DNA of 64,000 bases, from NCBI GenBank assembly GCA_027082775.1, contig JALWUI010000063.1, forward strand, positions 4,975-68,974. Reading direction: 5' to 3'. Below the pieces are notes generated by a model. That model had not been told where the DNA came from, searched no databases, and saw only the letters and a list, made by a program, of their open reading frames with translations. The translations under genes were made by a program, and so were the position numbers. This DNA is from Candidatus Kapaibacterium sp. (GTDB lineage: Bacteria; Bacteroidota; Ignavibacteria; Kapaibacteriales; WFXC01). Of the stretch, positions 1 through 64,000 are shown piece by piece. Within the stretch, counting starts at the first letter, position 1, and the number at the start of each line of letters is the position of its first letter.

Positions 1-1
1 T

Positions 2-1105
2 CAGCGAACGCGGGAGCGAGCGCCGCTGCTGTGGGCAAAGCAGAACGGCAAAGCTGTGGATGAGCAGGCGTGGGAGGCGGTCGAGGCGAAGCATCTGGTC
101 AGCGATTACATCCCCTCCGAGGCATTGTGGCAGTGCACCACCTGCGGTGCGTGTATGCAGGAATGCCCCGTTGCAATCGAACACGTGCCGGCGATTGTGG
201 AATTGCGCCGCGGGCAGGTGATGATGGAGGCGAACTTTCCGTACGAAGCGCAGACGGCACTCAATAATCTGGAGAACAACTTCACTCCGTGGAATTTCTC
301 ACCCGAAGAGCGAGCTGATTGGGCAGAAGGGCTGGGCGTGAAGACAGTAGCCGAAGATCCGCAAATGGAAGTGCTCTTCTGGGTCGGATGCGCCGGGAGC
401 TATGATGCTCGGGCAAAGAAGGTATCCCAGGCTTTTGCAAAGTTGCTTCAGCGGGCAGGGGTGGAATTTCGCATTCTGGGAACGGAAGAGCGATGTACCG
501 GCGATCCAGCTCGCCGCATTGGTAACGAATACCTGGCAGATATGCTCATCAAAATGAACGTCGAAACGCTGAATCAGTACAATGTCAAAAAAATTGTGAC
601 CATTTGCCCGCACTGCTACAACACCCTGAAAAACGAATATCCCGCTTTCGGGGGCACCTATGAAGTGCTGCACCATACGCAACTGCTTCAGCAGTTAGTA
701 GCGCAGGGACGATTACCGGTATCGGCTGCGCAATTGGACGAAACCATAGCGTATCACGATTCCTGCTATCTTGGGCGATACGGTCAGGAATATGAAGCGC
801 CGCGGCAGGTGCTGCAATCGGTGGCTGGGTCAGCAGTAGCAGAGCCGCAGCGCACCCGGGATCGCAGCTTCTGCTGTGGCGCTGGTGGCGGACGAATGTT
901 TATGGAAGAGACGGAAGGGAAACGGGTAAACATTGAACGGACGGAAGAGTTGCTGGCATTGAATCCTTCCGCAATTGCCGTTAATTGCCCGTTCTGTATG
1001 ACAATGCTGACCGATGGCGTCAAAGCCAAAGAAAAGGCAGAAACTGTGAAGGTGCAGGATGTAGCAGAGATTCTGCTCACCGCTATTGAGCAGTCGGACC
1101 AATAG
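2..1105 (+). CDS. Fe-S oxidoreductase subunit with two cysteine-rich CCG domains (HdrD/GlcF-like), 5' partial
   Basis: The reading frame is open back to the window edge with no stop. There are CxxCxxC-type 4Fe-4S motifs (CTTCGACMQECP) and two CCG-like motifs (ICPHCYNTL...DSCY; CCGAGGG...NCPFCMTML). Confidence 0.7.
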   Translation, partial: QRTRERAPLLWAKQNGKAVDEQAWEAVEAKHLVSDYIPSEALWQCTTCGACMQECPVAIEHVPAIVELRRGQVMMEANFPYEAQTALNNLENNFTPWNFSPEERADWAEGLGVKTVAEDPQMEVLFWVGCAGSYDARAKKVSQAFAKLLQRAGVEFRILGTEERCTGDPARRIGNEYLADMLIKMNVETLNQYNVKKIVTICPHCYNTLKNEYPAFGGTYEVLHHTQLLQQLVAQGRLPVSAAQLDETIAYHDSCYLGRYGQEYEAPRQVLQSVAGSAVAEPQRTRDRSFCCGAGGGRMFMEETEGKRVNIERTEELLALNPSAIAVNCPFCMTMLTDGVKAKEKAETVKVQDVAEILLTAIEQSDQ

Positions 1106-1307
1106 TGCCGGTGCGTCAGAAGAGCGTGAAGAAGCATAGAGCAGCAGTGCGTTCTTACTGGCTGAAGCTGGCATTTCCAGTCGGTTGCTGGCGAAAGTCG
1201 ACGCTTGCGGAGTGTACTGGTAGAAGCTGACACTACCAGTCTAAGTGAAGATTTTCAGAATCGCCTATTTGCGCATGTGATCGGCGTGCTTCGTAAAGCC
1301 ATTCCGG

Positions 1308-1943
1308 CTAAACGCCGATCAGGAAAGGATTGTAGTGGCGTTCCTCGCCGATGGTGGTCGAAGGACCGTGTCCCGGATATACGACCACATCGTCATCGAG
1401 TGTCAAAAGTTCTTTGCGAATGGAATTGATCAGTTGCTCCATATTGCCACCGGGTAGATCCGTTCTGCCAATACTGCCAGCAAACAAAGTGTCGCCGGAG
1501 AACAGGAACTGGAGATGCGGGAAGTAGAAACACACACTGCCTTCCGTATGTCCCGGTGTGTGCTTCACAGTGCAGTCGGTGCCAGCCAGTTGAAGCTGTT
1601 GTTGATGGTCGACGTAGTTATCAGCAGGAGTAGGAGGAATGTCGACGGGCAGTGGAAAGATAGAATGGGCAGCAGGGTCAATCAGGCGGTATTCATCTGC
1701 CGGGTGAACATAAATCGGGGCGCCTGTGCGCTTTTTGAAAATGTGTAGATCGGCAATGTGATCCCAGTGGGTGTGCGTGAGAAGAATTGCTTCCAGAGAA
1801 CAGCGGTGCTGGCGAAGCACGGACAGCACGGGGTCAGCGGACTCCGGTGGTGCATCGATCAAAATAGCGGTGGCATTATCCAGGTTGAGCAACAGATAAC
1901 AGTTTGTTGCGACCAGTCCTGTCGTAAAGGTGTGTAATTCCAT
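1308..1943 (-). CDS. MBL-fold metallo-hydrolase (hydroxyacylglutathione hydrolase-like)
   Basis: LTHTHWDHI metal-binding motif, and GHTEGS/GDTLF motifs typical of the metallo-beta-lactamase fold. Confidence 0.8.
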   Translation of the reverse strand: MELHTFTTGLVATNCYLLLNLDNATAILIDAPPESADPVLSVLRQHRCSLEAILLTHTHWDHIADLHIFKKRTGAPIYVHPADEYRLIDPAAHSIFPLPVDIPPTPADNYVDHQQQLQLAGTDCTVKHTPGHTEGSVCFYFPHLQFLFSGDTLFAGSIGRTDLPGGNMEQLINSIRKELLTLDDDVVVYPGHGPSTTIGEERHYNPFLIGV

Positions 1944-1953
1944 TTTTGTCTCC

Positions 1954-3777
1954 TTATGGTTGTTCCAGCGTTCCCCGATTTAGTTCTGTATTTCGCAGAA
2001 GGCGAAATTCAACGCGCCGGTTGCGCCGGCGGTTTTCCTCCGAAGTATTGGGCACCAGCGGCTGGGATTCACCCATTGCCCGGATCGTGATCCGAGTCGG
2101 TGGAATGCCCAGGGTTTGCAGGAATGTTGCTACAGATTCCGCACGCTGCCGCGAGAGCTCCAGATTGAATTCTTCCGTGTCCAGATCATCGGTGTGCCCG
2201 ATGACAACCAGATTGTACTCCGGGTGATCCCGCAAAAACGCTGCCAGTCGGCGCAGTGCTTGCTGTGCTTCTTCCGATAGTTCCCAGCTTCCTAACTCGA
2301 ACAGCACATCGTGGATTTGATAGACAGTATCACCGACGACTACACTGATCTGTGGTTGCATTGAGGGAAGAAGCCTGATGCGAAAAATATCTTCCCGCCC
2401 CTGCGAATTTTCCACCGATACGAAATAGCCATAATCCGCCGTTGCGGGAATGGAGAAATAGCCATCCCAGTTGGGAGAGTTGATGACCGGTCCCAGATTC
2501 TGCGGCTTCGTCCAGGAGGTCCAGCTATCGTCCAGACGACGAGAAATGAAGAGGTCAGCACTCCCATATCCATTGTGCCCTTCGGAGCTGAAATAGAGCG
2601 TTTTGCCGTCCGGAGCAAGGAAGACCGTAAATTCATCCGCAGCCGTGTTGATCGTTGGACCCAGGTTCAGAGGTTTGCTCCACGTACTGTCAGGTTGCAG
2701 GAAAGAGACAAAGATGTCCATTCCGCCGTAGCCATCATCTCGCTGGATCGCCATCAGCAGCGTTCTGCCGTCGGCGGCTAAGAAATAGTTGACAAAGCGT
2801 CCACGGTTGTGGAAATCCCGGATTTGCAACGGTTTTGGGAAGCTCCAGTTCATCCCGTCAAAGCGAGTTAAGGAGGCACCCGGCGCGATCCGTCCATCTG
2901 GCAGATACTTTCCACCCACCAATGCGGTTTTGCCGTCGGGGAGGATTGAGCACAGGAAATTGATTCCACGGTTGTTCAGGGGTGGTCCCACGTTGACGGC
3001 TGGTTGCCACTGCCCATCCGGTCCACGAACCGCGTGCCAGATGTCTTCGGTTGGTCCACCGGTATTGCGAGGGTCGCCGCGACGGCAGAAAAAGAGCGTG
3101 TTCCCATCCGGGGCAATAACCGGCAGCAGTTCCGAATACCGGGTGTTGATAGCAGAACCTAAGTTCTCAGGCACTAAGCTGGCAGCGCGTTCATCGACGA
3201 TGTTGATCAGCGGTTTGACCGTGTCAGTTGTTGTTGCCAGCGCCACTGCATCGATCTCGTTCCAGCCCGGTACAGCACCGGTAAACACGATCAATTCCAC
3301 AGCAGAGACGTCAAAGGGAGGCGGATCGAAGAACAAATTCCACATCCGCCATTTAGCTTTTACCACCTGCGGACCTTCATCGTAGACTACCCATTGGCGG
3401 TGTCCGGAGCTATCCAGCAGCGTGACTTTGCCGATAGCGCCGGGATTGAGATTTTCTGCAACTGCCAGTTGCCGGGGACGCAGCGGGGGATCAAAGCCGA
3501 GAACGAGTCGGACTTTGATCGTGCTATCGTGAATTTTCAGCCCATCGTGTTGAGGATCCGCTGCCCACGAACATGGATTGGTCGTGCCCCGCAGCGAGAG
3601 GATGTTCGGTTCTCTTAAGAGTTGCTCAGCAGAATAGGGACCGAAAGGCTGATAAGAGGAAGAGGCAACAATGACTCGCGATGCCCAGTGCACCGTCGGA
3701 GGATATTGCGTAAAGACAGGGCTGACACACAGCACCGTCGCAAAGAACACGAACAATCCCAGACGCCCCTGCATCAT
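1954..3777 (-). CDS. OmpA-family protein with TolB-like PD40 beta-propeller repeats
   Basis: Signal peptide; repeated DG.TL.F....G..D.. PD40-like units; C-terminal OmpA domain (NLVVIGHTDDLDTEEFNLELSRQRAESV). Confidence 0.75.
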   Translation of the reverse strand: MMQGRLGLFVFFATVLCVSPVFTQYPPTVHWASRVIVASSSYQPFGPYSAEQLLREPNILSLRGTTNPCSWAADPQHDGLKIHDSTIKVRLVLGFDPPLRPRQLAVAENLNPGAIGKVTLLDSSGHRQWVVYDEGPQVVKAKWRMWNLFFDPPPFDVSAVELIVFTGAVPGWNEIDAVALATTTDTVKPLINIVDERAASLVPENLGSAINTRYSELLPVIAPDGNTLFFCRRGDPRNTGGPTEDIWHAVRGPDGQWQPAVNVGPPLNNRGINFLCSILPDGKTALVGGKYLPDGRIAPGASLTRFDGMNWSFPKPLQIRDFHNRGRFVNYFLAADGRTLLMAIQRDDGYGGMDIFVSFLQPDSTWSKPLNLGPTINTAADEFTVFLAPDGKTLYFSSEGHNGYGSADLFISRRLDDSWTSWTKPQNLGPVINSPNWDGYFSIPATADYGYFVSVENSQGREDIFRIRLLPSMQPQISVVVGDTVYQIHDVLFELGSWELSEEAQQALRRLAAFLRDHPEYNLVVIGHTDDLDTEEFNLELSRQRAESVATFLQTLGIPPTRITIRAMGESQPLVPNTSEENRRRNRRVEFRLLRNTELNRGTLEQP

Positions 3778-3842
3778 ACACTACAGCTCTTTTGATCCAC
3801 GTTGTAATTCTTTCGTTTTGTCAGAAATTGGAGGAAAGCCCT

Positions 3843-5129
3843 ATGTACCACCGGAAGCACAAAGGACACCTGATGGGGGTGTTTATTTTATCCCTGTTTC
3901 TGAGTGCTGGATCACTCCTTGCCCAACAAAAAATTCTCATTCCGATGGATATGACCCAGACCGATCACCTGAAAGCCTATGGCGTGACGTACTGGGCACT
4001 CAGCAAAGGATGGACTGCTGATTGGCTGCTGAATTATCGGGGTGGCTCTTTTATGCTACCGTATTCGGAAAAAATTGTTTTGAAATGTCGGCTGGAAGGC
4101 GTCGCTTTTGAAGTGGTCGATGCGGTTACAGCAGCGCAGATCTACGCAGAAGTGCAGGATCCCAACAGTAATATGGACGCAGTTCGGCTGGAGAAGGCGG
4201 CAAAAATTGCTGTTTATGCTCCACCGGGATTTCAGCCCTGGGATGATGCAGTAACTCTCGCACTGGACTATGCCGGCATTCCTTACGATCGGGTCTGGGA
4301 TGAAGAAATCCTCAATGATACGCTTTACCATTACGACTGGCTGCACCTCCATCACGAAGATTTCACCGGACAGTATGGCAAGTTCTACGCCGCCTTCCAC
4401 AATGCCCCGTGGTACATTCAGCAAGTGGAGTTGAACGAACAGATGGCGCGCAAGCTGGGATTTCGGAAAGTGTCGGAAATGAAGAAAGCGGTGGTGGAAA
4501 AAATTCGGCAGTATGTTGCCAGCGGCGGGTTTATGTTTGCAATGTGCAGCGCTACCGACACCTACGACATTGCGCAGGCAGCGATGAATGTGGACATTTG
4601 CGATGTGGTCTATGATGGCGATCCGCCCGATCCACATGCGCAGGAGAAACTGGATTTTTCCCGAACATTTGCATTTGAAAATTTCAAACTGGTGATGGAT
4701 CCTTACCAGTACGAATTTTCCAACATCGACATTGACGCCCGCACTCTTCTGGCAACAGCAGCGACCGATTACTTTACGTTGTTCGAATTTTCCGCCAAGT
4801 ATGATCCGGTACCCACGATGCTAACGCAGTGTCACGTCAACGTTATTCGCGGCTTTCTGGGACAGACAACAGCGTTTCGGGAGGAACTGATCAAAAAATC
4901 TGTGGTGATCTTGGGGAAGCGAGAAGGGACAAATCAGGTCAAGTATATCCACGGCAACTTTGGTCGTGGCACTTTTACGTGGTTGGGCGGACACGATCCC
5001 GAGGACTATCAGCACGCTGTCGGAGATCCCCCGACCGATCTCAATTTGCACAAAAATTCGCCGGGATACCGGCTGATCCTGAACAATGTGCTCTTTCCGT
5101 CGGCGAAGAAAAAGAAGCAGAAGACCTGA
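3843..5129 (+). CDS. Hypothetical secreted protein
   Basis: Long ORF. The internal start MYHRKHKGHLMGVFILSLFLSAGSLLAQQ gives a typical signal peptide. No domain was recognised with confidence. Confidence 0.5.
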   Translation: MYHRKHKGHLMGVFILSLFLSAGSLLAQQKILIPMDMTQTDHLKAYGVTYWALSKGWTADWLLNYRGGSFMLPYSEKIVLKCRLEGVAFEVVDAVTAAQIYAEVQDPNSNMDAVRLEKAAKIAVYAPPGFQPWDDAVTLALDYAGIPYDRVWDEEILNDTLYHYDWLHLHHEDFTGQYGKFYAAFHNAPWYIQQVELNEQMARKLGFRKVSEMKKAVVEKIRQYVASGGFMFAMCSATDTYDIAQAAMNVDICDVVYDGDPPDPHAQEKLDFSRTFAFENFKLVMDPYQYEFSNIDIDARTLLATAATDYFTLFEFSAKYDPVPTMLTQCHVNVIRGFLGQTTAFREELIKKSVVILGKREGTNQVKYIHGNFGRGTFTWLGGHDPEDYQHAVGDPPTDLNLHKNSPGYRLILNNVLFPSAKKKKQKT

Positions 5130-5167
5130 GATCCGCCAAAACTTCCTAAATTTGTACCTTTGCAAGG

Positions 5168-5815
5168 TTGAACAAGAGGAAAGCGCAAATGATTCGAGTC
5201 TGGAGCATTGCCATCGTCGCCGTACTGACGGGAAGTCTGTTGGCTGGATGGGCACAGCAGGCGAAAAAGAAGAAAGTGGAGCGTCCGCAGTATGTAATCG
5301 AAGTGTTTCAGAAAGGGAAAAAGCTGGGCGACATTGTGATTGAGCTGTTCCCCGACGTTGCGCCCAAACACGTGCGAAACTTCGACAGTCTGGTTTCGAT
5401 CAAATTCTACGATGGCACCGCCTTTCATCGGGTGATCCCCGGCTTTATGATTCAGGGAGGTGATCCAAATTCCAAAAATAAACCACGAAGCACGTGGGGC
5501 TATGGCGATCCTTCGCAGAAACGAGTACCGGCAGAGTTTAGCGATATTCCGCATAAACGGGGTATTGTGTCAGCAGCCCGGGGACCAGATCCGAACAGTG
5601 CAACTTCCCAGTTCTTTATCTGCGTGGCTGATGCGCCGTGGCTGGACGGAAAATACACCGTTTTCGGGCGGGTATTGAAAGGAATGGACGTGGCAGATAA
5701 AGTTGCCAACGTACCGCGGGATGCGCGGGATAATCCCATCGACAAGGTGGAGATGAAAATCCGCAAACTGAAGCCGGAAGAGTATATCCATCCGGGTAAG
5801 GGACAGGACAAATGA
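5168..5815 (+). CDS. Cyclophilin-type peptidyl-prolyl cis-trans isomerase (secreted/periplasmic)
   Basis: Motifs FHRVIPGFMIQGGDP and ...SQFFIC...WLDGKYTVFGRV; N-terminal signal peptide. Confidence 0.85.
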   Translation: MNKRKAQMIRVWSIAIVAVLTGSLLAGWAQQAKKKKVERPQYVIEVFQKGKKLGDIVIELFPDVAPKHVRNFDSLVSIKFYDGTAFHRVIPGFMIQGGDPNSKNKPRSTWGYGDPSQKRVPAEFSDIPHKRGIVSAARGPDPNSATSQFFICVADAPWLDGKYTVFGRVLKGMDVADKVANVPRDARDNPIDKVEMKIRKLKPEEYIHPGKGQDK

Positions 5816-6609
5816 GATTGATCAGCGTGCTTTTTCTTGGACTGCTCCTCTGGCTGCCGCTCAGGGCACAGGACGAAAAGATCGAAGATTTTTCCTTCGA
5901 GGATCTGCCGGAGGAAGAATTGAGCAGCTTCTATGAAATCGTTGGAGTTGGCGTCATCGGCACTGCGCAATTTCTCAACGTCGATGCCGTGCAGCAAGTG
6001 GCGGAGCAACTGTTCCCACAGTCGACTCCTGCCATCGATGCTCCACTCTACTGTGCGGGCTTTTATGTTGCTGAATCCTTTTATCCGGGCAAAAAGTTTC
6101 GATTCAGATTTTTGTATACGGCTGGCTCCCGGAAGCAGACCGGCACCGTGACCATAGGAGAGGGCATCGATACGGCGCAGGTGCAGCGGCGTCTGGAGTA
6201 TGGCATCAGTTACAATGCGCTGACGGTCGATTATGCTTTCGTGCCAGCTTCTCAGTTAGCAATCGTTGCCGGACTTCAGCTTGGATGGGGGAGCATTCGG
6301 TTTGGTGCGGCGCAGAGTCTGGAACAGCGGCGTTTTGACGAAGAATTCCAGTTCGATCGCCCCTCGATCAACAATTCGACGACGCTGGAAACCCTCCATT
6401 TCTTTACAGCGCCGCAGCTCGCGATTGAATGGTCGCCAACGGCGACAGCGCTGCTTCGCATAGCGGGAACTTACCACTTCTCCTGGACCGGGGAGTGGAA
6501 AGCAGACAATATCCAGCGTGTTGAGAACGTTCCAAAAACGCTGAATGGCGGTGGTTTCGGTGTTCAGGTTGGATTGTTCATCGGACTATTCCGAATTGGT
6601 GTGCCGTAA
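5812..6609 (+). CDS. Hypothetical outer-membrane beta-barrel-like protein
   Basis: Signal peptide (LLWLPLRAQ), alternating amphipathic segments, and an aromatic-rich C-terminus. Confidence 0.4.
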   Translation: MRLISVLFLGLLLWLPLRAQDEKIEDFSFEDLPEEELSSFYEIVGVGVIGTAQFLNVDAVQQVAEQLFPQSTPAIDAPLYCAGFYVAESFYPGKKFRFRFLYTAGSRKQTGTVTIGEGIDTAQVQRRLEYGISYNALTVDYAFVPASQLAIVAGLQLGWGSIRFGAAQSLEQRRFDEEFQFDRPSINNSTTLETLHFFTAPQLAIEWSPTATALLRIAGTYHFSWTGEWKADNIQRVENVPKTLNGGGFGVQVGLFIGLFRIGVP

Positions 6610-6616
6610 AGGAAGG

Positions 6617-6690
6617 GGGCCCTTAGCTCAAGTGGTTAGAGCAGCGGACTCATAATCCGCGGGTTGCAGGTTCGAGTCCTGCAGGGCCCA
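6617..6690 (+). tRNA. tRNA-Met (CAT anticodon); tRNA-Ile2 (lysidine) cannot be excluded
   Basis: Hand-folded cloverleaf: acceptor stem GGGCCCT/AGGGCCC, D arm GCTC..GAGC, anticodon stem GCGGA/TCCGC with loop CTCATAA, T arm GCAGG-TTCGAGT-CCTGC, discriminator A. The G1-C72 pair argues against an initiator tRNA. No CCA is encoded. Confidence 0.8.
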
Positions 6691-6744
6691 CTACCTTCCC
6701 TTTCTCCACATCCCTCATTCTCGATGACAGATGCGCTCATTTCA

Positions 6745-7135
6745 GTGTACACTTCTTGCCGGCTAAAGCCGGCGTTCCAGTTACTGGGAGCGCACACTTC
6801 AGTGTGCCTGGGAGCGCACGCTTCAGCGTGCATTCCCCTCACCCTAACCCTTTCCCAGAGGAAGAGGGGATTTCTTGCACCCGTAGGGGTGACCGGCTGG
6901 TCGTCCACCGGGCAAAGCACTGCTTCGCCCCGAGCATTGCACTGGGAGCGCACGCTTCCGTGTGCATCTTTGCCGACAAAAGTCGGTGCTCCCGGTGTTC
7001 GTACTCCCTCGCCCACAGGGAGAGAGGGAGGAGGTGGGGCCTTTGGCTGAACATCGCGCTTTCCCTTTCGCGCACTCCCATGGGGAGAGAGGCAGAAGGT
7101 GAGAGTGGGTATTTTTCATCTCTGTCACCTGGCGA
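6745..7135. repeat. Hairpin-array repeat cluster A (composite GC-rich palindromic units)
   Basis: Units such as CCGGCTAAAGCCGG, GCACGCTTCAGCGTGC, CCCCTC..GAGGGG, GCGACCGGCTGGTCGC and GGGCAAAGCACTGCTTCGCCC. It shares a ~150-nt module with cluster B. Confidence 0.7.
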
Positions 7136-7470
7136 TACAGATTTTTTTAGCACTACTTCTGTCAGTTGGGATACTTCGTTTGTCCAGTATCGGATAACTG
7201 TGAAACCTTTTGCTTCCAGAAAAGCGGTACGTTCTTCATCGTAGATTTTGTGTTGTGGCTCGGCGTGGTGACCGCCATCAATTTCGATGATGAGGCGTAA
7301 TTTCGTGGGAGTAGAAATCCACGATGTATGGACCAATTAGGATGCTGACGACGAAACTTGATTCCTAATAACTGATGGTTTCGGAGCAAATGCCATATTA
7401 AGTTTTCAGCATTACTTTGGTTCGTGCGAAGCGCACGGGCATAGGCAAGGAGCTTAGGGGGAGTTTTTCC
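7136..7470 (-). pseudogene. DUF559 (Vsr-like endonuclease domain) gene remnant, frameshifted; 3' end runs into the repeat cluster
   Basis: One frame (7162..7743) carries the N-terminal half (LLAYARALRTNQSNAENLIWHLLRNHQLLGIKFRRQHP). A second frame (6839..7336) carries the C-terminal half (LIIEIDGGHH...ERTAFLEAKGFTVIRYWTNEV). The junction lies near 7336. Confidence 0.55.
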
Positions 7471-8216
7471 CTCACCCCTAATTTCTCTCTCCAGGGGGAG
7501 CGGGAAATTTTGTCGATGGAGGTTTCGCGATAGTAGGCGGCACGCTTGGCGAACTTCTCGGGGATAGAATTGCCCGCTCGCAGGGCGTTGATCACCACGG
7601 GATCGAAGTCCACGAACCAGGACTTGAACAGTGCCTGCGCCATCGCCTCCAGCGTTTCGTTCATCCGCCGATTCAGCTCGATTTTGTCGTCCAGCGTGCC
7701 CAGAATGCGCGCAATGGCGCGTTGTTCGGGAAGGGGAGGACATCGGAACTTAAATTTTTTAATGCGATCTGGTGAAGTGTGTTTAACAGTTGTTCCAGTA
7801 GCTATTGCAAGAATTTGATGACGGTATTTTTCTGAGCACATCAAATAAAATAGAAAACGGATATCGATTATGTTTGGCTCTTTGATAACGATTTTGCCAA
7901 GCCGCTGGTTGTGAAGGTAGCGATGATTATCGCCTGAAGCTGGCACAAAAGCGGGAAGTCCCAAGATATCACCTTGTTTGCTCAAGTCCGTCATTGCGAC
8001 TATCAGGTCACCTTCTGTTAATACAAAGTCCTTTGGTACTGGCCCCTCATAATATTTCAATTTGTCATCTTTGAATCCCCCTCCAACTGCGAAGTTTCCT
8101 GGTGTAAGCAGGATATTGCCTGGTGGTTCGCTCCTGAAATATTTTCCTTTAAACGCATAGCCATGTTTGATGTCTATTACATCGCCCAGTGTTATTTCTT
8201 TCCATTCACTCCGCAT
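7398..8216 (-). CDS. hsdS: Type I restriction-modification specificity subunit HsdS (single target-recognition domain, half-size)
   Basis: One target-recognition domain followed by the conserved central HsdS helix region (LPEQRAIARILGTLDDKIELNRRMNETLEAMAQALFKSWFVDFDPV). There is no second TRD. Confidence 0.7.
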   Translation of the reverse strand: MRSEWKEITLGDVIDIKHGYAFKGKYFRSEPPGNILLTPGNFAVGGGFKDDKLKYYEGPVPKDFVLTEGDLIVAMTDLSKQGDILGLPAFVPASGDNHRYLHNQRLGKIVIKEPNIIDIRFLFYLMCSEKYRHQILAIATGTTVKHTSPDRIKKFKFRCPPLPEQRAIARILGTLDDKIELNRRMNETLEAMAQALFKSWFVDFDPVVINALRAGNSIPEKFAKRAAYYRETSIDKISRSPWREKLGVREKLPLSSLPMPVRFARTKVMLKT

Positions 8217-8264
8217 TACTCAGCACCTTCCACTTTTTAGTCAGTAACATAGCCGCGATTTTTA

Positions 8265-8753
8265 CTATCTCTCTAACACAAACCGGACCTTTTCCCGACG
8301 CAGCATTTCAAATGGAGTCATATGTCGAATTCCTAAACCGATGCAAACGTTCGGAAGTTTTACTTTCCGTCTGGTAGCTGCAGGAACTTCGTGTGTCACG
8401 AGCACGTAGTTCTGTGCCAGAGCATGTGCTACCAGGTAGTAGTCTGCTACCTGAAAGAAAGCGTTTATTGCGGCAAGATCGTAATTTTGAGTCATTACCC
8501 AACTGCTGACTTTACTGAATGCAGCGACAACCCATGTGTCAGGAGGAAGGAAAAAGTTTGCTTCACGCTGCTTTGCCCAGTCTGCCAGATCGTCATCGCC
8601 TGCGATTAACTCGTCCCTGACCTTTTCAATGCTGAAGACAAGTCCCTGAGCATTGGCAACGTCCAGCCAGTCCCAGAACGCCGGGCAAAAGTCAAAACCG
8701 TAATGGAGATTCTTTGCCTGGATGAAAACGTTCGAATCCAGTAGATACGCCAT
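8265..8753 (-). CDS. DUF4411-family PIN-like protein
   Basis: The N-terminus MAYLLDSNVFIQAKNLHYGFDFCPAFWDWL matches my recollection of the DUF4411 signature. The start ATG overlaps the stop of the upstream HTH-ImmA gene (ATGA). Confidence 0.6.
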   Translation of the reverse strand: MAYLLDSNVFIQAKNLHYGFDFCPAFWDWLDVANAQGLVFSIEKVRDELIAGDDDLADWAKQREANFFLPPDTWVVAAFSKVSSWVMTQNYDLAAINAFFQVADYYLVAHALAQNYVLVTHEVPAATRRKVKLPNVCIGLGIRHMTPFEMLRREKVRFVLER

Positions 8754-9904
8754 TATCCGATTCCCAGCTCTTGCGCGAATTTCTTGAGGGTTTGAGTCTT
8801 CAGAATGCCTAACATCGTATAAGCGTCCCGAAATAGCGTCTGTCCTTCCAGCGTACTGCTGACCAATGCCAGAGCAAAACGCTTGCTGACTTTGCGAGCG
8901 AGATTATAGTAGAAGTTCCCACCTTTGTTTCCAGCTAATGTCTGCTTATAGCTTTTTACCCGCTTTTGCTCCTCTTCATACACTTGCCGGTAGGCTTCCC
9001 GGCTCAGGAGCTCTGCGTCGAACAACCGTCTGAGAATCACCAGTGTGCTGACCTTGAATATGCGAGCCAGGCGTTGCAATTCCTGTCGTAAGTCATTTTT
9101 GGTGTTGAAATTTTCTACTAATGTAGTGATGGGCACCAGCAGCTCTGCTGCTACCTGGTTGCACCAGCGTTCCACGGTTTCTTCCGGATATCTCTCAAGA
9201 CTGGCATCCGATATTCCCGATTTGCCCAGCCAGATATGCGCCAGTTCGTGAGCCAGCGTGAAGGTTTTACCGGCAATAGTGTCAGCTCCATTGATAAAAA
9301 TCACCGGTGCTAAGGCGTCTACCAGAGCGAAACCGCGGAACTCTTCCGGATCCAGAGGGCGATGGGTATTGTTCCCCACCACACCATTCATCATTACCAG
9401 AATACCAGCCTCTTCTACCCGATCGATAAAGTAACTGAGCGCTTGCGTCCAGGTGGGAATGGCACGCCGTTTCTCAATCTCCAGATTGATCCGATCGCGG
9501 ATGGTAGCTGCGATGACACTTGCGTCGTCCGCTACGGTCGCTGACCCGACAAACGGCAGCGGTGTTGCTCCTTGAGCCAGCAGGTAATCGCGATACCACT
9601 CTTGCCGTTGCTGGCAAATATAAATGGTTTCCAGCAGCTCCGGGCTGGGGCGGGAAAGTCTTGCCTGAGGCATGGTACGAAAGTCCGGGATGGGCAATGG
9701 TTCCTCCGGTGGCGCTTCCAGGAAGAAAAAACCCAGCGGTACTCGAAAGGTTTTTGCCAGCCGCTCCAGTTGTTTCAAGGTCGGTTGACTTTTCCCGCTT
9801 TCCCATTCCTCATATCGTGGAAATGTTTTCGTGAGCGCATCTATCGTACCCTCAGCACGTTCTCTGGCCCATCGGAGGAGTTCCGGTTTAATGGTGACCC
9901 GCAT
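8753..9904 (-). CDS. XRE-family HTH fused to an ImmA/IrrE-family (COG2856) zinc metallopeptidase
   Basis: N-terminal HTH region (TLKQLERLAKTFRVPLGFFF); HEXXH motif within TLAHELAHIWLGKSGISD. Confidence 0.75.
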   Translation of the reverse strand: MRVTIKPELLRWARERAEGTIDALTKTFPRYEEWESGKSQPTLKQLERLAKTFRVPLGFFFLEAPPEEPLPIPDFRTMPQARLSRPSPELLETIYICQQRQEWYRDYLLAQGATPLPFVGSATVADDASVIAATIRDRINLEIEKRRAIPTWTQALSYFIDRVEEAGILVMMNGVVGNNTHRPLDPEEFRGFALVDALAPVIFINGADTIAGKTFTLAHELAHIWLGKSGISDASLERYPEETVERWCNQVAAELLVPITTLVENFNTKNDLRQELQRLARIFKVSTLVILRRLFDAELLSREAYRQVYEEEQKRVKSYKQTLAGNKGGNFYYNLARKVSKRFALALVSSTLEGQTLFRDAYTMLGILKTQTLKKFAQELGIG

Positions 9905-9989
9905 AGCACTTTTGCTGTTCTTTGTTTCCCATCTCCAATAGATCTGTGTCTTGATTCAGCTACACGCTTCGCCGGGAAGCTGCTGACTC

Positions 9990-10073
9990 GCTTGGCACAT
10001 AAGCGTTATTCAACGAACGTTTAATAACGCGCTGGCTTATTCAACGAAAAGGGCGTTTCGTTTAATAAGATGG
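9990..10073. promoter_or_regulatory. Direct-repeat element upstream of the HTH-ImmA gene (candidate operator)
   Basis: Two copies of TTATTCAACGAA...CGTTTAATAA lie 36 bp apart in the hsdM-ImmA intergenic region. Confidence 0.3.
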
Positions 10074-11627
10074 CTATTTCCCATACCCCAACACCTGTAG
10101 GTTCTTGCGAATTTCTGCTTCCAGCCGGCGACTTTCTTCGAACTGCTCATAGAGCTGTGCGGTCAACGCTGCCATCTTCTGCTCGAAGGGGACATCGTCG
10201 TCTTCTTTTTCCTCCACACCCACGTAACGTCCTGGCGTAAGGACGTAATCGTGTTTGCGGATGTCCTCGATGGTAGCTGACTTCCACCAGCCGGGTTTGT
10301 CTTCGTAACCCTTACCTCGCTTCCAGGCGTGGTACACGTCGGCGATCTGGCGGATTTCCTCCTGCGTGAGTTCCCGGTGCGTGCGGTCGACCAGCCGTCC
10401 CATTCGGCGGGCGTCGATGAAGAGCGTCTCGCCGGTGCGGTCGCGCCAGCCGCGCCTCGGATTGCTTTTCTTGGTGCGGGTAATGAACCAGAGGCAGGCG
10501 GGGATCGGCGTGGTGTAGAAGAGTTGCCCCGGCAGGGCAACGATACACTCTATCAAATCATCTTCGATGATTCCTTTGCAGATGGCAAATTCTGCTTTGG
10601 TGGAAGTGGATAGCGAACCATTCGCCATCACAAAGCCGGCTGTGCCGTTCGGAGCCAGGTGGTAGATGAAATGCTGGATCCAGGCGTAGTTCGCATTGCC
10701 CGCCGGTGGAACCCCGTACTTCCATCGAGGATCTTCCCGCAGCCGCTCACCGCCCCAATGACTCATATTGAACGGTGGATTGGCGAGAATGTAGTCGGCT
10801 CTGAGGTCTTTGTGCAGGTCGTTCAGGAAAGTGTCTGCCGGGTGTGGACCAAGATCTGCCTCGATGCGGCGAATTGCCAGATTCATTTTTGCCAGTCGCC
10901 AGGTGGTCGGGTTGGATTCCTGCCCATAAATAGCAATGTCACCAAGTTTGCCGCCGTGCGCTTCTACAAAGCGTTCTGACTGGATGAACATCCCGCCGGA
11001 GCCGCAACAGGGGTCATAGACTCTTCCCCGATAGGGCTCGATCATTTCGACCAGCAACTGCACCACACACTGAGGCGTATAGAACTCGCCTCCACCTTTG
11101 CCTTCAGCAGCCGCGAATCGACCTAAGAAGTACTCGTACACCCGTCCCAGTGGATCTTTGACTCCATACTCGCGGGCACGCAGGTCGATGTCCCCCACCA
11201 GCTTGACCAGCTCTCCCAGCCGGATTTTGTCCAGCGTTGGACGAGCGTAATTTTTAGGTAGCACGCCTTTGAGTGGCGGGTTTTCACGTTCGATCGCTTC
11301 CATTGCCTGATCAATTACCTGCCCAATCTCAGGTTGTGGCGCAGCCGCCTGAATTCGGTCCCAGCGTGCCTCTGGCGGTACCCAGAATACATTTGCCGCC
11401 AGATATTCGTCGCGGTCCTCTGGATCAGCATATTCCGTCTCTTGCAGTGCTTTCAGTTCCTCGTATTTCTTCTGAAACGCATCGGAGATGTACTTCAGAA
11501 AGATCAGCCCCAGCACCGTATGTTTGTACTCGGCTGCGTCCATATGGCCCCGCAATCGGTCAGCCATTTCCCAGAGTTTCTTTTCAAACCCCAAAGTTGC
11601 TCCGTTGGTCTGGATATCACTCATCAT
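10074..11627 (-). CDS. hsdM: Type I restriction-modification N6-adenine DNA methyltransferase subunit HsdM
   Basis: HsdM N-terminal domain, AdoMet motif DPCCGSGGM, and catalytic motif NPPFN. Confidence 0.9.
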
Positions 11628-11794
11628 CGATCCTCCGATGGGTTTTGTTCAGATTCAGTGTTCCCCAATTCGATTGCGTAAACAGTAAATCCACGATGCA
11701 GTGAGAAAAGCATTGCTTGTATGCTGAAAAGCTGCTGGGGTGAGCGTTCATCTGAAGAAAGGAAGACTTCCAGCAGGGAAGTTGCCCGTTTGCC

Positions 11795-12035
11795 GGGGGC
11801 GCACGCTTCAGCGTACATTCCCCTCACCCTAACCCTTTCCCAGAGGAAGAGGGGATTTCTTGCACCCGTAGGGGCGACCGGCTGGTCGCTCACCGGGCGA
11901 AGCACCACTTCGCCCCTACCATTGCACCGGGAGCGCACACTTCAGTGTGCACTTCCGATCCTTCTGCCGGCGAAAGCCGGCGCTTCCAGTTGTTGCCAGC
12001 AAGAGCTGGCGCTTTTCGCGCTTTTTCGTTGTAGA
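11795..12035. repeat. Hairpin-array repeat cluster B
   Basis: Positions 11796-11945 are about 93% identical to 6810-6960 of cluster A in the same orientation. Additional hairpins: GCACACTTCAGTGTGC, CCGGCGAAAGCCGG. Confidence 0.7.
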
Positions 12036-12094
12036 GGAGAGCACGGGCTGGGTGCGGGGGAGTTCGCCGCTGGTGATTCGGGCGGTTACCTGCC

Positions 12095-12811
12095 TTACTC
12101 TGACTGTTCCTGCTGGAACCGGAGATAATCGATGGTTGCTCGGACGTGGGCGAAGATGCTGCGCCACATTGCGTCGGTGAGGCGTCCGGTGAGGGTGTTC
12201 TGCTGGCTCGGATGGTAGGAGCCGATGAGGTAGTACGTGTCGAGTTGTACCGTTGCCCCGTGGTGGAACCGGGGTTTCGGTCTGGGAATGGGAACGTCGA
12301 AGGAGCGGAGCAGCTGCAGGCTGGTTTCCCACGCTATGCCGCCTAAGGCAAGAAGAACGCGGACGTTGGGTAGCAGTGAGAACTCTGCCCGGAGATACTC
12401 GAAACAGTTCTGGCGTTCTTCGCGCGTCGGCAGGTTGTTGGGGGGTACACACCGGACCGCGGCAGTGATGTAGCAATTGCTGAGCGTCAGCCCATCGTCG
12501 CGGGAAATGGATTCCGGCTGGGAGGCAAAGCCGTATTCGAAGAGGGCGCGGTAGAGCCACTCTCCACTTCGGTCGCCGGTGAACATTCTGCCTGTCCGGT
12601 TTGCACCGTGGGCGCCGGGCGCTAAGCCGACAATGAGGAGCATTGCATTGGGATCACCAAAGCCGGGAACAGGCTTGCCCCAGTACTCCCAGTCCTGATA
12701 CTTGCGCCGCTTGACCGTTGCAACCTGCTGCCGCCATTGTACTAAGCGTGGGCATTTTGTGCACGCTACCAGTGAGGCATTGAGCGCTTCGAGCGAAATG
12801 AATTTTTTCAT
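12095..12811 (-). CDS. Uracil-DNA glycosylase superfamily protein (family 4/5-like, Fe-S type)
   Basis: CTKCPRL Fe-S cysteine motif and GLAPGAHGANRTGRMFTGD active-site region. Confidence 0.8.
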   Translation of the reverse strand: MKKFISLEALNASLVACTKCPRLVQWRQQVATVKRRKYQDWEYWGKPVPGFGDPNAMLLIVGLAPGAHGANRTGRMFTGDRSGEWLYRALFEYGFASQPESISRDDGLTLSNCYITAAVRCVPPNNLPTREERQNCFEYLRAEFSLLPNVRVLLALGGIAWETSLQLLRSFDVPIPRPKPRFHHGATVQLDTYYLIGSYHPSQQNTLTGRLTDAMWRSIFAHVRATIDYLRFQQEQSE

Positions 12812-13887
12812 TGTTGTCCCTTTGCGTTGCGGATGATGGCAATGATTGCTTCGATGAGCACACCTTCAGCATTTTCCCCCGACCGCTTAATGCGGGCATC
12901 AGCCTGATACAGGATGTCCAGTGCCTGTACAATTGCTTTCAGAGGGAATTGCTGGAGAGCGGCAAGGTATTCGGGGATGAAAAATGCGTTGATCCCGGTG
13001 ATTTTGCTCAATTCCTGCGTGTTCCGTTTCCGAAGCTGCGCAAGTTTCAGAAGAACAGTAAAGTAGCGGGTGAGCATTGTCAGGATGATTAGTGACTGAC
13101 GCTGAACGGTTAAAAGGTGCTTGAGTATCCGGAGCGCTCGCGGCAAATCCGCCTTACCGATTGCTGTCTGAAGATCAAAGATAGTATGCTCACGTGCAAA
13201 TCCTGCCAGCGCGGCAACATCCTCAGCGGTGATCTTCGGACGATCGCCCACGTAGAGAACGAGCTTTTCAATTTCGTTGTGGACTGCATAGAGCGAATCG
13301 CCGGCATACTGGATCAGCAATTCCAGAGCGTCGGGGTCGATGGATTTGCCGTGCTGCCGGATGCGCTCCCCTGCCCACGACGGGATTTCCCGGTCATACA
13401 GTTTCGGATGCTCGATCCACAAATGGCGTTCTAACAACAACGGGAAGGGAAACGGTGCTTTCCGCAGTTTCTTCTCCACCGTTGCCTGATGCCGCGGTTT
13501 GTTGAGCTGCCGGCTGATGCCGTCCAGGGTGGGGAGAGAAGCAACGAAGACCAGCGTGTTTTCCGGGATCGGGCGTTCTAAGAGTTGACGCAACAGGGTT
13601 CCCTCTTTGCGCTTCTCCAGCTTTGCCAGCCGTTCGGCGCGACGTAAAATAAGCAGCCGCCGGCTGCCCAAAAGAGGATAAGCCATCATCCGGCTGAGCA
13701 GTTGCTCCGGCGGAAGCTCTTCACAGTTCAGGAATTCCACCTGCTGCGACGTAACACCCCGTCGGTAGGCTTCCTGCAGCAATTGCTGGAGCGTTTCTTC
13801 CACCAGCAACCGTTCTTCGCCAAAGATGAGCAGCACAGGCGGCAACTGCTTTGCCTTTCGTAAAGCCGCGATCGTGACTGGTTTCAT
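12808..13887 (-). CDS. holA: DNA polymerase III subunit delta
   Basis: HolA-like overall architecture and length. Its stop overlaps the udg start by 4 bp. Confidence 0.7.
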   Translation of the reverse strand: MKPVTIAALRKAKQLPPVLLIFGEERLLVEETLQQLLQEAYRRGVTSQQVEFLNCEELPPEQLLSRMMAYPLLGSRRLLILRRAERLAKLEKRKEGTLLRQLLERPIPENTLVFVASLPTLDGISRQLNKPRHQATVEKKLRKAPFPFPLLLERHLWIEHPKLYDREIPSWAGERIRQHGKSIDPDALELLIQYAGDSLYAVHNEIEKLVLYVGDRPKITAEDVAALAGFAREHTIFDLQTAIGKADLPRALRILKHLLTVQRQSLIILTMLTRYFTVLLKLAQLRKRNTQELSKITGINAFFIPEYLAALQQFPLKAIVQALDILYQADARIKRSGENAEGVLIEAIIAIIRNAKGQQ

Positions 13888-13936
13888 TCCTGTTGCTTCA
13901 AATACTTGCGCTGTACCCTTAAAAACGAACGTTTCA

Positions 13937-15001
13937 TTACTCCCGCCGCATTAAGGTTCGAGGATCGAGCGCATCGCGCAAGCCATCGCCGAGCAGATTA
14001 AAGGCAATGACCGCCAGCGCGATGGCAATGCTGGGGAAGACGGTCAGTTCCCAGTTCACCCCAGCAGCGATGTACCCATACCCATCCCGGATCATCTGTC
14101 CCCACGACGGCGTGGGCGGCTGCACCCCTAAGCCGAGGAAGCTCAATCCTGCTTCCGCGATAATCGCATTGGCAAAGCCGGCGGTCATAATGACCGTCAG
14201 CGGACCCAGGGTATTGGGCAGAATGTGGCGCAGGATGATCCGCCGCGTGGGATAGCCCAGCGCGCGGGTTGCTTCCACAAATTCCGCTTCGCGCAGAGAA
14301 AGGAACTGCCCCCGAACAATGCGGGCAATGTCGACCCACGTGGAAATCCCAATAGCAACAAAGGTTTGCCAGAATCCCTGTCCTAAGACAACAGAGAAGG
14401 CGATAACCAACAGAATGGTTGGAAACGACCACACGACATTGATCAGCCACATAATGAGGTCATCGATCCAGCTCAGGAAGTATCCTGCCAGCGCTCCCAG
14501 AAGGATTCCGATGCTCAGCGCAATGCCCTGAGAAATCAAGCCCACTGAGAGACTGATGCGAGCGCCGTAGACCAGGCGACTGAAAACATCCCGTCCATAC
14601 CGGTCTGTCCCCAGCAGAAAGAGCGGTTGCCGATGCCAGTCGGAAGGATCATCACCCCACAGTTGCTGAATTGCAATGCGGTGGCGTCTGCCGTCGATGT
14701 CCGTGTAAACAACGGTGTCGCCACGTACTTCGTAGTGCTGGATAGGAATCAGCAACGGCTCATCTGGATGGGCAGGATTGCGTTTTAGCAGGAGATTGCC
14801 GCGAAAGAAAGCCGGTTTGATCGCATATTCCAGGATTTGCACGTGCGGCGGAAATGGGGCGATAAAGTCTGCGAAAATTGCCGTCAGGGTCAGCAGACTG
14901 ATAATGCTCAGTCCCACCATTGCAGCAATACTCTGCCGCAACCGCCGCCACGTTTGCTGCCACAATCCTCCGTGTCGATCGCTATATGCTTCGCGATTCA
15001 T
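13937..15001 (-). CDS. ABC transporter permease (OppC/DppC-like)
   Basis: Multiple transmembrane segments and the binding-protein-dependent transport EAA-like motif. Confidence 0.8.
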   Translation of the reverse strand: MNREAYSDRHGGLWQQTWRRLRQSIAAMVGLSIISLLTLTAIFADFIAPFPPHVQILEYAIKPAFFRGNLLLKRNPAHPDEPLLIPIQHYEVRGDTVVYTDIDGRRHRIAIQQLWGDDPSDWHRQPLFLLGTDRYGRDVFSRLVYGARISLSVGLISQGIALSIGILLGALAGYFLSWIDDLIMWLINVVWSFPTILLVIAFSVVLGQGFWQTFVAIGISTWVDIARIVRGQFLSLREAEFVEATRALGYPTRRIILRHILPNTLGPLTVIMTAGFANAIIAEAGLSFLGLGVQPPTPSWGQMIRDGYGYIAAGVNWELTVFPSIAIALAVIAFNLLGDGLRDALDPRTLMRRE

Positions 15002-15013
15002 CTCAATGCACCG

Positions 15014-15940
15014 CTATGACAGTTTGATTTTCGGATCCAGGAAAGCATAGATAATGTCGACCAGTAAGTTGATAATCACGAACACGACAGCGGTAAAGAG
15101 CACAACTCCTTGAATCACGGGATAATCCAGCTTTTCAATGGCGTTAATGGCGACCGTGCCAATGCCGGGCCAATTGAAGATGTACTCGATAAAGAAGGTT
15201 CCGGCAAGCAGGGCAGCGAACCAGGCACTGACGGTGGTGACCACCGGATTGAGGGCATTGCGCAGAGCGTGCTTGAAGAGCACCGCTGATTGGGGTAAGC
15301 CCTTTGCTTTCGCCGTACGAATGTACTCCTGATGGAGGACTTCCAGCATACTACTTCGGGTAAGGCGGGCGATGATGGACAGCGGGCGAACACCCAGGGT
15401 GATCATCGGCAAAAGTAAATACTCCCATCCCCGGTTGATGTAGCCAGAAATGGGTAACCACTGGAGCAGAACGCCGAACAGTAAGGCGAACAGCAATCCG
15501 GTGACAAAGGAAGGTAATGAAATGCCCAGTAGGGCAGTAGTCATAATGGTGGTGTCAAACCAGGTATTTGCCCGCAGGGCAGAGAAGATGCCCAGAAGAA
15601 TACCCAGAATGGATGCAAGAGTAATAGCGCTGACTGCCAGCAGTGCCGTTGCCGGAATCCGTTCCGCGATTGTTTCAACGACGTCACGATTGGTCGCAAA
15701 CGAGCGTCCCAGATCGCCGTGTAGCACTCGCCAGAGATAGTTCACGTACTGTTCGTACAGCGGGCGATCCAGTCCTAACTGTTTGCGGAGTGCTTCAACC
15801 GATGCAATATCAGCGCGCTGTCCCAGCAATAGCCGGGCAGGATCGCCAGGAAGAACGTAGTTGATGAAGAAAGTAATGGTCAGAACACCGTAGAGCACCA
15901 GCACTGAATACAGCAATTTTCGGATAATGTACGCTGCCAT
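15014..15940 (-). CDS. ABC transporter permease (OppB/DppB-like)
   Basis: Typical OppB N-terminus (MAAYIIRKLLYSVLVLYGVLTITF) and transmembrane profile. Confidence 0.8.
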   Translation of the reverse strand: MAAYIIRKLLYSVLVLYGVLTITFFINYVLPGDPARLLLGQRADIASVEALRKQLGLDRPLYEQYVNYLWRVLHGDLGRSFATNRDVVETIAERIPATALLAVSAITLASILGILLGIFSALRANTWFDTTIMTTALLGISLPSFVTGLLFALLFGVLLQWLPISGYINRGWEYLLLPMITLGVRPLSIIARLTRSSMLEVLHQEYIRTAKAKGLPQSAVLFKHALRNALNPVVTTVSAWFAALLAGTFFIEYIFNWPGIGTVAINAIEKLDYPVIQGVVLFTAVVFVIINLLVDIIYAFLDPKIKLS

Positions 15941-15943
15941 TGG

Positions 15944-16870
15944 CTACACAATCACCAGCAATTTCATTGGAATTTCCCCAGCTTCTGCAAAAGCCTTAAG
16001 ACGTTCAATCATCGATGGTGTTAGCGGTTCATTGCTGCCGACAATGAGCAAACCGTAAGAAGTATAGCAATTCTCTGCCAGTTGCATTCCGGGTTGCAGT
16101 TGTGCCACGCTCAGCCGCCGGATGACCTTTTGTCCCAGTTTCCGGCGCTCTTCTTCAATGAGAGCAATGAATGTATCAACGACTTTTTCGCTGAAGATGC
16201 TGCCCGCCTTCGATTGCAGGTACTGCAATGCCTGCTCCGATCGCTGGCGGGTATAGTCCAGCAGAGATTGCGTTGAAAAGTATGGAGTCGACGATTTGGC
16301 AACTTCGGTCCGATCTCTCGATTGTTTGTACACCGCATTGTGATAGACGTCGACAACCCCAATGATCAGTGCTGCTGGGTGAATGAGCCTGCCGGACAAC
16401 CCCTGAGGAAAGCCACTGCCGTCCAGCCGTTCGTGATGGTGTAAGACCGCCGTGGCAATTTCGGCAAATCCCTTGTGGCGCGAAAGAATCCGATGTCCCA
16501 GCACCGGATGGGATCGATAGAGCGCTAACTCCTGATCCGTCATCGATCGGGTTGATTTGCCAATGATTCGGTCTGGTAAGCCGATCTTTCCAATGTCGTG
16601 GAGATAGCCAGCGATGCGGGTGATAAAAACCTCCTCTGCATTAAGCCCCAGACGTTCCGCTACCTGCGCGGATTTTTCGCCGACAAAAACGGAGTGGCTG
16701 GTGGTGTAAAAACGTTCGTGCGCCCCAACGATCGATTGCAGCATCTCAATGGTTTGCTGGAAAGCTTCGACCAACTGTCTTTCAAGGCTGGAGGACATTG
16801 GACAGTGCTGTTTGAAGGTTGGACTCAACTCGCAAAGAATCGATGGAGTGTCCCAAAAAGCGTTCGGCAA
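15944..16870 (-). CDS. HD-GYP domain protein (putative c-di-GMP phosphodiesterase)
   Basis: Motifs GYLHDIGK and HHERLDGSGFP. The 5' end overlaps the murI 3' end, so the true start is probably the internal Met near 16798. Confidence 0.7.
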   Translation of the reverse strand: MPNAFWDTPSILCELSPTFKQHCPMSSSLERQLVEAFQQTIEMLQSIVGAHERFYTTSHSVFVGEKSAQVAERLGLNAEEVFITRIAGYLHDIGKIGLPDRIIGKSTRSMTDQELALYRSHPVLGHRILSRHKGFAEIATAVLHHHERLDGSGFPQGLSGRLIHPAALIIGVVDVYHNAVYKQSRDRTEVAKSSTPYFSTQSLLDYTRQRSEQALQYLQSKAGSIFSEKVVDTFIALIEEERRKLGQKVIRRLSVAQLQPGMQLAENCYTSYGLLIVGSNEPLTPSMIERLKAFAEAGEIPMKLLVIV

Positions 16871-17615
16871 TGGCAGGAAATTGACGGGGAAGATCAGTCA
16901 CGATGACGTGGAGCTCTCCGGAGCGCTGCGGTTGCGGAGGTTGCGAAGCAACGGTGCGAGCCAGGGCAGAGGCAGCCGCCGCTCCGGAATTGATGATATG
17001 CATTCCCGGCAGAACACGCCGGATCACCGCTGTGAGCAAGGGGAAGTGGGTACAACCTAAGATCACTGTGTCAGCATCGGAAGAAACAAAACGTTCCAAA
17101 TACAGACGCGCTGCCTGGTAGGCGATCGGATGCTCTGCCAGTCCTTCTTCGGCTAAGGGAACAAAAAGGGGGCACGGCACGCTGAGCGTGCGAATGGTGG
17201 GATCGTATTCCACCAGACTATGCTCATACGCCCGGTTTTCAACCGTTGCATACGTCCCGGTAATAAGTACCGTCTTTGTCTGCGTTTGCTGCGCTGCTTG
17301 CTGCGCTGCTGGATCGATCACATCGAATACCGGGATGGAGAGATGCTGCCGAAGAAAGGGAGCAGCGACGGCGGAAGCGGTATTGCAAGCGATCAGCAGG
17401 GCTGTTACGTCGTAGTGTTCCAGCAGGTACGTTACACCCTCGATGGTGTAGCGGAGGATGGTGTCGTTCGACTTGGTACCGTACGGCAATCGGGCGGTAT
17501 CGCCCAGGTAGATAATGGTAGCGGTGGGCAGCAGCCGCTCCAGTTCCCGGACAGCAGTCAGTCCGCCAATACCAGAATCGAAGACGCCAATTGTGATTGC
17601 TGAGCCTTGGTTCAT
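16782..17615 (-). CDS. murI: Glutamate racemase
   Basis: Motifs VFDSGIGGLTV and ...ACNTAS...; start assigned to MNQGSAITIGVFDSGIGG. Confidence 0.85.
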   Translation of the reverse strand: MNQGSAITIGVFDSGIGGLTAVRELERLLPTATIIYLGDTARLPYGTKSNDTILRYTIEGVTYLLEHYDVTALLIACNTASAVAAPFLRQHLSIPVFDVIDPAAQQAAQQTQTKTVLITGTYATVENRAYEHSLVEYDPTIRTLSVPCPLFVPLAEEGLAEHPIAYQAARLYLERFVSSDADTVILGCTHFPLLTAVIRRVLPGMHIINSGAAAASALARTVASQPPQPQRSGELHVIVTDLPRQFPAIAERFLGHSIDSLRVESNLQTALSNVLQP

Positions 17616-17681
17616 TGTCGAAAGTATGCTAAATTTGCTGAAATCAAAAGTCAAATATACAGTGAAACAGCCAGCTATCCA

Positions 17682-19046
17682 ATGATGACGCAGCAACGCC
17701 GGGATGGAGGAAATTTTTTTGTCGCTATCGCTCTTGCTTTATTGCCAGTGCTGATCGCTCCTGTATGGGCGCAGCCGGACGATACGGTGTATGTGCAGAC
17801 CAACAAGCCGCAGCCTACCTTTTCACGGTACTATCACTGGAAGCAGGCTGCGTATTTGTGGACGGTCAGTGGGAGCGGCGTTTTTGGTACGATCGTTGGA
17901 GGTATTGAACTCACCGCCGATGCCCGGTTCTCGCTGGTCAGTTTCGCAGGCTTACCGCAATATCCGAAATTGCCACTGGAGGATAACGGATGGCAGGGAC
18001 AGGCTTTTTGTAGTATTACTCCTGCTGCCTGTCGGATCTTTTTTGCAACCAACGCGCGAGTTGACCGGAACTTTACCCTCGAAGATATGCAACTGGACGT
18101 TGCAGATTCGATGAAAAAGTATCGATTTATTCCGGAAAATGACACGTACAATCCCCAGCATGTGTACACGCGCACTGTCTATGGGAACGACGTCAAAGCG
18201 CAATTTCTGTACATCGATCGGTATGGCGAGGCAAATAACCAGTACTACTTTGACAATACGGCTGTATTTCGAGTGGTAATTCAGCGCAAGTCGCCTGAAC
18301 TGCTGGTAATCCAGCCCAATCCCTATCGCATTTTGAACGATGGTCCACCAAATACGATTCCCAACACCGTTTTTCGAGAAGAAGTACTCAACTTTGGCCA
18401 GGCGCCCGTTGGGGGCGGAGCAACGATTCAATTTCGCCGGATTTTGAAAAATCGAGGATTGGAATCATTGCGGATTCGTCAGATTGTGGTAGCCGGGACA
18501 AACATCGCCGACTTTGCGGTGCAGCGAACCGATGGTGCGCCGCTGACGCAAACCACTGATTTGCAACAGTGGCAGGATTCGGTAGAGTTGGTGTTCCAAT
18601 TTCAACCAACCAGCGTGGGAGCAAAACAGGCAGAGGTGCTGGTTTTCTGTAATGATCCCACGCAAAATCCCGGCGCTGGAGAAACCTACTTCCGCTTTCT
18701 GTTGCAGGGTGAAGGGGTCCAGGCGCAATTGTCGGTGCTGCCGGAAATCGACTTTGGAGATGTGTGGGTTGGACAGCAAAAAGACACGACGCTGGTCATT
18801 ACCAATATTGGTAACACGGCAGCGACCCTATTGCAGTATACCGGTGTTGCTGATCCATTCTTTCTGACCGACCCGGTGGATACGAATCAACCGCCGCAGC
18901 CGCCGGCAGCGCTGGATCCGGGACGGTCGGATTCCCTGCGCATCGTTTCCGCCCAGCGCAGAAAGGACGAGTGCGGGATACGCTGCGAATTGCTGCAACC
19001 AATACCTCGCCGTATTCGGTGGTGCTGCGAGGACGGGGATTGCTGA
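17682..19046 (+). CDS. Secreted protein with repeated Ig-like (DUF1573/choice-of-anchor-like) units; probably the N-terminal portion of a larger gene that continues in the next ORF
   Basis: Signal peptide MMTQQRRDGGNFFVAIALALLPVLIAPVWAQ and repeated DFGxV..G...tl.I.N.G motifs. It overlaps the next ORF by 76 nt in a different frame. Confidence 0.5.
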   Translation: MMTQQRRDGGNFFVAIALALLPVLIAPVWAQPDDTVYVQTNKPQPTFSRYYHWKQAAYLWTVSGSGVFGTIVGGIELTADARFSLVSFAGLPQYPKLPLEDNGWQGQAFCSITPAACRIFFATNARVDRNFTLEDMQLDVADSMKKYRFIPENDTYNPQHVYTRTVYGNDVKAQFLYIDRYGEANNQYYFDNTAVFRVVIQRKSPELLVIQPNPYRILNDGPPNTIPNTVFREEVLNFGQAPVGGGATIQFRRILKNRGLESLRIRQIVVAGTNIADFAVQRTDGAPLTQTTDLQQWQDSVELVFQFQPTSVGAKQAEVLVFCNDPTQNPGAGETYFRFLLQGEGVQAQLSVLPEIDFGDVWVGQQKDTTLVITNIGNTAATLLQYTGVADPFFLTDPVDTNQPPQPPAALDPGRSDSLRIVSAQRRKDECGIRCELLQPIPRRIRWCCEDGDC

Positions 19047-21277
19047 GTGCTGCGAAAATCTGGTATCGCTGGCAGTTTGCAGATTCCCTGCGGGATACGA
19101 TCGATTTTGGTCAGGTATCGGAAGGAGAGCAACGAATCCGGGCTTTTACCATTCGGAATCTGGGGAATGTCCGCCTGACGATCCCGGAAAAAGTGGTGCC
19201 GTATTACGAAGTGGTGGACATTATCCCCGGCTCCAAAGATGAGTTTGTGGAATTGTTTCAGTTAGGCTGCGATACCTGTTTTATCGATACCCTGACGCCG
19301 TATTACGATAAGCAGTTCGCTTTTCTGTACGACGGAACGCTGACGTTCCCGATTGGCAAAAAGGCGGTGCGATTACGCCTGAGCGTGCGACAGCAGGATG
19401 ATATTAGTAAGATAGTCGCCCAAAAAGAGTTTGTGCTGATCGCCGAAAAAATTCCCGTGCGGCTCAGCGTTGCTCCAGCGGAGCAGGATTTTGACTCCGT
19501 ATACATCCATCGAACCTCGCCACCGAAGCTGCTGCGGTTGATGAATATTTCGAAGCAGCACGCCATCTGGATTGATACGATTCTGTTTATCGGTGGAAGT
19601 GTTGCCGGCGAGTTTCGGATTGCCAGTGGCGATTATCAAATTCAACTGGCACCGGAGGATTCGCTCGGATTGCCCGTGGTCTACCAGCCAGCAGATCGAG
19701 GGTGGGACACAGTGCGGTTGATTGTCCGCTACCATTCGGTGATCAACGGAAACCGCCGGGATGATTCGGTAACGGCGATCCTGCGAGGAATTGGGGTGGA
19801 ACAGCGGTTGCTGCTGGAAGCAGCCGTTAGCGGCGGCATTCCCCCGGAACCCTTCGAGGTACGGCGAGGGTTAGCCGTTGATACGATTGACGTAGGAGCG
19901 GTGCGGGTTGGCAGAAGTCAGAGTATTCTGGCATTTGTTCGCAATCTGGGCAATCTTGTCGTCCATCCTGCTCAGACCTTTTTCTATGTGCTGGAAGAGC
20001 TGACACCCAATGCCCTGCTTCACTATCAGGTGGTCTCGCCGCACGATTCGAGCCTGGCGATTGGGCAGCGCGATACAGTGCATTTGCTGTTTCAACCGAA
20101 AAGTCCAGGGCAGCACGCTGTACGCTATGTGCTTTCCAGCAATGTTCCTGATCGCATTGGAACAGCACCCGATTCAATTCGCCAGTGGAGTTTTGTAGTG
20201 GTAGGGCGGGGAATTCGCCCTGAAGTTATGTGGAGTCAGCAGGCAGTGGATTTCGGTGATGTTGTTGTTCTGCAAAACTGTCCTGATGGGATTGTGGAGC
20301 GCTCGGTCCGGCTGACCAACGCTGGAGATGCTCCGGTTCTCATTGTTGCTGCAGTCATTGTGCCCAATTCAGGCGTCTTCACTTTGCAGGGAATGTACGT
20401 TGGAAAGACGGTCGAACCGGGAGAGTACCTTGATTTCCCGATCCGGTTTGCGCCTCCGTCGGTTGGAACGTTTACCGCAGAGCTGGTGGTACATACCGAC
20501 GAAGCGTTTCCGTACAAAGAATACCGCATTCAACTGGAAGGGCGGGGCATTGCACCGCCTGTTGTCCCAATGCAGTTGCCAGCATTGATCCGCGTTCGCC
20601 CCGGACGACCCATAGCGCTGCCCATACGGTGGGCGACGCAGTCCTATGGCGACTTGCTGCTGCAAATTGATACGGTCGAATTTGCTTTGCGCTACAATAA
20701 AACCCTGCTGGAGTATCAGCGGTTTGAAGTTTTAGGCACCGCAGCAGAAAATGCAACGGTCGATGCACAGCAGACCCGGCTTCCCGGTGATCCCCAGGCA
20801 GTACTTGCTGTCCGGATTGCACAGCCAGATCCGCTGTTGTTGCGAGACACCCTGATCGTGCTGTGGTTCGATACCTTTTTGGGAACGCAGGCGTCGACAG
20901 AAGTGACACTCAATGACACGCGGGTTGTCGTGGATGAATGTGAAGGGGTTGTGGAGTTGCTGGCAGAAGGAGGCGCGGTGACCTTGGACTCACTCTGTGG
21001 ACTGGAGCAAAAGCTGGCACCGGTCGGGGCTTACCGTTTTCGGCTGCAAGCGGGACAGCATAATGGCACGTGGTCGGTCGAGTATGAAATTCCGTTCGAT
21101 ATTACGGTACAACTCGAACTCTTTACGCTCAATGGCATCAGGGTGTGGGAGTATCGCCAGTGGCATTCGTGGGCAGGACGGTATGTGGTTCCACTGCCAT
21201 CGGTGCCGCCGGGTGTGTACCTGTGTCAAATGAAAGCGGGAATTTTTTCTAAGACAGTGCTGCTGTGGAGGAGATAG
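18971..21277 (+). CDS. Large secreted protein with T9SS C-terminal sorting-domain-like tail
   Basis: Repeated DFGxV...I.N.G motifs and a C-terminus (VPPGVYLCQMKAGIFSKTVLLWRR) resembling the T9SS C-terminal domain (CTD). The start is GTG. Confidence 0.5.
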   Translation: MRDTLRIAATNTSPYSVVLRGRGLLSAAKIWYRWQFADSLRDTIDFGQVSEGEQRIRAFTIRNLGNVRLTIPEKVVPYYEVVDIIPGSKDEFVELFQLGCDTCFIDTLTPYYDKQFAFLYDGTLTFPIGKKAVRLRLSVRQQDDISKIVAQKEFVLIAEKIPVRLSVAPAEQDFDSVYIHRTSPPKLLRLMNISKQHAIWIDTILFIGGSVAGEFRIASGDYQIQLAPEDSLGLPVVYQPADRGWDTVRLIVRYHSVINGNRRDDSVTAILRGIGVEQRLLLEAAVSGGIPPEPFEVRRGLAVDTIDVGAVRVGRSQSILAFVRNLGNLVVHPAQTFFYVLEELTPNALLHYQVVSPHDSSLAIGQRDTVHLLFQPKSPGQHAVRYVLSSNVPDRIGTAPDSIRQWSFVVVGRGIRPEVMWSQQAVDFGDVVVLQNCPDGIVERSVRLTNAGDAPVLIVAAVIVPNSGVFTLQGMYVGKTVEPGEYLDFPIRFAPPSVGTFTAELVVHTDEAFPYKEYRIQLEGRGIAPPVVPMQLPALIRVRPGRPIALPIRWATQSYGDLLLQIDTVEFALRYNKTLLEYQRFEVLGTAAENATVDAQQTRLPGDPQAVLAVRIAQPDPLLLRDTLIVLWFDTFLGTQASTEVTLNDTRVVVDECEGVVELLAEGGAVTLDSLCGLEQKLAPVGAYRFRLQAGQHNGTWSVEYEIPFDITVQLELFTLNGIRVWEYRQWHSWAGRYVVPLPSVPPGVYLCQMKAGIFSKTVLLWRR

Positions 21278-21285
21278 GAGCGGTG

Positions 21286-22053
21286 ATGCGCATTGTTGGA
21301 GTAGTCTTTTTGCTGCTGGCTGCTATGAGCATCGCTCGTGCACAGGGATTTCAATGGACGCCTTCGGTGCGCCTGCCCTTTGAACATCCTCGGCTGTACG
21401 TGGGAATAGAGGGAGGAGCAGCTTTCGAATATCACTGGGGAGAGCTCCGAAATATGGAGGGATGGACATTGTGCGGCGTCTACCGGTCGGCGTATGGACA
21501 GCGGTGGAGTGTGGGAGCAGGCGCAGAGTACTGGGTTCGCCCTGATCGTACCATTGGCGGCATCTTCCGCTGGGTCCGTCGCCAGATTCGATTTACCCAT
21601 CGAACCGATCCAATTCCGCAGAAAGATTCCCTGGGTAATACGTTGCCGCCATTGGTCACAGAGTATGAGTTTGTCCCGATCGTGCAGCAACTGCAAATAG
21701 GGGCGCGAGTGAAACAGCGGCTGTTGATGCCCTATGCTTTTGTCACAGCAGAAGTGATGACCAGTGTGTTGCTGTCGTACGAAGCCACCCAAACAGAGCG
21801 TATCGTCAGCCCACCGGAGCGCCGCTTTGCCGATGGTTCCTTTGAACGAACGGTTGTCGCAACACCCGTTGCCCAACTTGCCACTTTGAACGTCGAGGCT
21901 GCCATTGGCGTCGGTGCCGACATTCCACTGATCTACGGCGTTTACGCCAGCCCTTCCGTACGACTTGCGATGCCATTCTTTCCAATAGAGCGGCAAAGTC
22001 TGTGGCGAGCTCTCAGCGTAAGCGCTACGATCGCAGTGTATGTTGGATTGTAG
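21286..22053 (+). CDS. Hypothetical outer-membrane beta-barrel-like protein
   Basis: Signal peptide MRIVGVVFLLLAAMSIARAQ; aromatic-rich C-terminal strand. Confidence 0.4.
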   Translation: MRIVGVVFLLLAAMSIARAQGFQWTPSVRLPFEHPRLYVGIEGGAAFEYHWGELRNMEGWTLCGVYRSAYGQRWSVGAGAEYWVRPDRTIGGIFRWVRRQIRFTHRTDPIPQKDSLGNTLPPLVTEYEFVPIVQQLQIGARVKQRLLMPYAFVTAEVMTSVLLSYEATQTERIVSPPERRFADGSFERTVVATPVAQLATLNVEAAIGVGADIPLIYGVYASPSVRLAMPFFPIERQSLWRALSVSATIAVYVGL

Positions 22054-22132
22054 CGCAATGCAGCAAAGAGCCGTTCGTCAATGCAAAACCTGTTGTGGTT
22101 TTTTGTTCACAAAAAATGGAGGGGTGAGTCCA

Positions 22133-22858
22133 ATGCAACGGAGTTTTCTCAGCCTGTTCGTTGCTTTCCTGACCGTTGCCAGCGCATTCGCACAGCCGAA
22201 ACTGGAAATCGTTGGCGGACCCGTAGTGAACTGGGGCACTGTGAACTCAAAGCAGTCGCCATTGAAAGCTAAAGTGAAAATTGTGAACACCGGCAACGAA
22301 GAACTGAAGATTTCCAAAGTTCGTCCCTCGTGTGGCTGTACCGCGACGTTGCTGGACAAAGACCTGCTCAAACCGGGAGATACGGCAACGATTGACGTGT
22401 CGTTGAATATCCGGGGACGTTCTGGCAGTGTGACCAAGACGGTGACGATTAGCAGCAATGATCCGAAACAACCACGGAAGGTGCTGTATCTGAAGGCAGT
22501 GGTGCGGGATCCTGTGACCATTTCTCCGCGATATTTTGCCTTCGGCAGTATGGAGGTGGGTAAACCGGCACGGGCACAGGTGAAAGTGCAGAACAACACG
22601 AAGGAAGACATTACTCTTTCCGATTTTAAAGCCAGCAACGGTTTGCAACTCAATGTCAAGGATCCAATGACCCTGAAAGCAGGGGCTTCTGCAATTCTGG
22701 TCGTCAAAGTGACGCCAACGAAGCCGGGACCCTTTACAGGGGTGGTAACATTCAAGACCTCCCATCCGGATTTTTCCAGCTTCCAGGTGATGGCGTATGG
22801 CAATGTGAAAAAGCCAGAGCAGTCGAAAGTCTTTGAAAAACCCAGCAGCAAGAAATAG
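22133..22858 (+). CDS. DUF1573 domain protein (two Ig-like domains), secreted
   Basis: Signal peptide; PSCGCT motif plus a second beta-sandwich unit. Confidence 0.75.
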   Translation: MQRSFLSLFVAFLTVASAFAQPKLEIVGGPVVNWGTVNSKQSPLKAKVKIVNTGNEELKISKVRPSCGCTATLLDKDLLKPGDTATIDVSLNIRGRSGSVTKTVTISSNDPKQPRKVLYLKAVVRDPVTISPRYFAFGSMEVGKPARAQVKVQNNTKEDITLSDFKASNGLQLNVKDPMTLKAGASAILVVKVTPTKPGPFTGVVTFKTSHPDFSSFQVMAYGNVKKPEQSKVFEKPSSKK

Positions 22859-22892
22859 CCACTTCAATAAAAATTTTTTGAGCTGGCTTGGA

Positions 22893-22921
22893 ACCCGCCC
22901 TTGTGGCGGGTTTTGTGTTTT
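22893..22921 (+). terminator. Rho-independent terminator
   Basis: CCCGCCC-TTGT-GGCGGG hairpin followed by TTTTGTGTTTTT, between two convergent genes. Confidence 0.5.
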
Positions 22922-23154
22922 TGCAGGGAAGTGTTGCAGCAAACAGGTGTGGAAACAGGAACTTCCATTGGTAAGCTGACCGGTTCCGCAGTAGTACCGT
23001 GCTCTTAGGTTGCCCTTTCCGCAGATGGACGCAGCGGCGGGCAGCTCTGAAACCAACAGCAAGAAACGAGAGGGAGTACCACAATGTCCTGAGCGATAGC
23101 GCTGGGAGATGCCGCTCAAAACTGACAATCCGATCGTTATCCGAAGAAGGCGGC

Positions 23155-24366
23155 TCATTCAGCGGGAGACTGGAGGCAGCGGAAGAGGAAAAATTTCAGA
23201 TATTTTGTCTGGGGCATTGCTGGCAAAATGGGATGATCAGGTGATTGCTGTCCCCGGTAGAGAAGTTGCAAAAAGCGACCTGCCCGAAGCGCTTCTTCCT
23301 GAACGATGCGGAGAAAGCGCTCTTCATCAATGTGGTACGAACAACTGCTGGTTGCCAGAATGCCATCCGGAGCCAGTACCCGGAAAGCTAAGCGATGCAG
23401 GCGAGCATAACCGCGGATTGCTGCAGGAATTTGTTCCTTGCTTTTGGTAAAAGCTGGAGGATCTAAGATGATCAGGTCCCACTGTCGCCCTGCTCGTTTC
23501 GCTTCCAGGAGGAAATCAAAAACGTCATCGCAAACAAACTCGACCGCCTGCTTTGAAAATCCGTTGAGTTCGAAATTGCGCTGCGCAATAGCTAACGCCG
23601 GAGCAGAGCTATCAACTGCCGTAATACTCCGGGCACCGGCTGCTGCCGCATTGAGAGCAAATCCTCCTTGATTGCTAAAGCAATCCAGAACCGCACGATC
23701 CCGTGCGAATTTCTGTATCCACCGCCGATTGGTTTTCTGATCCAGAAAAAATCCCGTTTTTTGACCGGATGCGATATTGATGCAAAAGCGGAGATTGTTT
23801 TCCAGACATATGATTTCTTCGGGAATGCTGCCCCAGAGCGTTTCTTCGTACTGGGGAAGTCCTTCCTTTTGCCGCAGGACTGAATCATTTTTTGCATAGA
23901 TTCCCCGCAAATCTGGCAGAACCTGCAGCAATGCTTCTTGAATTTCGGCAGATAACCGCTCCAGACCGTAAGCTAACATCTGGATCGCTGCGTAGCGGTC
24001 GAAAATATCAACGACCAGTCCGGGGAGGAAATCAGATTCGCTGAAAACCAATCGATACATCGTGTTCTGCTGGAAATCGATCAACTGCTGCCGCAGCAGA
24101 TAGGCATTGCGGATACGGTCGGCGAAAAAATCAGCAGTGATTGGTGCAGTGTGGGTGAGCAAAAGCCGGATGCGGATTTTGCTGTGGGGATTGTAGAAAG
24201 CAAGCCCTAAGTCTTTGCCCGCATAATTCCGGACTCGTACAATATCGCCGGGCTGCGGATCTCCTTCGACTGCTTCGACTTCATTGTCGTATGCCCACAG
24301 TTGCCCTTTTCGGATGAAGCGCTCAAAGTGTGGCTTGAGCGTCACGACTGCATAGTCCAGCGCCAT
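23155..24366 (-). CDS. Class I SAM-dependent rRNA methyltransferase (RlmI/RlmK-like, PUA + methyltransferase)
   Basis: PUA-like N-terminus; AdoMet motif VLDCFSNQGGFAL; motif ILDPPAF. Confidence 0.8.
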   Translation of the reverse strand: MALDYAVVTLKPHFERFIRKGQLWAYDNEVEAVEGDPQPGDIVRVRNYAGKDLGLAFYNPHSKIRIRLLLTHTAPITADFFADRIRNAYLLRQQLIDFQQNTMYRLVFSESDFLPGLVVDIFDRYAAIQMLAYGLERLSAEIQEALLQVLPDLRGIYAKNDSVLRQKEGLPQYEETLWGSIPEEIICLENNLRFCINIASGQKTGFFLDQKTNRRWIQKFARDRAVLDCFSNQGGFALNAAAAGARSITAVDSSAPALAIAQRNFELNGFSKQAVEFVCDDVFDFLLEAKRAGRQWDLIILDPPAFTKSKEQIPAAIRGYARLHRLAFRVLAPDGILATSSCSYHIDEERFLRIVQEEALRAGRFLQLLYRGQQSPDHPILPAMPQTKYLKFFLFRCLQSPAE

Positions 24367-24543
24367 CGATGACAGCTTTTTCACCGCTTTGTTATGTCCT
24401 AATTGCCCTACAAACCGCAAATTTGCAAATTCTGAAGCGACTGGCGATCAGCTTACGGCAAACAGCGGGAGAATAACGGCAAAATGATGGGCGATCCACA
24501 GCCGCAGACGATGCAGGATATGGGACCGGGAGCAACGCAAAAG

Positions 24544-26247
24544 ATGCGATCGGTGAAAGTAAGAGTGCTTCTGCTGGCGCTTGCGCTGGCACTGGGAGCA
24601 TGCCAATCGGAAGCGCCGAAGGCAATTCGGGAAGGAGGATTTTTTTACAATGAACCGGATGGATTGAATACGCTGGATCCGGCTCGGATGGGATATCGAG
24701 CAGCGATCTGGGTGGGGACCCAGCTTTTCAACGGATTGGTGGAACTGGATACCTCTGGCGCCATTGTGCCTTCTCTTGCTCGCCGGTGGACGGTGGATTC
24801 GACTGGAACGCGATGGACCTTTGTACTTCGAGACGATGTCTGGTTTCACGAAGATTCCTGCTTTGGAGCCCGGCGAACCCGGCGGGTCGTGGCTTCGGAT
24901 GTAAAGTTCTCCTTTGAACGTATTTGCGATGCCCGGACAAAGTCCACGGGAGTATGGGTGCTGCGGGATAAGATTGCTGGCGCTGCGGCATTTTTCGAAG
25001 CAACGGCGGCGGGGAAAGAAACACCGAAAGGAATCTCCGGCATTCGAGTGCTCAATGATTCTACCGTTGAGATTCAACTGGTCAAGCCGTTTGCTCCGTT
25101 TCTGGCGCTGCTGACTATGCCCTATTGCTTCATTGTTCCACGGGAAGCGGTGGAATTCTATGGCGAACGTTTTTTTCAGCATCCTGTGGGAACGGGACCG
25201 TTTCGATTCGGAAGATGGCGTGAAGATGTGGAACTGGTGCTCTATCGGAACGATCGGTATTTTGAGCGAGATGGGCAGGGACGCCAGTTGCCCTACCTGG
25301 ATTCCATCGTGGTCACTTTCTTGAAGGATACCAAATCAGAGTTTCTGTTGTTCCAGCAGGGAAAATTGGATTTTCTGAGTGCGATTGATCCGGCATTTCA
25401 GCCGCAGTTGTTTGATGAAAATGGGCATCTTCGGGCGGAATATCGACACTGGCAATTGTATCAGGCGCCAGCATACTCGATTGAGTACTACGGTTTTTTG
25501 CTGGATACGACGTTCGCTGCTGCCCGACGTCTTTCCTTTGCTCGTTCTCGCGCCCTGCGGCAGGCGCTGAACTATGCCGTGGACCGCGAAGCGCTGGTTC
25601 GCTATGTACTGCGGGGCAAAGGTATACCGGCACACTTCGGCATTCTACCACCGGGTTTCCCCGGCTTTGATTCGACCGTGCAGGGGTACCGATACAATCC
25701 GCAACGAGTACGACAGTTGTTAGCCGAAGCTGGATTCCCGGATGGCAAAGGCTTGCCGGAATTTACCCTGCAGTTAGGGCAGAGTGAGCGGACGATGGCA
25801 GTAGCGGAAGCGGTGCAGGAACAGTGGCGAAAATTTGGCATCCGGGTCAAACTCCGGCAGGTAGATTTTCCACAGCATCTGGAAATGGTGCGAACCGGTA
25901 AGTTAGCCTTCTGGCGGACCAGTTGGATCGCCGACTACCCGGATCCGGAAAATTTCTTAGCGCTTTTCTATTCGCCATTCTTTGCCCCGTACGGACCGAA
26001 CACCACTCATTTTGCTCATCCGGTGGTTGATTCGCTGTACGAGCGGGCACTGTCGCCGTTGTTGTCGCCCCAGCAGCGATTCCAGATATACCATCAGATG
26101 GAGAAAATCGTCTTAGCGGAAGCACCGTGGGTATTTTTGTACTATAACGTGATTCAGCGGCTGGCACAGCCGTGGATTCGGGGCTTTTTTGTTGATGGCA
26201 GCGATCGGTTGCTGCTGAAGTACGTGTGGAAACAGCAGGGGCAATAA
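24544..26247 (+). CDS. ABC transporter substrate-binding lipoprotein (family 5, peptide/nickel, OppA/DppA-like)
   Basis: Lipoprotein signal LLLALALALGAC; SBP-family-5 length and conserved blocks. Confidence 0.8.
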   Translation: MRSVKVRVLLLALALALGACQSEAPKAIREGGFFYNEPDGLNTLDPARMGYRAAIWVGTQLFNGLVELDTSGAIVPSLARRWTVDSTGTRWTFVLRDDVWFHEDSCFGARRTRRVVASDVKFSFERICDARTKSTGVWVLRDKIAGAAAFFEATAAGKETPKGISGIRVLNDSTVEIQLVKPFAPFLALLTMPYCFIVPREAVEFYGERFFQHPVGTGPFRFGRWREDVELVLYRNDRYFERDGQGRQLPYLDSIVVTFLKDTKSEFLLFQQGKLDFLSAIDPAFQPQLFDENGHLRAEYRHWQLYQAPAYSIEYYGFLLDTTFAAARRLSFARSRALRQALNYAVDREALVRYVLRGKGIPAHFGILPPGFPGFDSTVQGYRYNPQRVRQLLAEAGFPDGKGLPEFTLQLGQSERTMAVAEAVQEQWRKFGIRVKLRQVDFPQHLEMVRTGKLAFWRTSWIADYPDPENFLALFYSPFFAPYGPNTTHFAHPVVDSLYERALSPLLSPQQRFQIYHQMEKIVLAEAPWVFLYYNVIQRLAQPWIRGFFVDGSDRLLLKYVWKQQGQ

Positions 26248-26260
26248 AAGAGGGCATGGG

Positions 26261-27115
26261 ATGCGGCTTGTGGGTACGGCGTTTTTACTGCTTTCCTTGA
26301 TCGCTTTTTTTCCTCCTTCCGGATGGAGCGTGCCGCCGGTCAAGCACAAGGCGGTATCGAAGCAGAAAAAGAAGCATAAACATCAATTGCGGCGGTACCG
26401 GCGGCGATCGAATACCCGGAAAGGGAAGCAGCAGGCAATGATGTTTTTGCAGGCTTACGAAGATCTGGCAAAGCTGGCAGGATTGCCGTATAAGCCGCCG
26501 GCAGATCAGCAGCAACTGCAACAAATGGTGAATGAAGATGGCGAGGTGCTGACCGATACCGAAGCAGTGGCAATGCTGCCAGAAACCGATACGCTTTCCT
26601 GGAATCCGGCTGATTACGATATCACCGCTTTTCGAGAACAATGGGATGCGTACATTGCCCAATTTGAGGACGAAGAAGTGACCGAAGCCGGAGTTGAGAA
26701 AAAAGCTATTCTGCATTCGATTCTGGAATGGATTGGAACTCCCTATCGGTACGGCGGTACCACGCGTCGCGGGATCGATTGCTCCGCTCTGGTACAACAC
26801 GTTTATCGGCAGGCAGCCGATGTCCAGTTACCCAGAACTGCGCGGTATCAGTATTTGCTGGGACAACCGATTGAGGATATCGATGATCTTCGCTTTGGGG
26901 ACTTAGTCTTCTTCCACACCCGCCGCTCCGTCTATGTTTCACACGTTGGGATCTATTTAGGACACAGGCTGTTCGCCCACGCCAGCTCTCGCTACGGAGT
27001 GACCGTCTCTTCGCTGGAAAGTCCCTACTACCGCAAGCGGTTCATTGGAGGGCGGCGATTGCGCGTCGACGATCTGTTTAATTTGCAGGCAGTAACCGCC
27101 GGACAAACCCAGTAA
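26261..27115 (+). CDS. NlpC/P60 (C40) family peptidase
   Basis: Catalytic Cys context GIDCSALV, conserved His in HVGIYLG, signal peptide. Confidence 0.8.
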   Translation: MRLVGTAFLLLSLIAFFPPSGWSVPPVKHKAVSKQKKKHKHQLRRYRRRSNTRKGKQQAMMFLQAYEDLAKLAGLPYKPPADQQQLQQMVNEDGEVLTDTEAVAMLPETDTLSWNPADYDITAFREQWDAYIAQFEDEEVTEAGVEKKAILHSILEWIGTPYRYGGTTRRGIDCSALVQHVYRQAADVQLPRTARYQYLLGQPIEDIDDLRFGDLVFFHTRRSVYVSHVGIYLGHRLFAHASSRYGVTVSSLESPYYRKRFIGGRRLRVDDLFNLQAVTAGQTQ

Positions 27116-27254
27116 CGCCCGCTCTTTAGATTGCGATATCCGAACACTTCACTCCCCAATATACGGTAAAAAAAGCATAGTTGCAAACGGTGAGCATCTT
27201 GGTCTTGCTGTATATTTGCAAATCGGGAAGTTTCGTAGGGTAACGTGCTCGAAA

Positions 27255-28418
27255 ATGCTGAAGTCGAAGAAAGAAGAAAACGTGTTTTTGACGGTTGGTA
27301 TTCTGGGTGGTGGGCAACTGGCAAAAATGCTGGCAGCGGCAGCGCAGAAACTGGGGTTCCGAGTCCATATCTTTGAGCGTTTTTCCGATTCGCCTGCATC
27401 GCGCAGTTGCGATCGGGAATTTGTCGGATCGTGGCGGTCGTGGGAAGTGTTACGGAATTTTGCCCATAGCTGCGATGTGATCACGATTGAAAGTGAATTT
27501 GTGCCAGCCAGTACCCTCCATTGGCTCCATTCCATTACGCCGGTGTATCCAGATCCTGTGTCGCTCCAGCGATTGCAGGATAAGTATGAGCAAAAAAGCG
27601 TTGCGCAGCAGGCGGGCTTTGCCGTTGCCCCATACCGTGCCGTTGAAAGTGAAGCTGACGTTCAGGCATTTGCTGAGCAGTATGGTTATCCGGTAGTGCT
27701 CAAAACCCGATCCCTCGGGTACGATGGTTACGGGAACCGGGTGGTGCATCAGTCGTCGGACATCAAAAGTGCTTTGCGAGCATTGCAGCAGCGGGAGGAA
27801 AATGCTGGCATTTTTGTCGAAGCTTTCGTGAATTTTCAGAAGGAGCTGGCGCTGGTCTATACTCGCGATGCTGCGGGGCACGTCCGCTTTTATCCGCTGG
27901 TGGAAACTGTTCAGCAGGATGGAATTTGTCACAAAGTCTTTGCGCCAGCAGTAGTGGATGCTGACGTGGAGGAACAGGTACAACAACGGGCGGCACGATT
28001 AGCTGATGCTTTGCGAGTTGTTGGAACGATGGCAATTGAATTGTTTCTGGTCGATGAAACAACAGTGTTGTTCAACGAAATAGCCCCGCGAGTTCATAAT
28101 TCCGGCCATTTTACGATCGAAGCGTGTTTCACCAGTCAGTTTGAAAATCACATTCGAGCAATTACCGGATTGCCGCTGGGTGCAACGGAAATGATCGTGC
28201 CGGCAGCAGCAATGATCAACATCCTGGGTACCCGGGAAGGCGAGCCTTTTCTTCAGAATCCAGCCGCTTTGCTGGAGCTGGACAAAATTTCTGTGCATTT
28301 TTATAGCAAGGAACAGGTGCGTCCACGGCGGAAAATGGGCCATGTAACAACTGTTGGTGAAACCCGTCAAGAAGTCATCGATCGAATTGAGCAGGTAGCA
28401 AAGGTGTTGCAATGGTAA
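27255..28418 (+). CDS. purK: N5-carboxyaminoimidazole ribonucleotide synthase
   Basis: ATP-grasp enzyme with GILGGGQLAKM N-terminus and a PurK-like C-terminus (RKMGHV). Confidence 0.8.
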   Translation: MLKSKKEENVFLTVGILGGGQLAKMLAAAAQKLGFRVHIFERFSDSPASRSCDREFVGSWRSWEVLRNFAHSCDVITIESEFVPASTLHWLHSITPVYPDPVSLQRLQDKYEQKSVAQQAGFAVAPYRAVESEADVQAFAEQYGYPVVLKTRSLGYDGYGNRVVHQSSDIKSALRALQQREENAGIFVEAFVNFQKELALVYTRDAAGHVRFYPLVETVQQDGICHKVFAPAVVDADVEEQVQQRAARLADALRVVGTMAIELFLVDETTVLFNEIAPRVHNSGHFTIEACFTSQFENHIRAITGLPLGATEMIVPAAAMINILGTREGEPFLQNPAALLELDKISVHFYSKEQVRPRRKMGHVTTVGETRQEVIDRIEQVAKVLQW

Positions 28419-29008
28419 AAGATCCCTTGCAGTGGGTGATGGAGGCGTTGCAGCCGCAGCGGCTTCTGGAGGGAGACTGGATACAACGTCAGGTGTACGA
28501 AGCGCTGGAACGGATGCAATTGCTTTCCGTGCTGGCACCATTCGAACCCATAGTGACGGGAACATATCCGCTGGGCATCCACATTGCCGGGAGCGATCTG
28601 GACGTGAGCTGCTACCTGCCACTCAGTGGTGAGCTGGAGCAGGTGCTCCTGCGCCATTTTTCAGGTTATCCGCAGTTTCGGATGCTGCATCAGGAACGGG
28701 AAGGCATTCCAACCCTTATTGCCCGGTGGTACTGGGGAATGCTGCCGGTAGAGGTTTTTGCTCAGCCGATCCCGCCGCTGGAGCAAAGGGCAGTCCGCCA
28801 TTTGTTGATCGAACAATTTTTGCTGGAGCAATTTCCGGCGCTGCGGCCAGAAGTCCGAAAACTCAAGCAGCAGGGGCTCAACACGGAAGCTGCATTCGTG
28901 CACGCCCTGGGTATCGAAGCTGAGCCTTTTTCTTTCCTCTACGACCTTTCTTTTCAGCCAGTGGAACGGATTCTGGAAATCGTTGCAGCCCGGCAAAGAG
29001 CTGAATGA
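28412..29008 (+). CDS. Nucleotidyltransferase-fold/DUF4269-like protein
   Basis: Motif GS..DLDV consistent with a minimal nucleotidyltransferase fold. Translationally coupled to purK (ATGGTAA overlap). Confidence 0.4.
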   Translation: MVKDPLQWVMEALQPQRLLEGDWIQRQVYEALERMQLLSVLAPFEPIVTGTYPLGIHIAGSDLDVSCYLPLSGELEQVLLRHFSGYPQFRMLHQEREGIPTLIARWYWGMLPVEVFAQPIPPLEQRAVRHLLIEQFLLEQFPALRPEVRKLKQQGLNTEAAFVHALGIEAEPFSFLYDLSFQPVERILEIVAARQRAE

Positions 29009-29014
29009 CGGCTG

Positions 29015-29815
29015 ATGATCGTTGCTAAGAACATTTTTAAATCGTTTGGGGACAAAGCAGTTTTGCGGGGAATTTCCTTAGAAATTCCAGATCGTCACAC
29101 CACGTGCATCATTGGGCGATCTGGCTGTGGTAAAAGCGTTTTGATGAAAATCATTGTTGGTTTACTGCCGCCAGACCGGGGCGAGGTCTGGATTGATGGG
29201 AAGCCGCTGGCGCAGCTCAGTGCAGCAGAGCGGTATCAGTTGCGGAAGGATATCGGCTTTGTATTCCAGGGAGCAGCCTTGTTTGATTCTCTGACAGTGC
29301 TGGAAAATGTCGTTTTAGCGCCGTATCAACACGGAGTGCGGGATCCAGAGTATCTGGAGCGCGAAGCACAGCGCGTGCTGGAAGCAGTTGGATTGCTCCC
29401 GAATCGGGAAGAGGTGGGGGAAGAAGTTTTTCTTCGGGAATATGCAGCATTGAAGGACAAAAAACCGGCAGAATTATCGGGAGGGATGCGCAAGCGCGTT
29501 GGCATTGCCCGCGCGCTGGTCGGCAATCCCCGGTATGTTTTCTATGATGAACCAACCACCGGACTGGATCCGGTTACCTCGGAGCAAATTGACCGCCTCA
29601 TCCGGCACCTGGCGCAGCAGCTTTCCGTCACTTCCGTTGTGATCACCCACGATCTATTTTCGGTAACCAACGTCGGCGATACCGTTGTGCTCCTCCACAA
29701 TGGTAAAGTGCAGTTCGCTGGCACACCGCTGGAGCTCCTGCAATCCTCCGATCCGATCGTCCAGGAATTCATCGAACGGTACGAAGAAGGAGCGCAGTAC
29801 CTGTCGCAGGTGTGA
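29015..29815 (+). CDS. ABC transporter ATP-binding protein (MlaF/Ttg2A-like)
   Basis: Walker A GRSGCGKS, signature LSGGMRKRVGIARAL, Walker B VFYDEPTTGLD. Confidence 0.85.
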   Translation: MIVAKNIFKSFGDKAVLRGISLEIPDRHTTCIIGRSGCGKSVLMKIIVGLLPPDRGEVWIDGKPLAQLSAAERYQLRKDIGFVFQGAALFDSLTVLENVVLAPYQHGVRDPEYLEREAQRVLEAVGLLPNREEVGEEVFLREYAALKDKKPAELSGGMRKRVGIARALVGNPRYVFYDEPTTGLDPVTSEQIDRLIRHLAQQLSVTSVVITHDLFSVTNVGDTVVLLHNGKVQFAGTPLELLQSSDPIVQEFIERYEEGAQYLSQV

Positions 29816-29842
29816 GGAAATTTCGCCTCTCATCACGACCGG

Positions 29843-30090
29843 GCGCGTACACTTCAGTGTCCATTCTTTGCCGGCTGAAGCCGGCGCTCCCAGTGTGCGT
29901 ATTCAACCATCCTCACAACATCCCATCCGTAGGGGCAACCCGGCTGGTCGTCCGTAGGGGCGAGCGCCGCTTCGCCTCTACACATCGGCCGGGAGTACGC
30001 GTCTCAGTGTGCATTCCTCTCACCCTAACCTTCTCCCAGAGGGAGAGGGGATTTCTTGCCGGCTAAAGCTGGCGCTCCCGATTGTGCGTT
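29843..30090. repeat. Hairpin-array repeat cluster C
   Basis: Hairpins GTACACTTCAGTGTCC, CCGGCTGAAGCCGG, GGGCGAGCGCCGCTTCGCC and CTCACCCTAACC..GAGGGG. It shares a ~80-nt module (29868-29950) with cluster D (34293-34385). Confidence 0.7.
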
Positions 30091-30287
30091 GCTAATGCCA
30101 CTTCTTGGTTATATGGCGGAAATTTGCTATATTGAAAATGTTGAAAATGGCAGGAATGGAGGAGGGGCGAAGCGGAGAGCGTTGGAGACGGATAGGAACG
30201 GAAGGAGTGAATCGGTAACGTTCTGGACATTTGACGCAGCGAACGGAGATTCAAACTGTTGTGGGATAAATCAAAGGAGTTTCGCTG

Positions 30288-33200
30288 ATGCAACGATTCA
30301 CTCTGTCGCTGATCGTTCTGTTCCTGACAACCGCTTCGCTGTCGAGCCGCACGATTTCCGAAATCTACAACGTGATCGCATCGCCGTATAGTTACGTTCC
30401 CGTGTCGCAATCGAATTCTTCAACCCTGGTGGATCTCAAGCAATATACCTCAACCTATCCAAGCAGTCCGCTGTATGGCAATTATGACGACGGCATTATT
30501 CTGCTGGGAAATTTTGGTAATTCTCAGGTCATCAATTTTGCGTTCCCGTTCAATTTGAATGAGGAAAACCAGAATGTTTTAGCACACGCTGTAAGTACGA
30601 ATGGAATGTTTCAACCCATTCGGACGCGTTCCAGCGGGGGAGGTGTGGTCACCGTGAACTCTTTTCCGTATCCATCCAGCGCCGGATACTGGGGGAATTC
30701 CCAGACCTGGAATGCAATCTTTGGCTTCGGAGGCGATCTGGATCTCTCGAACGACACGACGTCGAAATGGTACTATGCGGTTCAGGGGAGTGCACCGAAT
30801 CGGCGAATTGTCTTTGAATGGCGAAATGCGAAGATTTATGGTACCAGCACGCGGGTGACTTTCCAGATCATTTTGAACGAGTCCGATAAGTCGATCGACT
30901 TTGTCTTTGGTGGCGTCAACGGTCCGATGCCATCAAATATGACCTTTTACACCGGTGTAAACGAAGGAACGGCAGCGTTGTCCAATTACAACATTCCTGA
31001 AAAAGACAGCCACGGCGATCCGGGAAATTACATTGCGTGTAAATTTGAGAATGGATCGTGGACGTACTCCAGTTCGGTGTCGAATCCATACGGAACGATC
31101 GGAACGTTCCCGACAGAAAATATCCGCTTCTGCATTGCCCCGATTCTGAACGTATCTGCGCCGCCAACAACATTGTTCAATGCAGCGACAAATACAAATG
31201 ATCGGATCAGCGTGGGAACAACCCTGACAAAGACGTACACCATTACCAATCAGAATTCTTCCAATGCGCCGCTGAAGATCACTACCGAAATTTCCGGTCC
31301 GGGTGCCGGTTCGTATTCGGTGACCCCCGCGCAGGTGGCAGCCTTGCAACCGGGCAGTTCGCAGCAGTTTCAGGTAACGTTTTCCGGCAATGCGTTCGGT
31401 CCACGGAACGCTCAGTTGATTTTCCGCCTTTCGTCCATTGATGGTGCCAGTTGTCCTGAATTTCTGGATCCGGTCTCTGTTGGACTTCAGGGGCGCGTTC
31501 TGGGATTGGATGCTGTGATCGATCCGCTGGAGCTGGATTTTGGACAGGTTGCGGTGAATGCAACGACGGATCGAGAGTTTGCCCTGTTCTGGAATGAATC
31601 TTCGCAGACGTTGCGCTACCGCTTCTATGACCTGCAGGGGGGAGAGTTCCAGTTGCTGGGAGCGACCGGCGTTCCGCCAGAAATCGTCGGTACCGTGGCG
31701 CCGGGTGATACGGTGAAACTTCCCATCCGGTTTCATCCCAGCAGCATTGGACAGCAGCAGGCAACGGTGCGATTTCAGTATTCAAATGTGCAGCAAACGG
31801 TGTTTTCCGATGAGTACCTGGTCACGGTGCGCGGCGAGGGGACACCCACACGGTTGAAGTTTGCCATCGGCGATAACGATGAGCACGCTCCATCCGGTTC
31901 CGTGCTGGGACAGCAGCGGGAGGCAGTGGTTGGTGAACAGCCGGCAGACTTTCCCTTTACCATTTCCAATACCGGGATCGGCGGGAACGTGCGGCTGTGG
32001 AATTTCCACTTCGTTGCGCTGGATGTGGATAATCCCGTCGGTGGGCGGTTCCGCGTGCTCTGGACCCACGGCTTTGGCCAGGGAGAACCGGTGTCGCTGA
32101 ATCGCCACTTCCGGTTGCAGGCGTGGAATGGAACGGCGTGGGAAATGGTAGATCCGGCAGTTGGGGTGACGGTGAAACCGGGAGAATCGCTGCAAATGCG
32201 GGTGCTCTTTGCTCCCCATCGACGGGGCGTGTATTTTGCCCGGATGTTCTTCCAGACCGATGCAACTGCCGACCACAACTACAATGCAATTGAGGCGTTG
32301 AATGAAGCCGATCAACTCACTGCTGGATTGCAGTCCTATGATCTATACGGGTTGCGGGCACGAAATTCCCGGCTGGAACGGTTGAAGAGAGTGGAATTTC
32401 CGCCGACGAAGATTGGGCACTCAGCAGAAGTGGCGGTGCCGATTGTGAACACTGGCGATGCCCGGTTGCTCATCGACCAGTCAAGGGTGCGGCTGTTGCC
32501 CGGTGATCCTGATTTTGAAATTGTCTCGGCGTTTCCCCAGAAACCGATTGACAATGGCAACTACGTGATCGCTGTGGGCGACACCGGATACATCTACATT
32601 CGGTTCACGCCGCAGGCGATTGGTGCGCGCTACTCCCGATTGGAACTGTACTGCAATGATTCAACCAATGCAGAAAGCACTCGTGGACGGCGTTCCGCTT
32701 TTATCTTTGGAGAAGCGGTGGGAGTGCCAGTGCTGGATGTGCAACTGGCAGGATCCGACACGGTCCTTTTCGCTCAGGATACCGTTGTGGTCGGGGATCC
32801 AACCACGTACAAGACAGCGAGTGTTCAGCTTGTGAATACGGGAAGCGAGACCTTAGAAATCACCGACATTCTGCTCAGCGGTGCCAATGCTGACGACTAT
32901 CAGCTTGCCTACCGAACGTGGCGGAAAGATCCAGAACCACAGGGAGATTTGCCCTGGCTGCTGGAGCCCGGTGATCAGCGCACGGTGACGGTGAGTTTTA
33001 TGCCGCAGACGCCGGGACATAAATCTGCTGCAGTGCAAATTCGGAGTAATGCAGAGAATGGCGCAGTGCTGGAAATTCCACTGGGTGGCTTTGCTGGCGT
33101 TCGCACAATCGCTGCCGCTGTTGATACCCTCTTCCTCACCGATAGCGTGGTGATCCAGGAAACGATCACGCGCACCGTTGCCATCCTGAATACCGGCACT

Positions 33201-34022
33201 GTGCCGGTACAGATTCTCAACGCAACGATTCAGGATGATGCAAATCGGAGCTATGCAGTCAACTTCTCCGATCCGGTCACCATTCCACCGTCGGAAAGCT
33301 ATGATCTGGAAGTGCGGTTTACGGGGAAGGAACTGGGACCGCAGCCAGCGACCTTGGTGGTAGAAAGCAATGCGACCGATGCGGCACAGTTGCACATCGC
33401 GCTGGCAGGCTATGTGGGATATCGCCTCCTGCGGTCGATTAGCCCGTTGATCAAAGTGACCCGGCACATCACCCCCGGTGGATTGCAGGGCAGCGAAGGG
33501 TGTGTCGATTTGCAAAATCTGGGCGACATCTCCCTGCGGATCCTCAGCGTTGCGATTTACGGTGATCAACTGGGTGAGTTTGAAATCCTCGAGTACCCGG
33601 AAGTGCTGATGCCGAATCAAAAAGCACCGTTGTGCATTCGGTATACTCCGAAATCTGAGCAGTTCCCCACCGCCTTTGTGGAAATCGAAGACAACGATCC
33701 ACGGTCGGTCAATCTGACCATTCCGATCAACATCATCGTTACGGGAATTGCCAAACAGCCGCACCAGAATCGAGGGATTACCGCAACGCTCTACGACGAG
33801 AACCGGGTGCTATCCATCGACCTGGCACTCACCCATCCGCAGCCAGTGCAAATTCGGATAACGGATCTTGCGGGCAAAGTGCTCTTTCAGGCGAAGGAAA
33901 CCAATCCGGTAACCCGGCTGCGGTTGCAGGTGCCGGCAGAGCGATGGAGTAGTGGTTTATACGTATTGCACGTTCAGGGCGTCGATGGTCAGTTAACACA
34001 ACTCTTTTCCATCGTGCGCTGA
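30288..34022 (+). CDS. 1244-aa secreted multi-Ig-like-domain protein with T9SS C-terminal sorting domain
   Basis: Signal peptide; many DFGQV..N.t repeats; C-terminal T9SS CTD-like beta-sandwich (...LYVLHVQGVDGQLTQLFSIVR). Confidence 0.6.
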   Translation: MQRFTLSLIVLFLTTASLSSRTISEIYNVIASPYSYVPVSQSNSSTLVDLKQYTSTYPSSPLYGNYDDGIILLGNFGNSQVINFAFPFNLNEENQNVLAHAVSTNGMFQPIRTRSSGGGVVTVNSFPYPSSAGYWGNSQTWNAIFGFGGDLDLSNDTTSKWYYAVQGSAPNRRIVFEWRNAKIYGTSTRVTFQIILNESDKSIDFVFGGVNGPMPSNMTFYTGVNEGTAALSNYNIPEKDSHGDPGNYIACKFENGSWTYSSSVSNPYGTIGTFPTENIRFCIAPILNVSAPPTTLFNAATNTNDRISVGTTLTKTYTITNQNSSNAPLKITTEISGPGAGSYSVTPAQVAALQPGSSQQFQVTFSGNAFGPRNAQLIFRLSSIDGASCPEFLDPVSVGLQGRVLGLDAVIDPLELDFGQVAVNATTDREFALFWNESSQTLRYRFYDLQGGEFQLLGATGVPPEIVGTVAPGDTVKLPIRFHPSSIGQQQATVRFQYSNVQQTVFSDEYLVTVRGEGTPTRLKFAIGDNDEHAPSGSVLGQQREAVVGEQPADFPFTISNTGIGGNVRLWNFHFVALDVDNPVGGRFRVLWTHGFGQGEPVSLNRHFRLQAWNGTAWEMVDPAVGVTVKPGESLQMRVLFAPHRRGVYFARMFFQTDATADHNYNAIEALNEADQLTAGLQSYDLYGLRARNSRLERLKRVEFPPTKIGHSAEVAVPIVNTGDARLLIDQSRVRLLPGDPDFEIVSAFPQKPIDNGNYVIAVGDTGYIYIRFTPQAIGARYSRLELYCNDSTNAESTRGRRSAFIFGEAVGVPVLDVQLAGSDTVLFAQDTVVVGDPTTYKTASVQLVNTGSETLEITDILLSGANADDYQLAYRTWRKDPEPQGDLPWLLEPGDQRTVTVSFMPQTPGHKSAAVQIRSNAENGAVLEIPLGGFAGVRTIAAAVDTLFLTDSVVIQETITRTVAILNTGTVPVQILNATIQDDANRSYAVNFSDPVTIPPSESYDLEVRFTGKELGPQPATLVVESNATDAAQLHIALAGYVGYRLLRSISPLIKVTRHITPGGLQGSEGCVDLQNLGDISLRILSVAIYGDQLGEFEILEYPEVLMPNQKAPLCIRYTPKSEQFPTAFVEIEDNDPRSVNLTIPINIIVTGIAKQPHQNRGITATLYDENRVLSIDLALTHPQPVQIRITDLAGKVLFQAKETNPVTRLRLQVPAERWSSGLYVLHVQGVDGQLTQLFSIVR

Positions 34023-34162
34023 AAACGCTTCCATAGCACCCGACAACGTCGCAAGCGTGCAACGGGTCGCAGACGGAGAACGCTATGGCGCGCTCTTACT
34101 CTCAAGCGGCGCTACAAGCGTGCAACGCCTCGCAGAGCAGAAGATTTTGAGCGGTAGCGCTG

Positions 34163-34455
34163 CCGGCGGGTTTTCGTTGGTAGAAAAGTTTCGCACGTCA
34201 CTCACGGGAAACACGCATTGCAGCCCGCATTTAGCGGGAGCGCACGCTTCAGTGTGCATTCACTGGGAACGTACCCTTTAGGGTGCAAAGATGCCGGCTA
34301 AAGCCGGTGCTCCCAGTGTGTGTGTATTCAACCATCCTCACAACATCCCATCCGTAGGGGCGACCCGGCTGGTCGCCCACTTTCTACATCCGCAGGAACT
34401 CTCGATAGCTCATCGGGCGAAGCACCGCTTCGCCCCTACCATTGCGCGCAACTAC
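34163..34455. repeat. Hairpin-array repeat cluster D
   Basis: Positions 34163-34292 are about 95% identical to 37396-37525 of cluster E in the same orientation. Also contains a 22-nt direct repeat CAAGCGTGCAACG..TCGCAGA, two copies between 34050 and 34145. Confidence 0.7.
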
Positions 34456-34490
34456 ACCCAATGGTTCGAGGAGGTACACCGCAAGTTGGA

Positions 34491-37265
34491 TTACCGCACC
34501 AGCACCATTCTTTTTACCTCAACAACTCCACCAGCCCTGAGCTGGTAGATGTATACTCCGTCCGGTAACTTGCTGGCATCGAAGACTACCGAATGCCTGC
34601 CTGCTTCAAGCACTGCATCGATCACCGTCGCTACCTCTCTGCCGAACAGATCAAAGACCTTCAGCGTCACAGCGGTTCGCTGTGGCAGGAAAAAAGGAAT
34701 AGTCGTTGTGGAATGGAATGGTTCCGGTTGATTCTGCTCAAGAATTGGTCGGTGAGGAAAGAGCGGATTTTCCGATACACTGGTTGCCTCTACCGTGATT
34801 GTTCGCCACTGGCTCCAGTATCCCAGTGCCGTTTTCCAGTCCATTGCCCGGACGCGGAATTCCCACGTCCCACCGGCTAATGCCAGCGAATCAGGCAGGG
34901 TAAATGATGCGGCTATACCGGGATCAGCAAAGGCAGTTTGCCAGTGGATAGTCACAGTATCCCGTTTGAGCTCGATGCGATATGCCAGCGAATCTCCCTG
35001 GGGATCATCGGCTTTCAGAACAAACGTTGGTGTGGGTGATACCATTGCGCCTGCTGCTGGTTCTGTGATCTCCACCGCCGATGGTGAATCGTTCAGGGAG
35101 TCCAGTTGCTTGTAGATCTCAGGGGTCATCTCGTGGAGTGTGTCGCCCTGTTGCCAGAGGCGATTACCGTCTGCTCCTGCTACTTTCCGGGGTGTTGCGG
35201 GCGGCGTCAGTTCACGTTGTATTCTGGAAGGCGGGATGTGCACCCGATCTTGCCAGTTGATCCCGTGGCGCAGATCGATGTTTGCCCAGTCATCATAACT
35301 GGTCAACACGCTTCTTCTCCAATCTCTGTTAATATCCCGCTGCACGTTGACATCGTGGGTATCGCCATCTTGATTCCAATCAACGGGACCGCGTTCACGA
35401 ACAAAGGTGGTGTCCATAGGAAGCACATGCCCTGCGTGTCCCCCGATCCCTGCTGGTTCAGAAAGGGAATCTTCGTTTAAGATGTTGAATGCCTGGCGGG
35501 AATAATCCAGGATCCAGCTTCCCGCATAGCTCCTGAGAGGAAGCTGCCAGAGGTAGTTCATAACGCTATGGAAGTTCGGTTTATAGTTTGTGTGGTCGCT
35601 GCCGCCGTGGCGAAGTCCAAGGGTATGCCCCAGCTCGTGCATAAAGGTTCCTGCTACGACGTTATCCCACGTTAGCGGTGGATTGGGATGTTTGGTAAGC
35701 GCCAAGCGGTATGCTTGCCAGTCAAAGCTTCCCAGGGAAACGATAAAATCATCGCCGGGGAGTTCTGCCAGGCCAGAGGATCCATCGGCATCATACTGAA
35801 CGGCAAAAAGGCAGTAGCGAAAAACCATCCGCCTGGCTTTGCGAATGTTCTCCCAGTTGTCGCTGGCCCGCTCTGCTGGAGTACCGAAATATATGGCTTT
35901 CAGTGAATCAAATTCCTGCCAGATGGTCAGCAGCGGATCTGGATCGATGGATAGATCTCCACCATTCTGCACGTGCAGTGCAAATGGTGGCTTGTCAGGC
36001 GCGCGCCGAAAGGCAGCAACGACTGCATCAATCGCTGCTTTAGATGGAGCCATCCCCTGCATTGCATCATATTCCACGAAGATATCCCGCTGTCCCACCT
36101 TAGCACCTAACGCTGGCAGGTCAAGATCAACAGTGCCGTCGTTGTTGATGTCGATTCCGTCGCGTTCCCAGTCATCGCAGATGTAATCCTGATCGGTATC
36201 CCCGCCGGGGCAGGTATTCAGCAAAAAGCCCCTGGAATACCCGACTGTAGCGTTGAAACCGTTTCCTACGATGTAGCGGCCGTCAGAAGAAATGGCTTCT
36301 GCGGAAATGAGTTGCGAGCCATCAGCTAACAGGGTAGCAAAAGTAGAATCCAAATTTTCTACTCTGAACATCTGAATATCCCACACCGCAGCGTGATAGT
36401 TACCACGTTCATCCTTGGCCTTACCTACCACGAAACGCCCATCGGCGGAGATACCGTGCGCCTCACTGGACGTCCCCCCGAAGGTGCCGAGCCCGAGCAT
36501 AAGCTTTGATGCTATGTCCCATAAAACGGCTTGCCTGAAATCTCCGCCTGTTTGCCCTGCAACGAAGCGCCCATCAAGAGATACATCATAGGGCCGGCTA
36601 TCATAGTCGTCAAGAAATTCGAGATCTAACAGCTTCCCTGTTTTTACACTCCAGCGCACGGCGTGCCGATTATTGGCTGAATCCGTTGTCATACCAACCA
36701 CAAAACGACCATCGGGAGAAACAGCATTGGCGACACCCCAGTAGCCCCCTAAGTCCCCAAGATCCTGAATCCGTCCAGTTCGTGCATCCCAAAGGAAGGC
36801 ACGACGTATTCCTAAATTTCCTTCCTCAGCCCAGCCAACCACGTAACGACCATCGGCAGAAATGTCCGTGGCTCTGCTGCGTGCTCCTCCCAGTGTGCCA
36901 AGATCCTGGATCCGTCCAGTTCGTGCATCCCATAAAAAAGCACGTTCGTATCCTTCGGCATTGCGGGAACTCCCAACCACAAAATGACCATCGGCAGAAA
37001 TACCCCAGGCGAAGCTTTCGTCCCCTCCCAGTGTCCCGAGATCCTGCACTTTCCCTGTGACTATATCCCATCGAACAGCGTGTCTTGTGCCACTGGTGGT
37101 GCTTGCCCAGCCGACTGCGTAGCGGCCATCAGCAGAAATGTCGTATGCTGCACTGAAATCACCCCCTAACGTGCCCAGCCAGATAAGCTGTTGTGCCTGC
37201 GAGATGGGAGTCCAGAGGATCATCACTACCAGCGAGATGGAACAAACAGAACGCCACTTCATCAC
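34491..37265 (-). CDS. T9SS-sorted protein with N-terminal HAF repeats and a metzincin-type zinc metalloprotease domain
   Basis: Signal peptide; about 8 HAF repeats (RAFLWDARTGRIQDLGTLGG..S.A.gISADGRyVVG); metzincin motif HELGHTLGLRHG (HExxHxxGxxH); FN3-like module; T9SS CTD (GVYIYQLRAGGVVEVKRMVLVR). Confidence 0.65.
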   Translation of the reverse strand: MMKWRSVCSISLVVMILWTPISQAQQLIWLGTLGGDFSAAYDISADGRYAVGWASTTSGTRHAVRWDIVTGKVQDLGTLGGDESFAWGISADGHFVVGSSRNAEGYERAFLWDARTGRIQDLGTLGGARSRATDISADGRYVVGWAEEGNLGIRRAFLWDARTGRIQDLGDLGGYWGVANAVSPDGRFVVGMTTDSANNRHAVRWSVKTGKLLDLEFLDDYDSRPYDVSLDGRFVAGQTGGDFRQAVLWDIASKLMLGLGTFGGTSSEAHGISADGRFVVGKAKDERGNYHAAVWDIQMFRVENLDSTFATLLADGSQLISAEAISSDGRYIVGNGFNATVGYSRGFLLNTCPGGDTDQDYICDDWERDGIDINNDGTVDLDLPALGAKVGQRDIFVEYDAMQGMAPSKAAIDAVVAAFRRAPDKPPFALHVQNGGDLSIDPDPLLTIWQEFDSLKAIYFGTPAERASDNWENIRKARRMVFRYCLFAVQYDADGSSGLAELPGDDFIVSLGSFDWQAYRLALTKHPNPPLTWDNVVAGTFMHELGHTLGLRHGGSDHTNYKPNFHSVMNYLWQLPLRSYAGSWILDYSRQAFNILNEDSLSEPAGIGGHAGHVLPMDTTFVRERGPVDWNQDGDTHDVNVQRDINRDWRRSVLTSYDDWANIDLRHGINWQDRVHIPPSRIQRELTPPATPRKVAGADGNRLWQQGDTLHEMTPEIYKQLDSLNDSPSAVEITEPAAGAMVSPTPTFVLKADDPQGDSLAYRIELKRDTVTIHWQTAFADPGIAASFTLPDSLALAGGTWEFRVRAMDWKTALGYWSQWRTITVEATSVSENPLFPHRPILEQNQPEPFHSTTTIPFFLPQRTAVTLKVFDLFGREVATVIDAVLEAGRHSVVFDASKLPDGVYIYQLRAGGVVEVKRMVLVR

Positions 37266-37308
37266 CGATGATCTCCTTTGTTGTGCTCACAAACAAATCT
37301 TGCAGTAC

Positions 37309-37372
37309 TACAAATTTACGCCGCCCGTTGCTTCAATGCAATAGCATTTTTTCCAAAATGTCACTGGAAGAA
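37309..37372 (-). promoter_or_regulatory. Conserved upstream motif plus Bacteroidetes-type -33/-7 promoter (copy 1) for the HAF-metzincin gene
   Basis: Gene-sense sequence ...CCAGTGACATTTTGGAAAAAATGCTATTGCATTGAAGCAACGGGCGGCGTAAATTTG. TTG and TAAATTTG (TAnnTTTG) are spaced 20 nt apart; the upstream block recurs at 58760 and 51710. Confidence 0.5.
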
Positions 37373-37395
37373 GTTCCTTTTAGCGACATATGCCG

Positions 37396-37925
37396 CCAAT
37401 CGCTACTGGGTCTCCATCGGTGAAAGAATCTTTCGGCACGTCACTCGCGGGAAACACGCATTTCAGCCCGCATTTAGCGGGAGCGCACGCTTCAGCGTGC
37501 ATTCACTGGGAACGTACCTTTAGGGTGCATTTACTGGGAACGCACCCTTTAGGGTGCATTCTTGCCGGCTAAAGCCGGCGCTCCCGGTAAGGCACTCCCT
37601 GTTACTGGGAGCGCACCCTTTAGGGTGCATTCTTGCCGGCTGAAGCCGGTGCTCCCAGTGGGGTTTACTGGGGGCATACGCTTCAGCGTACGTTGCCCTC
37701 ACCCTACCCCTTTCCCAGAGGAAGAGGAAATTTCCTGTATCTGTAGGGGCGACCGGCTGGTCGCCCATCGGGCGAAACATTGCTTCGCCCCTACATATCA
37801 CGCTGGGAGCGCACCCTTTAGGGTGCATGCCGACTGAAGTCGGCGCTCCTGGGTGGGTTGCGACAGGGGAGCGCACGCTTCAGCGTACACCATCTGTGGT
37901 AGGACAACCCTCCGGGTTGTGCAAG
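37396..37925. repeat. Hairpin-array repeat cluster E (largest)
   Basis: Units GCACGCTTCAGCGTGC, GCACCCTTTAGGGTGC (several copies), CCGGCTAAAGCCGG, CCGACTGAAGTCGG, GCGACCGGCTGGTCGC, GGGCGAAACATTGCTTCGCCC and GGACAACCCTCCGGGTTGT. Confidence 0.75.
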
Positions 37926-38014
37926 CTAAGCCAGCGGTTTGCTCTACTATTTATATCCTGTCGTCGAAAGCTGGTGCTCCGGTTTACTCTTCTTCCTGAG
38001 CACAGAAACTCCGA

Positions 38015-39613
38015 CTACTCTGCCACCAGCTCGTGCCATTGCAGAAATGTCAGCGCTGGCATTCGCCCGCTACCTTCTTCCCACTCCTGCTGCCGTTTCT
38101 GCTGGTAGTATTCCGTGATCGACATACCTGCTGCTTTCGCTTCCAGCCAGGTGAGAATATCGAATTCGATCGATTCCTGCTCCAGAGCTTCTGAAAGGAT
38201 GCGATGGATGCGCTGGTAAAACGGCAGCGTTGCCGAAAGGTGCGATGCGGCAACAGTGCTGGATATTCGCTGCAGGATGCGTCGCATCACCCCTACCACG
38301 GGGACAAATGAAGGGTACTGCTGCACAAAGCGGTAGAGGCGTCCTAAAGCACGCTCTGTTGCTTCAAAGTCGCGCTGTTCCCAGGCGATGATGCTGAGAA
38401 GGAGTCGCACGAGAAAACCGATTTGTTGCAACAGCCGTTGTGAGGTGCGATCGTATGCGGCTTCCAGGTACTGACGGGCAAGGTCATACTCTTGCAGCCA
38501 GAAAGCAATGCAGCCAAGGTGGTACAAAGCCGCTTTGTAAAAGTAGGGATATCGCTGGCAATACTGTTGCAGAATCTGTTCGATTATCTGCCGATGGGCA
38601 AAGATTTCTTCAAACTGTCCTAATTCCAGCGCCAGATACAACACCACGTTCAGATACAGCATCTCCACCTCGTCCCTGATGATGTCGTTTTCTTGAGCAG
38701 CACCGTTTTCCTGTTGCCAAAGCTGTTTGATGGTTTCAAATCGTCGCTCGATGGTGTGGGCATCGCGGGCGGCGGCAGCACTGATAATCTGGTTATGCAG
38801 CGCATTGAAATAGGCTAACGGGTACCACTGCGGTCGCTGGGAATCGTACTGAAAATACTGGATCAACTGTTCATAGCATTCTACTGCCCGTGCTGGCTGA
38901 CCACTAATAGCCCATAGCAGTGCCTCGGTGTTCCAGCGCAAAAAGGGGATGGGGAAAGGATCGGTCATATAAGCAGGAATGCACTGAAGCTGATCGATCA
39001 CTGGCTGAATAAGCATCTTGCCCTTAGCACTGGAAGCTCGAACGTTGCCCTCAACGTAGCGGGTGTTCCACCGGGAGTGAATATCCAGTAATTGCACGAA
39101 CCGCTGGGTCTGGTCCAGCGCTTCCTGCAACTGTTTCAGGTGCTGAGAAAGCTCCTCCTGGCTGAACAACTGAAAATTCCGATGACTGTGATACTCAAGT
39201 TGCAACACCGCTGCCGCCAGTTTTTGCACAGGATCACCAGCGATGTCGGCAGTGCGGTAGGTTTTTTGTGCGGCTTTTATAGCATCGCTATCCTGTCCTC
39301 CTACAAAAGCGAAGCGGGAGAGAACCAGGTTGAACAGTCCAGCACTCTGCTTGTCCTGTTTCATTAAAACGTACGTTCCAATCTGCAACACTCTGGTATA
39401 CACCTTGTGCCGCAGCGCTCGAAGATCTGTCTGAATTCCCTGCTGCTGGAGGGCAGAGCGCAACTGTTGATCGCCCCATTCTGGATGCTGTTCCAGAAGC
39501 TCCAGAAAGACCTGCTCTGCTTCCGTGAGTTGAATCCGTATCCCTTGCTTGATTTGCTGCCACAGGTCTGAAGGAAGTGTGCGCAATAATTGATTCAGTT
39601 TGTAATGTGCCAT
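38015..39613 (-). CDS. Hypothetical all-alpha (TPR-like) cytoplasmic protein, paralog 1 of a two-member family in this window
   Basis: No signal peptide; helical composition. It is roughly 65-70% identical across its full length to the ORF at 51807..53387 (MAHYKLNQLLRTLP... vs MADHKLDQLLRALP...). Confidence 0.6.
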   Translation of the reverse strand: MAHYKLNQLLRTLPSDLWQQIKQGIRIQLTEAEQVFLELLEQHPEWGDQQLRSALQQQGIQTDLRALRHKVYTRVLQIGTYVLMKQDKQSAGLFNLVLSRFAFVGGQDSDAIKAAQKTYRTADIAGDPVQKLAAAVLQLEYHSHRNFQLFSQEELSQHLKQLQEALDQTQRFVQLLDIHSRWNTRYVEGNVRASSAKGKMLIQPVIDQLQCIPAYMTDPFPIPFLRWNTEALLWAISGQPARAVECYEQLIQYFQYDSQRPQWYPLAYFNALHNQIISAAAARDAHTIERRFETIKQLWQQENGAAQENDIIRDEVEMLYLNVVLYLALELGQFEEIFAHRQIIEQILQQYCQRYPYFYKAALYHLGCIAFWLQEYDLARQYLEAAYDRTSQRLLQQIGFLVRLLLSIIAWEQRDFEATERALGRLYRFVQQYPSFVPVVGVMRRILQRISSTVAASHLSATLPFYQRIHRILSEALEQESIEFDILTWLEAKAAGMSITEYYQQKRQQEWEEGSGRMPALTFLQWHELVAE

Positions 39614-39875
39614 CGTGCGTTCAGCTTGCTTGAACGTCCCGGCATAAATTTAGCAAATTGGATGCAAAGCGCTGTTGCCTTTGCCACTTTGCGAGAGTCT
39701 CAGGCTTCAATCTTTTGGGGACACTATTCAACGCAAAGACAGCCCCTTTCCTGACTGCTAGCACTTCTGCAAACATTGTTCAGTGTGGAGGGAACGAGCA
39801 GCGCACGGCACCGAGTCAATGGGCGTGTTCTCGCAGTGGTATACATGCCCGATCTTCGCGTACCAATGTTTGTTG

Positions 39876-40571
39876 TCAATCGTTATGCTGGCGCAGTGCT
39901 TCCAGTACCTGCTGGATGTGGCGACAAACGGTTGTCGCAGAGCAGCGATGGAGGCGAGCAATTTCTTCTAAGGTCCATCCCTGAGCCCTGCGGTACACCA
40001 TATCCCAGACGTCCGGACCGAACCGCCGGCGTATCCACTGCTCAAGACGCTCCAGTTGCAGTCGGGCATCCACTGTCATTTCGGGAGAATGCAAGTCGAC
40101 CGGTTCCTGAGAGAGTGCAGACACTTTCTGCGCCCGTCTGCGATTCTCCGAGGTGAGAGAGCGAACGGCGACTTTTTCCGCATAGCGCCAGAGCGCTCCG
40201 GGAATATGCCGAATCTTCCGGGGTGATTTCTCCAGAAGGACTGCAAGCGCTTCTTGTACCGCATCCTCTCGATCCTCTGGAGGAAAAGCAGCAAAGTGGT
40301 GGTCCAGAAAGTGCTGGAGCGTGTGCTGCAAGATGCGAAGCGCAACCGGGAACTGTAAGAGGTCAGGCGGGTGATAACTCGACACCTGGCATTGCTCTGC
40401 AACTTTCGGGAGGAGGGCATCAAAGTGGAAGAACGCATCTACCACCTCCGTTATGGACTCTTCCTCCAGTAGTTGACCCAGGACCTGCGTTATTTGATGC
40501 GGTGCGATATCTGGCAGGGCATACTGGAACAGTGGTAAGAGTTGCTGGACAATGGTCGTCTCCTCACTCAT
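39876..40571 (-). CDS. Sigma-70 family (ECF-like) RNA polymerase sigma factor
   Basis: Region-2-like EDAVQEALAVLLEK..ALWRYAEKVAVRSL and region-4 HTH GWTLEEIARLHRCSATTVCRHIQQVLEAL. Start assigned to MSEETT, with a TTTG-N15-TTAAATTAG promoter-like element just upstream. Confidence 0.6.
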   Translation of the reverse strand: MSEETTIVQQLLPLFQYALPDIAPHQITQVLGQLLEEESITEVVDAFFHFDALLPKVAEQCQVSSYHPPDLLQFPVALRILQHTLQHFLDHHFAAFPPEDREDAVQEALAVLLEKSPRKIRHIPGALWRYAEKVAVRSLTSENRRRAQKVSALSQEPVDLHSPEMTVDARLQLERLEQWIRRRFGPDVWDMVYRRAQGWTLEEIARLHRCSATTVCRHIQQVLEALRQHND

Positions 40572-40823
40572 AGCGATATACCCCCATCTCAGCGACTCTT
40601 TGATCGGTTCTAATTTAAGCATTTCCCTGCAAAATCGGCATCGATGCCCATTATGCGATGCCTCAGCCACTGAGGAACCGGTTTTTTTTCTCTTTGCAGA
40701 TTTCTCGATCACCGTCAGCACTTTCACTGCTGGCTCCAGCGATTGGACGTGAAAAATTTTGCGCCGAAAATCCTCTATAGAGTTTGGGAAGGTAATCAGT
40801 CGCAAAACTACGATAGATAGGCT

Positions 40824-41285
40824 ATGAGAAGAAAGGCAACAGTGATTTTCATCTTGATGGGATTGTTTGTCAGTGTGTATTATACCAATGCAGCAACTAA
40901 AGATTGGGTGCCTTCTTTAAAATGCGGACCTGGAATTGTTTTTACTCGAGTGGGACCTGCTATCGAATGGCTATGCTTCGAATATGTGGCAGGTTGCTAT
41001 GTAACCTGCAAATATGTGTGTACCTATGAATCGGAAGGTCACCGTTATACTTTCGTCTTTAGATGTAGAGAAGGACTGTGGCAGTTTCCATCTTTAGTAT
41101 GTCTGCGACGTCCTTATGGTGTTCGGAGTTGCAATGATCCTCAAGATCTCTTCTTATTATGCAATCAACAATTCTCAGTTTTACAGCAGATTTATTGCGA
41201 GAGCTGCGAAGACTTTGACAGTGGAGATATTTTCTGTGCTCAGGTTTTGACCATAGAGCCGCGAATTCTGGCGCCCGGACAATAA
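40824..41285 (+). CDS. Small secreted cysteine-rich protein with Sushi/CCP-like spacing; lies in an AT-rich islet
   Basis: Signal peptide; about 13 Cys residues; the segment C-GPG...C...G-Y..C...G..Y....C..G-W..P...C resembles the Sushi/CCP consensus. Local GC is about 42% against about 57% elsewhere. Confidence 0.45.
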   Translation: MRRKATVIFILMGLFVSVYYTNAATKDWVPSLKCGPGIVFTRVGPAIEWLCFEYVAGCYVTCKYVCTYESEGHRYTFVFRCREGLWQFPSLVCLRRPYGVRSCNDPQDLFLLCNQQFSVLQQIYCESCEDFDSGDIFCAQVLTIEPRILAPGQ

Positions 41286-41318
41286 GAGCCGTTTCACAGA
41301 TAAAGGAAGCTCGAAAAG

Positions 41319-42659
41319 ATGCGTTGGAGATTAATAGGATTGTTCGTTATTTGCGCTTGTTGTAATTCTTTGTTTGCCCAGCGATGGATTGACCAATTTT
41401 ACCCGCATCCTCTCTTCCTTCTCTCAATGAGGGATGAGGGTAAGCTTTCATACTACGAATTTGATGATCACTTTGACTCCGTTGGGATTAGTTGTACCAT
41501 TGGTGAATTCCGCCTCCTGCTGGACAGCATAACGGAACGGGTAATTCCCATCCAGTACGAGTCCATTCCTTCTGAAGGGATCAAAGGGATTCCAGATCGT
41601 GGACTGGACACCTTTCTCCTCAACTTCACGCGCACGGATACCTTTACCATTCCCAGCAATGCAACACTCTTTTTCTTTCGATTACTTCGTCGCGGTTTCC
41701 CATTTCTGCCGATACCACTGGACTCGTCGCTGTCGCCACCGCATTGGACCGATGCGTACTGGGTAACGCCACCGGGATGGATTCAGGATACGGTAATTTT
41801 CGTCACGGAGCTCCGCCGCGCCAGTGACAACACAGTACTGGCAGTACTCGACAGCGTCGGCGTATATCCGAATCGGCAGTCGTGGTTTCCTGTTCGCTTT
41901 GGCACTGAGCCCAATCGAACGCGGCATTTCCGATCGCTTCCTTCAGAACTTGCAGGAACGACTGCATACGTGCAGATCAAAGCCTATCGGTATGGTCCCA
42001 CGCCGTATGGCCTCCATCTGTTCCGCTCCTTAGAATGGTGCTCCCTCTCTACTATGATGGAGTATGACAGTAGTGCAATAGCCGAAGGGCGGGGTATATG
42101 GGCTATTTCAGAGGCGGAAATGGACTCCCTAAGCCACGCATATTATGCTACTTTGCGCGCCTACCTGGACTTTGGCTTGGCAGCAACAGGCAAGTTGCCG
42201 CCGCACATTCCTCCCTTTGCCTTTGTACTGGACTCTGCAATTCGGGCGGATTACGAAGCACGCTACGGGGGGTATCCCAGGGAATTTGATCCAGAATTTG
42301 TATTTGTGCTGGACACGATTTGGGGCGATACCAGTGCACGGATGATTCGAGGAAAGTTGACCGGCATTACATCGACTGCTATCTCTTCCATCTCGTTCAT
42401 AAGCGTAACTGTCGATGGCAATGCTTCGCCACCAGTACTGCACCTGAAGATCGTCACATCGCAACCATTGCCCGGTAGTACCATTTCAATCATCGATGTC
42501 TTAGGACGAGACCTTGGTCTCATCTGGAACAGCAATCTTCAGTCTGGCAGCAATGAGCTCCAGATCCCGCTCCCGCAATCGCTCTCGACAGGACAATACT
42601 TCCTGATACTCCGCGATCAACACAATCAGATCCTCGCCATCCAGGACTTCACGTTATAG
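41319..42659 (+). CDS. Hypothetical secreted protein with T9SS C-terminal sorting-domain-like tail
   Basis: Signal peptide MRWRLIGLFVICACCNSLFAQ. The C-terminal 80 aa have a CTD-like beta pattern (...QYFLILRDQHNQILAIQDFTL). The 5' portion is AT-rich. Confidence 0.5.
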   Translation: MRWRLIGLFVICACCNSLFAQRWIDQFYPHPLFLLSMRDEGKLSYYEFDDHFDSVGISCTIGEFRLLLDSITERVIPIQYESIPSEGIKGIPDRGLDTFLLNFTRTDTFTIPSNATLFFFRLLRRGFPFLPIPLDSSLSPPHWTDAYWVTPPGWIQDTVIFVTELRRASDNTVLAVLDSVGVYPNRQSWFPVRFGTEPNRTRHFRSLPSELAGTTAYVQIKAYRYGPTPYGLHLFRSLEWCSLSTMMEYDSSAIAEGRGIWAISEAEMDSLSHAYYATLRAYLDFGLAATGKLPPHIPPFAFVLDSAIRADYEARYGGYPREFDPEFVFVLDTIWGDTSARMIRGKLTGITSTAISSISFISVTVDGNASPPVLHLKIVTSQPLPGSTISIIDVLGRDLGLIWNSNLQSGSNELQIPLPQSLSTGQYFLILRDQHNQILAIQDFTL

Positions 42660-42819
42660 CAGTGCCGCCGGGGGCACAATACCCCCGGTGGTGGAATTCA
42701 GTCCCCGGCGTTTCCGGACATTTCGCGCAGGCTTGCACCACAGATAAGGAATAAGCGCCTACGCCAGTCGGCATCACCTCCGGCTCCACGCGCATACTTA
42801 CCAAAAACCGGCTATGTTC

Positions 42820-43310
42820 CATCGACCGGGAGCGCACACTCTTAGGTGTGTATCGTTGATCCTTATGCCGACTGAAGTCGGCGCTCCCAGTCGGCGCTCC
42901 CGGTAAGCGATCCCAACTGCTGGGAGCGCACGCTCTTAGGCGTGCATTGCCCTCACCCTAACCCTCTCCCAGCGGGAGCGGGAATTTTTGCATCTGTAGG
43001 GAGCGACTCGGCTGGTCGCCATCACCCGCACCCGTAGGGGCGACCGGCCGGTCGCCCCTACTACACATTTACGCCAGTGCCTCCTTTATCATCTGCCGGC
43101 TGAACCCGGCGCTCCCAGTTCAGTGCTTCCACCTACTGGGAGCGCACACTCTTAGGTGTGCATCTACTGGGGAGCGCACCCTTCAGCGTGCATTCACTGG
43201 GAGCGCACCCTTTAGGGTGCATCTTTGCCGGCTAAAGCCGGCGCTCCCAGAGGAGCGCACGCTTCAGCGTGCACCATCTCTGTGGTAGGACAACCCTCCG
43301 GGTTGTCCAA
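42820..43310. repeat. Hairpin-array repeat cluster F
   Basis: Units GCACACTCTTAGGTGTGT/C (3 copies), CCGACTGAAGTCGG, CTCACCCTAACCC..GGGAGCGGG, GGCGACCGGCCGGTCGCC, GCACCCTTTAGGGTGC and GGACAACCCTCCGGGTTGTCC. Confidence 0.75.
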
Positions 43311-43548
43311 AGCAATGCTTTGCTATCCACTGCTGGCGAAAGTCGACGCTCTCAGCCCTGAGGAAGGAAATAGAGCAGATGGCTTTTTCCATATGGAGGA
43401 AATCTTCGAGGCTTCGGGAAGAACCGTGCCCAGGTTCAGCGAAGGACGTATCCTAAGAGTGCCGATAGCGTGCCTTCCTTGCTTATGTCAGATTTCGATA
43501 GCTACACATCACGGAAACCCACGCGATGGCTGCTGCCCGTGAAAATCC

Positions 43549-44937
43549 TCAACGCACCACAATCACCTTCACTGTTTTGTTCAATTCCCCAGCACGGATG
43601 TGGCACAGGTAGATGCCTTCAGGTATCCCCAGCAACGCCCATCGCACCTGATGTTCGCCGGGTGGCAGCATCCTATCGACCAGCGTTGCTACGTGGTATC
43701 CCAGCAGGTTGTAGATTTCCAGCGCTACGGGTGCAGGCTTCGGCAGCGAAAAACCGATGTGGATGTCAAGGCTGGCGGGAGGGTGCACAACGTTGACCTT
43801 CCACGGAATATCTCCATCATCGCTCAGGTCCGTGGACGATTGCGCATCCAGCCAGAAGGCTTCTCTCCAGCGACCTGCTATGGCATTGAATCCTACGCCC
43901 ACGATGTAGCGGCCATCTGGCAGGATGGCGCGTGCTTCCTTGAGAAAGGAATCGCCGGCGAGCAGGGTGCTGTAGGTCTGGCTGAGGTTTTCCGCTATGC
44001 CTGCCACGGCATCCCACCGAACAGCGCGGACCTCGCCACTATCATTCTCTGCCCAGCCGACGACATACCGTCCGTCCGACGAAACGCCCACAGCCCAACT
44101 CGAACCGCCGCCCAGCGTACCGAGGTCCTGGGTCAGACCAGTTTCCATATCCCACCGAACAGCGTGGACGTCACCGCTGTCATTCTCTGCCCAGCCAACC
44201 ACAAATCGCCCGTCGGCTGAGATGCCAAACGCATAGCTTTCGTTCCCTCCTAAGGCTCCAAGCTCCTGAATTTCCCCGCTCTGCATATCCCATCGCACAG
44301 CGCGCCATTGCCCAGCAGCATTTTCTGCCCAGCCGACAACAAATCGTCCATCGGCGGAGATCCCGTAGGCAATGCTCTCACTGCCGCCCGGCGTTCCCAG
44401 TTCTTCCATCTGTCCAGACTGCATATCCCACCGTACGGCACGCCATTGCCCAGCAGCATTTTCCGCCCAGCCGACGATGAAGCGTCCATCGGCGGCAATG
44501 CTATACGCCCGACTCCAGCCACCACCCAGATGCCCCAGATCCTGCACCTGGCCGGTTAGCGCATCCCACCACGCAGCGCGCCGCCAATTGCTGTCGTTTT
44601 CTGCCCAGCCGACGACATATCGACCATCGGCGGAAATCCCGAACGCGACACTCTCCTTTCCTCCAAGGGTTCCCAGATCCTGCACATGTCCAGTCAGCAC
44701 ATCCCACCGCACAGCTCGCCGCCAGCTACTATCGTTTTCCGCCCAGCCGACAACGAAACGCCCATCGGCAGAGATCCCATACGCCCAGCTTTTACTTCCG
44801 CCCAGCGTCCCCAGCCAGCGCAGATGCTGCCCGTTGCCGGTGCTAACAGCAAGGAGCAGAACGAAGCCTGCTGAATACACCCATCGACGCATTGCTTCTC
44901 TCCTGATCGTTCCTGAAAGTACGAGGGAAATTAACAC
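43549..44937 (-). CDS. HAF-repeat protein (seven repeats) with T9SS C-terminal sorting domain
   Basis: Seven tandem units (RRAVRWDvlTG.vQDLGTLGG..S.A.GISADGRfVVGWAEN) followed by a CTD (GIYLCHIRAGELNKTVKVIVVR). The start may be the internal MRRWVYS (44892). Confidence 0.7.
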   Translation of the reverse strand: MLISLVLSGTIRREAMRRWVYSAGFVLLLAVSTGNGQHLRWLGTLGGSKSWAYGISADGRFVVGWAENDSSWRRAVRWDVLTGHVQDLGTLGGKESVAFGISADGRYVVGWAENDSNWRRAAWWDALTGQVQDLGHLGGGWSRAYSIAADGRFIVGWAENAAGQWRAVRWDMQSGQMEELGTPGGSESIAYGISADGRFVVGWAENAAGQWRAVRWDMQSGEIQELGALGGNESYAFGISADGRFVVGWAENDSGDVHAVRWDMETGLTQDLGTLGGGSSWAVGVSSDGRYVVGWAENDSGEVRAVRWDAVAGIAENLSQTYSTLLAGDSFLKEARAILPDGRYIVGVGFNAIAGRWREAFWLDAQSSTDLSDDGDIPWKVNVVHPPASLDIHIGFSLPKPAPVALEIYNLLGYHVATLVDRMLPPGEHQVRWALLGIPEGIYLCHIRAGELNKTVKVIVVR

Positions 44938-45433
44938 TGAAGTGAGAAGATCCTGAGGTTCTATGGATCATCGTTTTTCTGCTTCCACCCGGTAAACCCA
45001 AAAACAATAGCCACGTATTTTGTGGTTCTGTCATTATCATTCCTGCTTTACCAGAAGCCCATAGTGCGATAGGCGAAAATACGAAAAAAATGCTAACTAT
45101 CGAGCCGAATGAGAAAATTGTTTCCCTTACACGATGCTAGCTATGGTTTCCCTTACACAATCCTGGCTATGCTCAGCGCACCACTGGAAGAGAGGACAAT
45201 GCTGACACGGTGCGATCACAGTGGGTCTTCCATCAGCGCATCACTGGTACAGAAAGGGAGCACCTCCTTGCACAATCCCGGCAATACCCAACACTCCCCC
45301 GAAATCCCGGCGGTACGGGGGAACCGTTACTGAAACGCTGCTGCACAGTGCAGCATCGGTGGGGGCCTTCTTCGCAGTCTCGCTACGCTCTGAGTGTCTC
45401 CATAAACTCAGCACAGTAACGGCTTTCTCGCTC

Positions 45434-47956
45434 CTACTTCACCACAACGATACGTTTCACATCAACGGCGCCGCCAGCGTTGAGGTGATACACATAGACT
45501 CCCGCCGGCAATGCCGTTGCATCGAGGACTACCGACTGCTTCCCTGCTGCCATTGCACCTTCCACGATGATTGCTACCGTTCTGCCCAGCATATCGGTAA
45601 CCGTCAGCCGCACGTACGCTGGTTGGGGTAGTACGAATTCGATGCGCGCTGTCTTCATCAGGGGATTGGGATGCACGGTCGAAAGAAACCATTGTGACTG
45701 GCGGTTCCTCCGGGTTCCTCGAACGGCAGTAACGAACGCATCATCGGTGCGCCACAGCCCGCCGCCCAGCGTGCCGACATAGAGCTGACTCGGACGGGTG
45801 GGGTTGAGTGTGATGAACGTGATGAGCGTGTGCTGGAGGTTGTTTGTGATATCTGTCCAGGTCTGTCCGCCATCGGTGGTGACGTGAATCCCTTTCTTCA
45901 TCGACGGGAGATACTGGTACCACCCCTGCACAGCAACGGCGATGTTGCGGGGATTCGCTGGATCGATCGCAACATCGAAGGTTCTGGGTGCGTCGAAGAT
46001 TTTCGTCCACGTAGCTCCGCCGTCCGTTGAGCGATATAACCCGCCATCGGTGCTCCAGTCGTAGAAATCTGTCGCACACACGTAGATCGTTCCTTCACTG
46101 TCGAATTTGATGTTGAAAACGCTGGAAGCAGGAAAGTGCTCCAGTCTGCGCCACGTAGCACCGCCGTCTGTGGATGCGTACAGTCCACCCGGACCGCCAC
46201 GACTTCCTTTGTAGAGTCCTACGAAAATTTCATTGGCGTTCGCCGGATTGATGGAAAGTGTCCAGATATACCGGAAGTTAGTATCCACTCCGAGTTGTAT
46301 CCAGTTGTTTCCACTATCCGTGGATTTGTAAAGCCCGTTCCAGAAGCTGGCGTAGTACAGCGTCCGTGTCTGCGGCGTTCCAGAAGCTGTGTCCATTGCC
46401 AGGAAGGGTTTTCCTTTCGGCAGATTGGCAACACGCTGCCACGTGTTCCCCCGATCCCGGCTGATCCATAAGCCGCCATCAGCATAGCCAATTGTCTCCG
46501 TTGCTCCTATGCCTTCGTATCGGGTCATATAGATGATGTTGCTGTTCGCCGGGTCAACAATGATATTTCTGGCAGCATCGTACCCTTCATACGGATCTTG
46601 ATACGGATCCAGCGGGTAGAATGAATATCCACCGTCATCGGATCGAAACGGTCCAAAGTCATCGTAGGCGACATACAGCACGCCCGGATCGGAGGGATCA
46701 AAAGCAATTCCTTCAACCGCCATACACTCCATTCCTCGCGTGGTCCATCCATTTGCCGTTTTCGTGGCATATATTTGCTCCCACGTTTCACCTGCATCCG
46801 TGGTTTTGTATACATCCACCGTTCCCATTACCAGAATCGACGGATCGCTGGGTGCTATTTCCAGATAGTGGGTGTTGTACTCTGAAAAAAACGGTGCTTC
46901 CAGCCAGCCTGTTGAGGTGCGATAGCCTTGCTGTATCCGCCGCCAGGTCTGTCCTCCGTCGGTAGTTTTGAAAATTCCCGCACCAGACCACGCAGCGTAG
47001 TTCCGAAAAGTTGCGATATAGATAATCTCCGGATTGGAGGGATGGACAGCGAAACTTACGTAGGTATAAGCAGCCTCATCTTCGACGCTCCACTTTGGAA
47101 GATTTCCGGTAATATCCATCCAGGTTTCTCCAAGGTTGGTGCTTCTGAATATGCCTCCCGTGTAGCGGGTTGTATCCTGCGGATTGACATCCAGTTCGAC
47201 AGTGACAAACAACAGCAGTTGTCCGTTGTGCGCAACGCCCCGGAGTTGCCGGCAGATTTTATCCGTCAGCCCGTTGTTCACTGCCTCCCACGTCTGTCCT
47301 CCGTCATCGCTTCTGTATATCCCGGAATCTGTTGCGACAAAAATTCGTCTGTTGCCAACCGGAGAGATCGGGTCGATCACGATGCCAGTGATATTCGAAG
47401 GGTCGCCGGGCAGATAGAGTGTATCCCACGTCTGCCCGCCGTCACTGGTTCTGTATAATCTTCCCGTCCCTTCACCGAGTTCGTGCCGATTTCCCGAACC
47501 GACGAGAATGAAATTCGTATCGGCAGGATCAATTTCGATCACGGCAGCAGCGATTTCGTCGAGCCGTTCGGTGTACTCGATCGTATCCGGAAAAAAGAGT
47601 TGCCAGTTATCGCCGGCTGCGGTGCTTTTGAAAACTGCTCCGGCGGCAATGAATACCGAGTGATAATTGAGTGGGTTGATCGCTATGTCCTGAACGTAAT
47701 AAGCGTTTGCAGCGAAGGTTCTACTGAGCGTGTTATTGATCATCCGCCACGTTCTGCCACCATCGGTTGTTTTGAAAATTCCCTCGATGTCTCCAGCAAC
47801 ATAGATCACGTCCGGGTTATCCGGTTGAAAAGCGGCTGTCAACAGATCGCTGCCAGCGCCCGGTCCAACGGGCGTCCATTGCTGTTGCTGCGCCATTGTG
47901 AAAGATCGAAGCACAAAGAGCGCGGAGAGAGTAAACAGCCAGAGTCTGGAATCCAT
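45434..47956 (-). CDS. BNR/Asp-box repeat (sortilin/VPS10- or GH74-like beta-propeller) protein with T9SS C-terminal sorting domain
   Basis: At least ten S/T-x-D-G-G-x-T-W Asp-box motifs (TTDGGRTW, TSDGGQTW, SDDGGQTW, STDGGATW...), signal peptide, CTD (GVYVYHLNAGGAVDVKRIVVVK). Confidence 0.7.
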   Translation of the reverse strand: MDSRLWLFTLSALFVLRSFTMAQQQQWTPVGPGAGSDLLTAAFQPDNPDVIYVAGDIEGIFKTTDGGRTWRMINNTLSRTFAANAYYVQDIAINPLNYHSVFIAAGAVFKSTAAGDNWQLFFPDTIEYTERLDEIAAAVIEIDPADTNFILVGSGNRHELGEGTGRLYRTSDGGQTWDTLYLPGDPSNITGIVIDPISPVGNRRIFVATDSGIYRSDDGGQTWEAVNNGLTDKICRQLRGVAHNGQLLLFVTVELDVNPQDTTRYTGGIFRSTNLGETWMDITGNLPKWSVEDEAAYTYVSFAVHPSNPEIIYIATFRNYAAWSGAGIFKTTDGGQTWRRIQQGYRTSTGWLEAPFFSEYNTHYLEIAPSDPSILVMGTVDVYKTTDAGETWEQIYATKTANGWTTRGMECMAVEGIAFDPSDPGVLYVAYDDFGPFRSDDGGYSFYPLDPYQDPYEGYDAARNIIVDPANSNIIYMTRYEGIGATETIGYADGGLWISRDRGNTWQRVANLPKGKPFLAMDTASGTPQTRTLYYASFWNGLYKSTDSGNNWIQLGVDTNFRYIWTLSINPANANEIFVGLYKGSRGGPGGLYASTDGGATWRRLEHFPASSVFNIKFDSEGTIYVCATDFYDWSTDGGLYRSTDGGATWTKIFDAPRTFDVAIDPANPRNIAVAVQGWYQYLPSMKKGIHVTTDGGQTWTDITNNLQHTLITFITLNPTRPSQLYVGTLGGGLWRTDDAFVTAVRGTRRNRQSQWFLSTVHPNPLMKTARIEFVLPQPAYVRLTVTDMLGRTVAIIVEGAMAAGKQSVVLDATALPAGVYVYHLNAGGAVDVKRIVVVK

Positions 47957-48017
47957 CGTACAGCTCCTTTTATTTTTTCCAACACTGTTTTCAGACAGGA
48001 TATTGAAGACTGCCGGG

Positions 48018-48340
48018 AGCGTTGACCCTGAGAGCGCCGGCTTTAGCCGGCACGTTCATGCACCCTAAAGGGTGCGTTCCCAGTGAATGCACGCTGAAGC
48101 GTGCGCTCCCAGTGACTGGAGCGCCGACTTCAGTCGGCAACAACTTCCCTCCTTCTCTGGGAGAGGGTGAGGGTGGTGCACACCTCAGAGTGTGCGCTCC
48201 CAGGCGATGGAAACACCGACACTGAGAGTGCCCCACTGGGAGCGCCGACTTCAGTCGGCAATAACTAAACAGCAGGACAAGCCGCTGGCTTGCCCTGGAC
48301 ACCCCGGAGGGGTGTCCTACCACCGTAAATGCGCACTGAA
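48018..48340. repeat. Hairpin-array repeat cluster G (inverted orientation relative to D/E)
   Basis: GCACCCTAAAGGGTGCGTTCCCAGTGAATGCACGCTGAAGCGTGCGCTCCCAG is the reverse complement of the D/E module. Also CCGACTTCAGTCGG (2 copies), CCCTCCTTCTCTGGGAGAGGGTGAGGGTGG and GGACACCCCGGAGGGGTGTCC. Confidence 0.75.
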
Positions 48341-48447
48341 GGGTATGCTCCCGATAGATGCGCCCCAAGGGCGTGCTCTCATCTGAATTCACCCTGGAAT
48401 GTCCACTGTTCATCATAAGGGATCCTATCGCTATTGAGCCCAGTACA

Positions 48448-51375
48448 CTACCGGCGCACGAAAAACGGCTGGACTACCGTTGTGGTTCCATACCGGAACT
48501 GGCACACATACATCCCATTGCTCAGCATCGGGAGTACTGGCTGGAAGCAGCGCTGTCTTATGTCCACGTGCTGTTTCCAGAGCAATCGCATTTGTGCATC
48601 GTAGATCGATACGGTCGCTGTGCCGCTGCTTTGCGGTAGCACACTCCAGCAGATGGTAAAGCGCCCATCGTTGACTGAAGGATTGATAGAAAGGTCAAAA
48701 GCTGGGTAATCTCGATGCTCTGCCACTTCTGCTGGCGTCTCTGCGCGCTGAAGCGGAACATACCACAGCCCCGGATGGTACGTTGTGGCGGGATCATCCC
48801 ACTGCGCCTTTGCTGGGAAAAGTTCTACGACACAGGAAGAATCAGTAACAGGCACCAGCACATCATTTGCTTTGCCATCCAATCCGATCAGATGAATCTG
48901 ATCATCATTCGGTGTCCAGCCAGCAATCGCCGCTCGACGGCGTATGCGCCTATCCCAGGACAACTGGTAGATCCGGGTTTGGTAGCTCCGATCGTTGTTT
49001 TCCATTGTATCGATACGGATCAGACACCAGAGTCCCGAAGCAGTCAGCGCCTGCGGCACAATCCACCACTCTGCTTCTACTGGTTCAGGAAAACTCCATT
49101 GCCGGATGACACGCCGGGTTGTGAGATCATAAGCCGTTATGGTGTGGATCTTTTCATTTGGAGCCAGACCGACAATTTCCGTCCAGACCAGGGTGTTGCC
49201 GAAAAGGCGAGCGCGGTGAATCGCCGCCGAAGGAGCTTGACTAACAATTCGCTGCTCTGTCCGGGATCGGTAATCAAAGACAACCAGCGTGTCCGGCTTG
49301 TCAACTCGCCCCGTATCCGGTAAGCGCCATACTACCCGACCTTTTTGATGGTCGAGAATATCGTAGAACCGGGCATCAGCGATGGGATGGTTCCATTCTG
49401 CTAACACGGTATAGGGATGATTGGGTCCCCATACAACTATTTGCACCGAATCACTGCCCCGGTAACTTCGTCGCCACGCCATCACGCTGCCATCCAGATG
49501 GAAATCCTCATTGGTCCAGAGCGTAAAGGTGGGGCGAAGGGCAAGGGATTGAATCGATCGGGTATCGACATCGCCGACATAGAGCGTATCTCTATACTCA
49601 TCGGTCCACCAGATTCGCCGGTTGGCAACGCCGAGCAAGTGGAGGCGGGAGGGGAAGGCGGTATGCGGTTCCCACTGCCACCCATACCGGAGCCGGTCAT
49701 CTTCATAGTTGATGAAAGCAGCAGTCGAATCCTGTACCCATCCTGGCAGTTGCTTCACCTGGTGGTCGCTGACAACCCACGCGATACCGGTGTTACCAGC
49801 AACGACATCGCCAAGTGTCAGCGCTCGTTGCGGTGGGTTGATACTGTAAGCATTGACCGTATCATAGAGCACGCCGGCAAACAACAGCGATTGCACCTTC
49901 CAGTTCCGAAGGTCCGCTCGGTAAAGCAGACAGAAAATGTCATCACCCCGCGTTGGAACAACGCTGGCGAACCGTGCATTCCCCCACAAAAGAGCTACAT
50001 TCTGTGCATTGCTGCCGAACAATGCGCCATTCCCCAGAAAATGTGCTGAATCCAGACTTCGGCTCTGGAGTTTACAATCGTACAGTTTCTTTGTGCCAAG
50101 ATTGACCACAACATAGCTACACATCACATCCGATGGAGTCAGTGAGGGTTCGGTCAACGCAATGCCAATGACTTTTTTCGGTACGGTGTGCAACACCTGC
50201 TTTACCACCACCGAATCCTGGCGTTCCAGAAAACGGAGAATTCGGGCAGCAGCACTGAAGTCCACGTATGCAGCTTCGTATTCTGACAAAAGCGCGATGT
50301 CCGTTGAGTCAAACTCAGTTTCGTAAGCCGAAAATGATTTGTCAGCAAACGGTCGGCGCTTGAGCTGATACTGAAATCCCCATCGGGGATCCACATTCCG
50401 ATCTTGTACCCAGAGGGCGATCCAGAAATCCCGGACCAGCTCAACGAACGAGCGATCGGCACCCACCTGCCGGAGTGCAGAATCAATCCCGGCTCTGCCG
50501 GATAGCGGATTCTGCACAAGGTATCGTAAGAGTGTATCGCCGTACTGTTCCAGACAGTACTTGTAGAACAGCGCTGCTCGCCCGTAGGTTATTTCCGCAT
50601 CTTCTCTTGAAAAATCGGCAAACTGGAGAATTCCTCTTCGCTTGTAAGCTGGAAGCGCTGTCACGAAAGAGTTCACAAACTCATCCCACTGAAAGCCACA
50701 AATATATTCTCCCATCTGCGCCCGTCCTTCTAAGCTGAAGCGTTCTTCTTGCGGATCATATCGATGTTCGATCAGGTGAACCAGTTCGTGGGCAGCCGTG
50801 CCTGCGATTTCAGCAACGGTTCCGGTGCCAAAATTTCGCCAGTTCAGGTAGAGAATATTGCCCTTATTGCTTTTGTCAGTGTCCTTTTGATCCATCGGGC
50901 TGAACCATCCACGCGCAGCGTAGTTGACGTCTGTAACAAGATAGTGGACTGTATCAGCATTGCCCTGTGGGAATTGATTGGGTACAGTCCCAACCCATTG
51001 GTGCAGGAGCGTTCCAATTCCCAGATTGGGATTTTTTGATCCGTCAGGAGTTTGATTCGCCAGGAAATTGAGCAACGTGTCGACTTTCGGTTGAACAGCC
51101 GCATTGCCGGAGAGTGCTGTGTCGATCCATAGCTTGAAAGGGAAGCCACTGTACCCTGTCCGGAAAAGCTGAAAAGTGCGCCGCTGACGGAAGGATTGGG
51201 TAGTATCCACAGGATCCTGAACATCCACGTAGAAATTCCTCAGGGGACCATCCAAAACTTCCTGAATAAACTCAACCGGTTGCTGATATGCCTTCGAAAA
51301 GAAGGCAGGTTCTTGAGCAAAGCTGCTGATCGCGATCAGCAGTGCCAGTGTAATAACACCTTTAGGGATTCCCAT
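48448..51375 (-). CDS. 975-aa secreted putative zinc metalloprotease (HExxH) with T9SS C-terminal sorting domain
   Basis: Signal peptide MGIPKGVITLALLIAISSFAQEP; motif TAAHELVHLIEH; C-terminal CTD (MYVCQFRYGTTTVVQPFFVRR). Confidence 0.55.
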   Translation of the reverse strand: MGIPKGVITLALLIAISSFAQEPAFFSKAYQQPVEFIQEVLDGPLRNFYVDVQDPVDTTQSFRQRRTFQLFRTGYSGFPFKLWIDTALSGNAAVQPKVDTLLNFLANQTPDGSKNPNLGIGTLLHQWVGTVPNQFPQGNADTVHYLVTDVNYAARGWFSPMDQKDTDKSNKGNILYLNWRNFGTGTVAEIAGTAAHELVHLIEHRYDPQEERFSLEGRAQMGEYICGFQWDEFVNSFVTALPAYKRRGILQFADFSREDAEITYGRAALFYKYCLEQYGDTLLRYLVQNPLSGRAGIDSALRQVGADRSFVELVRDFWIALWVQDRNVDPRWGFQYQLKRRPFADKSFSAYETEFDSTDIALLSEYEAAYVDFSAAARILRFLERQDSVVVKQVLHTVPKKVIGIALTEPSLTPSDVMCSYVVVNLGTKKLYDCKLQSRSLDSAHFLGNGALFGSNAQNVALLWGNARFASVVPTRGDDIFCLLYRADLRNWKVQSLLFAGVLYDTVNAYSINPPQRALTLGDVVAGNTGIAWVVSDHQVKQLPGWVQDSTAAFINYEDDRLRYGWQWEPHTAFPSRLHLLGVANRRIWWTDEYRDTLYVGDVDTRSIQSLALRPTFTLWTNEDFHLDGSVMAWRRSYRGSDSVQIVVWGPNHPYTVLAEWNHPIADARFYDILDHQKGRVVWRLPDTGRVDKPDTLVVFDYRSRTEQRIVSQAPSAAIHRARLFGNTLVWTEIVGLAPNEKIHTITAYDLTTRRVIRQWSFPEPVEAEWWIVPQALTASGLWCLIRIDTMENNDRSYQTRIYQLSWDRRIRRRAAIAGWTPNDDQIHLIGLDGKANDVLVPVTDSSCVVELFPAKAQWDDPATTYHPGLWYVPLQRAETPAEVAEHRDYPAFDLSINPSVNDGRFTICWSVLPQSSGTATVSIYDAQMRLLWKQHVDIRQRCFQPVLPMLSNGMYVCQFRYGTTTVVQPFFVRR

Positions 51376-51694
51376 CTTTCATCCCTCCTGTTCTGTTGCA
51401 TTGCCCCATATTCAGTGCCCGGACTCGAAGGGCTCTTTTTTATCGTTTGTTCATTCCCCGAATTCTCTTTCAGGTCTTGACGCCTAACTCTTCCAGCATC
51501 AGAAATGCTGACCGGTGAATCTACCGCATTTTCGGATCCGAGCAAATTTACGTCGAAATTCCTTCCCAGCAAGGGAAAATTTTTGCAAATGTCCCGCAGG
51601 GGACAGGTGTTGATGATGATTCCTGCCGGGAAGCAAAGGAACGCTGGGTTTGAGGGTTCCCATAATTGACATTCCCCAAGTGTGGACACAATAC

Positions 51695-51762
51695 TGCAAA
51701 TTCACGCTACTTGCTGCCCGAATGCAATAGTGCTTTTCCCAACAAATGTTATTGTTTCAGCA
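51695..51762 (-). promoter_or_regulatory. Conserved upstream motif plus -33/-7-like promoter (copy 3), about 320 nt upstream of the HExxH protein gene
   Basis: Gene-sense sequence ...AACATTTGTTGGGAAAAGCACTATTGCATTCGGGCAGCAAGTAGCGTGAATTTG. A weaker related block lies at about 51545-51600. Confidence 0.4.
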
Positions 51763-51806
51763 ACACAGTTTCCCATCTTCTCATTCTCCGGAATAGGAGG
51801 AAATGA

Positions 51807-53387
51807 CTACTGCGGCACCAGCTCGTGCCATTGAAGGAATTTCAATGCTGGCATTCGTCCGCTGCTTTCTTTCCACTGCTGCTGCCGCTTCTGTTGATAA
51901 TACTCCGTGATTGATATCCCCTGCACCTTGGCTTCCAGCCAGGTAACCAGGTCAAACTCGATCGATTCTCGTGCCAAAGCCTCTGAAAAGATGCGATAGA
52001 TGCGCTGGTAGAACGGCTGCTCCTCCGGCAGTCGATGTGCTGCAAAGGTGCTCGGCATCCGCTCTACTATACGTCGCACTGCACGTACCACCGGAACAAA
52101 AGCTGGATACTGCCGGACGAACCGGCGAAGACGCTCCAGTAACCGTTCCAACGCCTCAATGTCCTGCTGCTCCCAGGCAATGATGCATAAAAGGAGTCGG
52201 ACCACAAAGCCAATTTGCTGCAACAGTCGTTGCGAGGTATGATCGTAAGCGGCTTCCAGATACTGGCGGGCAAGGTCGTATTCCTGTAACCAGAAAGCGA
52301 TGCAGCCCAGGTGGTATAAAGCCACTTTGTAAAAATATGGATACTGTCGGCGATAGTGCTGCAGTATCTTTTCAACGTGCGACCGGTCATTGAAAATGTT
52401 GTCGAAGCTCCCTAATTCCAGAGCTAAATACAGGACGATGTTCAGATACAACATATCCATTTCGTTTTTGATTGCAGCATCCGATTGCTGCCGGAGCCGT
52501 ATAATTTCCGCAAAGCACCGCTCGACGATCGCTGCGTTTCGGGCTGCTGTTGCAGCAACGACCTGATTATGCAATGCACTGAAATATGCCGGTAAATAAA
52601 GGTGTTTTCGACTTTCGGCGATCTGGAAATACCGAAGAAGCTGTTCATAGCATTGCACTGCTTTGTCCGGTTGTCCCTGTATGTTCCACAGCAGCGCTTC
52701 GGTGTTCCACCGCAGAAATGGGATGGGAAACGGGTCTGCTTCATAAGCAGGAATCTTCTGGAGTTGCTCGATAACCATAGGAGCAACTGTTGCAGCTTCG
52801 GAACTGGAAATCCGAATTTCTCCTTCAACGTACCACGAATACCATCGAGCATTTAACAGAAGCAATTGCACATATCGTTGAGTCTGGTCCAGGGCAGTCT
52901 GCAAGTGCTCGAAACTCTTACGTAATTCCTCGTGATCCAGCAGTTGGAGGTTTCGATGCAGATGGTACTCAAGCTGTAGCGCCATTGCTGCCAGCTTTTG
53001 AATAGGATCACCAGCGGTATCGGCTGAGCGATAGGTTTTTGCCACAGCCTTTAAAGCATCGCTATCCTGCCTCCACTCAAAAGCAAAGCGAGAAAGAACC
53101 AGATCAAACAATATAGTACTTTGTTTGTCCTGTTGCATTAGCACGTATGCTCCGATCTGCAATACCTTGGTGTACACTTTATGCCGCAGTGCTCGAAGAT
53201 CTGTCTGAATTCCTTGCTGCTGGAGCGCAGAGCGCAACTGTTGATCGTCCCATTCTGGGTACTGCTCCAGAAGACTCAGAAAAGACTTTTCCACCTCCGT
53301 CAGTTGAATCCGTATTCCCTGCTTGATCCGCCTCCGCCACACTGGCGGCAAGGCGCGCAGGAGCTGATCCAGTTTGTGATCTGCCAT
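51807..53387 (-). CDS. Hypothetical all-alpha cytoplasmic protein, paralog 2
   Basis: Full-length similarity to 38015..39613. Start assigned to MADHKLDQLL by alignment with its paralog. A conserved element, CATAAA(T)TTAGCRAATTG, lies 35-45 nt upstream of both paralogs. Confidence 0.6.
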   Translation of the reverse strand: MADHKLDQLLRALPPVWRRRIKQGIRIQLTEVEKSFLSLLEQYPEWDDQQLRSALQQQGIQTDLRALRHKVYTKVLQIGAYVLMQQDKQSTILFDLVLSRFAFEWRQDSDALKAVAKTYRSADTAGDPIQKLAAMALQLEYHLHRNLQLLDHEELRKSFEHLQTALDQTQRYVQLLLLNARWYSWYVEGEIRISSSEAATVAPMVIEQLQKIPAYEADPFPIPFLRWNTEALLWNIQGQPDKAVQCYEQLLRYFQIAESRKHLYLPAYFSALHNQVVAATAARNAAIVERCFAEIIRLRQQSDAAIKNEMDMLYLNIVLYLALELGSFDNIFNDRSHVEKILQHYRRQYPYFYKVALYHLGCIAFWLQEYDLARQYLEAAYDHTSQRLLQQIGFVVRLLLCIIAWEQQDIEALERLLERLRRFVRQYPAFVPVVRAVRRIVERMPSTFAAHRLPEEQPFYQRIYRIFSEALARESIEFDLVTWLEAKVQGISITEYYQQKRQQQWKESSGRMPALKFLQWHELVPQ

Positions 53388-54012
53388 CACTTTTCTGTTG
53401 CTATCTGTCACAGACCCACCAGACATAAAATTAGCGAATTGAGTCCGAATAGTTGCTGCATTTTTCACGTGCTGAAAAGATGCACTCCTTTTTCTGCCAC
53501 ACTTTATTCAAACGGGAAGAAAACGGCAGAGGCTTTGTGCTCATTCCACCGCCCAGCGCAGAGAGCAGAGCAATGTCGAATCCTTCGAGGATAACACAAA
53601 AGGGACAAAGAATAAAAAGAAGCGAGCGTTGCTCGAAAGCGCGTCTTTGGTCTTCGGGTCTCAGAAACAAAGGACCCAGTATGTACGAGAGCGATCTACA
53701 ACGGTAGCTGGTGCAACCAGTAGCTCAGGCTCCATAAAGAACCAATCCTCTGGCAGTAGCACCACCGGGCTTGTTCCTCGACGGGAAAACACCTGCCGAT
53801 TTCGCAGGATCAGCGTGATCAGATCTTTTCATTTTTCGACCCAACTACCCGTGACCACCCCATCGCTGTATGTGCTGGAATGCGGAGTCGGGGAATACTG
53901 AGGCGATGCTGCTGGCGTTCCTCAGACATCAATGGAATCCCATTGCAAATGCCCTGCTGTATTGGAAGTCAGGAGCTTTGGAGGTTTGATTCAACCAGCA
54001 CCCGTACTGGAG

Positions 54013-56823
54013 TTATCGAGCGACCACAAACGGGTATGTTACAACATCGCGTTCCAGATGTACCACCACCATATAGATTCCCGATGGTAGTGCCGGGATA
54101 CTGAGCGTGTAGCCCCCTGCTTTGTGGAATCCTTCAGCAAGAGCGGCAACAGTGCGGCCCATCAGATCGACGATGGCTATCCGGATCGGCTGTGATGCCG
54201 GTAAGTGGTAATGGAGTCGAGCACCTTCAACAACGGGAAGCGGTTCTATCCAGAGTTTCAGGGGCACCGAGCGCCTGGGCTGCATTCCCGTTGTTTCTTT
54301 GATGGATTCCGAAAGTGCAAACCGAATTTCCCGACTATTGGTACCAAGGTTGGGAATACTGTCGCCATCGGTATCAAGGACATATACCCGAACTTTTTCC
54401 AGCCCAGCAGTATCGTTGCTTTGTTCCCGATCGTGGAGATATCCTATCCACGGAATGCCTAAGGTCTGACCACATTCGAAGACACGCACAGCGTGCCCGC
54501 CTCGGGGATGTCCGGCCGAATCATACGAAAACACGATCTCTACGTCTTCGCCTCGCCGGATTTCATCGCAAATCCATTGCCAGCTTACCACGGCTCCGCT
54601 ATCATAAGAGGTAATGCCGCTACTGGTGAAGTTTCCTGGCGGCAGCGCCTGTCCCTGCGTTGAGTCTCCATATCCTCTTCCCTGATGCTTGTGAACTAAT
54701 GCATCCCGCAACCCACTCCGTGCTAAGTAGGCAAACTTCCCACGGAGCATAGGCTGGAACCATACCCCATAACCTGAATCTCGTCGAGGCGCGATACGGC
54801 GGGCCAAACTATCCAGCCATCCAACGATACTGACTGTGTCACCTCGTAGCCCGGGCCGATGAGCGTGTGGAATATTGAGTTCGTATCGGTTCTTTAGATA
54901 CTGCAAGCTGTTAGCAACCGCCATTGGAAAGCACTGATTCTTTGCTGCTTGAACATTTGTGTCGTTCGGTTGCGTAACTTTCCAGGAAAGTCCCGATGGA
55001 TCGAAGATGATCATATTCGGAGACGGTGGGACACCAATATGCGAGACCGTTCCTTCCCCCGCTCCTTCTGCATTCCAGACAACCCGATCCACAGGAAATG
55101 CCAATCGAGGTCCATCACCAAACGATGGTACAGGCTTGGGAGTAAAAATCAAGTAGCCTGACAGCGTGTCTACTTTTTGTCCATCCTCAGCTGCCAGAGC
55201 AAAGTACGTCACTACCTCCGTATCCGTGGAATCAACCCAGAGGTTTTGGACCACCCACCCAAGGTCCGTGAAAAGGTTGAGATATCCTCCCGAAAGATCA
55301 GCCGCTCCCGTCAGGGTAGGTCGATCAACACTGAGTCGTCCCCACGCCGAGAAAGGTTCCTCAATGCCGGAGAAGGAGAAATGCACCTGCTGGATCTCAA
55401 CGCCCTGTCCCGGTTCAACACGGTTCGGCGACGTGACGCTGAAGGACAGCGAGTCACTCCAGGATCCCCATGCGCCCGCTTTGTCTTCTGCCCGCACACG
55501 CCACCACCATTGTCCCGATGAGAGAGAAGCGATCCGAGGCACAGTAATGCTGTCAGGTTCACCACTGGCTACCCAGTCGGTCTGATACGTTCGCACATCC
55601 GTACCCTGCCACACTGCTATTTCGTAGCGTACGGAGTCACCGTTGGGATCTTCTCCGCGTACCACAAAGGTTGGCGTTGGTCCTTGCTGTGCAGCACTAT
55701 CGGGAGACAGCATCGCTGGAATCGACGGAGGAAAATTGCTGATGCTAAGCCGATACGCCTCTATTCTCTGCGATGTGCCATTGTATCCCTGTCCCACAAT
55801 CACGGTGCCGTCGGGGGTAATGGCAGTTGGAGTGCCAAGTAGCGAACTATCTTGTAGCAGCGCTGCATAGGTGTAGGAAAGATCCTCAAATCCTGTTTGT
55901 GCCGTCCAGCGGAATATTCTCTCTTCGCCGGAAGAAGCTATCCATCGCCCAAGGATTGTGGGATCGGAAGATCCCATCGAGGCAGTAGTGTTCGAAACAA
56001 CGAGAGCTTCGCTGGGTTTGATGTCATCGGGGAGAGGAAGCACATATACCTCTGCTGGTGAGTGCCGGAGATCCCATACTGCTGCTAAGGGGGTCAGGGA
56101 AGTGTCAGCCACAGCCCCAACGACGAACGTTCCATCTGGCGAAATTGCTCGCGCAAATGCATAGAGATAGTTTGCAGGAACAGGAAGTTGTTCCACAACA
56201 TAGCTATCTCCTTTCCGGCGCCATAAGAGAACGATGAACGCTCCTTTGTCTGTTCGGAGAATGCCGAGAATTTCATCACCATTTGCTGAAACATCTACAG
56301 CCTCAGCTTCACCATCTTTCGGTAAAGGTAGTTCCGAGAACTCTCCCATAGAATTCCACCAGCAAGCATGAGAGATACCGACAGAATCTACCCAGCTACC
56401 GACTATGACGCGCCCGTTTTGCGAGATGCTTCGGGCAATGGCATACCACGTTCCTTCTGGAACAGAAAGGGCAATGATTGTGTCAGCGCGGCGGAGAAAT
56501 GGTTGAAGATCATCGCCTTCCTCCGGAACGCCAATGCCTACCACCGTTTCACCATCTCCCGCGATATCGTACCCTTGAAGCTGGATCCACGAAGTGTTAA
56601 TTGGAGTATGTGACTGAGTACTGCTTTCCCACAGCGTTGTGAGAACCTGCATCAGTGTTGTATCGTGTGACTGCACCAGCACTTTGCTGCCGTCAGGAGT
56701 CAGAGCCAGAGCTCGGCTGGAAGCATATCCGGAAGAGGTTCCCAGCCAATCCAGATTTTGCGCGGCGAGAGAAGTTGTTGTCAAAAGTATCAATAGCCAT
56801 TTGGGGACAAGGTGCTGTTTCAT
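54013..56823 (-). CDS. 936-aa secreted protein with HAF-like and FN3-like modules and T9SS C-terminal sorting domain
   Basis: Signal peptide; degenerate ..S..G..vVG repeats; an FN3-like module similar to one in the HAF-metzincin protein (PNGDSVRYEIAVW...WWWRVRAEDKAGAWGSWSD); CTD (GIYMVVVHLERDVVTYPFVVAR). Confidence 0.55.
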   Translation of the reverse strand: MKQHLVPKWLLILLTTTSLAAQNLDWLGTSSGYASSRALALTPDGSKVLVQSHDTTLMQVLTTLWESSTQSHTPINTSWIQLQGYDIAGDGETVVGIGVPEEGDDLQPFLRRADTIIALSVPEGTWYAIARSISQNGRVIVGSWVDSVGISHACWWNSMGEFSELPLPKDGEAEAVDVSANGDEILGILRTDKGAFIVLLWRRKGDSYVVEQLPVPANYLYAFARAISPDGTFVVGAVADTSLTPLAAVWDLRHSPAEVYVLPLPDDIKPSEALVVSNTTASMGSSDPTILGRWIASSGEERIFRWTAQTGFEDLSYTYAALLQDSSLLGTPTAITPDGTVIVGQGYNGTSQRIEAYRLSISNFPPSIPAMLSPDSAAQQGPTPTFVVRGEDPNGDSVRYEIAVWQGTDVRTYQTDWVASGEPDSITVPRIASLSSGQWWWRVRAEDKAGAWGSWSDSLSFSVTSPNRVEPGQGVEIQQVHFSFSGIEEPFSAWGRLSVDRPTLTGAADLSGGYLNLFTDLGWVVQNLWVDSTDTEVVTYFALAAEDGQKVDTLSGYLIFTPKPVPSFGDGPRLAFPVDRVVWNAEGAGEGTVSHIGVPPSPNMIIFDPSGLSWKVTQPNDTNVQAAKNQCFPMAVANSLQYLKNRYELNIPHAHRPGLRGDTVSIVGWLDSLARRIAPRRDSGYGVWFQPMLRGKFAYLARSGLRDALVHKHQGRGYGDSTQGQALPPGNFTSSGITSYDSGAVVSWQWICDEIRRGEDVEIVFSYDSAGHPRGGHAVRVFECGQTLGIPWIGYLHDREQSNDTAGLEKVRVYVLDTDGDSIPNLGTNSREIRFALSESIKETTGMQPRRSVPLKLWIEPLPVVEGARLHYHLPASQPIRIAIVDLMGRTVAALAEGFHKAGGYTLSIPALPSGIYMVVVHLERDVVTYPFVVAR

Positions 56824-57021
56824 CGCTTGCTCCTTCCGAATGGTTTCACATCAGGAATAAACAAATTTCCACTGGTGATCGGACAATTCTTCTGGTCATC
56901 GCTAACTTTGCTGCTGATTGAAGACGACCAATTGTCAGCACTTTTTCCCATCGGGTGAGAGTCCTGCCGTTTCTTCGTTCTTTCCATTGGAAGTTCGCAC
57001 ACGGATAGCACGAGCGTTTCT

Positions 57022-58668
57022 TCAGCACGGCTGTCCATCCAGTCCCTGTTGTCCCTGTTGAACATTGACTGCGTTTCCCGGATTGCCACCCTGACCGAGA
57101 CGACCATTGGGTGGAGGTGCGCCCCATCCACCATTTCCTCCATTACCGGATAGCCCATCAGTATTGCCTGCATTGCCAATTCCGTCGCCATTGCCAGGCA
57201 GACCGGGATATGCTTCTGCATCTCCTCCTTTACCACCATCACCACCCTGAAACGGTGGCTGGCAACACCATCCACCATCGCCACCATCACCACCATAGGC
57301 GGTTGCATTTCCGCCGTTCCCCCCGGTACTGTTTCCAACACGCTTTAGAGGAGCCGGGACGGCGACGACGAAATCTCCGCCCTTGCCTCCTCTGGCTATA
57401 GCCTTTCCGCCGTCGCCACCGTGGCAGGGACCGGAACTACAATTATCATCTTTTCCCTTCCCGCCGTCACCGCCGAACGCTATAGCATTTCCTCCCTGTC
57501 CCCCAACTGCATTCACACCTATGGTGATTTTGTCGAGCCCAATGATATTTCCCCAGTACCTTACTTGCCAATTGACGGATCCACCATTACCGCCAATAGC
57601 CGTGGCATTACATCCGTTCTCCCCAGGACATCCTGCCTTACCGTCCAATGCCTCTGCGTGGGCATTTCCTCCCTTGCCTCCATTGCCAAGATTGAATCTT
57701 AAGTTGTCGTGGACGACAATTGCTTGGTTTAAGCCAAAGAAATCAACTTCGACTCTGAATAAGCCAGGTTTCCCTCCTTTGCCGCCTCTTGCTCGCGCAG
57801 GACAGCAGTCAACAGCAGTTGCATTTCCTCCGGGACCTCCAGATCCCAGATTGAAGGTTACATCACCGTAAAACTCAATGCGGTTGGTGGCGCGGAGAAC
57901 TACAGATCCACCTCTTCCCCCTCTACCTCCAATAGCATTGCATTTACTTTTATCTTTTCCGCGTTTGCCGTGAGGGAGATCATAAGTCGTTGATTTTCTT
58001 GCTCGACTGCCAACATTGAGCTGGCCCCAGATATATACCCATATGCTCCGCCCACTGCTGTCTTTACGAAACTTAATAGGGGGTAGCCAGACAGGTGGTG
58101 GAAAAACAAAAACTTTGTGTGCCTTGATAGGGGTACTCATTACAGGATTTCGGCGGGAGTCTCCAAACGGGCTTTTCCCCACGCCAATTCCCGGACCATA
58201 GTGCTCTATTTGCTGGATGTCCATTTCCAACTGCTCCGGCGTTGGTACCAATTCGGGAGAACTTACCAGGATGAAATTTCCTCCCGGCTCCACCATCGCC
58301 TCTGGTCCACATTCCAGTCCTCCCGGTACGATTAGCACTAAATCTCCGCCACTACGGATCCGACCGTTCAGGGTCAGTTTCCCCGTGCAGTGAATGGTCA
58401 GGGGACCTGTAGCCGTTACCATTGCCCCTTCCGCTATCGTTAAGTTTCCTGCCCGGTACACTTCTGCTGCCTGGACTGTTTCCGTAATAATGCGGTCGGG
58501 AAATTCCTTGCTTTTCCGGATTTCAGACCCTTCCTGCTGCCCACCAGAGCGTGTGATTGTCCCGTCAGGTTCAGTGAGGAGCGTCGAGGGTTTCTCCTGA
58601 CAGCCGGATACCATCCAGACCAGAAGAAAGCTCAAGAAGATCATTCCTGCTGTGATAAATTTTCTCAT
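57022..58668 (-). CDS. Glycine-rich repeat lipoprotein (GGxGGxAxA/GGDGG units, beta-roll-like periodicity)
   Basis: Lipobox LVWMVSGC. The C-terminal ~300 aa are dominated by GGNGGNATAYGGDGGDGG, GGDGGKGGDAEAY and GGQGGNAIAFGGDGGKGKDD repeats. Confidence 0.55.
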   Translation of the reverse strand: MRKFITAGMIFLSFLLVWMVSGCQEKPSTLLTEPDGTITRSGGQQEGSEIRKSKEFPDRIITETVQAAEVYRAGNLTIAEGAMVTATGPLTIHCTGKLTLNGRIRSGGDLVLIVPGGLECGPEAMVEPGGNFILVSSPELVPTPEQLEMDIQQIEHYGPGIGVGKSPFGDSRRNPVMSTPIKAHKVFVFPPPVWLPPIKFRKDSSGRSIWVYIWGQLNVGSRARKSTTYDLPHGKRGKDKSKCNAIGGRGGRGGSVVLRATNRIEFYGDVTFNLGSGGPGGNATAVDCCPARARGGKGGKPGLFRVEVDFFGLNQAIVVHDNLRFNLGNGGKGGNAHAEALDGKAGCPGENGCNATAIGGNGGSVNWQVRYWGNIIGLDKITIGVNAVGGQGGNAIAFGGDGGKGKDDNCSSGPCHGGDGGKAIARGGKGGDFVVAVPAPLKRVGNSTGGNGGNATAYGGDGGDGGWCCQPPFQGGDGGKGGDAEAYPGLPGNGDGIGNAGNTDGLSGNGGNGGWGAPPPNGRLGQGGNPGNAVNVQQGQQGLDGQPC

Positions 58669-58737
58669 TGCTCAGCTCCTTTTGATTGAACACCTTAACT
58701 GAACAACAGTCTCTCCTTATTGCTGAATTCAACTTAC

Positions 58738-58800
58738 TGCAAATTTAAGCTGCTCGCTACCCGAATGCAAGAGCATTTTTTCCAAAATGTCACTGGAGAA
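58738..58800 (-). promoter_or_regulatory. Conserved upstream motif plus Bacteroidetes-type -33/-7 promoter (copy 2) for the Gly-rich lipoprotein gene
   Basis: Gene-sense sequence TTCTCCAGTGACATTTTGGAAAAAATGCTCTTGCATTCGGGTAGCGAGCAGCTTAAATTTG, with TTG-N20-TAAATTTG. Confidence 0.5.
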
Positions 58801-58957
58801 TGCTGGATACTCGTCGCTCGCGGCAGAAGAAATGGAGCGGCTGTGCCTACAGAATCGGGGGATGCTCAGTGGCAGCGGGATTTTCGTCCGCTCAAAATGT
58901 CACCAAAGGGGTTTTGAAAATTTCAGGAATTTTTGAAAATTTTTTGTAAGAGGCTGC

Positions 58958-59056
58958 CGTGGGAAGTGCACTGTTGCGGAAAACACGAGTGTAATTAGGC
59001 TCGAACCCGACATCGTTTTTGATGCGTGGGAAGTGCACTGTTGCGGAAAACACGAG
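58958..59056. repeat. Perfect 32-nt direct repeat pair (CGTGGGAAGTGCACTGTTGCGGAAAACACGAG) separated by 35 nt
   Basis: Copies at 58958-58989 and 59025-59056. Further degenerate direct repeats (CCCTTTGTG..GTGTAGRGGAGTCGGCGC) lie at 59156-59259. Confidence 0.6.
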
Positions 59057-59467
59057 GGGGAATCTGCAATTGAGATGGTCCACTTCCATTGCTGCTGGCT
59101 GCTTTGTGCTGGCGAAGTGTTAGCCGGATGAGCGGAAACGCTGCGTCGTATTGGCACTGCCGCTCCCTTTGTGGCAGTGTAGAGGAGTCGGCGCGTAATC
59201 TGCTCCTTTTTCTGCGCAATATTTGCCTGCCCTTTGTGCTGGTGTAGGGGAGTCGGCGCCGGGATAGGCACTGCTTGGGGAAACTGTCAGAGATACAGCA
59301 CGGGTGTGCTGTGGCTGCTGGACAGCGGGCGGTGTATGGTGTCGGCGCGTGGGTGGAGCAAAAATTGCGATTCTACACATTGATGACGGTGGCGCGTCTT
59401 CTGAATGTGCTCCGTTGCTTTCCGATTGGCAGGAGTTTTTGCCCGGTGTCAGCGCATCCTGGCGGTC

Positions 59468-61399
59468 TTAGAATTCCTGGAGTAAGAAGGTACGGTATCC
59501 TCGGGGAGAACGGTAGAGGATAACCGTGTAGGCACGCCCGCGGAGTGCGAAGAGATTTTCCAGCCGGGTGTAACGCTCTTCCGTTTCGGGATGCCAGAAT
59601 ACCAGAGTGGTTCGCCGCTCTCGCGGTAGCTGGATGAATTCGCTGTGTTCGCCAAAGGGAAGTGCTGTCAGCAGGAGATCCCCGTGCAGGGAATCGAGCG
59701 ACACATTGACCTCAGCAATGCCGTCTGCTAAGTGAAACAGACGGATTGCTGGATGCTCTACGCTTTTCGGTAGCTGGTAGAAAAGTGCGGTGACGAAGGA
59801 GGAGTCGTTGACGGGAGCAATCAATACTGCCGCTCGCTGCTCCGGTGTTCCCTGAAATGTAACAGGACGTTGATCAACTTCCACTGTTCCTGCATCCAGT
59901 GGCAACACAGTGGAAAGCTCGCTTTCAGCCGGCATTGTGAGCTGAGTAAACACGGGCGCTGCGGACAGCACGATGGGCTGGTTTTGCAAATTGACAACCC
60001 GGAGAAATCGACCGGTGGGCAATGGAGTGAGCTCAGTTTGCTCCTGACCCTGCGGCAACAGTACCATCTGAAGCTGCGCATTGCGATGCAGGACGACACC
60101 CAGATAGGAACGCTGCTGGAGGGTGGCGATGACGCCCTGGACAAAACGGTTTGCAGAATCCGGATGAAAGAAGGCAAGGGGAAAAACACCGGGAGACACG
60201 GGGACGGGCGATGATACAGTGCCAGTATGCCAGTTGTCTGCTAACACTTCACCACCTGCCAGCCGCCCGTCGGCAAGCTGTCGGGTGCCAGAAGCGGCAA
60301 GCAGGGAAGCATCGGATGTTGCATTGTACAACTGAATCACCGCCTGTCCAGCCGGTGGAGAGAGGGGATAGCTGTGCAGGAGCAATCGGATGCCACCGGT
60401 ATCCGCCGTTGCAACCAGCACATATTCCTTCTGCACTTCAAATTGTGCCGGGATTTTCCACACGCCCGAACCAGCGGTAACGGTCAGCGTGTCCTGCTCC
60501 ACACTTCGACAGGCTTCGATCGATACGGGCAATGATCGCTGCCACGGTGCTACGGCAGAGGCAATGGGCGTTTCGTTCAACTGGACGGCGATCGGATCTG
60601 TTGTTAAATTGGCAATGGTAAGTGTTGCTGTGAGCTCTGTTGTGGGCTCTGCAAGCTGCCACGCTGCAGCAGACTGCTGCTCGTTCAGAACTCCCAACTG
60701 CCACTGTCCCTGCGGATTCCGGAAGAGAATGAGGGTAAAGCTGAACGGTGCAGCAGTAGTGATGCGGACAAATTGCAAAACGGAATCCTGCTGCTGACGT
60801 CGACGCAGGACGCTCAGCACAAGATCGCCTGGCGGACGCTCCACAAAATTGGAAATTCGGGCATAGGGGACAAAGCCAAAAGTTGGATGTGCAGAAGGGC
60901 ATCCAACTGCGATGCCATACAGAGCGGAATCGGGAATAGCGTTCAGCAGGCGAATACCAACCTTAGAAACCGTTACCTCTGAAGGTGTGGGGAGCGCAAC
61001 CAGCGGTACGACTGTATCCCGTACTTTGCCGCCTTGCTCTATCTGGAGAACGACGAAGGTTGTGTACGTCCCTTTCCGCAGCACGACCGAATCCTGCCAG
61101 GTGGTATCCGTATCCGATCGGTGGATGCTTACAATCAGAGAATCAGCCGGTATTGCCCGGAGCGGTGAAAGTTGCGCATAGCCAACGTCGGCAATTGTGA
61201 GCAGATTGCCAATGGTGACACTCCGTACCTGGCGATCGGCGGCTAAATTCAGCACCCGGACAAATGCTGTGTCCGCTTGTAGCGGCTGGAGCAATGTGGG
61301 ATCTTCCTGAATCCAGCAGCCAGAGTTTCCAAGCAGTATTCCCAGCAATATCGCTATTCCGACCAGTAAGCCACTTCGCATCCTCTGCTCTCTTTTCAT
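59468..61399 (-). CDS. DUF4397-like repeat lipoprotein
   Basis: Lipobox LLGNSGC and repeated ..VR.vN...d...v.v modules (FVRVLNLAADRQV, IRLLNAIPDS, FLRVVNLQNQPIV). Confidence 0.5.
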   Translation of the reverse strand: MKREQRMRSGLLVGIAILLGILLGNSGCWIQEDPTLLQPLQADTAFVRVLNLAADRQVRSVTIGNLLTIADVGYAQLSPLRAIPADSLIVSIHRSDTDTTWQDSVVLRKGTYTTFVVLQIEQGGKVRDTVVPLVALPTPSEVTVSKVGIRLLNAIPDSALYGIAVGCPSAHPTFGFVPYARISNFVERPPGDLVLSVLRRRQQQDSVLQFVRITTAAPFSFTLILFRNPQGQWQLGVLNEQQSAAAWQLAEPTTELTATLTIANLTTDPIAVQLNETPIASAVAPWQRSLPVSIEACRSVEQDTLTVTAGSGVWKIPAQFEVQKEYVLVATADTGGIRLLLHSYPLSPPAGQAVIQLYNATSDASLLAASGTRQLADGRLAGGEVLADNWHTGTVSSPVPVSPGVFPLAFFHPDSANRFVQGVIATLQQRSYLGVVLHRNAQLQMVLLPQGQEQTELTPLPTGRFLRVVNLQNQPIVLSAAPVFTQLTMPAESELSTVLPLDAGTVEVDQRPVTFQGTPEQRAAVLIAPVNDSSFVTALFYQLPKSVEHPAIRLFHLADGIAEVNVSLDSLHGDLLLTALPFGEHSEFIQLPRERRTTLVFWHPETEERYTRLENLFALRGRAYTVILYRSPRGYRTFLLQEF

Positions 61400-61483
61400 C
61401 CGCAATACCCGTGTTGACGAATAACTCCGGGTTTGTATCCACTCTTTGCGGTAAAGGACACAGATAAAGCAAACCACTGGCTT

Positions 61484-61822
61484 GCCCGGACAACCCGGAG
61501 GGTTGTTCTACCAACGATGAAGCTCCACTGAAGCACGCATTTCCAGTAAACCGTAGGGGCGAATGCTGAGAGCGCCGACTTCCGCCGGCAAAGGTTAAAA
61601 CACCGTGTAGGGGCGAAGCGATGCTTCGCCCGGCGGGCGACCAGCCGGGTCGTCCCTACGCGTATGTGGCGACCAGCCGGGTCGCTGCTGCTGGGAGCGC
61701 TGGCTTTCGCCGGCAAAAATGCACCCTAAAGGGTGCGCTCCCAGTAAACGCACGCTGAAGCGTGCGCTCCCAGTAAATCCTACCCGAAGTGCCGACTGGA
61801 AGCGCCGACTTTAGCCGGGCAA
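61484..61822. repeat. Hairpin-array repeat cluster H (inverted orientation)
   Basis: Units GGACAACCCGGAGGGTTGTTC, GGGGCGAAGCGATGCTTCGCCC, GCGACCAGCCGGGTCG (2 copies), GCACCCTAAAGGGTGC, GCACGCTGAAGCGTGC, CCGACTGGAAGCGCCGACTTTAGCCGG. Confidence 0.75.
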
Positions 61823-61848
61823 AGGAGCGTTTACAAGGAAATTCTTTT

Positions 61849-62283
61849 TTACTCCGATACTTTTGGAACTCCCGCTGGTGGGTGTGCTGCCAGGTGCTGC
61901 GCTTCCCGGAGAAGCTGGTCGATCCGGTCCTGTGGCAACACGATCTGTGTCTGGAATCCTTCGGCAATTTTCCGGGATCGGGATACCGCTTCGATGCGGC
62001 ATTTGATGACTGGCAGCCGGACTTCGGTGACCGTGGCGGTGATCGTTACCTGATCTCCGACGGCTGCCATTGCCAGATGCTTCAGATACAGCTCGCCTCC
62101 AACAGCATTCTCGCCCGGATCGAAGAAGGATTCAATTGCGCGTCGGGCAGCAACTTCGCTATGATACGCCAGCCAGTACGTGGAGTAGACCGGGTGGATC
62201 AGGCGTCCATCCAGTACCGCTGTCATTTCCTCTGTGACCCGCACCGTAACGGTAGCACGGGAATGTGCAACTTCCGGTTTCAT
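61849..62283 (-). CDS. Hotdog-fold thioesterase family protein
   Basis: About 140 aa with a hotdog-like pattern (central helix region GGELYLKHLAMAAVGDQV). Family-level call only. Confidence 0.5.
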   Translation of the reverse strand: MKPEVAHSRATVTVRVTEEMTAVLDGRLIHPVYSTYWLAYHSEVAARRAIESFFDPGENAVGGELYLKHLAMAAVGDQVTITATVTEVRLPVIKCRIEAVSRSRKIAEGFQTQIVLPQDRIDQLLREAQHLAAHPPAGVPKVSE

Positions 62284-62348
62284 AGACTACACCCCATTTT
62301 GTGTTCGTTTATCCGTGCAATTGGGTGAAAAAGAAAGTTTGCAAATTT

Positions 62349-63701
62349 ATGAAAAGGGCTACAAGTAGCGGGACGGTACAATTGATCAGCTTTGGCTGCA
62401 AGTTGAACTACGCTGAAACCTCTGCCATCCGGCATCAACTGGAGGAAGCAGGGTTTGCGGTTGCTGCCTCGGACCAGATTCCCGATTACGTCATCATCAA
62501 CACGTGTGCTGTTACCTCACAGGCGGAAAGAGATGCGCGCAAAGCGATTCGCCGGGTCCACCGACTATTCCCGTCAGCGAAGATCGTGGTGACCGGCTGT
62601 TATGCACAACTCCGTCCCGAAGAATTAGCAGAGCAGCCCGGCGTTATTGCGGTATTCGGCAATGCCGCCAAGGGACAGATCGCTTCGTTCTTATCCTCGC
62701 ATCCGGAGGATTGTACGACGCATCTGTTTGTCTCCGATCCCGACGGTTTCTATCAGGCAGCGACGGCGCCGGAGGACAGTCGAACGCGGGCATTTTTGAA
62801 GGTGCAGGATGGCTGCGATTACAGGTGCAGTTACTGCACGATCCCGAAAGCGCGGGGCAAAAGTCGGGGAATGGCAATAGAGGAAGTGTTGCAGCACATT
62901 GAGGCACTGGAGCAGGCAGGCTATCCGGAAGTGGTGTTGACCGGGATCAATCTTGGGGATTATCGAGATCCACAGAATCGTAAATTTTTCCAGTTGCTTC
63001 AGGCGATTGAGGCGATGCGTCCTGGGCTTCGAGTGCGTATTTCCTCCATTGAACCGAATCTGGTCACCGAATCGATCGTGTCTTTGATCGCCCAATCTTC
63101 CGTTTTTTGCCCCCATTTCCATCTGCCGTTGCAAAGTGGGTCGCCAGCCATCCTGCGTCGGATGCGCCGGCGGTACACGGTGGAAACGTACCGTCAGAAG
63201 GTATCGATGATTCTGGAAGCTATGCCCAATTGCGCTATTGGCGTCGATGTCATTGTCGGATTTCCGGGGGAAACGGAAGAACACTTCCAGCAAACGTACG
63301 AGTTTCTGGAAAGTCTCCCAGTGGCGTATCTGCACGTCTTCAGCTACTCCGAACGTTCCGGAACGGATGCTGCGCTGTTCTCGAACAAAGTGCCGGCAGA
63401 AGAGAAAAAGCGGCGATCGCAGCTATTACGGCGACTGTCGGAGCAGAAGCGGCAGGCGTTTGCACAACGATTCGTTGGGCAGACGCTGGAATGGATTCCG
63501 GAGCAGTATGATCCACAGCACGGTGGATGGGTTGGATGGACGGAAAATTACATCCGGCTGTTTGTGCCTGCGCCGGCAACGCTGGCACATCGGCGATATA
63601 CCGTGCATATCCATCGCCGTAAAGCGGCGCAACTGGTTGGTGACATTGCCGAGCCGTTGACCGCCCCAGCAGCCGTGGTACAATTACCGGTGGTGTCGTA
63701 G
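62349..63701 (+). CDS. mtaB: Radical-SAM methylthiotransferase (MtaB-like; MiaB family)
   Basis: MTTase N-domain (LISFGCKLN..NTCAVT), radical-SAM CDYRCSYC cluster motif, C-terminal TRAM-like region. Confidence 0.75.
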   Translation: MKRATSSGTVQLISFGCKLNYAETSAIRHQLEEAGFAVAASDQIPDYVIINTCAVTSQAERDARKAIRRVHRLFPSAKIVVTGCYAQLRPEELAEQPGVIAVFGNAAKGQIASFLSSHPEDCTTHLFVSDPDGFYQAATAPEDSRTRAFLKVQDGCDYRCSYCTIPKARGKSRGMAIEEVLQHIEALEQAGYPEVVLTGINLGDYRDPQNRKFFQLLQAIEAMRPGLRVRISSIEPNLVTESIVSLIAQSSVFCPHFHLPLQSGSPAILRRMRRRYTVETYRQKVSMILEAMPNCAIGVDVIVGFPGETEEHFQQTYEFLESLPVAYLHVFSYSERSGTDAALFSNKVPAEEKKRRSQLLRRLSEQKRQAFAQRFVGQTLEWIPEQYDPQHGGWVGWTENYIRLFVPAPATLAHRRYTVHIHRRKAAQLVGDIAEPLTAPAAVVQLPVVS

Positions 63702-63703
63702 CG

Positions 63704-64000
63704 ATGGCAGGACCGATCCACACACATCGGCGCGTTGCGCTGTTGCTGGAATACGATGGTACGCAGTACTCCGGATGGCAGCGGCAATTGAATGCGCCGT
63801 CGATCCAGGAAGTGCTGGAAAATACGTTCCGCCGAATGCTGGGACGGTACATCAACGTCATTGCAGCAGGCAGAACCGATGCTGGTGTCCACGCCCTGGG
63901 ACAGGTTGCGCACGTGGATTTGCCGTCGACTGTGACGTTGCCCCCGCTGAATCTGGCGAAGGCATTGAACACAATGTTGCCACCGGATATCCGCATTTTG
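63704..64000 (+). CDS. truA: tRNA pseudouridine(38-40) synthase TruA, 3' partial (runs off the window)
   Basis: Translation MAGPIHTHRRVALLLEYDGTQYSGWQRQ...AAGRTDAGVHALGQVAHVDLP contains the TruA catalytic motif GRTDAGVHA. It is absent from the ORF track because no stop lies within the window. Confidence 0.8.
   Translation, partial: MAGPIHTHRRVALLLEYDGTQYSGWQRQLNAPSIQEVLENTFRRMLGRYINVIAAGRTDAGVHALGQVAHVDLPSTVTLPPLNLAKALNTMLPPDIRIL

Follow-up and report, generated by a model that had tools for sequence, protein, structure and literature searches.

RusR-like proteins as candidate regulators of neighboring secreted and T9SS cargo genes in Candidatus Kapaibacterium

How individual T9SS cargo genes are regulated in Bacteroidota beyond the model species is, to our knowledge, largely unknown. 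Three described systems resemble parts of the locus analyzed here: RusR, the RRNPP regulators, and pairs of ECF sigma factors and anti-sigma factors.

RusR (BT2802) is a positive regulator of the ribose locus of B. thetaiotaomicron, defined by genetics (10.1101/574913). A ΔrusR strain does not grow on ribose and its induction of rus is ~10% of normal, and rusR, which is not itself induced, lies just upstream of the genes under RusR control (10.1101/574913; PMC12596196; PMC8121099). Our literature searches found no biochemical mechanism for RusR. The RRNPP regulators of Firmicutes (Rap, NprR, PlcR, PrgX) combine an N-terminal helical or helix-turn-helix domain and a TPR sensor in a single cytoplasmic polypeptide, a layout that resembles that of the proteins described below.

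We analyzed a 64-kb stretch of Candidatus Kapaibacterium DNA (the window) that encodes two paralogous proteins, ParA and ParB, next to genes for secreted proteins. The best-supported reading is that they have a regulatory role. We believe, with a probability of about 0.55, that ParA and ParB belong to the RusR superfamily and act in the cytoplasm as one-component transcription regulators, activating the adjacent secreted and T9SS cargo genes, probably by binding DNA.

Two paralogs with remote kinship to RusR

ParA (38015-39613, minus strand; 532 amino acids) and ParB (51807-53387, minus strand; 526 amino acids) are encoded 14 kb apart and are 68% identical over their full length (BLASTP). The complete ParB open reading frame is 51807-53468 on the minus strand, and the length of 526 amino acids is from the conserved MADH start at 53387; two alternative starts, an in-frame ATG at 53426 and a GTG at 53468, are not common to ParA. 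Both proteins carry the C-terminal tail GRMPAL(T/K)FLQWHELV, and neither has a signal peptide or a convincing transmembrane segment, their highest 19-residue hydropathy (1.5-1.7) falling within a confidently modelled helix. The AF2 model is all-alpha (pLDDT 84, pTM 0.83); in it, a TPR-like solenoid follows a small, confidently modelled helical bundle at the N-terminus. An earlier note, made from this DNA alone, had described two full-length helical paralogs of ~530 amino acids that lack signal peptides, and that description holds.

ParA and ParB are, by profile comparison, remote end-to-end homologs of the BT2802/RusR family. ParA matched NCBIfam NF058569 with 41.5 bits (E 8.8e-11), residues 7-498 aligning to model positions 8-497 of 502, and ParB matched it with 25.5 bits, residues 18-494 aligning to positions 19-499. 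When a profile of the ParA/ParB family was searched against 1.84 billion representatives, there were 72 matches, nearly all of 490-540 amino acids, and NF058569 was matched over its whole length by all 14 of the distant matches scanned (95-177 bits). None of these scores, including those of the ~500-aa intermediates, reaches the curated whole-protein cutoff of 550 bits. NF058569 as calibrated covers only close orthologs of BT2802, and it would leave the ~500-aa relatives at 95-177 bits unnamed. Word-indexed homolog searches found five close relatives only, and a search with a 61-sequence alignment yielded no more; a metagenome scan added two short contigs. A source name exists for a single relative, which is called 'hypothetical protein', and the cluster names were uninformative. 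The earlier note had recognized no domain and had called the family uncharacterized, which no longer applies given this homology to a family whose founding member is a genetically characterized positive regulator (10.1101/574913). The remote homology is to the RusR family, and not to an unrelated enzyme family, and linkage to cargo genes is conserved (see below); neither result that the earlier note took as refuting its view was obtained.

The resemblance to BT2802 is very unlikely to be a convergent similarity among TPR or low-complexity helical proteins, with ParA and ParB an unrelated orphan family. Scores of 25-41 bits are far under the cutoff and TPR proteins are prone to spurious profile matches, as convergence would have it. 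However, the alignments are colinear across ~490 of the 502 model positions, the matches in the reverse search are of nearly uniform size rather than TPR proteins of assorted lengths, and the AF2 pLDDT rose from 67 to 84 once the alignment included the distant members. In addition, the non-TPR N-terminal domain aligns by itself: residues 1-95 alone aligned over 79 columns with the corresponding domains of the distant members (hhalign probability 93.5%, E 2.3e-7), so the kinship extends to this domain taken alone.

Other searches returned mostly generic TPR matches. Pfam gave a single sub-threshold TPR in the paralogs, and Pfam, PADLOC and PDB sequence searches found generic TPR matches or nothing. 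Foldseek searches of the PDB with both models gave only TPR solenoids (E ~2e-3), and the best matches were generic TPR proteins, among them the receptor-regulators Rap and NprR (TM-score 0.5-0.56, normalized to the target). The TPR-containing anti-sigma factor DdvA (8rw5) was a weak match at rank 47. From the N-terminus, ParA is built of a helical domain of ~90 amino acids, a TPR-like solenoid, and a tail that is specific to the subfamily and has the pattern YYxQKRxQEWEE..GRxPxLxF. The N-terminal domain is the best-conserved part within the subfamily and its size fits a DNA-binding module. It had no sequence match to known helix-turn-helix families by Pfam (best E 0.07), by a PDB profile search, or by hhalign against GerE.

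ParA and ParB share several properties with RusR. They are soluble, all-alpha proteins of ~500-530 amino acids in which the N-terminal domain and TPR-like body are colinear with those of RusR, their genes lie directly upstream, on the same strand, of the genes that each would control, and they are unlike the classical Bacteroidota regulators (hybrid two-component systems, SusR, and ECF/anti-sigma pairs). They differ from RusR in their low scores, in having an extra conserved C-terminal tail, in being present as two paralogs, one of which (ParA) is paired with an ECF-like sigma gene, and in their host, which is Candidatus Kapaibacterium and not Bacteroides. Their neighbors also differ, being secreted or T9SS cargo genes rather than genes for a ribokinase, SusC/D, or a permease; all the genes between ~29 kb and 63.7 kb in the window were scanned, and no ribokinase, SusC/D, or sugar permease was among them.

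Cargo genes and the P* element

The genes downstream from ParA and ParB encode large secreted proteins. As marks of T9SS type A cargo, we looked for a signal peptide and a C-terminal sorting domain (CTD; TIGR04183/PF18962) above threshold. Downstream from ParA is g924 (34491-37265, minus strand), whose product is secreted and has HAF repeats, an HExxH metalloprotease-like region, and a CTD above threshold (TIGR04183, 26.5 versus 23). Downstream from ParB is g975 (48448-51375, minus strand), encoding a secreted MXAN_6640-like HExxH protein. Upstream of ParB are g548 (57022-58668, minus strand), encoding a Gly-rich lipoprotein, and, downstream of g548, g936 (54013-56823, minus strand), encoding a large secreted protein. 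Signal peptides are visible at the N-termini of g924 and g975, and g548 has a lipoprotein signal. The CTD of g840 is above threshold (27.3 versus 27), and those of g975 (19.1), g936 (20.3) and g462 (21.2) are all below 23. The gaps from ParA to g924 (750 bp) and from ParB to g975 (432 bp) indicate that the paralogs and the downstream cargo genes are separate transcription units. The earlier note had placed each paralog immediately upstream of a large T9SS cargo gene; the order and strand are as claimed, with the qualifications that the g975 sorting domain is sub-threshold and that the genes are separated by these gaps.

Three cargo operons are preceded by a conserved element of ~65 nt, which we call P*. 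In P*, a dyad, CATTTT-N4-AAAATG, is followed by a -33 TTG and, after a spacer of 20 nt, by a -7 TAAATTTG. The copy before g924 (37306-37368, minus strand) has the dyad CATTTT-GGAA-AAAATG at 37345-37360, cTTGCAT as the -33, the 20-nt spacer, and TAAATTTG as the -7 at 37311-37318, and is ~48 nt from the g924 start codon. A variant after ParB (51692-51754, minus strand), ~320 nt upstream of g975, has a degenerate dyad and TGAATTTG as its -7 box; a second TAAATTTG is at ~51550, between this copy and g975. The third copy (58735-58797, minus strand) precedes the g548-g936 operon and has a perfect dyad at 58774-58789; g548 is the first gene after it, and no regulator gene directly precedes this copy in the window. 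All three copies in the window, where none is expected by chance, precede minus-strand cargo genes, and g924 and g975 are candidate targets.

P* is kept in two other Kapaibacterium genomes, and it was found behind P0005 in L013 and, in L008, behind P0006, a 41%-identical homolog, before a gene for a 5610-aa protein. The order regulator, P*, cargo gene occurs in five different arrangements, including that of the 41%-identical homolog on another contig. P* is missing after one ParA ortholog, in the genome that has no cargo gene behind ParA. The dyad symmetry is retained although the spacer changes from GGAA to ATGA, and the most invariant positions are T.ACA.TTT and, ~17 nt downstream, TTG..T. 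Linkage to secreted and T9SS genes holds in related genomes, and it suggestively extends to distant members of the family: a gene with a T9SS CTD is the immediate neighbor in four of nine distant relatives (Fisher's exact p = 0.018 versus non-neighbor genes at the same loci, a small sample of nine).

Alternatively, ParA and ParB could work without binding DNA, as TPR scaffolds or chaperones. They would then act after transcription on the neighboring cargo, for example by holding it before Sec export or within a signaling complex, and P* would be an unrelated shared promoter. We think this improbable. TPR solenoids are typical protein-protein interaction modules, sequence searches detected no helix-turn-helix family, and a dedicated chaperone would also adjoin genes for secreted proteins. 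On the other hand, a dedicated chaperone is expected to need a feature common to its clients, and the cargo proteins (g924, g975, g548, and the 5610-aa giant) are unrelated; g924 and g975 have no similarity to each other and are not paralogs. Further, what the loci do share is a non-coding DNA element, the domain best conserved in the subfamily is the one of DNA-binding-module size, and loss of RusR in B. thetaiotaomicron reduces transcript levels (10.1101/574913). Of the roles the earlier note had offered, we found no support for that of chaperone, and that of candidate regulator gains from the RusR homology, the conserved P* before the cargo genes, and the linkage to secreted and T9SS genes. 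P* could still be a shared strong promoter that ParA and ParB do not bind.

The sigma-like gene and the motif upstream of each paralog

On the same strand as ParA, and 262 bp upstream, lies an ECF-type sigma-like gene (39876-40571, minus strand), in agreement with the earlier note, which had put it at ~260 bp. The gene encodes a protein of 231 amino acids with an N-terminal extension of ~95 amino acids. Residues 99-228 matched TIGR02937 (sigma70-ECF) with 46.3 bits, above the cutoff of 42.9. In Pfam, the region-4 matches were below threshold and Sigma70_r2 was not listed, and these weak matches indicate that the protein is a divergent ECF member. The gene is confined to this lineage, where it occurs only beside ParA orthologs.

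The arrangement resembles that of the Bacteroidota ECF sigma/anti-sigma pairs, and on such a reading ParA would act through the sigma factor, with an anti-sigma, anti-anti-sigma, or co-activator function. The sigma factor would then read P* as a -35 GTRACA and a -10 TTGCAT, replacing the housekeeping sigma. All four to five related contigs keep the sigma-ParA pair and both genes are confined to the same lineage, the T.ACA.TTT and the TTG..T ~17 nt on, the most invariant positions of P*, could be read as an ECF-type -35/-10 pair, and TPR proteins, DdvA being an example, are known as partners of sigma factors. However, P* follows ParB, P0005, and P0006, none of which has an adjacent sigma gene, nor do any of the nine distant relatives. 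Pfam and NCBIfam found no anti-sigma domain (of the ZAS or the RskA/FecR type), and the proteins lack both a ZAS motif (HxxxCxxC) and a transmembrane segment. The conserved canonical TAnnTTTG -7 box, at the right distance from the TTG, would be left unexplained, the 262-bp gap holds a separate conserved motif that is shared with ParB, so that ParA apparently has its own promoter, and the genetics of RusR favor a stand-alone activator (10.1101/574913). For these reasons we consider action through the sigma factor unlikely, and the suggestion in the earlier note of an anti-sigma-like partner is not borne out.

The motif shared by the two paralogs is CAATTTGCTAAATTTATG upstream of ParA (39643-39660, minus strand), which holds the -7-like TAAATTTA, and CAATTCGCTAATTTTATG upstream of ParB (53424-53441, minus strand). 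With up to three mismatches, CAATTYGCTAAWTTTATG has only two matches in the 64 kb (0.22 expected). The motif is kept in every ortholog of ParA and ParB while its flanks diverge. Since ParA and ParB are paralogs, the shared motif reflects ancestry retained under selection and not independent recurrence. That a common element precedes both genes is as the earlier note had claimed. Its reading as a -33/-7-like box is correct in part: a -7-like TAAWTTTA is present and there is no -33 TTTG at the canonical distance. A far clearer -33/-7 promoter is found downstream from each paralog, ahead of the cargo genes. We rejected the ATG within the motif as the start codon of ParA, since in the window it does not share the reading frame of ParA and the M17 ortholog has ACG in its place. 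A scan for sigma-70-type promoters and terminators found nothing above shuffled expectation near ParA (Bacteroidota promoters are outside the model of the tool); near ParB, the same scan found terminator-like sites somewhat above shuffles, none decisive.

Proposed mechanism and its reach

Returning to ParA and ParB as one-component regulators, we propose that each would bind, as a dimer, the dyad CATTTT-N4-AAAATG, using the N-terminal helical domain of ~90 residues, and that the TPR-like solenoid of ~400 residues would sense a ligand or partner protein. The dyad directly precedes the -33 of a promoter of the Bacteroidota housekeeping type (TTG-N20-TAnnTTTG), and binding there would presumably activate the adjacent g924, g975, and g548-g936. 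The layout matches that of the ribose locus, where rusR immediately precedes its target genes and their induction needs RusR.

With the RRNPP regulators, the resemblance goes no further than a functional analogy. Structures of Rap and NprR rank among the best fold matches of ParA and ParB, but the Foldseek E-value is only ~2e-3 and generic TPR proteins score equally. In addition, no Xre-type helix-turn-helix was detected in ParA or ParB, the ORF lists showed no evident neighboring gene for a small secreted peptide, and the RRNPP proteins are from another phylum. By this analogy, peptides or signals derived from the envelope might be what the TPR body senses.

The locus links two questions, the regulation of T9SS cargo and the mechanism of RusR, and P* is a concrete, conserved candidate operator and promoter that allows a direct test of whether the family binds DNA. 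With this locus the RusR family extends to Kapaibacterium, a lineage that branches deeply, and to candidate target genes of another class. More speculatively, the RusR-like superfamily of Bacteroidota (~500 amino acids, nearly all 'hypothetical') may be a widespread and unrecognized group of one-component regulators, mainly for local control of secreted and T9SS cargo, with the ribose locus as a special case and the P* dyad as the first operator for the class; we hold this wider view only tentatively.

Rfam and tRNA scans of the island gave no matches. We also considered whether a unit of regulator, small ORF, and protease had been duplicated, and rejected this because the 118- and 117-aa ORFs are unrelated, as are the large downstream genes. 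The 118-aa ORF sits within an array of REP-like repeats.

RusR-like superfamily membership of ParA and ParB

By ORF list and translation, ParA is a 532-aa ORF (38015-39613, minus strand) and ParB a 526-aa protein (ORF 51807-53468, minus strand, with the conserved MADH start at 53387). The earlier note had described full-length paralogs with a common C-terminal tail and no signal peptide, and this description was borne out: both ORFs were confirmed, identity was 68% from end to end, both proteins carry the tail, and no signal peptide was detected in either. A ZAS motif and a convincing transmembrane segment were also looked for in the two proteins and not found, and Pfam gave a single sub-threshold TPR near residue 360.

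Based on sequence and profile comparisons, we regard ParA and ParB as belonging to the RusR-like superfamily, in which they form a very divergent branch, and not as orthologs of RusR itself (BT2802 of Bacteroides thetaiotaomicron). The NCBIfam model NF058569 ("BT2802 family ribose utilization protein") aligned with ParA at 41.5 bits (E 8.8e-11; residues 7-498 to model positions 8-497 of 502) and with ParB at 25.5 bits (residues 18-494), both far below the curated cutoff of 550 bits. Though sub-cutoff, these alignments run counter to the earlier view of an uncharacterised family without a domain. An exhaustive reverse search of 1.84 billion representatives with a ParA/ParB-family profile (E<=1e-3) returned 72 proteins, nearly all of 490-540 aa, and every distant match that we scanned (14/14) fit NF058569 across the whole length at 95-177 bits. 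Residues 1-95, outside the TPR-like part, aligned independently to the N-terminal domains of distant members (hhalign 93.5%, E 2.3e-7), and AlphaFold pLDDT rose from 67 to 84, with pTM reaching 0.83, once distant members joined the alignment. Our placement is based on these end-to-end, reverse and N-terminal matches together with the gain in the AlphaFold model.

In the improved model, a confidently predicted N-terminal bundle (helices 15-28, 31-42, 48-57 and 64-86) leads into an unbroken TPR-like solenoid, and the C-terminal tail is of low confidence. Among solved structures we found none matching the family beyond TPR repeats: Foldseek against the PDB gave generic TPR proteins only (E ~2e-3), with the receptor-regulators Rap and NprR among the top matches. 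The fold matches support an analogy to the design of a small N-terminal effector domain plus a TPR sensor, but do not place ParA and ParB in the RRNPP family. By sequence, no known helix-turn-helix family matched the N-terminal domain, so DNA binding by ParA and ParB is putative.

Proteins of this kind are already known: the regulator family has been defined genetically and has a model in NCBIfam. BT2802 is located directly 5' of the ribose PUL; ribose does not induce it, cells cannot grow on ribose without it, and ~90% of rus induction requires it (Glowacki et al., bioRxiv 10.1101/574913). The results of a transposon fitness screen (PMC8121099) and of an iModulon study (PMC12596196) are consistent with this role, and the literature that we found on RusR reports no structure, operator or biochemical mechanism. 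The ParA/ParB branch differs from RusR in its lineage, its candidate targets (secreted/T9SS cargo, in contrast to the ribose PUL of RusR), an extra conserved C-terminal tail, an ECF-like sigma gene as partner, and an identifiable candidate operator.

The P* element and its cargo genes

We give a probability of roughly 55% to the reading in which ParA and ParB act as one-component regulators of the RusR-like type: the TPR body would sense some signal and, on sensing it, the proteins would switch on transcription from the neighbouring P* promoters of secreted/T9SS cargo genes. A repeat search found P* as a 63-nt family (D13) with exactly three copies in the window, all on the minus strand: at 37306-37368 before g924 (34491-37265), at 51692-51754 before g975 (48448-51375), and at 58735-58797 before the g548-g936 operon (57022-58668 and 54013-56823). 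A 36-nt degenerate P* pattern had three matches in the window versus zero in 100 shuffles. On the minus strand, 5' to 3', the element reads CAGTGA-CATTTT-GGAA-AAAATG-C..cTTGCAT-N17-TAAATTTG. Its TTG-N20-TAnnTTTG portion matches the published -33/-7 housekeeping promoter consensus of Bacteroidetes. Directly next to the -33 element is the dyad CATTTT-N4-AAAATG, at the position expected for a class II activator. In the window and the fetched loci the exact dyad was confined to P* elements, and in the related MAG M17 its symmetry is intact with the spacer ATGA in place of GGAA.

The order regulator, P*, cargo occurred in five arrangements: ParA-P*-g924 and ParB-P*-g975 (each in the window and M17), ParB-P*-g924-like (in the related MAG S141_32), P0005-P*-g548-g936 (at locus L013), and, on an unrelated contig (L008), the 41% identical homolog P0006 followed by a recognisable P*-like element and a 5610-aa giant gene. 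In the genome with no cargo behind ParA, P* was absent downstream of ParA, which assigns the element to the cargo gene's 5' end and not to the regulator gene's 3' end. The earlier statement that a cargo gene follows each paralog applies to the window and M17, where g924, the HAF-repeat cargo gene, lies after ParA, but not to S141_32, in which the g924 homolog lies behind ParB and ParA converges on a 1244-aa Ig-repeat gene. The rule is thus only partly conserved. The S141_32 homolog (L006:12137-14941) is 67% identical to g924 and P* travels along with it; this cargo-plus-promoter cassette has relocated between two regulator loci.

Of the functions proposed earlier (regulator, anti-sigma-like partner, chaperone), that of a regulator is the best supported. 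A chaperone or scaffold fits poorly and is very unlikely, as the cargo proteins are mutually unrelated whereas a DNA element is what they have in common, and RusR exerts its effect on transcripts. When compared, neither the two downstream cargo genes nor the small ORFs between cargo and regulators proved related to each other.

A second perfect TAAATTTG lies at 51550 (minus strand), downstream of P* and ~175 nt upstream of g975, and is conserved in M17; g975 may be served by two promoters or have a leader that is long and structured. Behind the third P*, the first gene is g548; its product is a predicted lipoprotein that matches no family and whose C-terminal part contains a long region of Gly-rich (GGxGG) repeats. 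At L013:2083-3503, the single ParA/ParB-like gene P0005 was called as 378 aa, and its C-terminal remainder, including the conserved tail, runs on in another frame to ~3503; the cause is a frameshift or deletion or, alternatively, a fault in the assembly.

Sigma231 and the motif upstream of the paralogs

The main rival reading, which we consider unlikely, is that ParA works through sigma231, the product of the neighbouring gene (39876-40571, minus strand, 231 aa), with P* as an ECF-type promoter. The earlier sigma-70/ECF-like call stands, as sigma231 passed the sigma70-ECF model (46.3 bits versus a cutoff of 42.9); no match to Pfam Sigma70_r2 was listed. The protein has an N-terminal extension of ~95 aa without a detectable domain, and its homologs form only three clusters in a collection of 5.8 billion proteins. 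In favour of this rival, the pairing of sigma231 with ParA is restricted to the lineage and P* might be read as -35/-10. Against it, P* lies behind ParB and behind relatives that likewise have no sigma gene, P* carries a canonical -7 box, ParA lacks anti-sigma features, and the gap between sigma231 and ParA is 262 bp with a motif of its own.

That motif, CAATTYGCTAAWTTTATG, lies at 39643-39660 before ParA and at 53424-53441 before ParB. These were its sole matches in the window at <=3 mismatches (0.22 expected), and it is retained in all orthologs of both paralogs while the flanking sequence diverges, confirming the earlier proposal of a common upstream element. The proposed -33/-7-like box held in part: a -7-like TAAWTTTA is inside the motif, but there is no -33 TTTG at the canonical distance. 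We rejected the ATG of CAATTYGCTAAWTTTATG as a shared start codon because, although in frame with ParB, it does not share the reading frame of ParA, and one ParA ortholog has ACG in its place. A second box, TTGAATA(A/G)(A/T)GT, lies ~70 nt further upstream (~39700-39715 and ~53505-53515, minus strand) and is conserved in all ParA and ParB orthologs.

Close relatives of ParA and ParB formed only five clusters among the 5.8 billion proteins, and a metagenome scan contributed two further short contigs. The named genome contigs among the matches are Candidatus Kapaibacterium MAGs. Single contigs of two other species carry both paralogs in unchanged order, and the sigma231-ParA pair is conserved in all of these.

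Distant members and repeats in the window

Some of the distant superfamily members sampled also adjoin T9SS-CTD genes. Such a gene was the direct neighbour in 4/9 loci (L016, L017, L019 and L020), a suggestive excess over non-neighbour genes of the same loci in a small sample (Fisher's exact p = 0.018). The L016 neighbour is a Sortilin/BNR plus CTD protein closely resembling g840 of the window. On an unrelated Bacteroidota contig, L019 has two tandem RusR-like paralogs (4935-6482 and 7001-8542) that are 27% identical and both fit NF058569 at 167-177 bits; the T9SS-CTD gene is 32 nt behind the second. No ECF sigma gene adjoined a family member in the nine loci, and the two that lie at a distance of 2-3 kb are unremarkable.

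REP-like palindromic arrays fill many intergenic regions throughout the window, inside and outside the island. Their units are similar to CTGGGAGCGC-ACCCTTTAGGGT-GC and TGCCGGCTAAAGCCGGCGCTCCCAG (31 matches versus 0.01 expected), and arrays lie at 6784-6965, 11927-11989, 29870-30081, 34174-34320, 37417-37900, 42750-43360, 48025-48352 and 61566-61819. Two minus-strand ORFs within arrays, of 118 aa (37520-37876) and 141 aa (47991-48416), have peptide motifs that repeat in several reading frames and are probably not genes; the "homologs" that tblastn returns for them reflect conservation of the repeats. Another window gene, g462 (44038-44814), has tandem coding repeats of 138 nt (HAF, TIGR02913) in common with g924 (36424-37178), and the two products are ~50% identical over ~340 aa.

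Follow-up and report, generated by a model that had tools for sequence, protein, structure and literature searches.

In a Kapaibacterium-like genome, a member of the Bacteroidota, positions 40782-41375 of the window (the whole 64,000-nt stretch of DNA that was analysed) stem from a recent replacement of DNA that is specific to this lineage. The segment, to which no strand is assigned, is 594 nt long, takes the place of 123 nt in relatives and is known from this single genome. It holds ORF1 (40824-41285, + strand), followed by a spacer of 33 nt and then by the start and signal-peptide codons of the next gene, ORF2. ORF1 is a recently acquired orphan gene that is probably coding. The preliminary description had suggested that this region is an islet acquired horizontally, and this holds: the segment is absent from five close loci and one distant locus, the GC1 and GC3 of ORF1 are 4-5 SD below those of host genes, and its product ignores the Q-rule that governs other secreted proteins of the window.

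The extent of the segment was defined by comparison with the closest Candidatus Kapaibacterium metagenome-assembled genomes. In blastn searches, window positions 39000-40780/40781 and 41376-42715/42721 aligned to five loci (L002, L003, L004, L010 and L011) at 88-94% identity, whereas the stretch between these flanks aligned to none of them. The breakpoints were identical in all five loci, each of which contains 123 nt at this position. In a more distant relative, the outgroup L005, the gap is just 307 nt and ORF1 is absent. A second, separate assembly (L001, a Logan contig of SRR13853571) is base-for-base identical to the window over 37820-42898, with both junctions included. Neither hallmarks of mobility nor an identifiable donor were found. 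The window's ORF list contains no integrase or transposase, a scan of the region for tRNAs found none, and only short, chance-like matches were obtained for terminal inverted repeats or a target duplication at the segment. The inserted DNA was not found in JGI metagenome contigs, IMG/VR, phage and plasmid collections, the rest of the window or any of the fetched loci.

Consistent with a foreign origin, the base composition of the segment is atypical of the host. Its GC content of 41.6% is below that of every gene and intergenic region examined, compared with a window mean of 53.3% (and not ~57%, as the preliminary description had it). The part of the 64 kb in which ORF1 lies is the poorest in GC: only 0.35% of all 462-nt windows are equally AT-rich. 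The GC content of ORF1 is also below all 16 intergenic gaps measured (0.45-0.62). Within ORF1, GC decreases stepwise over the three codon positions (0.474, 0.429 and 0.364, respectively), a pattern that fits a coding sequence. The codon usage is likewise unusual: GC3 in host genes is 0.568 ± 0.041, approximately 5 SD above the value for ORF1, and ORF1 was the only gene examined with a GC3 below 0.45. This unameliorated composition indicates a very recent arrival. The AT-rich islet is therefore real, but it is smaller than the 40.8-42.0 kb first proposed, because the low-GC stretch runs from ~40600 to 41500; positions 40824-42000 have 47.0% GC, and ORF2 as a whole has an ordinary 50.9%. Relatives show the same AT-richness in the promoter region (40600-40781) and over the initial 100 nt of mature ORF2. 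The GC dip is thus partly ancestral, and only 40782-41375 is new.

ORF1 runs from an ATG to a stop codon and encodes 153 amino acids, with 12 cysteines (about 13 had been reported), all in the mature part. An ORF of this length is improbable by chance: 0.07% of dinucleotide-shuffled versions of the insert contained an ORF of at least 153 codons, and the ORF1 frame contains no stops, compared with 6-10 in each of the other five frames. Its 12 cysteines exceed the 5.9 ± 2.1 expected (p=0.007) and amount to 9.2% of residues, compared with 0.88% in host genes; their number is even and all of them lie after the signal peptide. ORF1 cannot be shown to belong to any known family. Among 5.8 billion protein clusters, its only match was ORF1 itself, and no relative was detected in JGI metagenome contigs, IMG/VR, phages, plasmids, the rest of the window or the fetched loci. 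Scans with Pfam, NCBIfam, PHROGs and PADLOC returned no match, and no ORF1-like ORF was found upstream of the ORF2 paralogues (L007-L009, L012 and L013). Scans of the region for Rfam families, tRNAs and terminators were also empty, giving no sign of an RNA gene in place of a protein gene. ORF1 is not preceded by a Shine-Dalgarno-like site; genes without such a site are common in Bacteroidota, so this absence weighs little. AlphaFold2, run on the single sequence, produced no confident fold (pLDDT 41), and the low-confidence model was all-beta after the signal peptide.

The N terminus of ORF1 is Sec-like, in agreement with the earlier view of a 153-residue protein with a signal peptide. The predicted Sec/SPI signal peptide (40824-40892, + strand; MRRKATVIFILMGLFVSVYYTNA, followed by A), which was read from the sequence by inspection, comprises MRRK, a 16-residue hydrophobic core and a predicted cleavage site after TNA and before Ala. 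Its maximum 10-residue hydropathy (3.2) ranks with the highest found at N termini across the window. These features suggest that the ORF1 product is probably exported by the Sec pathway. The predicted signal peptide is followed by neither a Gln at +1 nor a lipobox Cys. Under the Q-rule of Bacteroidetes, Gln occupies the +1 position after SPI cleavage (PMC5837995, PMC10653852). Gln is found at this position in 13 of the approximately 15 SPI-type secreted proteins of the window, ORF2 included, but not in ORF1.

ORF1 had been thought to resemble a Sushi/CCP module of eukaryotic type. The Cys/Trp pattern on which this was based is present: residues 34-93 (40923-41102, + strand) have the spacing C34-x31-C66-x14-C81-x3-W85-x7-C93, with a tail motif C-x2-G-x-W-x2-P-x3-C and extra cysteines at C51, C58 and C62. 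Sushi domains are beta-sandwiches with C1-C3 and C2-C4 disulfides and an invariant Trp between C3 and C4, and ORF1 has four framework cysteines in ~60 residues with a Trp in that position. The loose C1..C2..C3..W..C4 framework also appeared in 4.8% of composition-preserving shuffles, and in 0.8% when an aromatic residue two positions before C2 was included. The conserved core of the family reads C-P-x-P around C1 and Y/F-x-C-x2-G-Y/F-x-L-x-G around C2; ORF1 instead has CGPG and YVCTYESEG.

Membership of the Sushi/CCP family is not supported by sequence and profile searches. Pfam PF00084 (gathering score 20.7 bits) matched neither the whole of ORF1 nor mature ORF1 nor residues 33-96, even at E<=10, and a PDB sequence search with ORF1 returned no Sushi chain at E<=10. 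Two phytase matches in the latter search (E about 0.7) were taken as chance. Alignment of ORF1 to a Sushi profile by hhalign gave a probability of 0.8% over 16 columns, and an HMM built from 487 Sushi domains gave 1.4 bits, a score that 6% of shuffles reached. These profile alignments covered only ORF1 residues 79-93, corresponding to HMM positions 42-56, the C3-C4 tail. When the ORF1 model (pLDDT 41) was compared with the PDB by Foldseek, there was no Sushi chain among the 50 matches listed and no match at E<=0.001; as expected for such a model, the comparison was uninformative. By contrast, an exhaustive phmmer search of 1.84 billion proteins produced a single match to ORF1, a teleost Sushi-repeat protein (E 6e-6), and the reverse search with the teleost protein as the query gave ORF1 13.9 bits, compared with a maximum of 8.6 in 20,000 shuffles. 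The score of the teleost match is, however, the sum of four near-identical repeats aligned to the same ~40 residues of ORF1 through one motif, C-x2-G-x-W-x2-P-x3-C. One copy of the repeat is worth 14-27 bits, which is not significant against 1.8 billion sequences, and a profile of nine Sushi repeats from the same protein scored ORF1 no better than shuffles.

Residues 34-93 could conceivably form a true Sushi/CCP module that has diverged very far, disulfide-bonded between C34 and C81 and between C66 and C93 and ultimately of eukaryotic or rare bacterial CCP origin, as the fitting Cys/Trp spacing, the aromatic residue before C2, the sole phmmer match, the reverse search and the all-beta model would suggest. 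We regard this as improbable. The similarity drops when a profile replaces a single sequence and so behaves like a chance match, and the search matched a single Sushi-repeat protein although the library should contain many. The module would also contain three extra cysteines and lack the CPxP and GY/F-x-L-x-G positions. A literature search on bacterial Sushi domains and Kapaibacterium biology found no directly useful account. ORF1 gives no evidence for a eukaryote-type complement-control module in bacteria.

ORF2 (41319-42659, + strand) encodes a conserved secreted protein of 446 amino acids with a beta-sandwich body. Its signal peptide (41319-41378, + strand) has a cleavage site between FA and QRW. 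The junction of the segment with ORF2 is in frame and falls precisely on the Ala(-1) codon, ahead of the invariant mature N terminus QRWIDQFYP. In the spacer between the two genes (41286-41318, + strand; 33 nt), a purine-rich AAAGGAAG at 41302-41309 ends 9 nt before the ORF2 ATG, and its AGGA core (41304-41307) ends 11 nt before. ORF2 would have remained functional because its RBS-like site, start codon and signal peptide, joined in frame, now come from the segment. ORF2 is still under purifying selection (dN/dS 0.26-0.27); relaxed or positive selection after the insertion was rejected (dN/dS 0.27), and the divergent blocks of ORF2 are high in dS too, which points to recombination. Homologues share 82%, 54% and 43-46% identity with ORF2, and the family, which is uncharacterised, comprises 8 clusters in 5.8 billion proteins.

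ORF2 is a probable conserved T9SS cargo. The second gene had been called a CTD protein. ORF2 itself falls short of the cutoffs: its probable T9SS type A C-terminal domain (~42390-42656, + strand) scored 16.5 bits with PF18962 (cutoff 27) and 17.7 bits with TIGR04183 (cutoff 23). Three of eight homologues match the CTD model at E<=0.1, the best at 1.6e-5. In the AlphaFold2 model of ORF2 (pLDDT 64), seven C-terminal strands (residues 358-445; block pLDDT 65-89) form a sandwich. A functional assignment by structure was abandoned, as Foldseek returned only generic beta-sandwich matches for this model.

Upstream and divergent from ORF1 lies an ECF-type gene of the sigma-70 family on the minus strand, as had been noted. 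It extends from 39876 to between 40622 and 40805 in window coordinates, its start codon being uncertain: gene callers give 231-283 amino acids and the longest ORF 309. The product matches TIGR02937 with 45.4 bits (cutoff 42.9) over model positions 26-163 of 165, and has Pfam matches to HTH_23 and Sigma70_r4, the region-4 matches being sub-threshold. Downstream of the sigma gene is a gene for a 532-residue TPR protein (38015-39613, - strand), which has a TPR_2 match and, over the full length, a match to NF058569, the BT2802 family, that scores far below the threshold. Synteny of the sigma-TPR pair with ORF2 is seen in the close relatives L002-L004, and the distant L005 keeps a sigma-like gene divergent to ORF2. 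By inference from this arrangement, the divergent sigma factor might regulate ORF1 and ORF2.

On balance, we favour, with modest confidence, the explanation that a recently acquired segment carries a truly coding ORF1, a gene for a Sec-exported protein that is probably co-transcribed with ORF2. The AT-rich 594-nt segment would have been inserted between the ECF-type sigma gene and the conserved T9SS-cargo gene ORF2. The mature ORF1 product would be an exported protein of ~130 residues with up to six disulfides and, because it has no T9SS C-terminal domain, would stay periplasmic or in vesicles. We propose co-transcription with ORF2, probably from the old ORF2 promoter region, because the two genes lie on the same strand, are separated by a 33-nt gap and have no terminator-like site between them (there is none in 40300-43600). 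As to function, our guess for ORF1 is a small disulfide-rich protein of the binding or inhibitor type, or else a passenger that is almost neutral.

It is possible, although we think it unlikely, that the inserted DNA is instead a non-functional passenger derived from coding sequence elsewhere, with ORF1 being transient, awaiting decay and not usefully expressed. Selection would then act on the segment only in that it leaves ORF2 a functional start and signal peptide. ORF1 remained a singleton in all databases that were searched, and a never-expressed fragment would look alike; the unameliorated composition, the missing host-type Q+1 cleavage site, the failure of AlphaFold2 to find a fold and the fact that all sampled relatives manage without ORF1 also fit this explanation. 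However, ORF1 is not a gene fragment but a full cassette that has ATG, signal peptide and stop, and its cysteines are enriched and even in number. The length of the ORF is unlikely for non-coding DNA, yet it would also be explained if the sequence was coding in the donor. Much further from plausibility is an assembly artefact, in which the 594-nt segment was mis-joined from metagenomic reads of another organism. The genome is metagenome-assembled, the segment is foreign in composition and it comes from one sample only, but both junctions recur in the separate Logan contig, and a random chimera would not produce an in-frame join at the Ala(-1) codon together with a functional-looking start and signal peptide.

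As to how a coding ORF1 could have arisen, we raise the doubtful idea that it is a newborn gene formed by signal-peptide capture, through a 477-nt (159-codon) in-frame insertion within the signal-peptide region of ORF2. The start codon and hydrophobic core that formerly belonged to ORF2 would now export a new Cys-rich polypeptide, and the 3' end of the insert would have brought a fresh RBS, ATG and n-region, rebuilding the ORF2 signal peptide. The putative intermediate would be an ORF2 with the signal peptide MRRKATVIFILMGLFVICACCNSLFA and without ORF1. Consistent with this idea, ORF1 shares its reading frame with ORF2, and both signal peptides contain a copy of a 17-nt imperfect direct repeat: copy 1 (40854-40870, + strand; TTGATGGGATTGTTTGT) lies in that of ORF1, and copy 2 (41331-41347, + strand; TTAATAGGATTGTTCGT) lies 477 nt downstream, in the same frame, in that of ORF2. 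The repeat is weak evidence, with p=0.0017 in a post hoc in-frame shuffle test and p=0.085 in an unconstrained local alignment. Deleting 40871-41347 restores an intact signal peptide, MRRKATVIFILMGLFVICACCNSLF, before the cleavage site between Ala and QRW, and the remaining 117 nt are close in length to the ancestral 123 nt, with weak similarity to them (z=3.7, p=4e-4).

Provided that ORF1 is expressed, the locus would illustrate, within clear boundaries, how a bacterial orphan gene that encodes an exported protein rich in disulfides emerges. The value of the case is in its exact breakpoints, its sister sequences in the ancestral state and a neighbour kept functional by in-frame replacement of its signal peptide. 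It could be used to study the origin of orphan genes and whether the Q-rule of Bacteroidota constrains newly acquired secreted proteins.

Several known systems can be compared with this locus. Like ECF sigma factors that are encoded with a partner regulator divergently from their target, the sigma-70/ECF-type gene and the TPR gene are divergent to ORF2, and this arrangement is conserved in the close relatives; unlike them, no anti-sigma domain was recognised here, and the sigma protein has an unusual N-terminal extension. ORF1 is similar to Sushi/CCP/SCR (PF00084) domains in having, within ~60 residues, four cysteines and one Trp with Sushi-like spacing and the tail motif, in its predicted extracytoplasmic location, and in that its best remote match is a teleost Sushi-repeat protein resembling complement regulators. 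It differs from them in lacking profile-level similarity and the conserved positions around C1 and C2, in the three additional cysteines inside the module, and in a further 60 Cys-rich residues (C103-C138) without Sushi features. ORF2 shares with T9SS type A cargo (TIGR04183/PF18962) a Sec signal peptide that obeys the Q-rule, a modelled C-terminal seven-strand beta-sandwich, a weak CTD match of its own and a neighbourhood that holds many clear T9SS cargo genes, but it is below both curated cutoffs and its body belongs to a tiny uncharacterised family.

In bacteria, recent horizontal acquisition typically shows itself as strain-specific ORFans in small AT-rich insertions. Similar to such insertions, the segment is missing from the closest relatives while its flanks are conserved, exceeds the host in AT content, has third codon positions that are still unameliorated, and encodes a short, homologue-free protein with no assigned function. 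By contrast, it is just 0.6 kb long with one gene, lacks an integrase, a tRNA, a transposase and any clear target duplication, and replaces 123 nt rather than being a simple insertion, and it re-supplies the start codon and signal peptide of its neighbour in frame.

ORF1 (40824-41285, plus strand, 153 aa) and ORF2 (41319-42659, plus strand, 446 aa) are divergent from a minus-strand gene (39876-40805; maximal ORF 309 aa) that scores 45.4 bits against TIGR02937 (cutoff 42.9) and thus encodes a sigma-70/ECF-type factor, in agreement with the preliminary description; its start is called inconsistently, with six lengths of 231–283 aa across assemblies. The next gene (38015-39613, minus strand) encodes a 532-aa TPR protein, as judged by profile searches. 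The signal-peptide ORF claimed at 40824 is present: its N terminus, MRRKATVIFILMGLFVSVYYTNA followed by ATKDW, reads as a Sec signal peptide. A second TPR protein gene (51807-53468, minus strand), whose product is 68% identical over its full length, sits among other T9SS-cargo genes with no sigma gene seen upstream. Each of the two TPR proteins gives an end-to-end match to the BT2802 family (NF058569) that scores far below threshold, and this may be a regulator that recurs at T9SS-cargo loci.

A genome scan identified Candidatus Kapaibacterium sp. MAGs (Bacteroidota) as the closest genomes, and homologues of ORF2 were found at 82%, 54% and 43–46% identity. The three contigs with the 82% homologue (L002–L004) retain the TPR–sigma–ORF2 order, with just 283 nt from the sigma gene to the ORF2 start; in the more distant locus L005 (54%), a sigma-like gene is also divergent to ORF2, across a gap of 307 nt. 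ORF1 is absent between sigma and ORF2 in all four. By blastn, the left flank aligns up to 40780/40781 at 94.3% identity to L010 and about 90.5% to L002, L003, L004 and L011, and alignment restarts at 41376 at 88–89%; between these breakpoints the window has 594 nt and the relatives 123 nt. On the right, the breakpoint is the codon for Ala(−1), the last signal-peptide residue of ORF2 (FA before QRW), directly 5′ of the mature N terminus QRWIDQFYP, a sequence kept in all six closer family members bar one R-to-Q change. The insert therefore took the place of the former ORF2 leader (5′ UTR, start codon and signal peptide) and provided an in-frame replacement. In the Logan assembly of run SRR13853571, window 37820-42898 recurs without a single difference, which argues against an assembler-specific chimera. 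The Logan gene call begins ORF2 at Met37 (410 aa; L001 position 3608; window 41319-41426), losing the signal peptide; the 446-aa start at 41319 is backed by the homologue alignment.

Base composition also sets the segment apart. The window averages 53.3% GC, not the 57% first estimated, and ORF1 has 42.2%, an AT-richness equalled in just 0.35% of 462-nt windows. In 100-nt steps the dip spans about 40600 to 41500; the described AT-rich islet is therefore real around ORF1, but ORF2 is ordinary from 41700 on. The GC1/GC2/GC3 values of ORF1 are 0.474/0.429/0.364, against 0.608/0.419/0.568 for the host (mean of 30 long genes, SD 0.03–0.04), and none of 19 further ORFs had GC3 below 0.45. The 16 intergenic gaps measured all lie at 0.45–0.62 GC, so ORF1 is unlike mere spacer DNA. 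With a composition atypical of this genome and a segment missing from relatives with conserved flanks, the proposed horizontal acquisition is supported. The second-lowest GC stretch of the window is 7398-11627 (minus strand), in which ORFs 7398-8216 and 8265-8753 have 47.6–48.1% GC; from their N termini, we take these two and ORFs 8753-9904 and 10074-11627 to resemble a type I restriction-modification S subunit, a PIN-like protein and an HsdM-like methylase.

Across protein, metagenome, phage and plasmid searches, ORF1 was found only as itself. A search of 5.8 billion clusters returned it on one 80.6-kb and one 5.2-kb contig, and exhaustive phmmer against 1.84 billion representatives added one weak match; no match to its back-translated pattern turned up in JGI metagenome contigs or IMG/VR, tblastn and blastn found none in phage and plasmid collections, and the insert showed no similarity to the remaining window or any fetched locus. 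Only 0.07% of 20,000 dinucleotide shuffles of the insert gave an ORF of 153 aa or more, and stops number zero in the ORF1 frame and 6–10 in each of the other five. All 12 cysteines, rather than the 13 first counted, follow the signal peptide (residues 34, 51, 58, 62, 66, 81, 93, 103, 113, 125, 128 and 138), against 5.9 ± 2.1 expected (P = 0.007); the cysteine share is 9.2%, compared with 0.88% in host genes. GC also declines stepwise from the first codon position to the third. Together these features say that the DNA probably is, or was until recently, coding, which does not in itself prove expression in the Kapaibacterium host.

The weak match bears on the suggestion that ORF1 is a Sushi/CCP module, of which the quoted cysteine/tryptophan spacing is indeed present (C34-x31-C66-x14-C81-x3-W85-x7-C93). 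The match (E = 6e-6, 42 bits, four stretches) is to P0010, a nine-repeat Sushi protein whose nearest relatives are teleost complement regulators; the four stretches belong to a single repeat subtype, hardly differ from one another and align to the same ORF1 residues, and the best BLASTP HSP has 27 bits. Reverse phmmer gave 13.9 bits, against a maximum of 8.6 in 20,000 shuffles, a score far from significant for a 1.8-billion-sequence search. Using profiles in place of the single sequence weakened the signal: with the nine repeats, hhalign gave a probability of 0.8% over 16 columns, an HMM of those repeats scored ORF1 at −1.4 bits, and an HMM of 487 Sushi domains from 120 fish proteins gave 1.4 bits, equalled by 6% of shuffles, aligning only at HMM positions 42–56 (C..G.W..P...C). 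The whole protein matched no Pfam family at E ≤ 1, and the mature protein and residues 33–96 matched none, Sushi included, even at E ≤ 10; phmmer against all PDB sequences gave no Sushi chain at E ≤ 10. The loose four-cysteine-plus-tryptophan framework occurs in 4.8% of shuffles of ORF1 composition, or 0.8% if an aromatic residue is also required at the second position ahead of C2. Foldseek with an AlphaFold2 model made without an alignment (pLDDT 41) found no Sushi chain among the 50 matches listed, none of which reaches E ≤ 0.001. We conclude that the likeness is a short motif and that membership of the Sushi/CCP family is not supported; a very divergent CCP-like fold seems unlikely.

The ORF2 family is very small (eight clusters found), with a second paralogue in several Kapaibacterium genomes. 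As to its description as a CTD protein, the T9SS sorting-domain match of ORF2 itself is weak, and TIGR04183 is matched by three of eight family members. An alignment-based AlphaFold2 model (pLDDT 64) has beta-sandwich domains, a helical segment and seven C-terminal strands, for which Foldseek found generic sandwiches and nothing more specific. The dN/dS against L010 and L002 is 0.26–0.27, so ORF2 is still under purifying selection. No terminator-like site was found in the ORF1–ORF2 gap, and no Rfam family matched the region. On the left flank the nearest relative of the window is L010; within ORF2 (41376-42659) the window is a mosaic outlier, at 78–99% identity by block, whereas L010 and L002 share 93–99%. 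The low-identity blocks (78–86%) also have high dS (0.5–0.7). This incongruence points to recombination with a more divergent lineage outside the sample, perhaps also the source of the 594-nt segment.

Downstream, relatives carry a 135-aa PEGA-domain gene between ORF2 and a HAF-repeat gene (L002 9665-10072, minus strand) that is missing from the window (42721-42804 versus L002 9406-10278), which makes both ORF2 flanks indel hot spots in the lineage. GC-rich palindromic repeats of one family are scattered between genes, at 42660-43548, 6787-6966, 11796-11951, 34237-34287, 37480-37889, 48059-48109 and 61720-61770, making many intergenic regions GC-rich. The family core, GGAGCGCACNCTNNAGNGTGCA, occurs 19 times in the window (0.01 expected), alongside TGCCGRCTRAASYCGGCGCTCCCAG units and a GTAGGGGCGACCGGCCGGTCGCCCCTAC hairpin. 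These repeats look REP- or MITE-like; the same units recur between genes of L002, and the Logan contig ends within a cluster of them.

Gln follows the cleavage site in 13 of about 15 recognisable SPI-type secreted proteins of the window (1954-56823), ORF2 included, as in the Bacteroidetes Q-rule (PMC5837995, PMC10653852). The ORF1 site, between TNA and A, has no Gln nearby, which argues that ORF1 is not host-adapted. Besides ORF1, possible exceptions lie at 30288-34022 and 26261-27115, and the genome appears strongly Q-rule-obeying.

How the segment arose can be approached through a 17-nt imperfect repeat, one copy in each signal peptide, in the same reading frame and 477 nt apart. Without those 477 nt, 117 nt remain; they code for an unbroken signal peptide, and their alignment to the ancestral 123 nt gives z = 3.7. 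Signal-peptide capture through in-frame insertion would account for this arrangement, but the repeat passes only a post hoc in-frame test (P = 0.0017) and fails an unconstrained local-alignment test (P = 0.085); we therefore treat capture as a possibility, and a rather unlikely one, not a finding. We favour the reading that ORF1 is an orphan gene, acquired recently and lodged in the leader of a probable T9SS-cargo gene, whose own product would be small, exported and rich in disulfides; the chief alternative is that ORF1 is a passenger and is not expressed. A strain-specific orphan islet is an ordinary kind of feature; what is unusual here is the precision with which it is documented.
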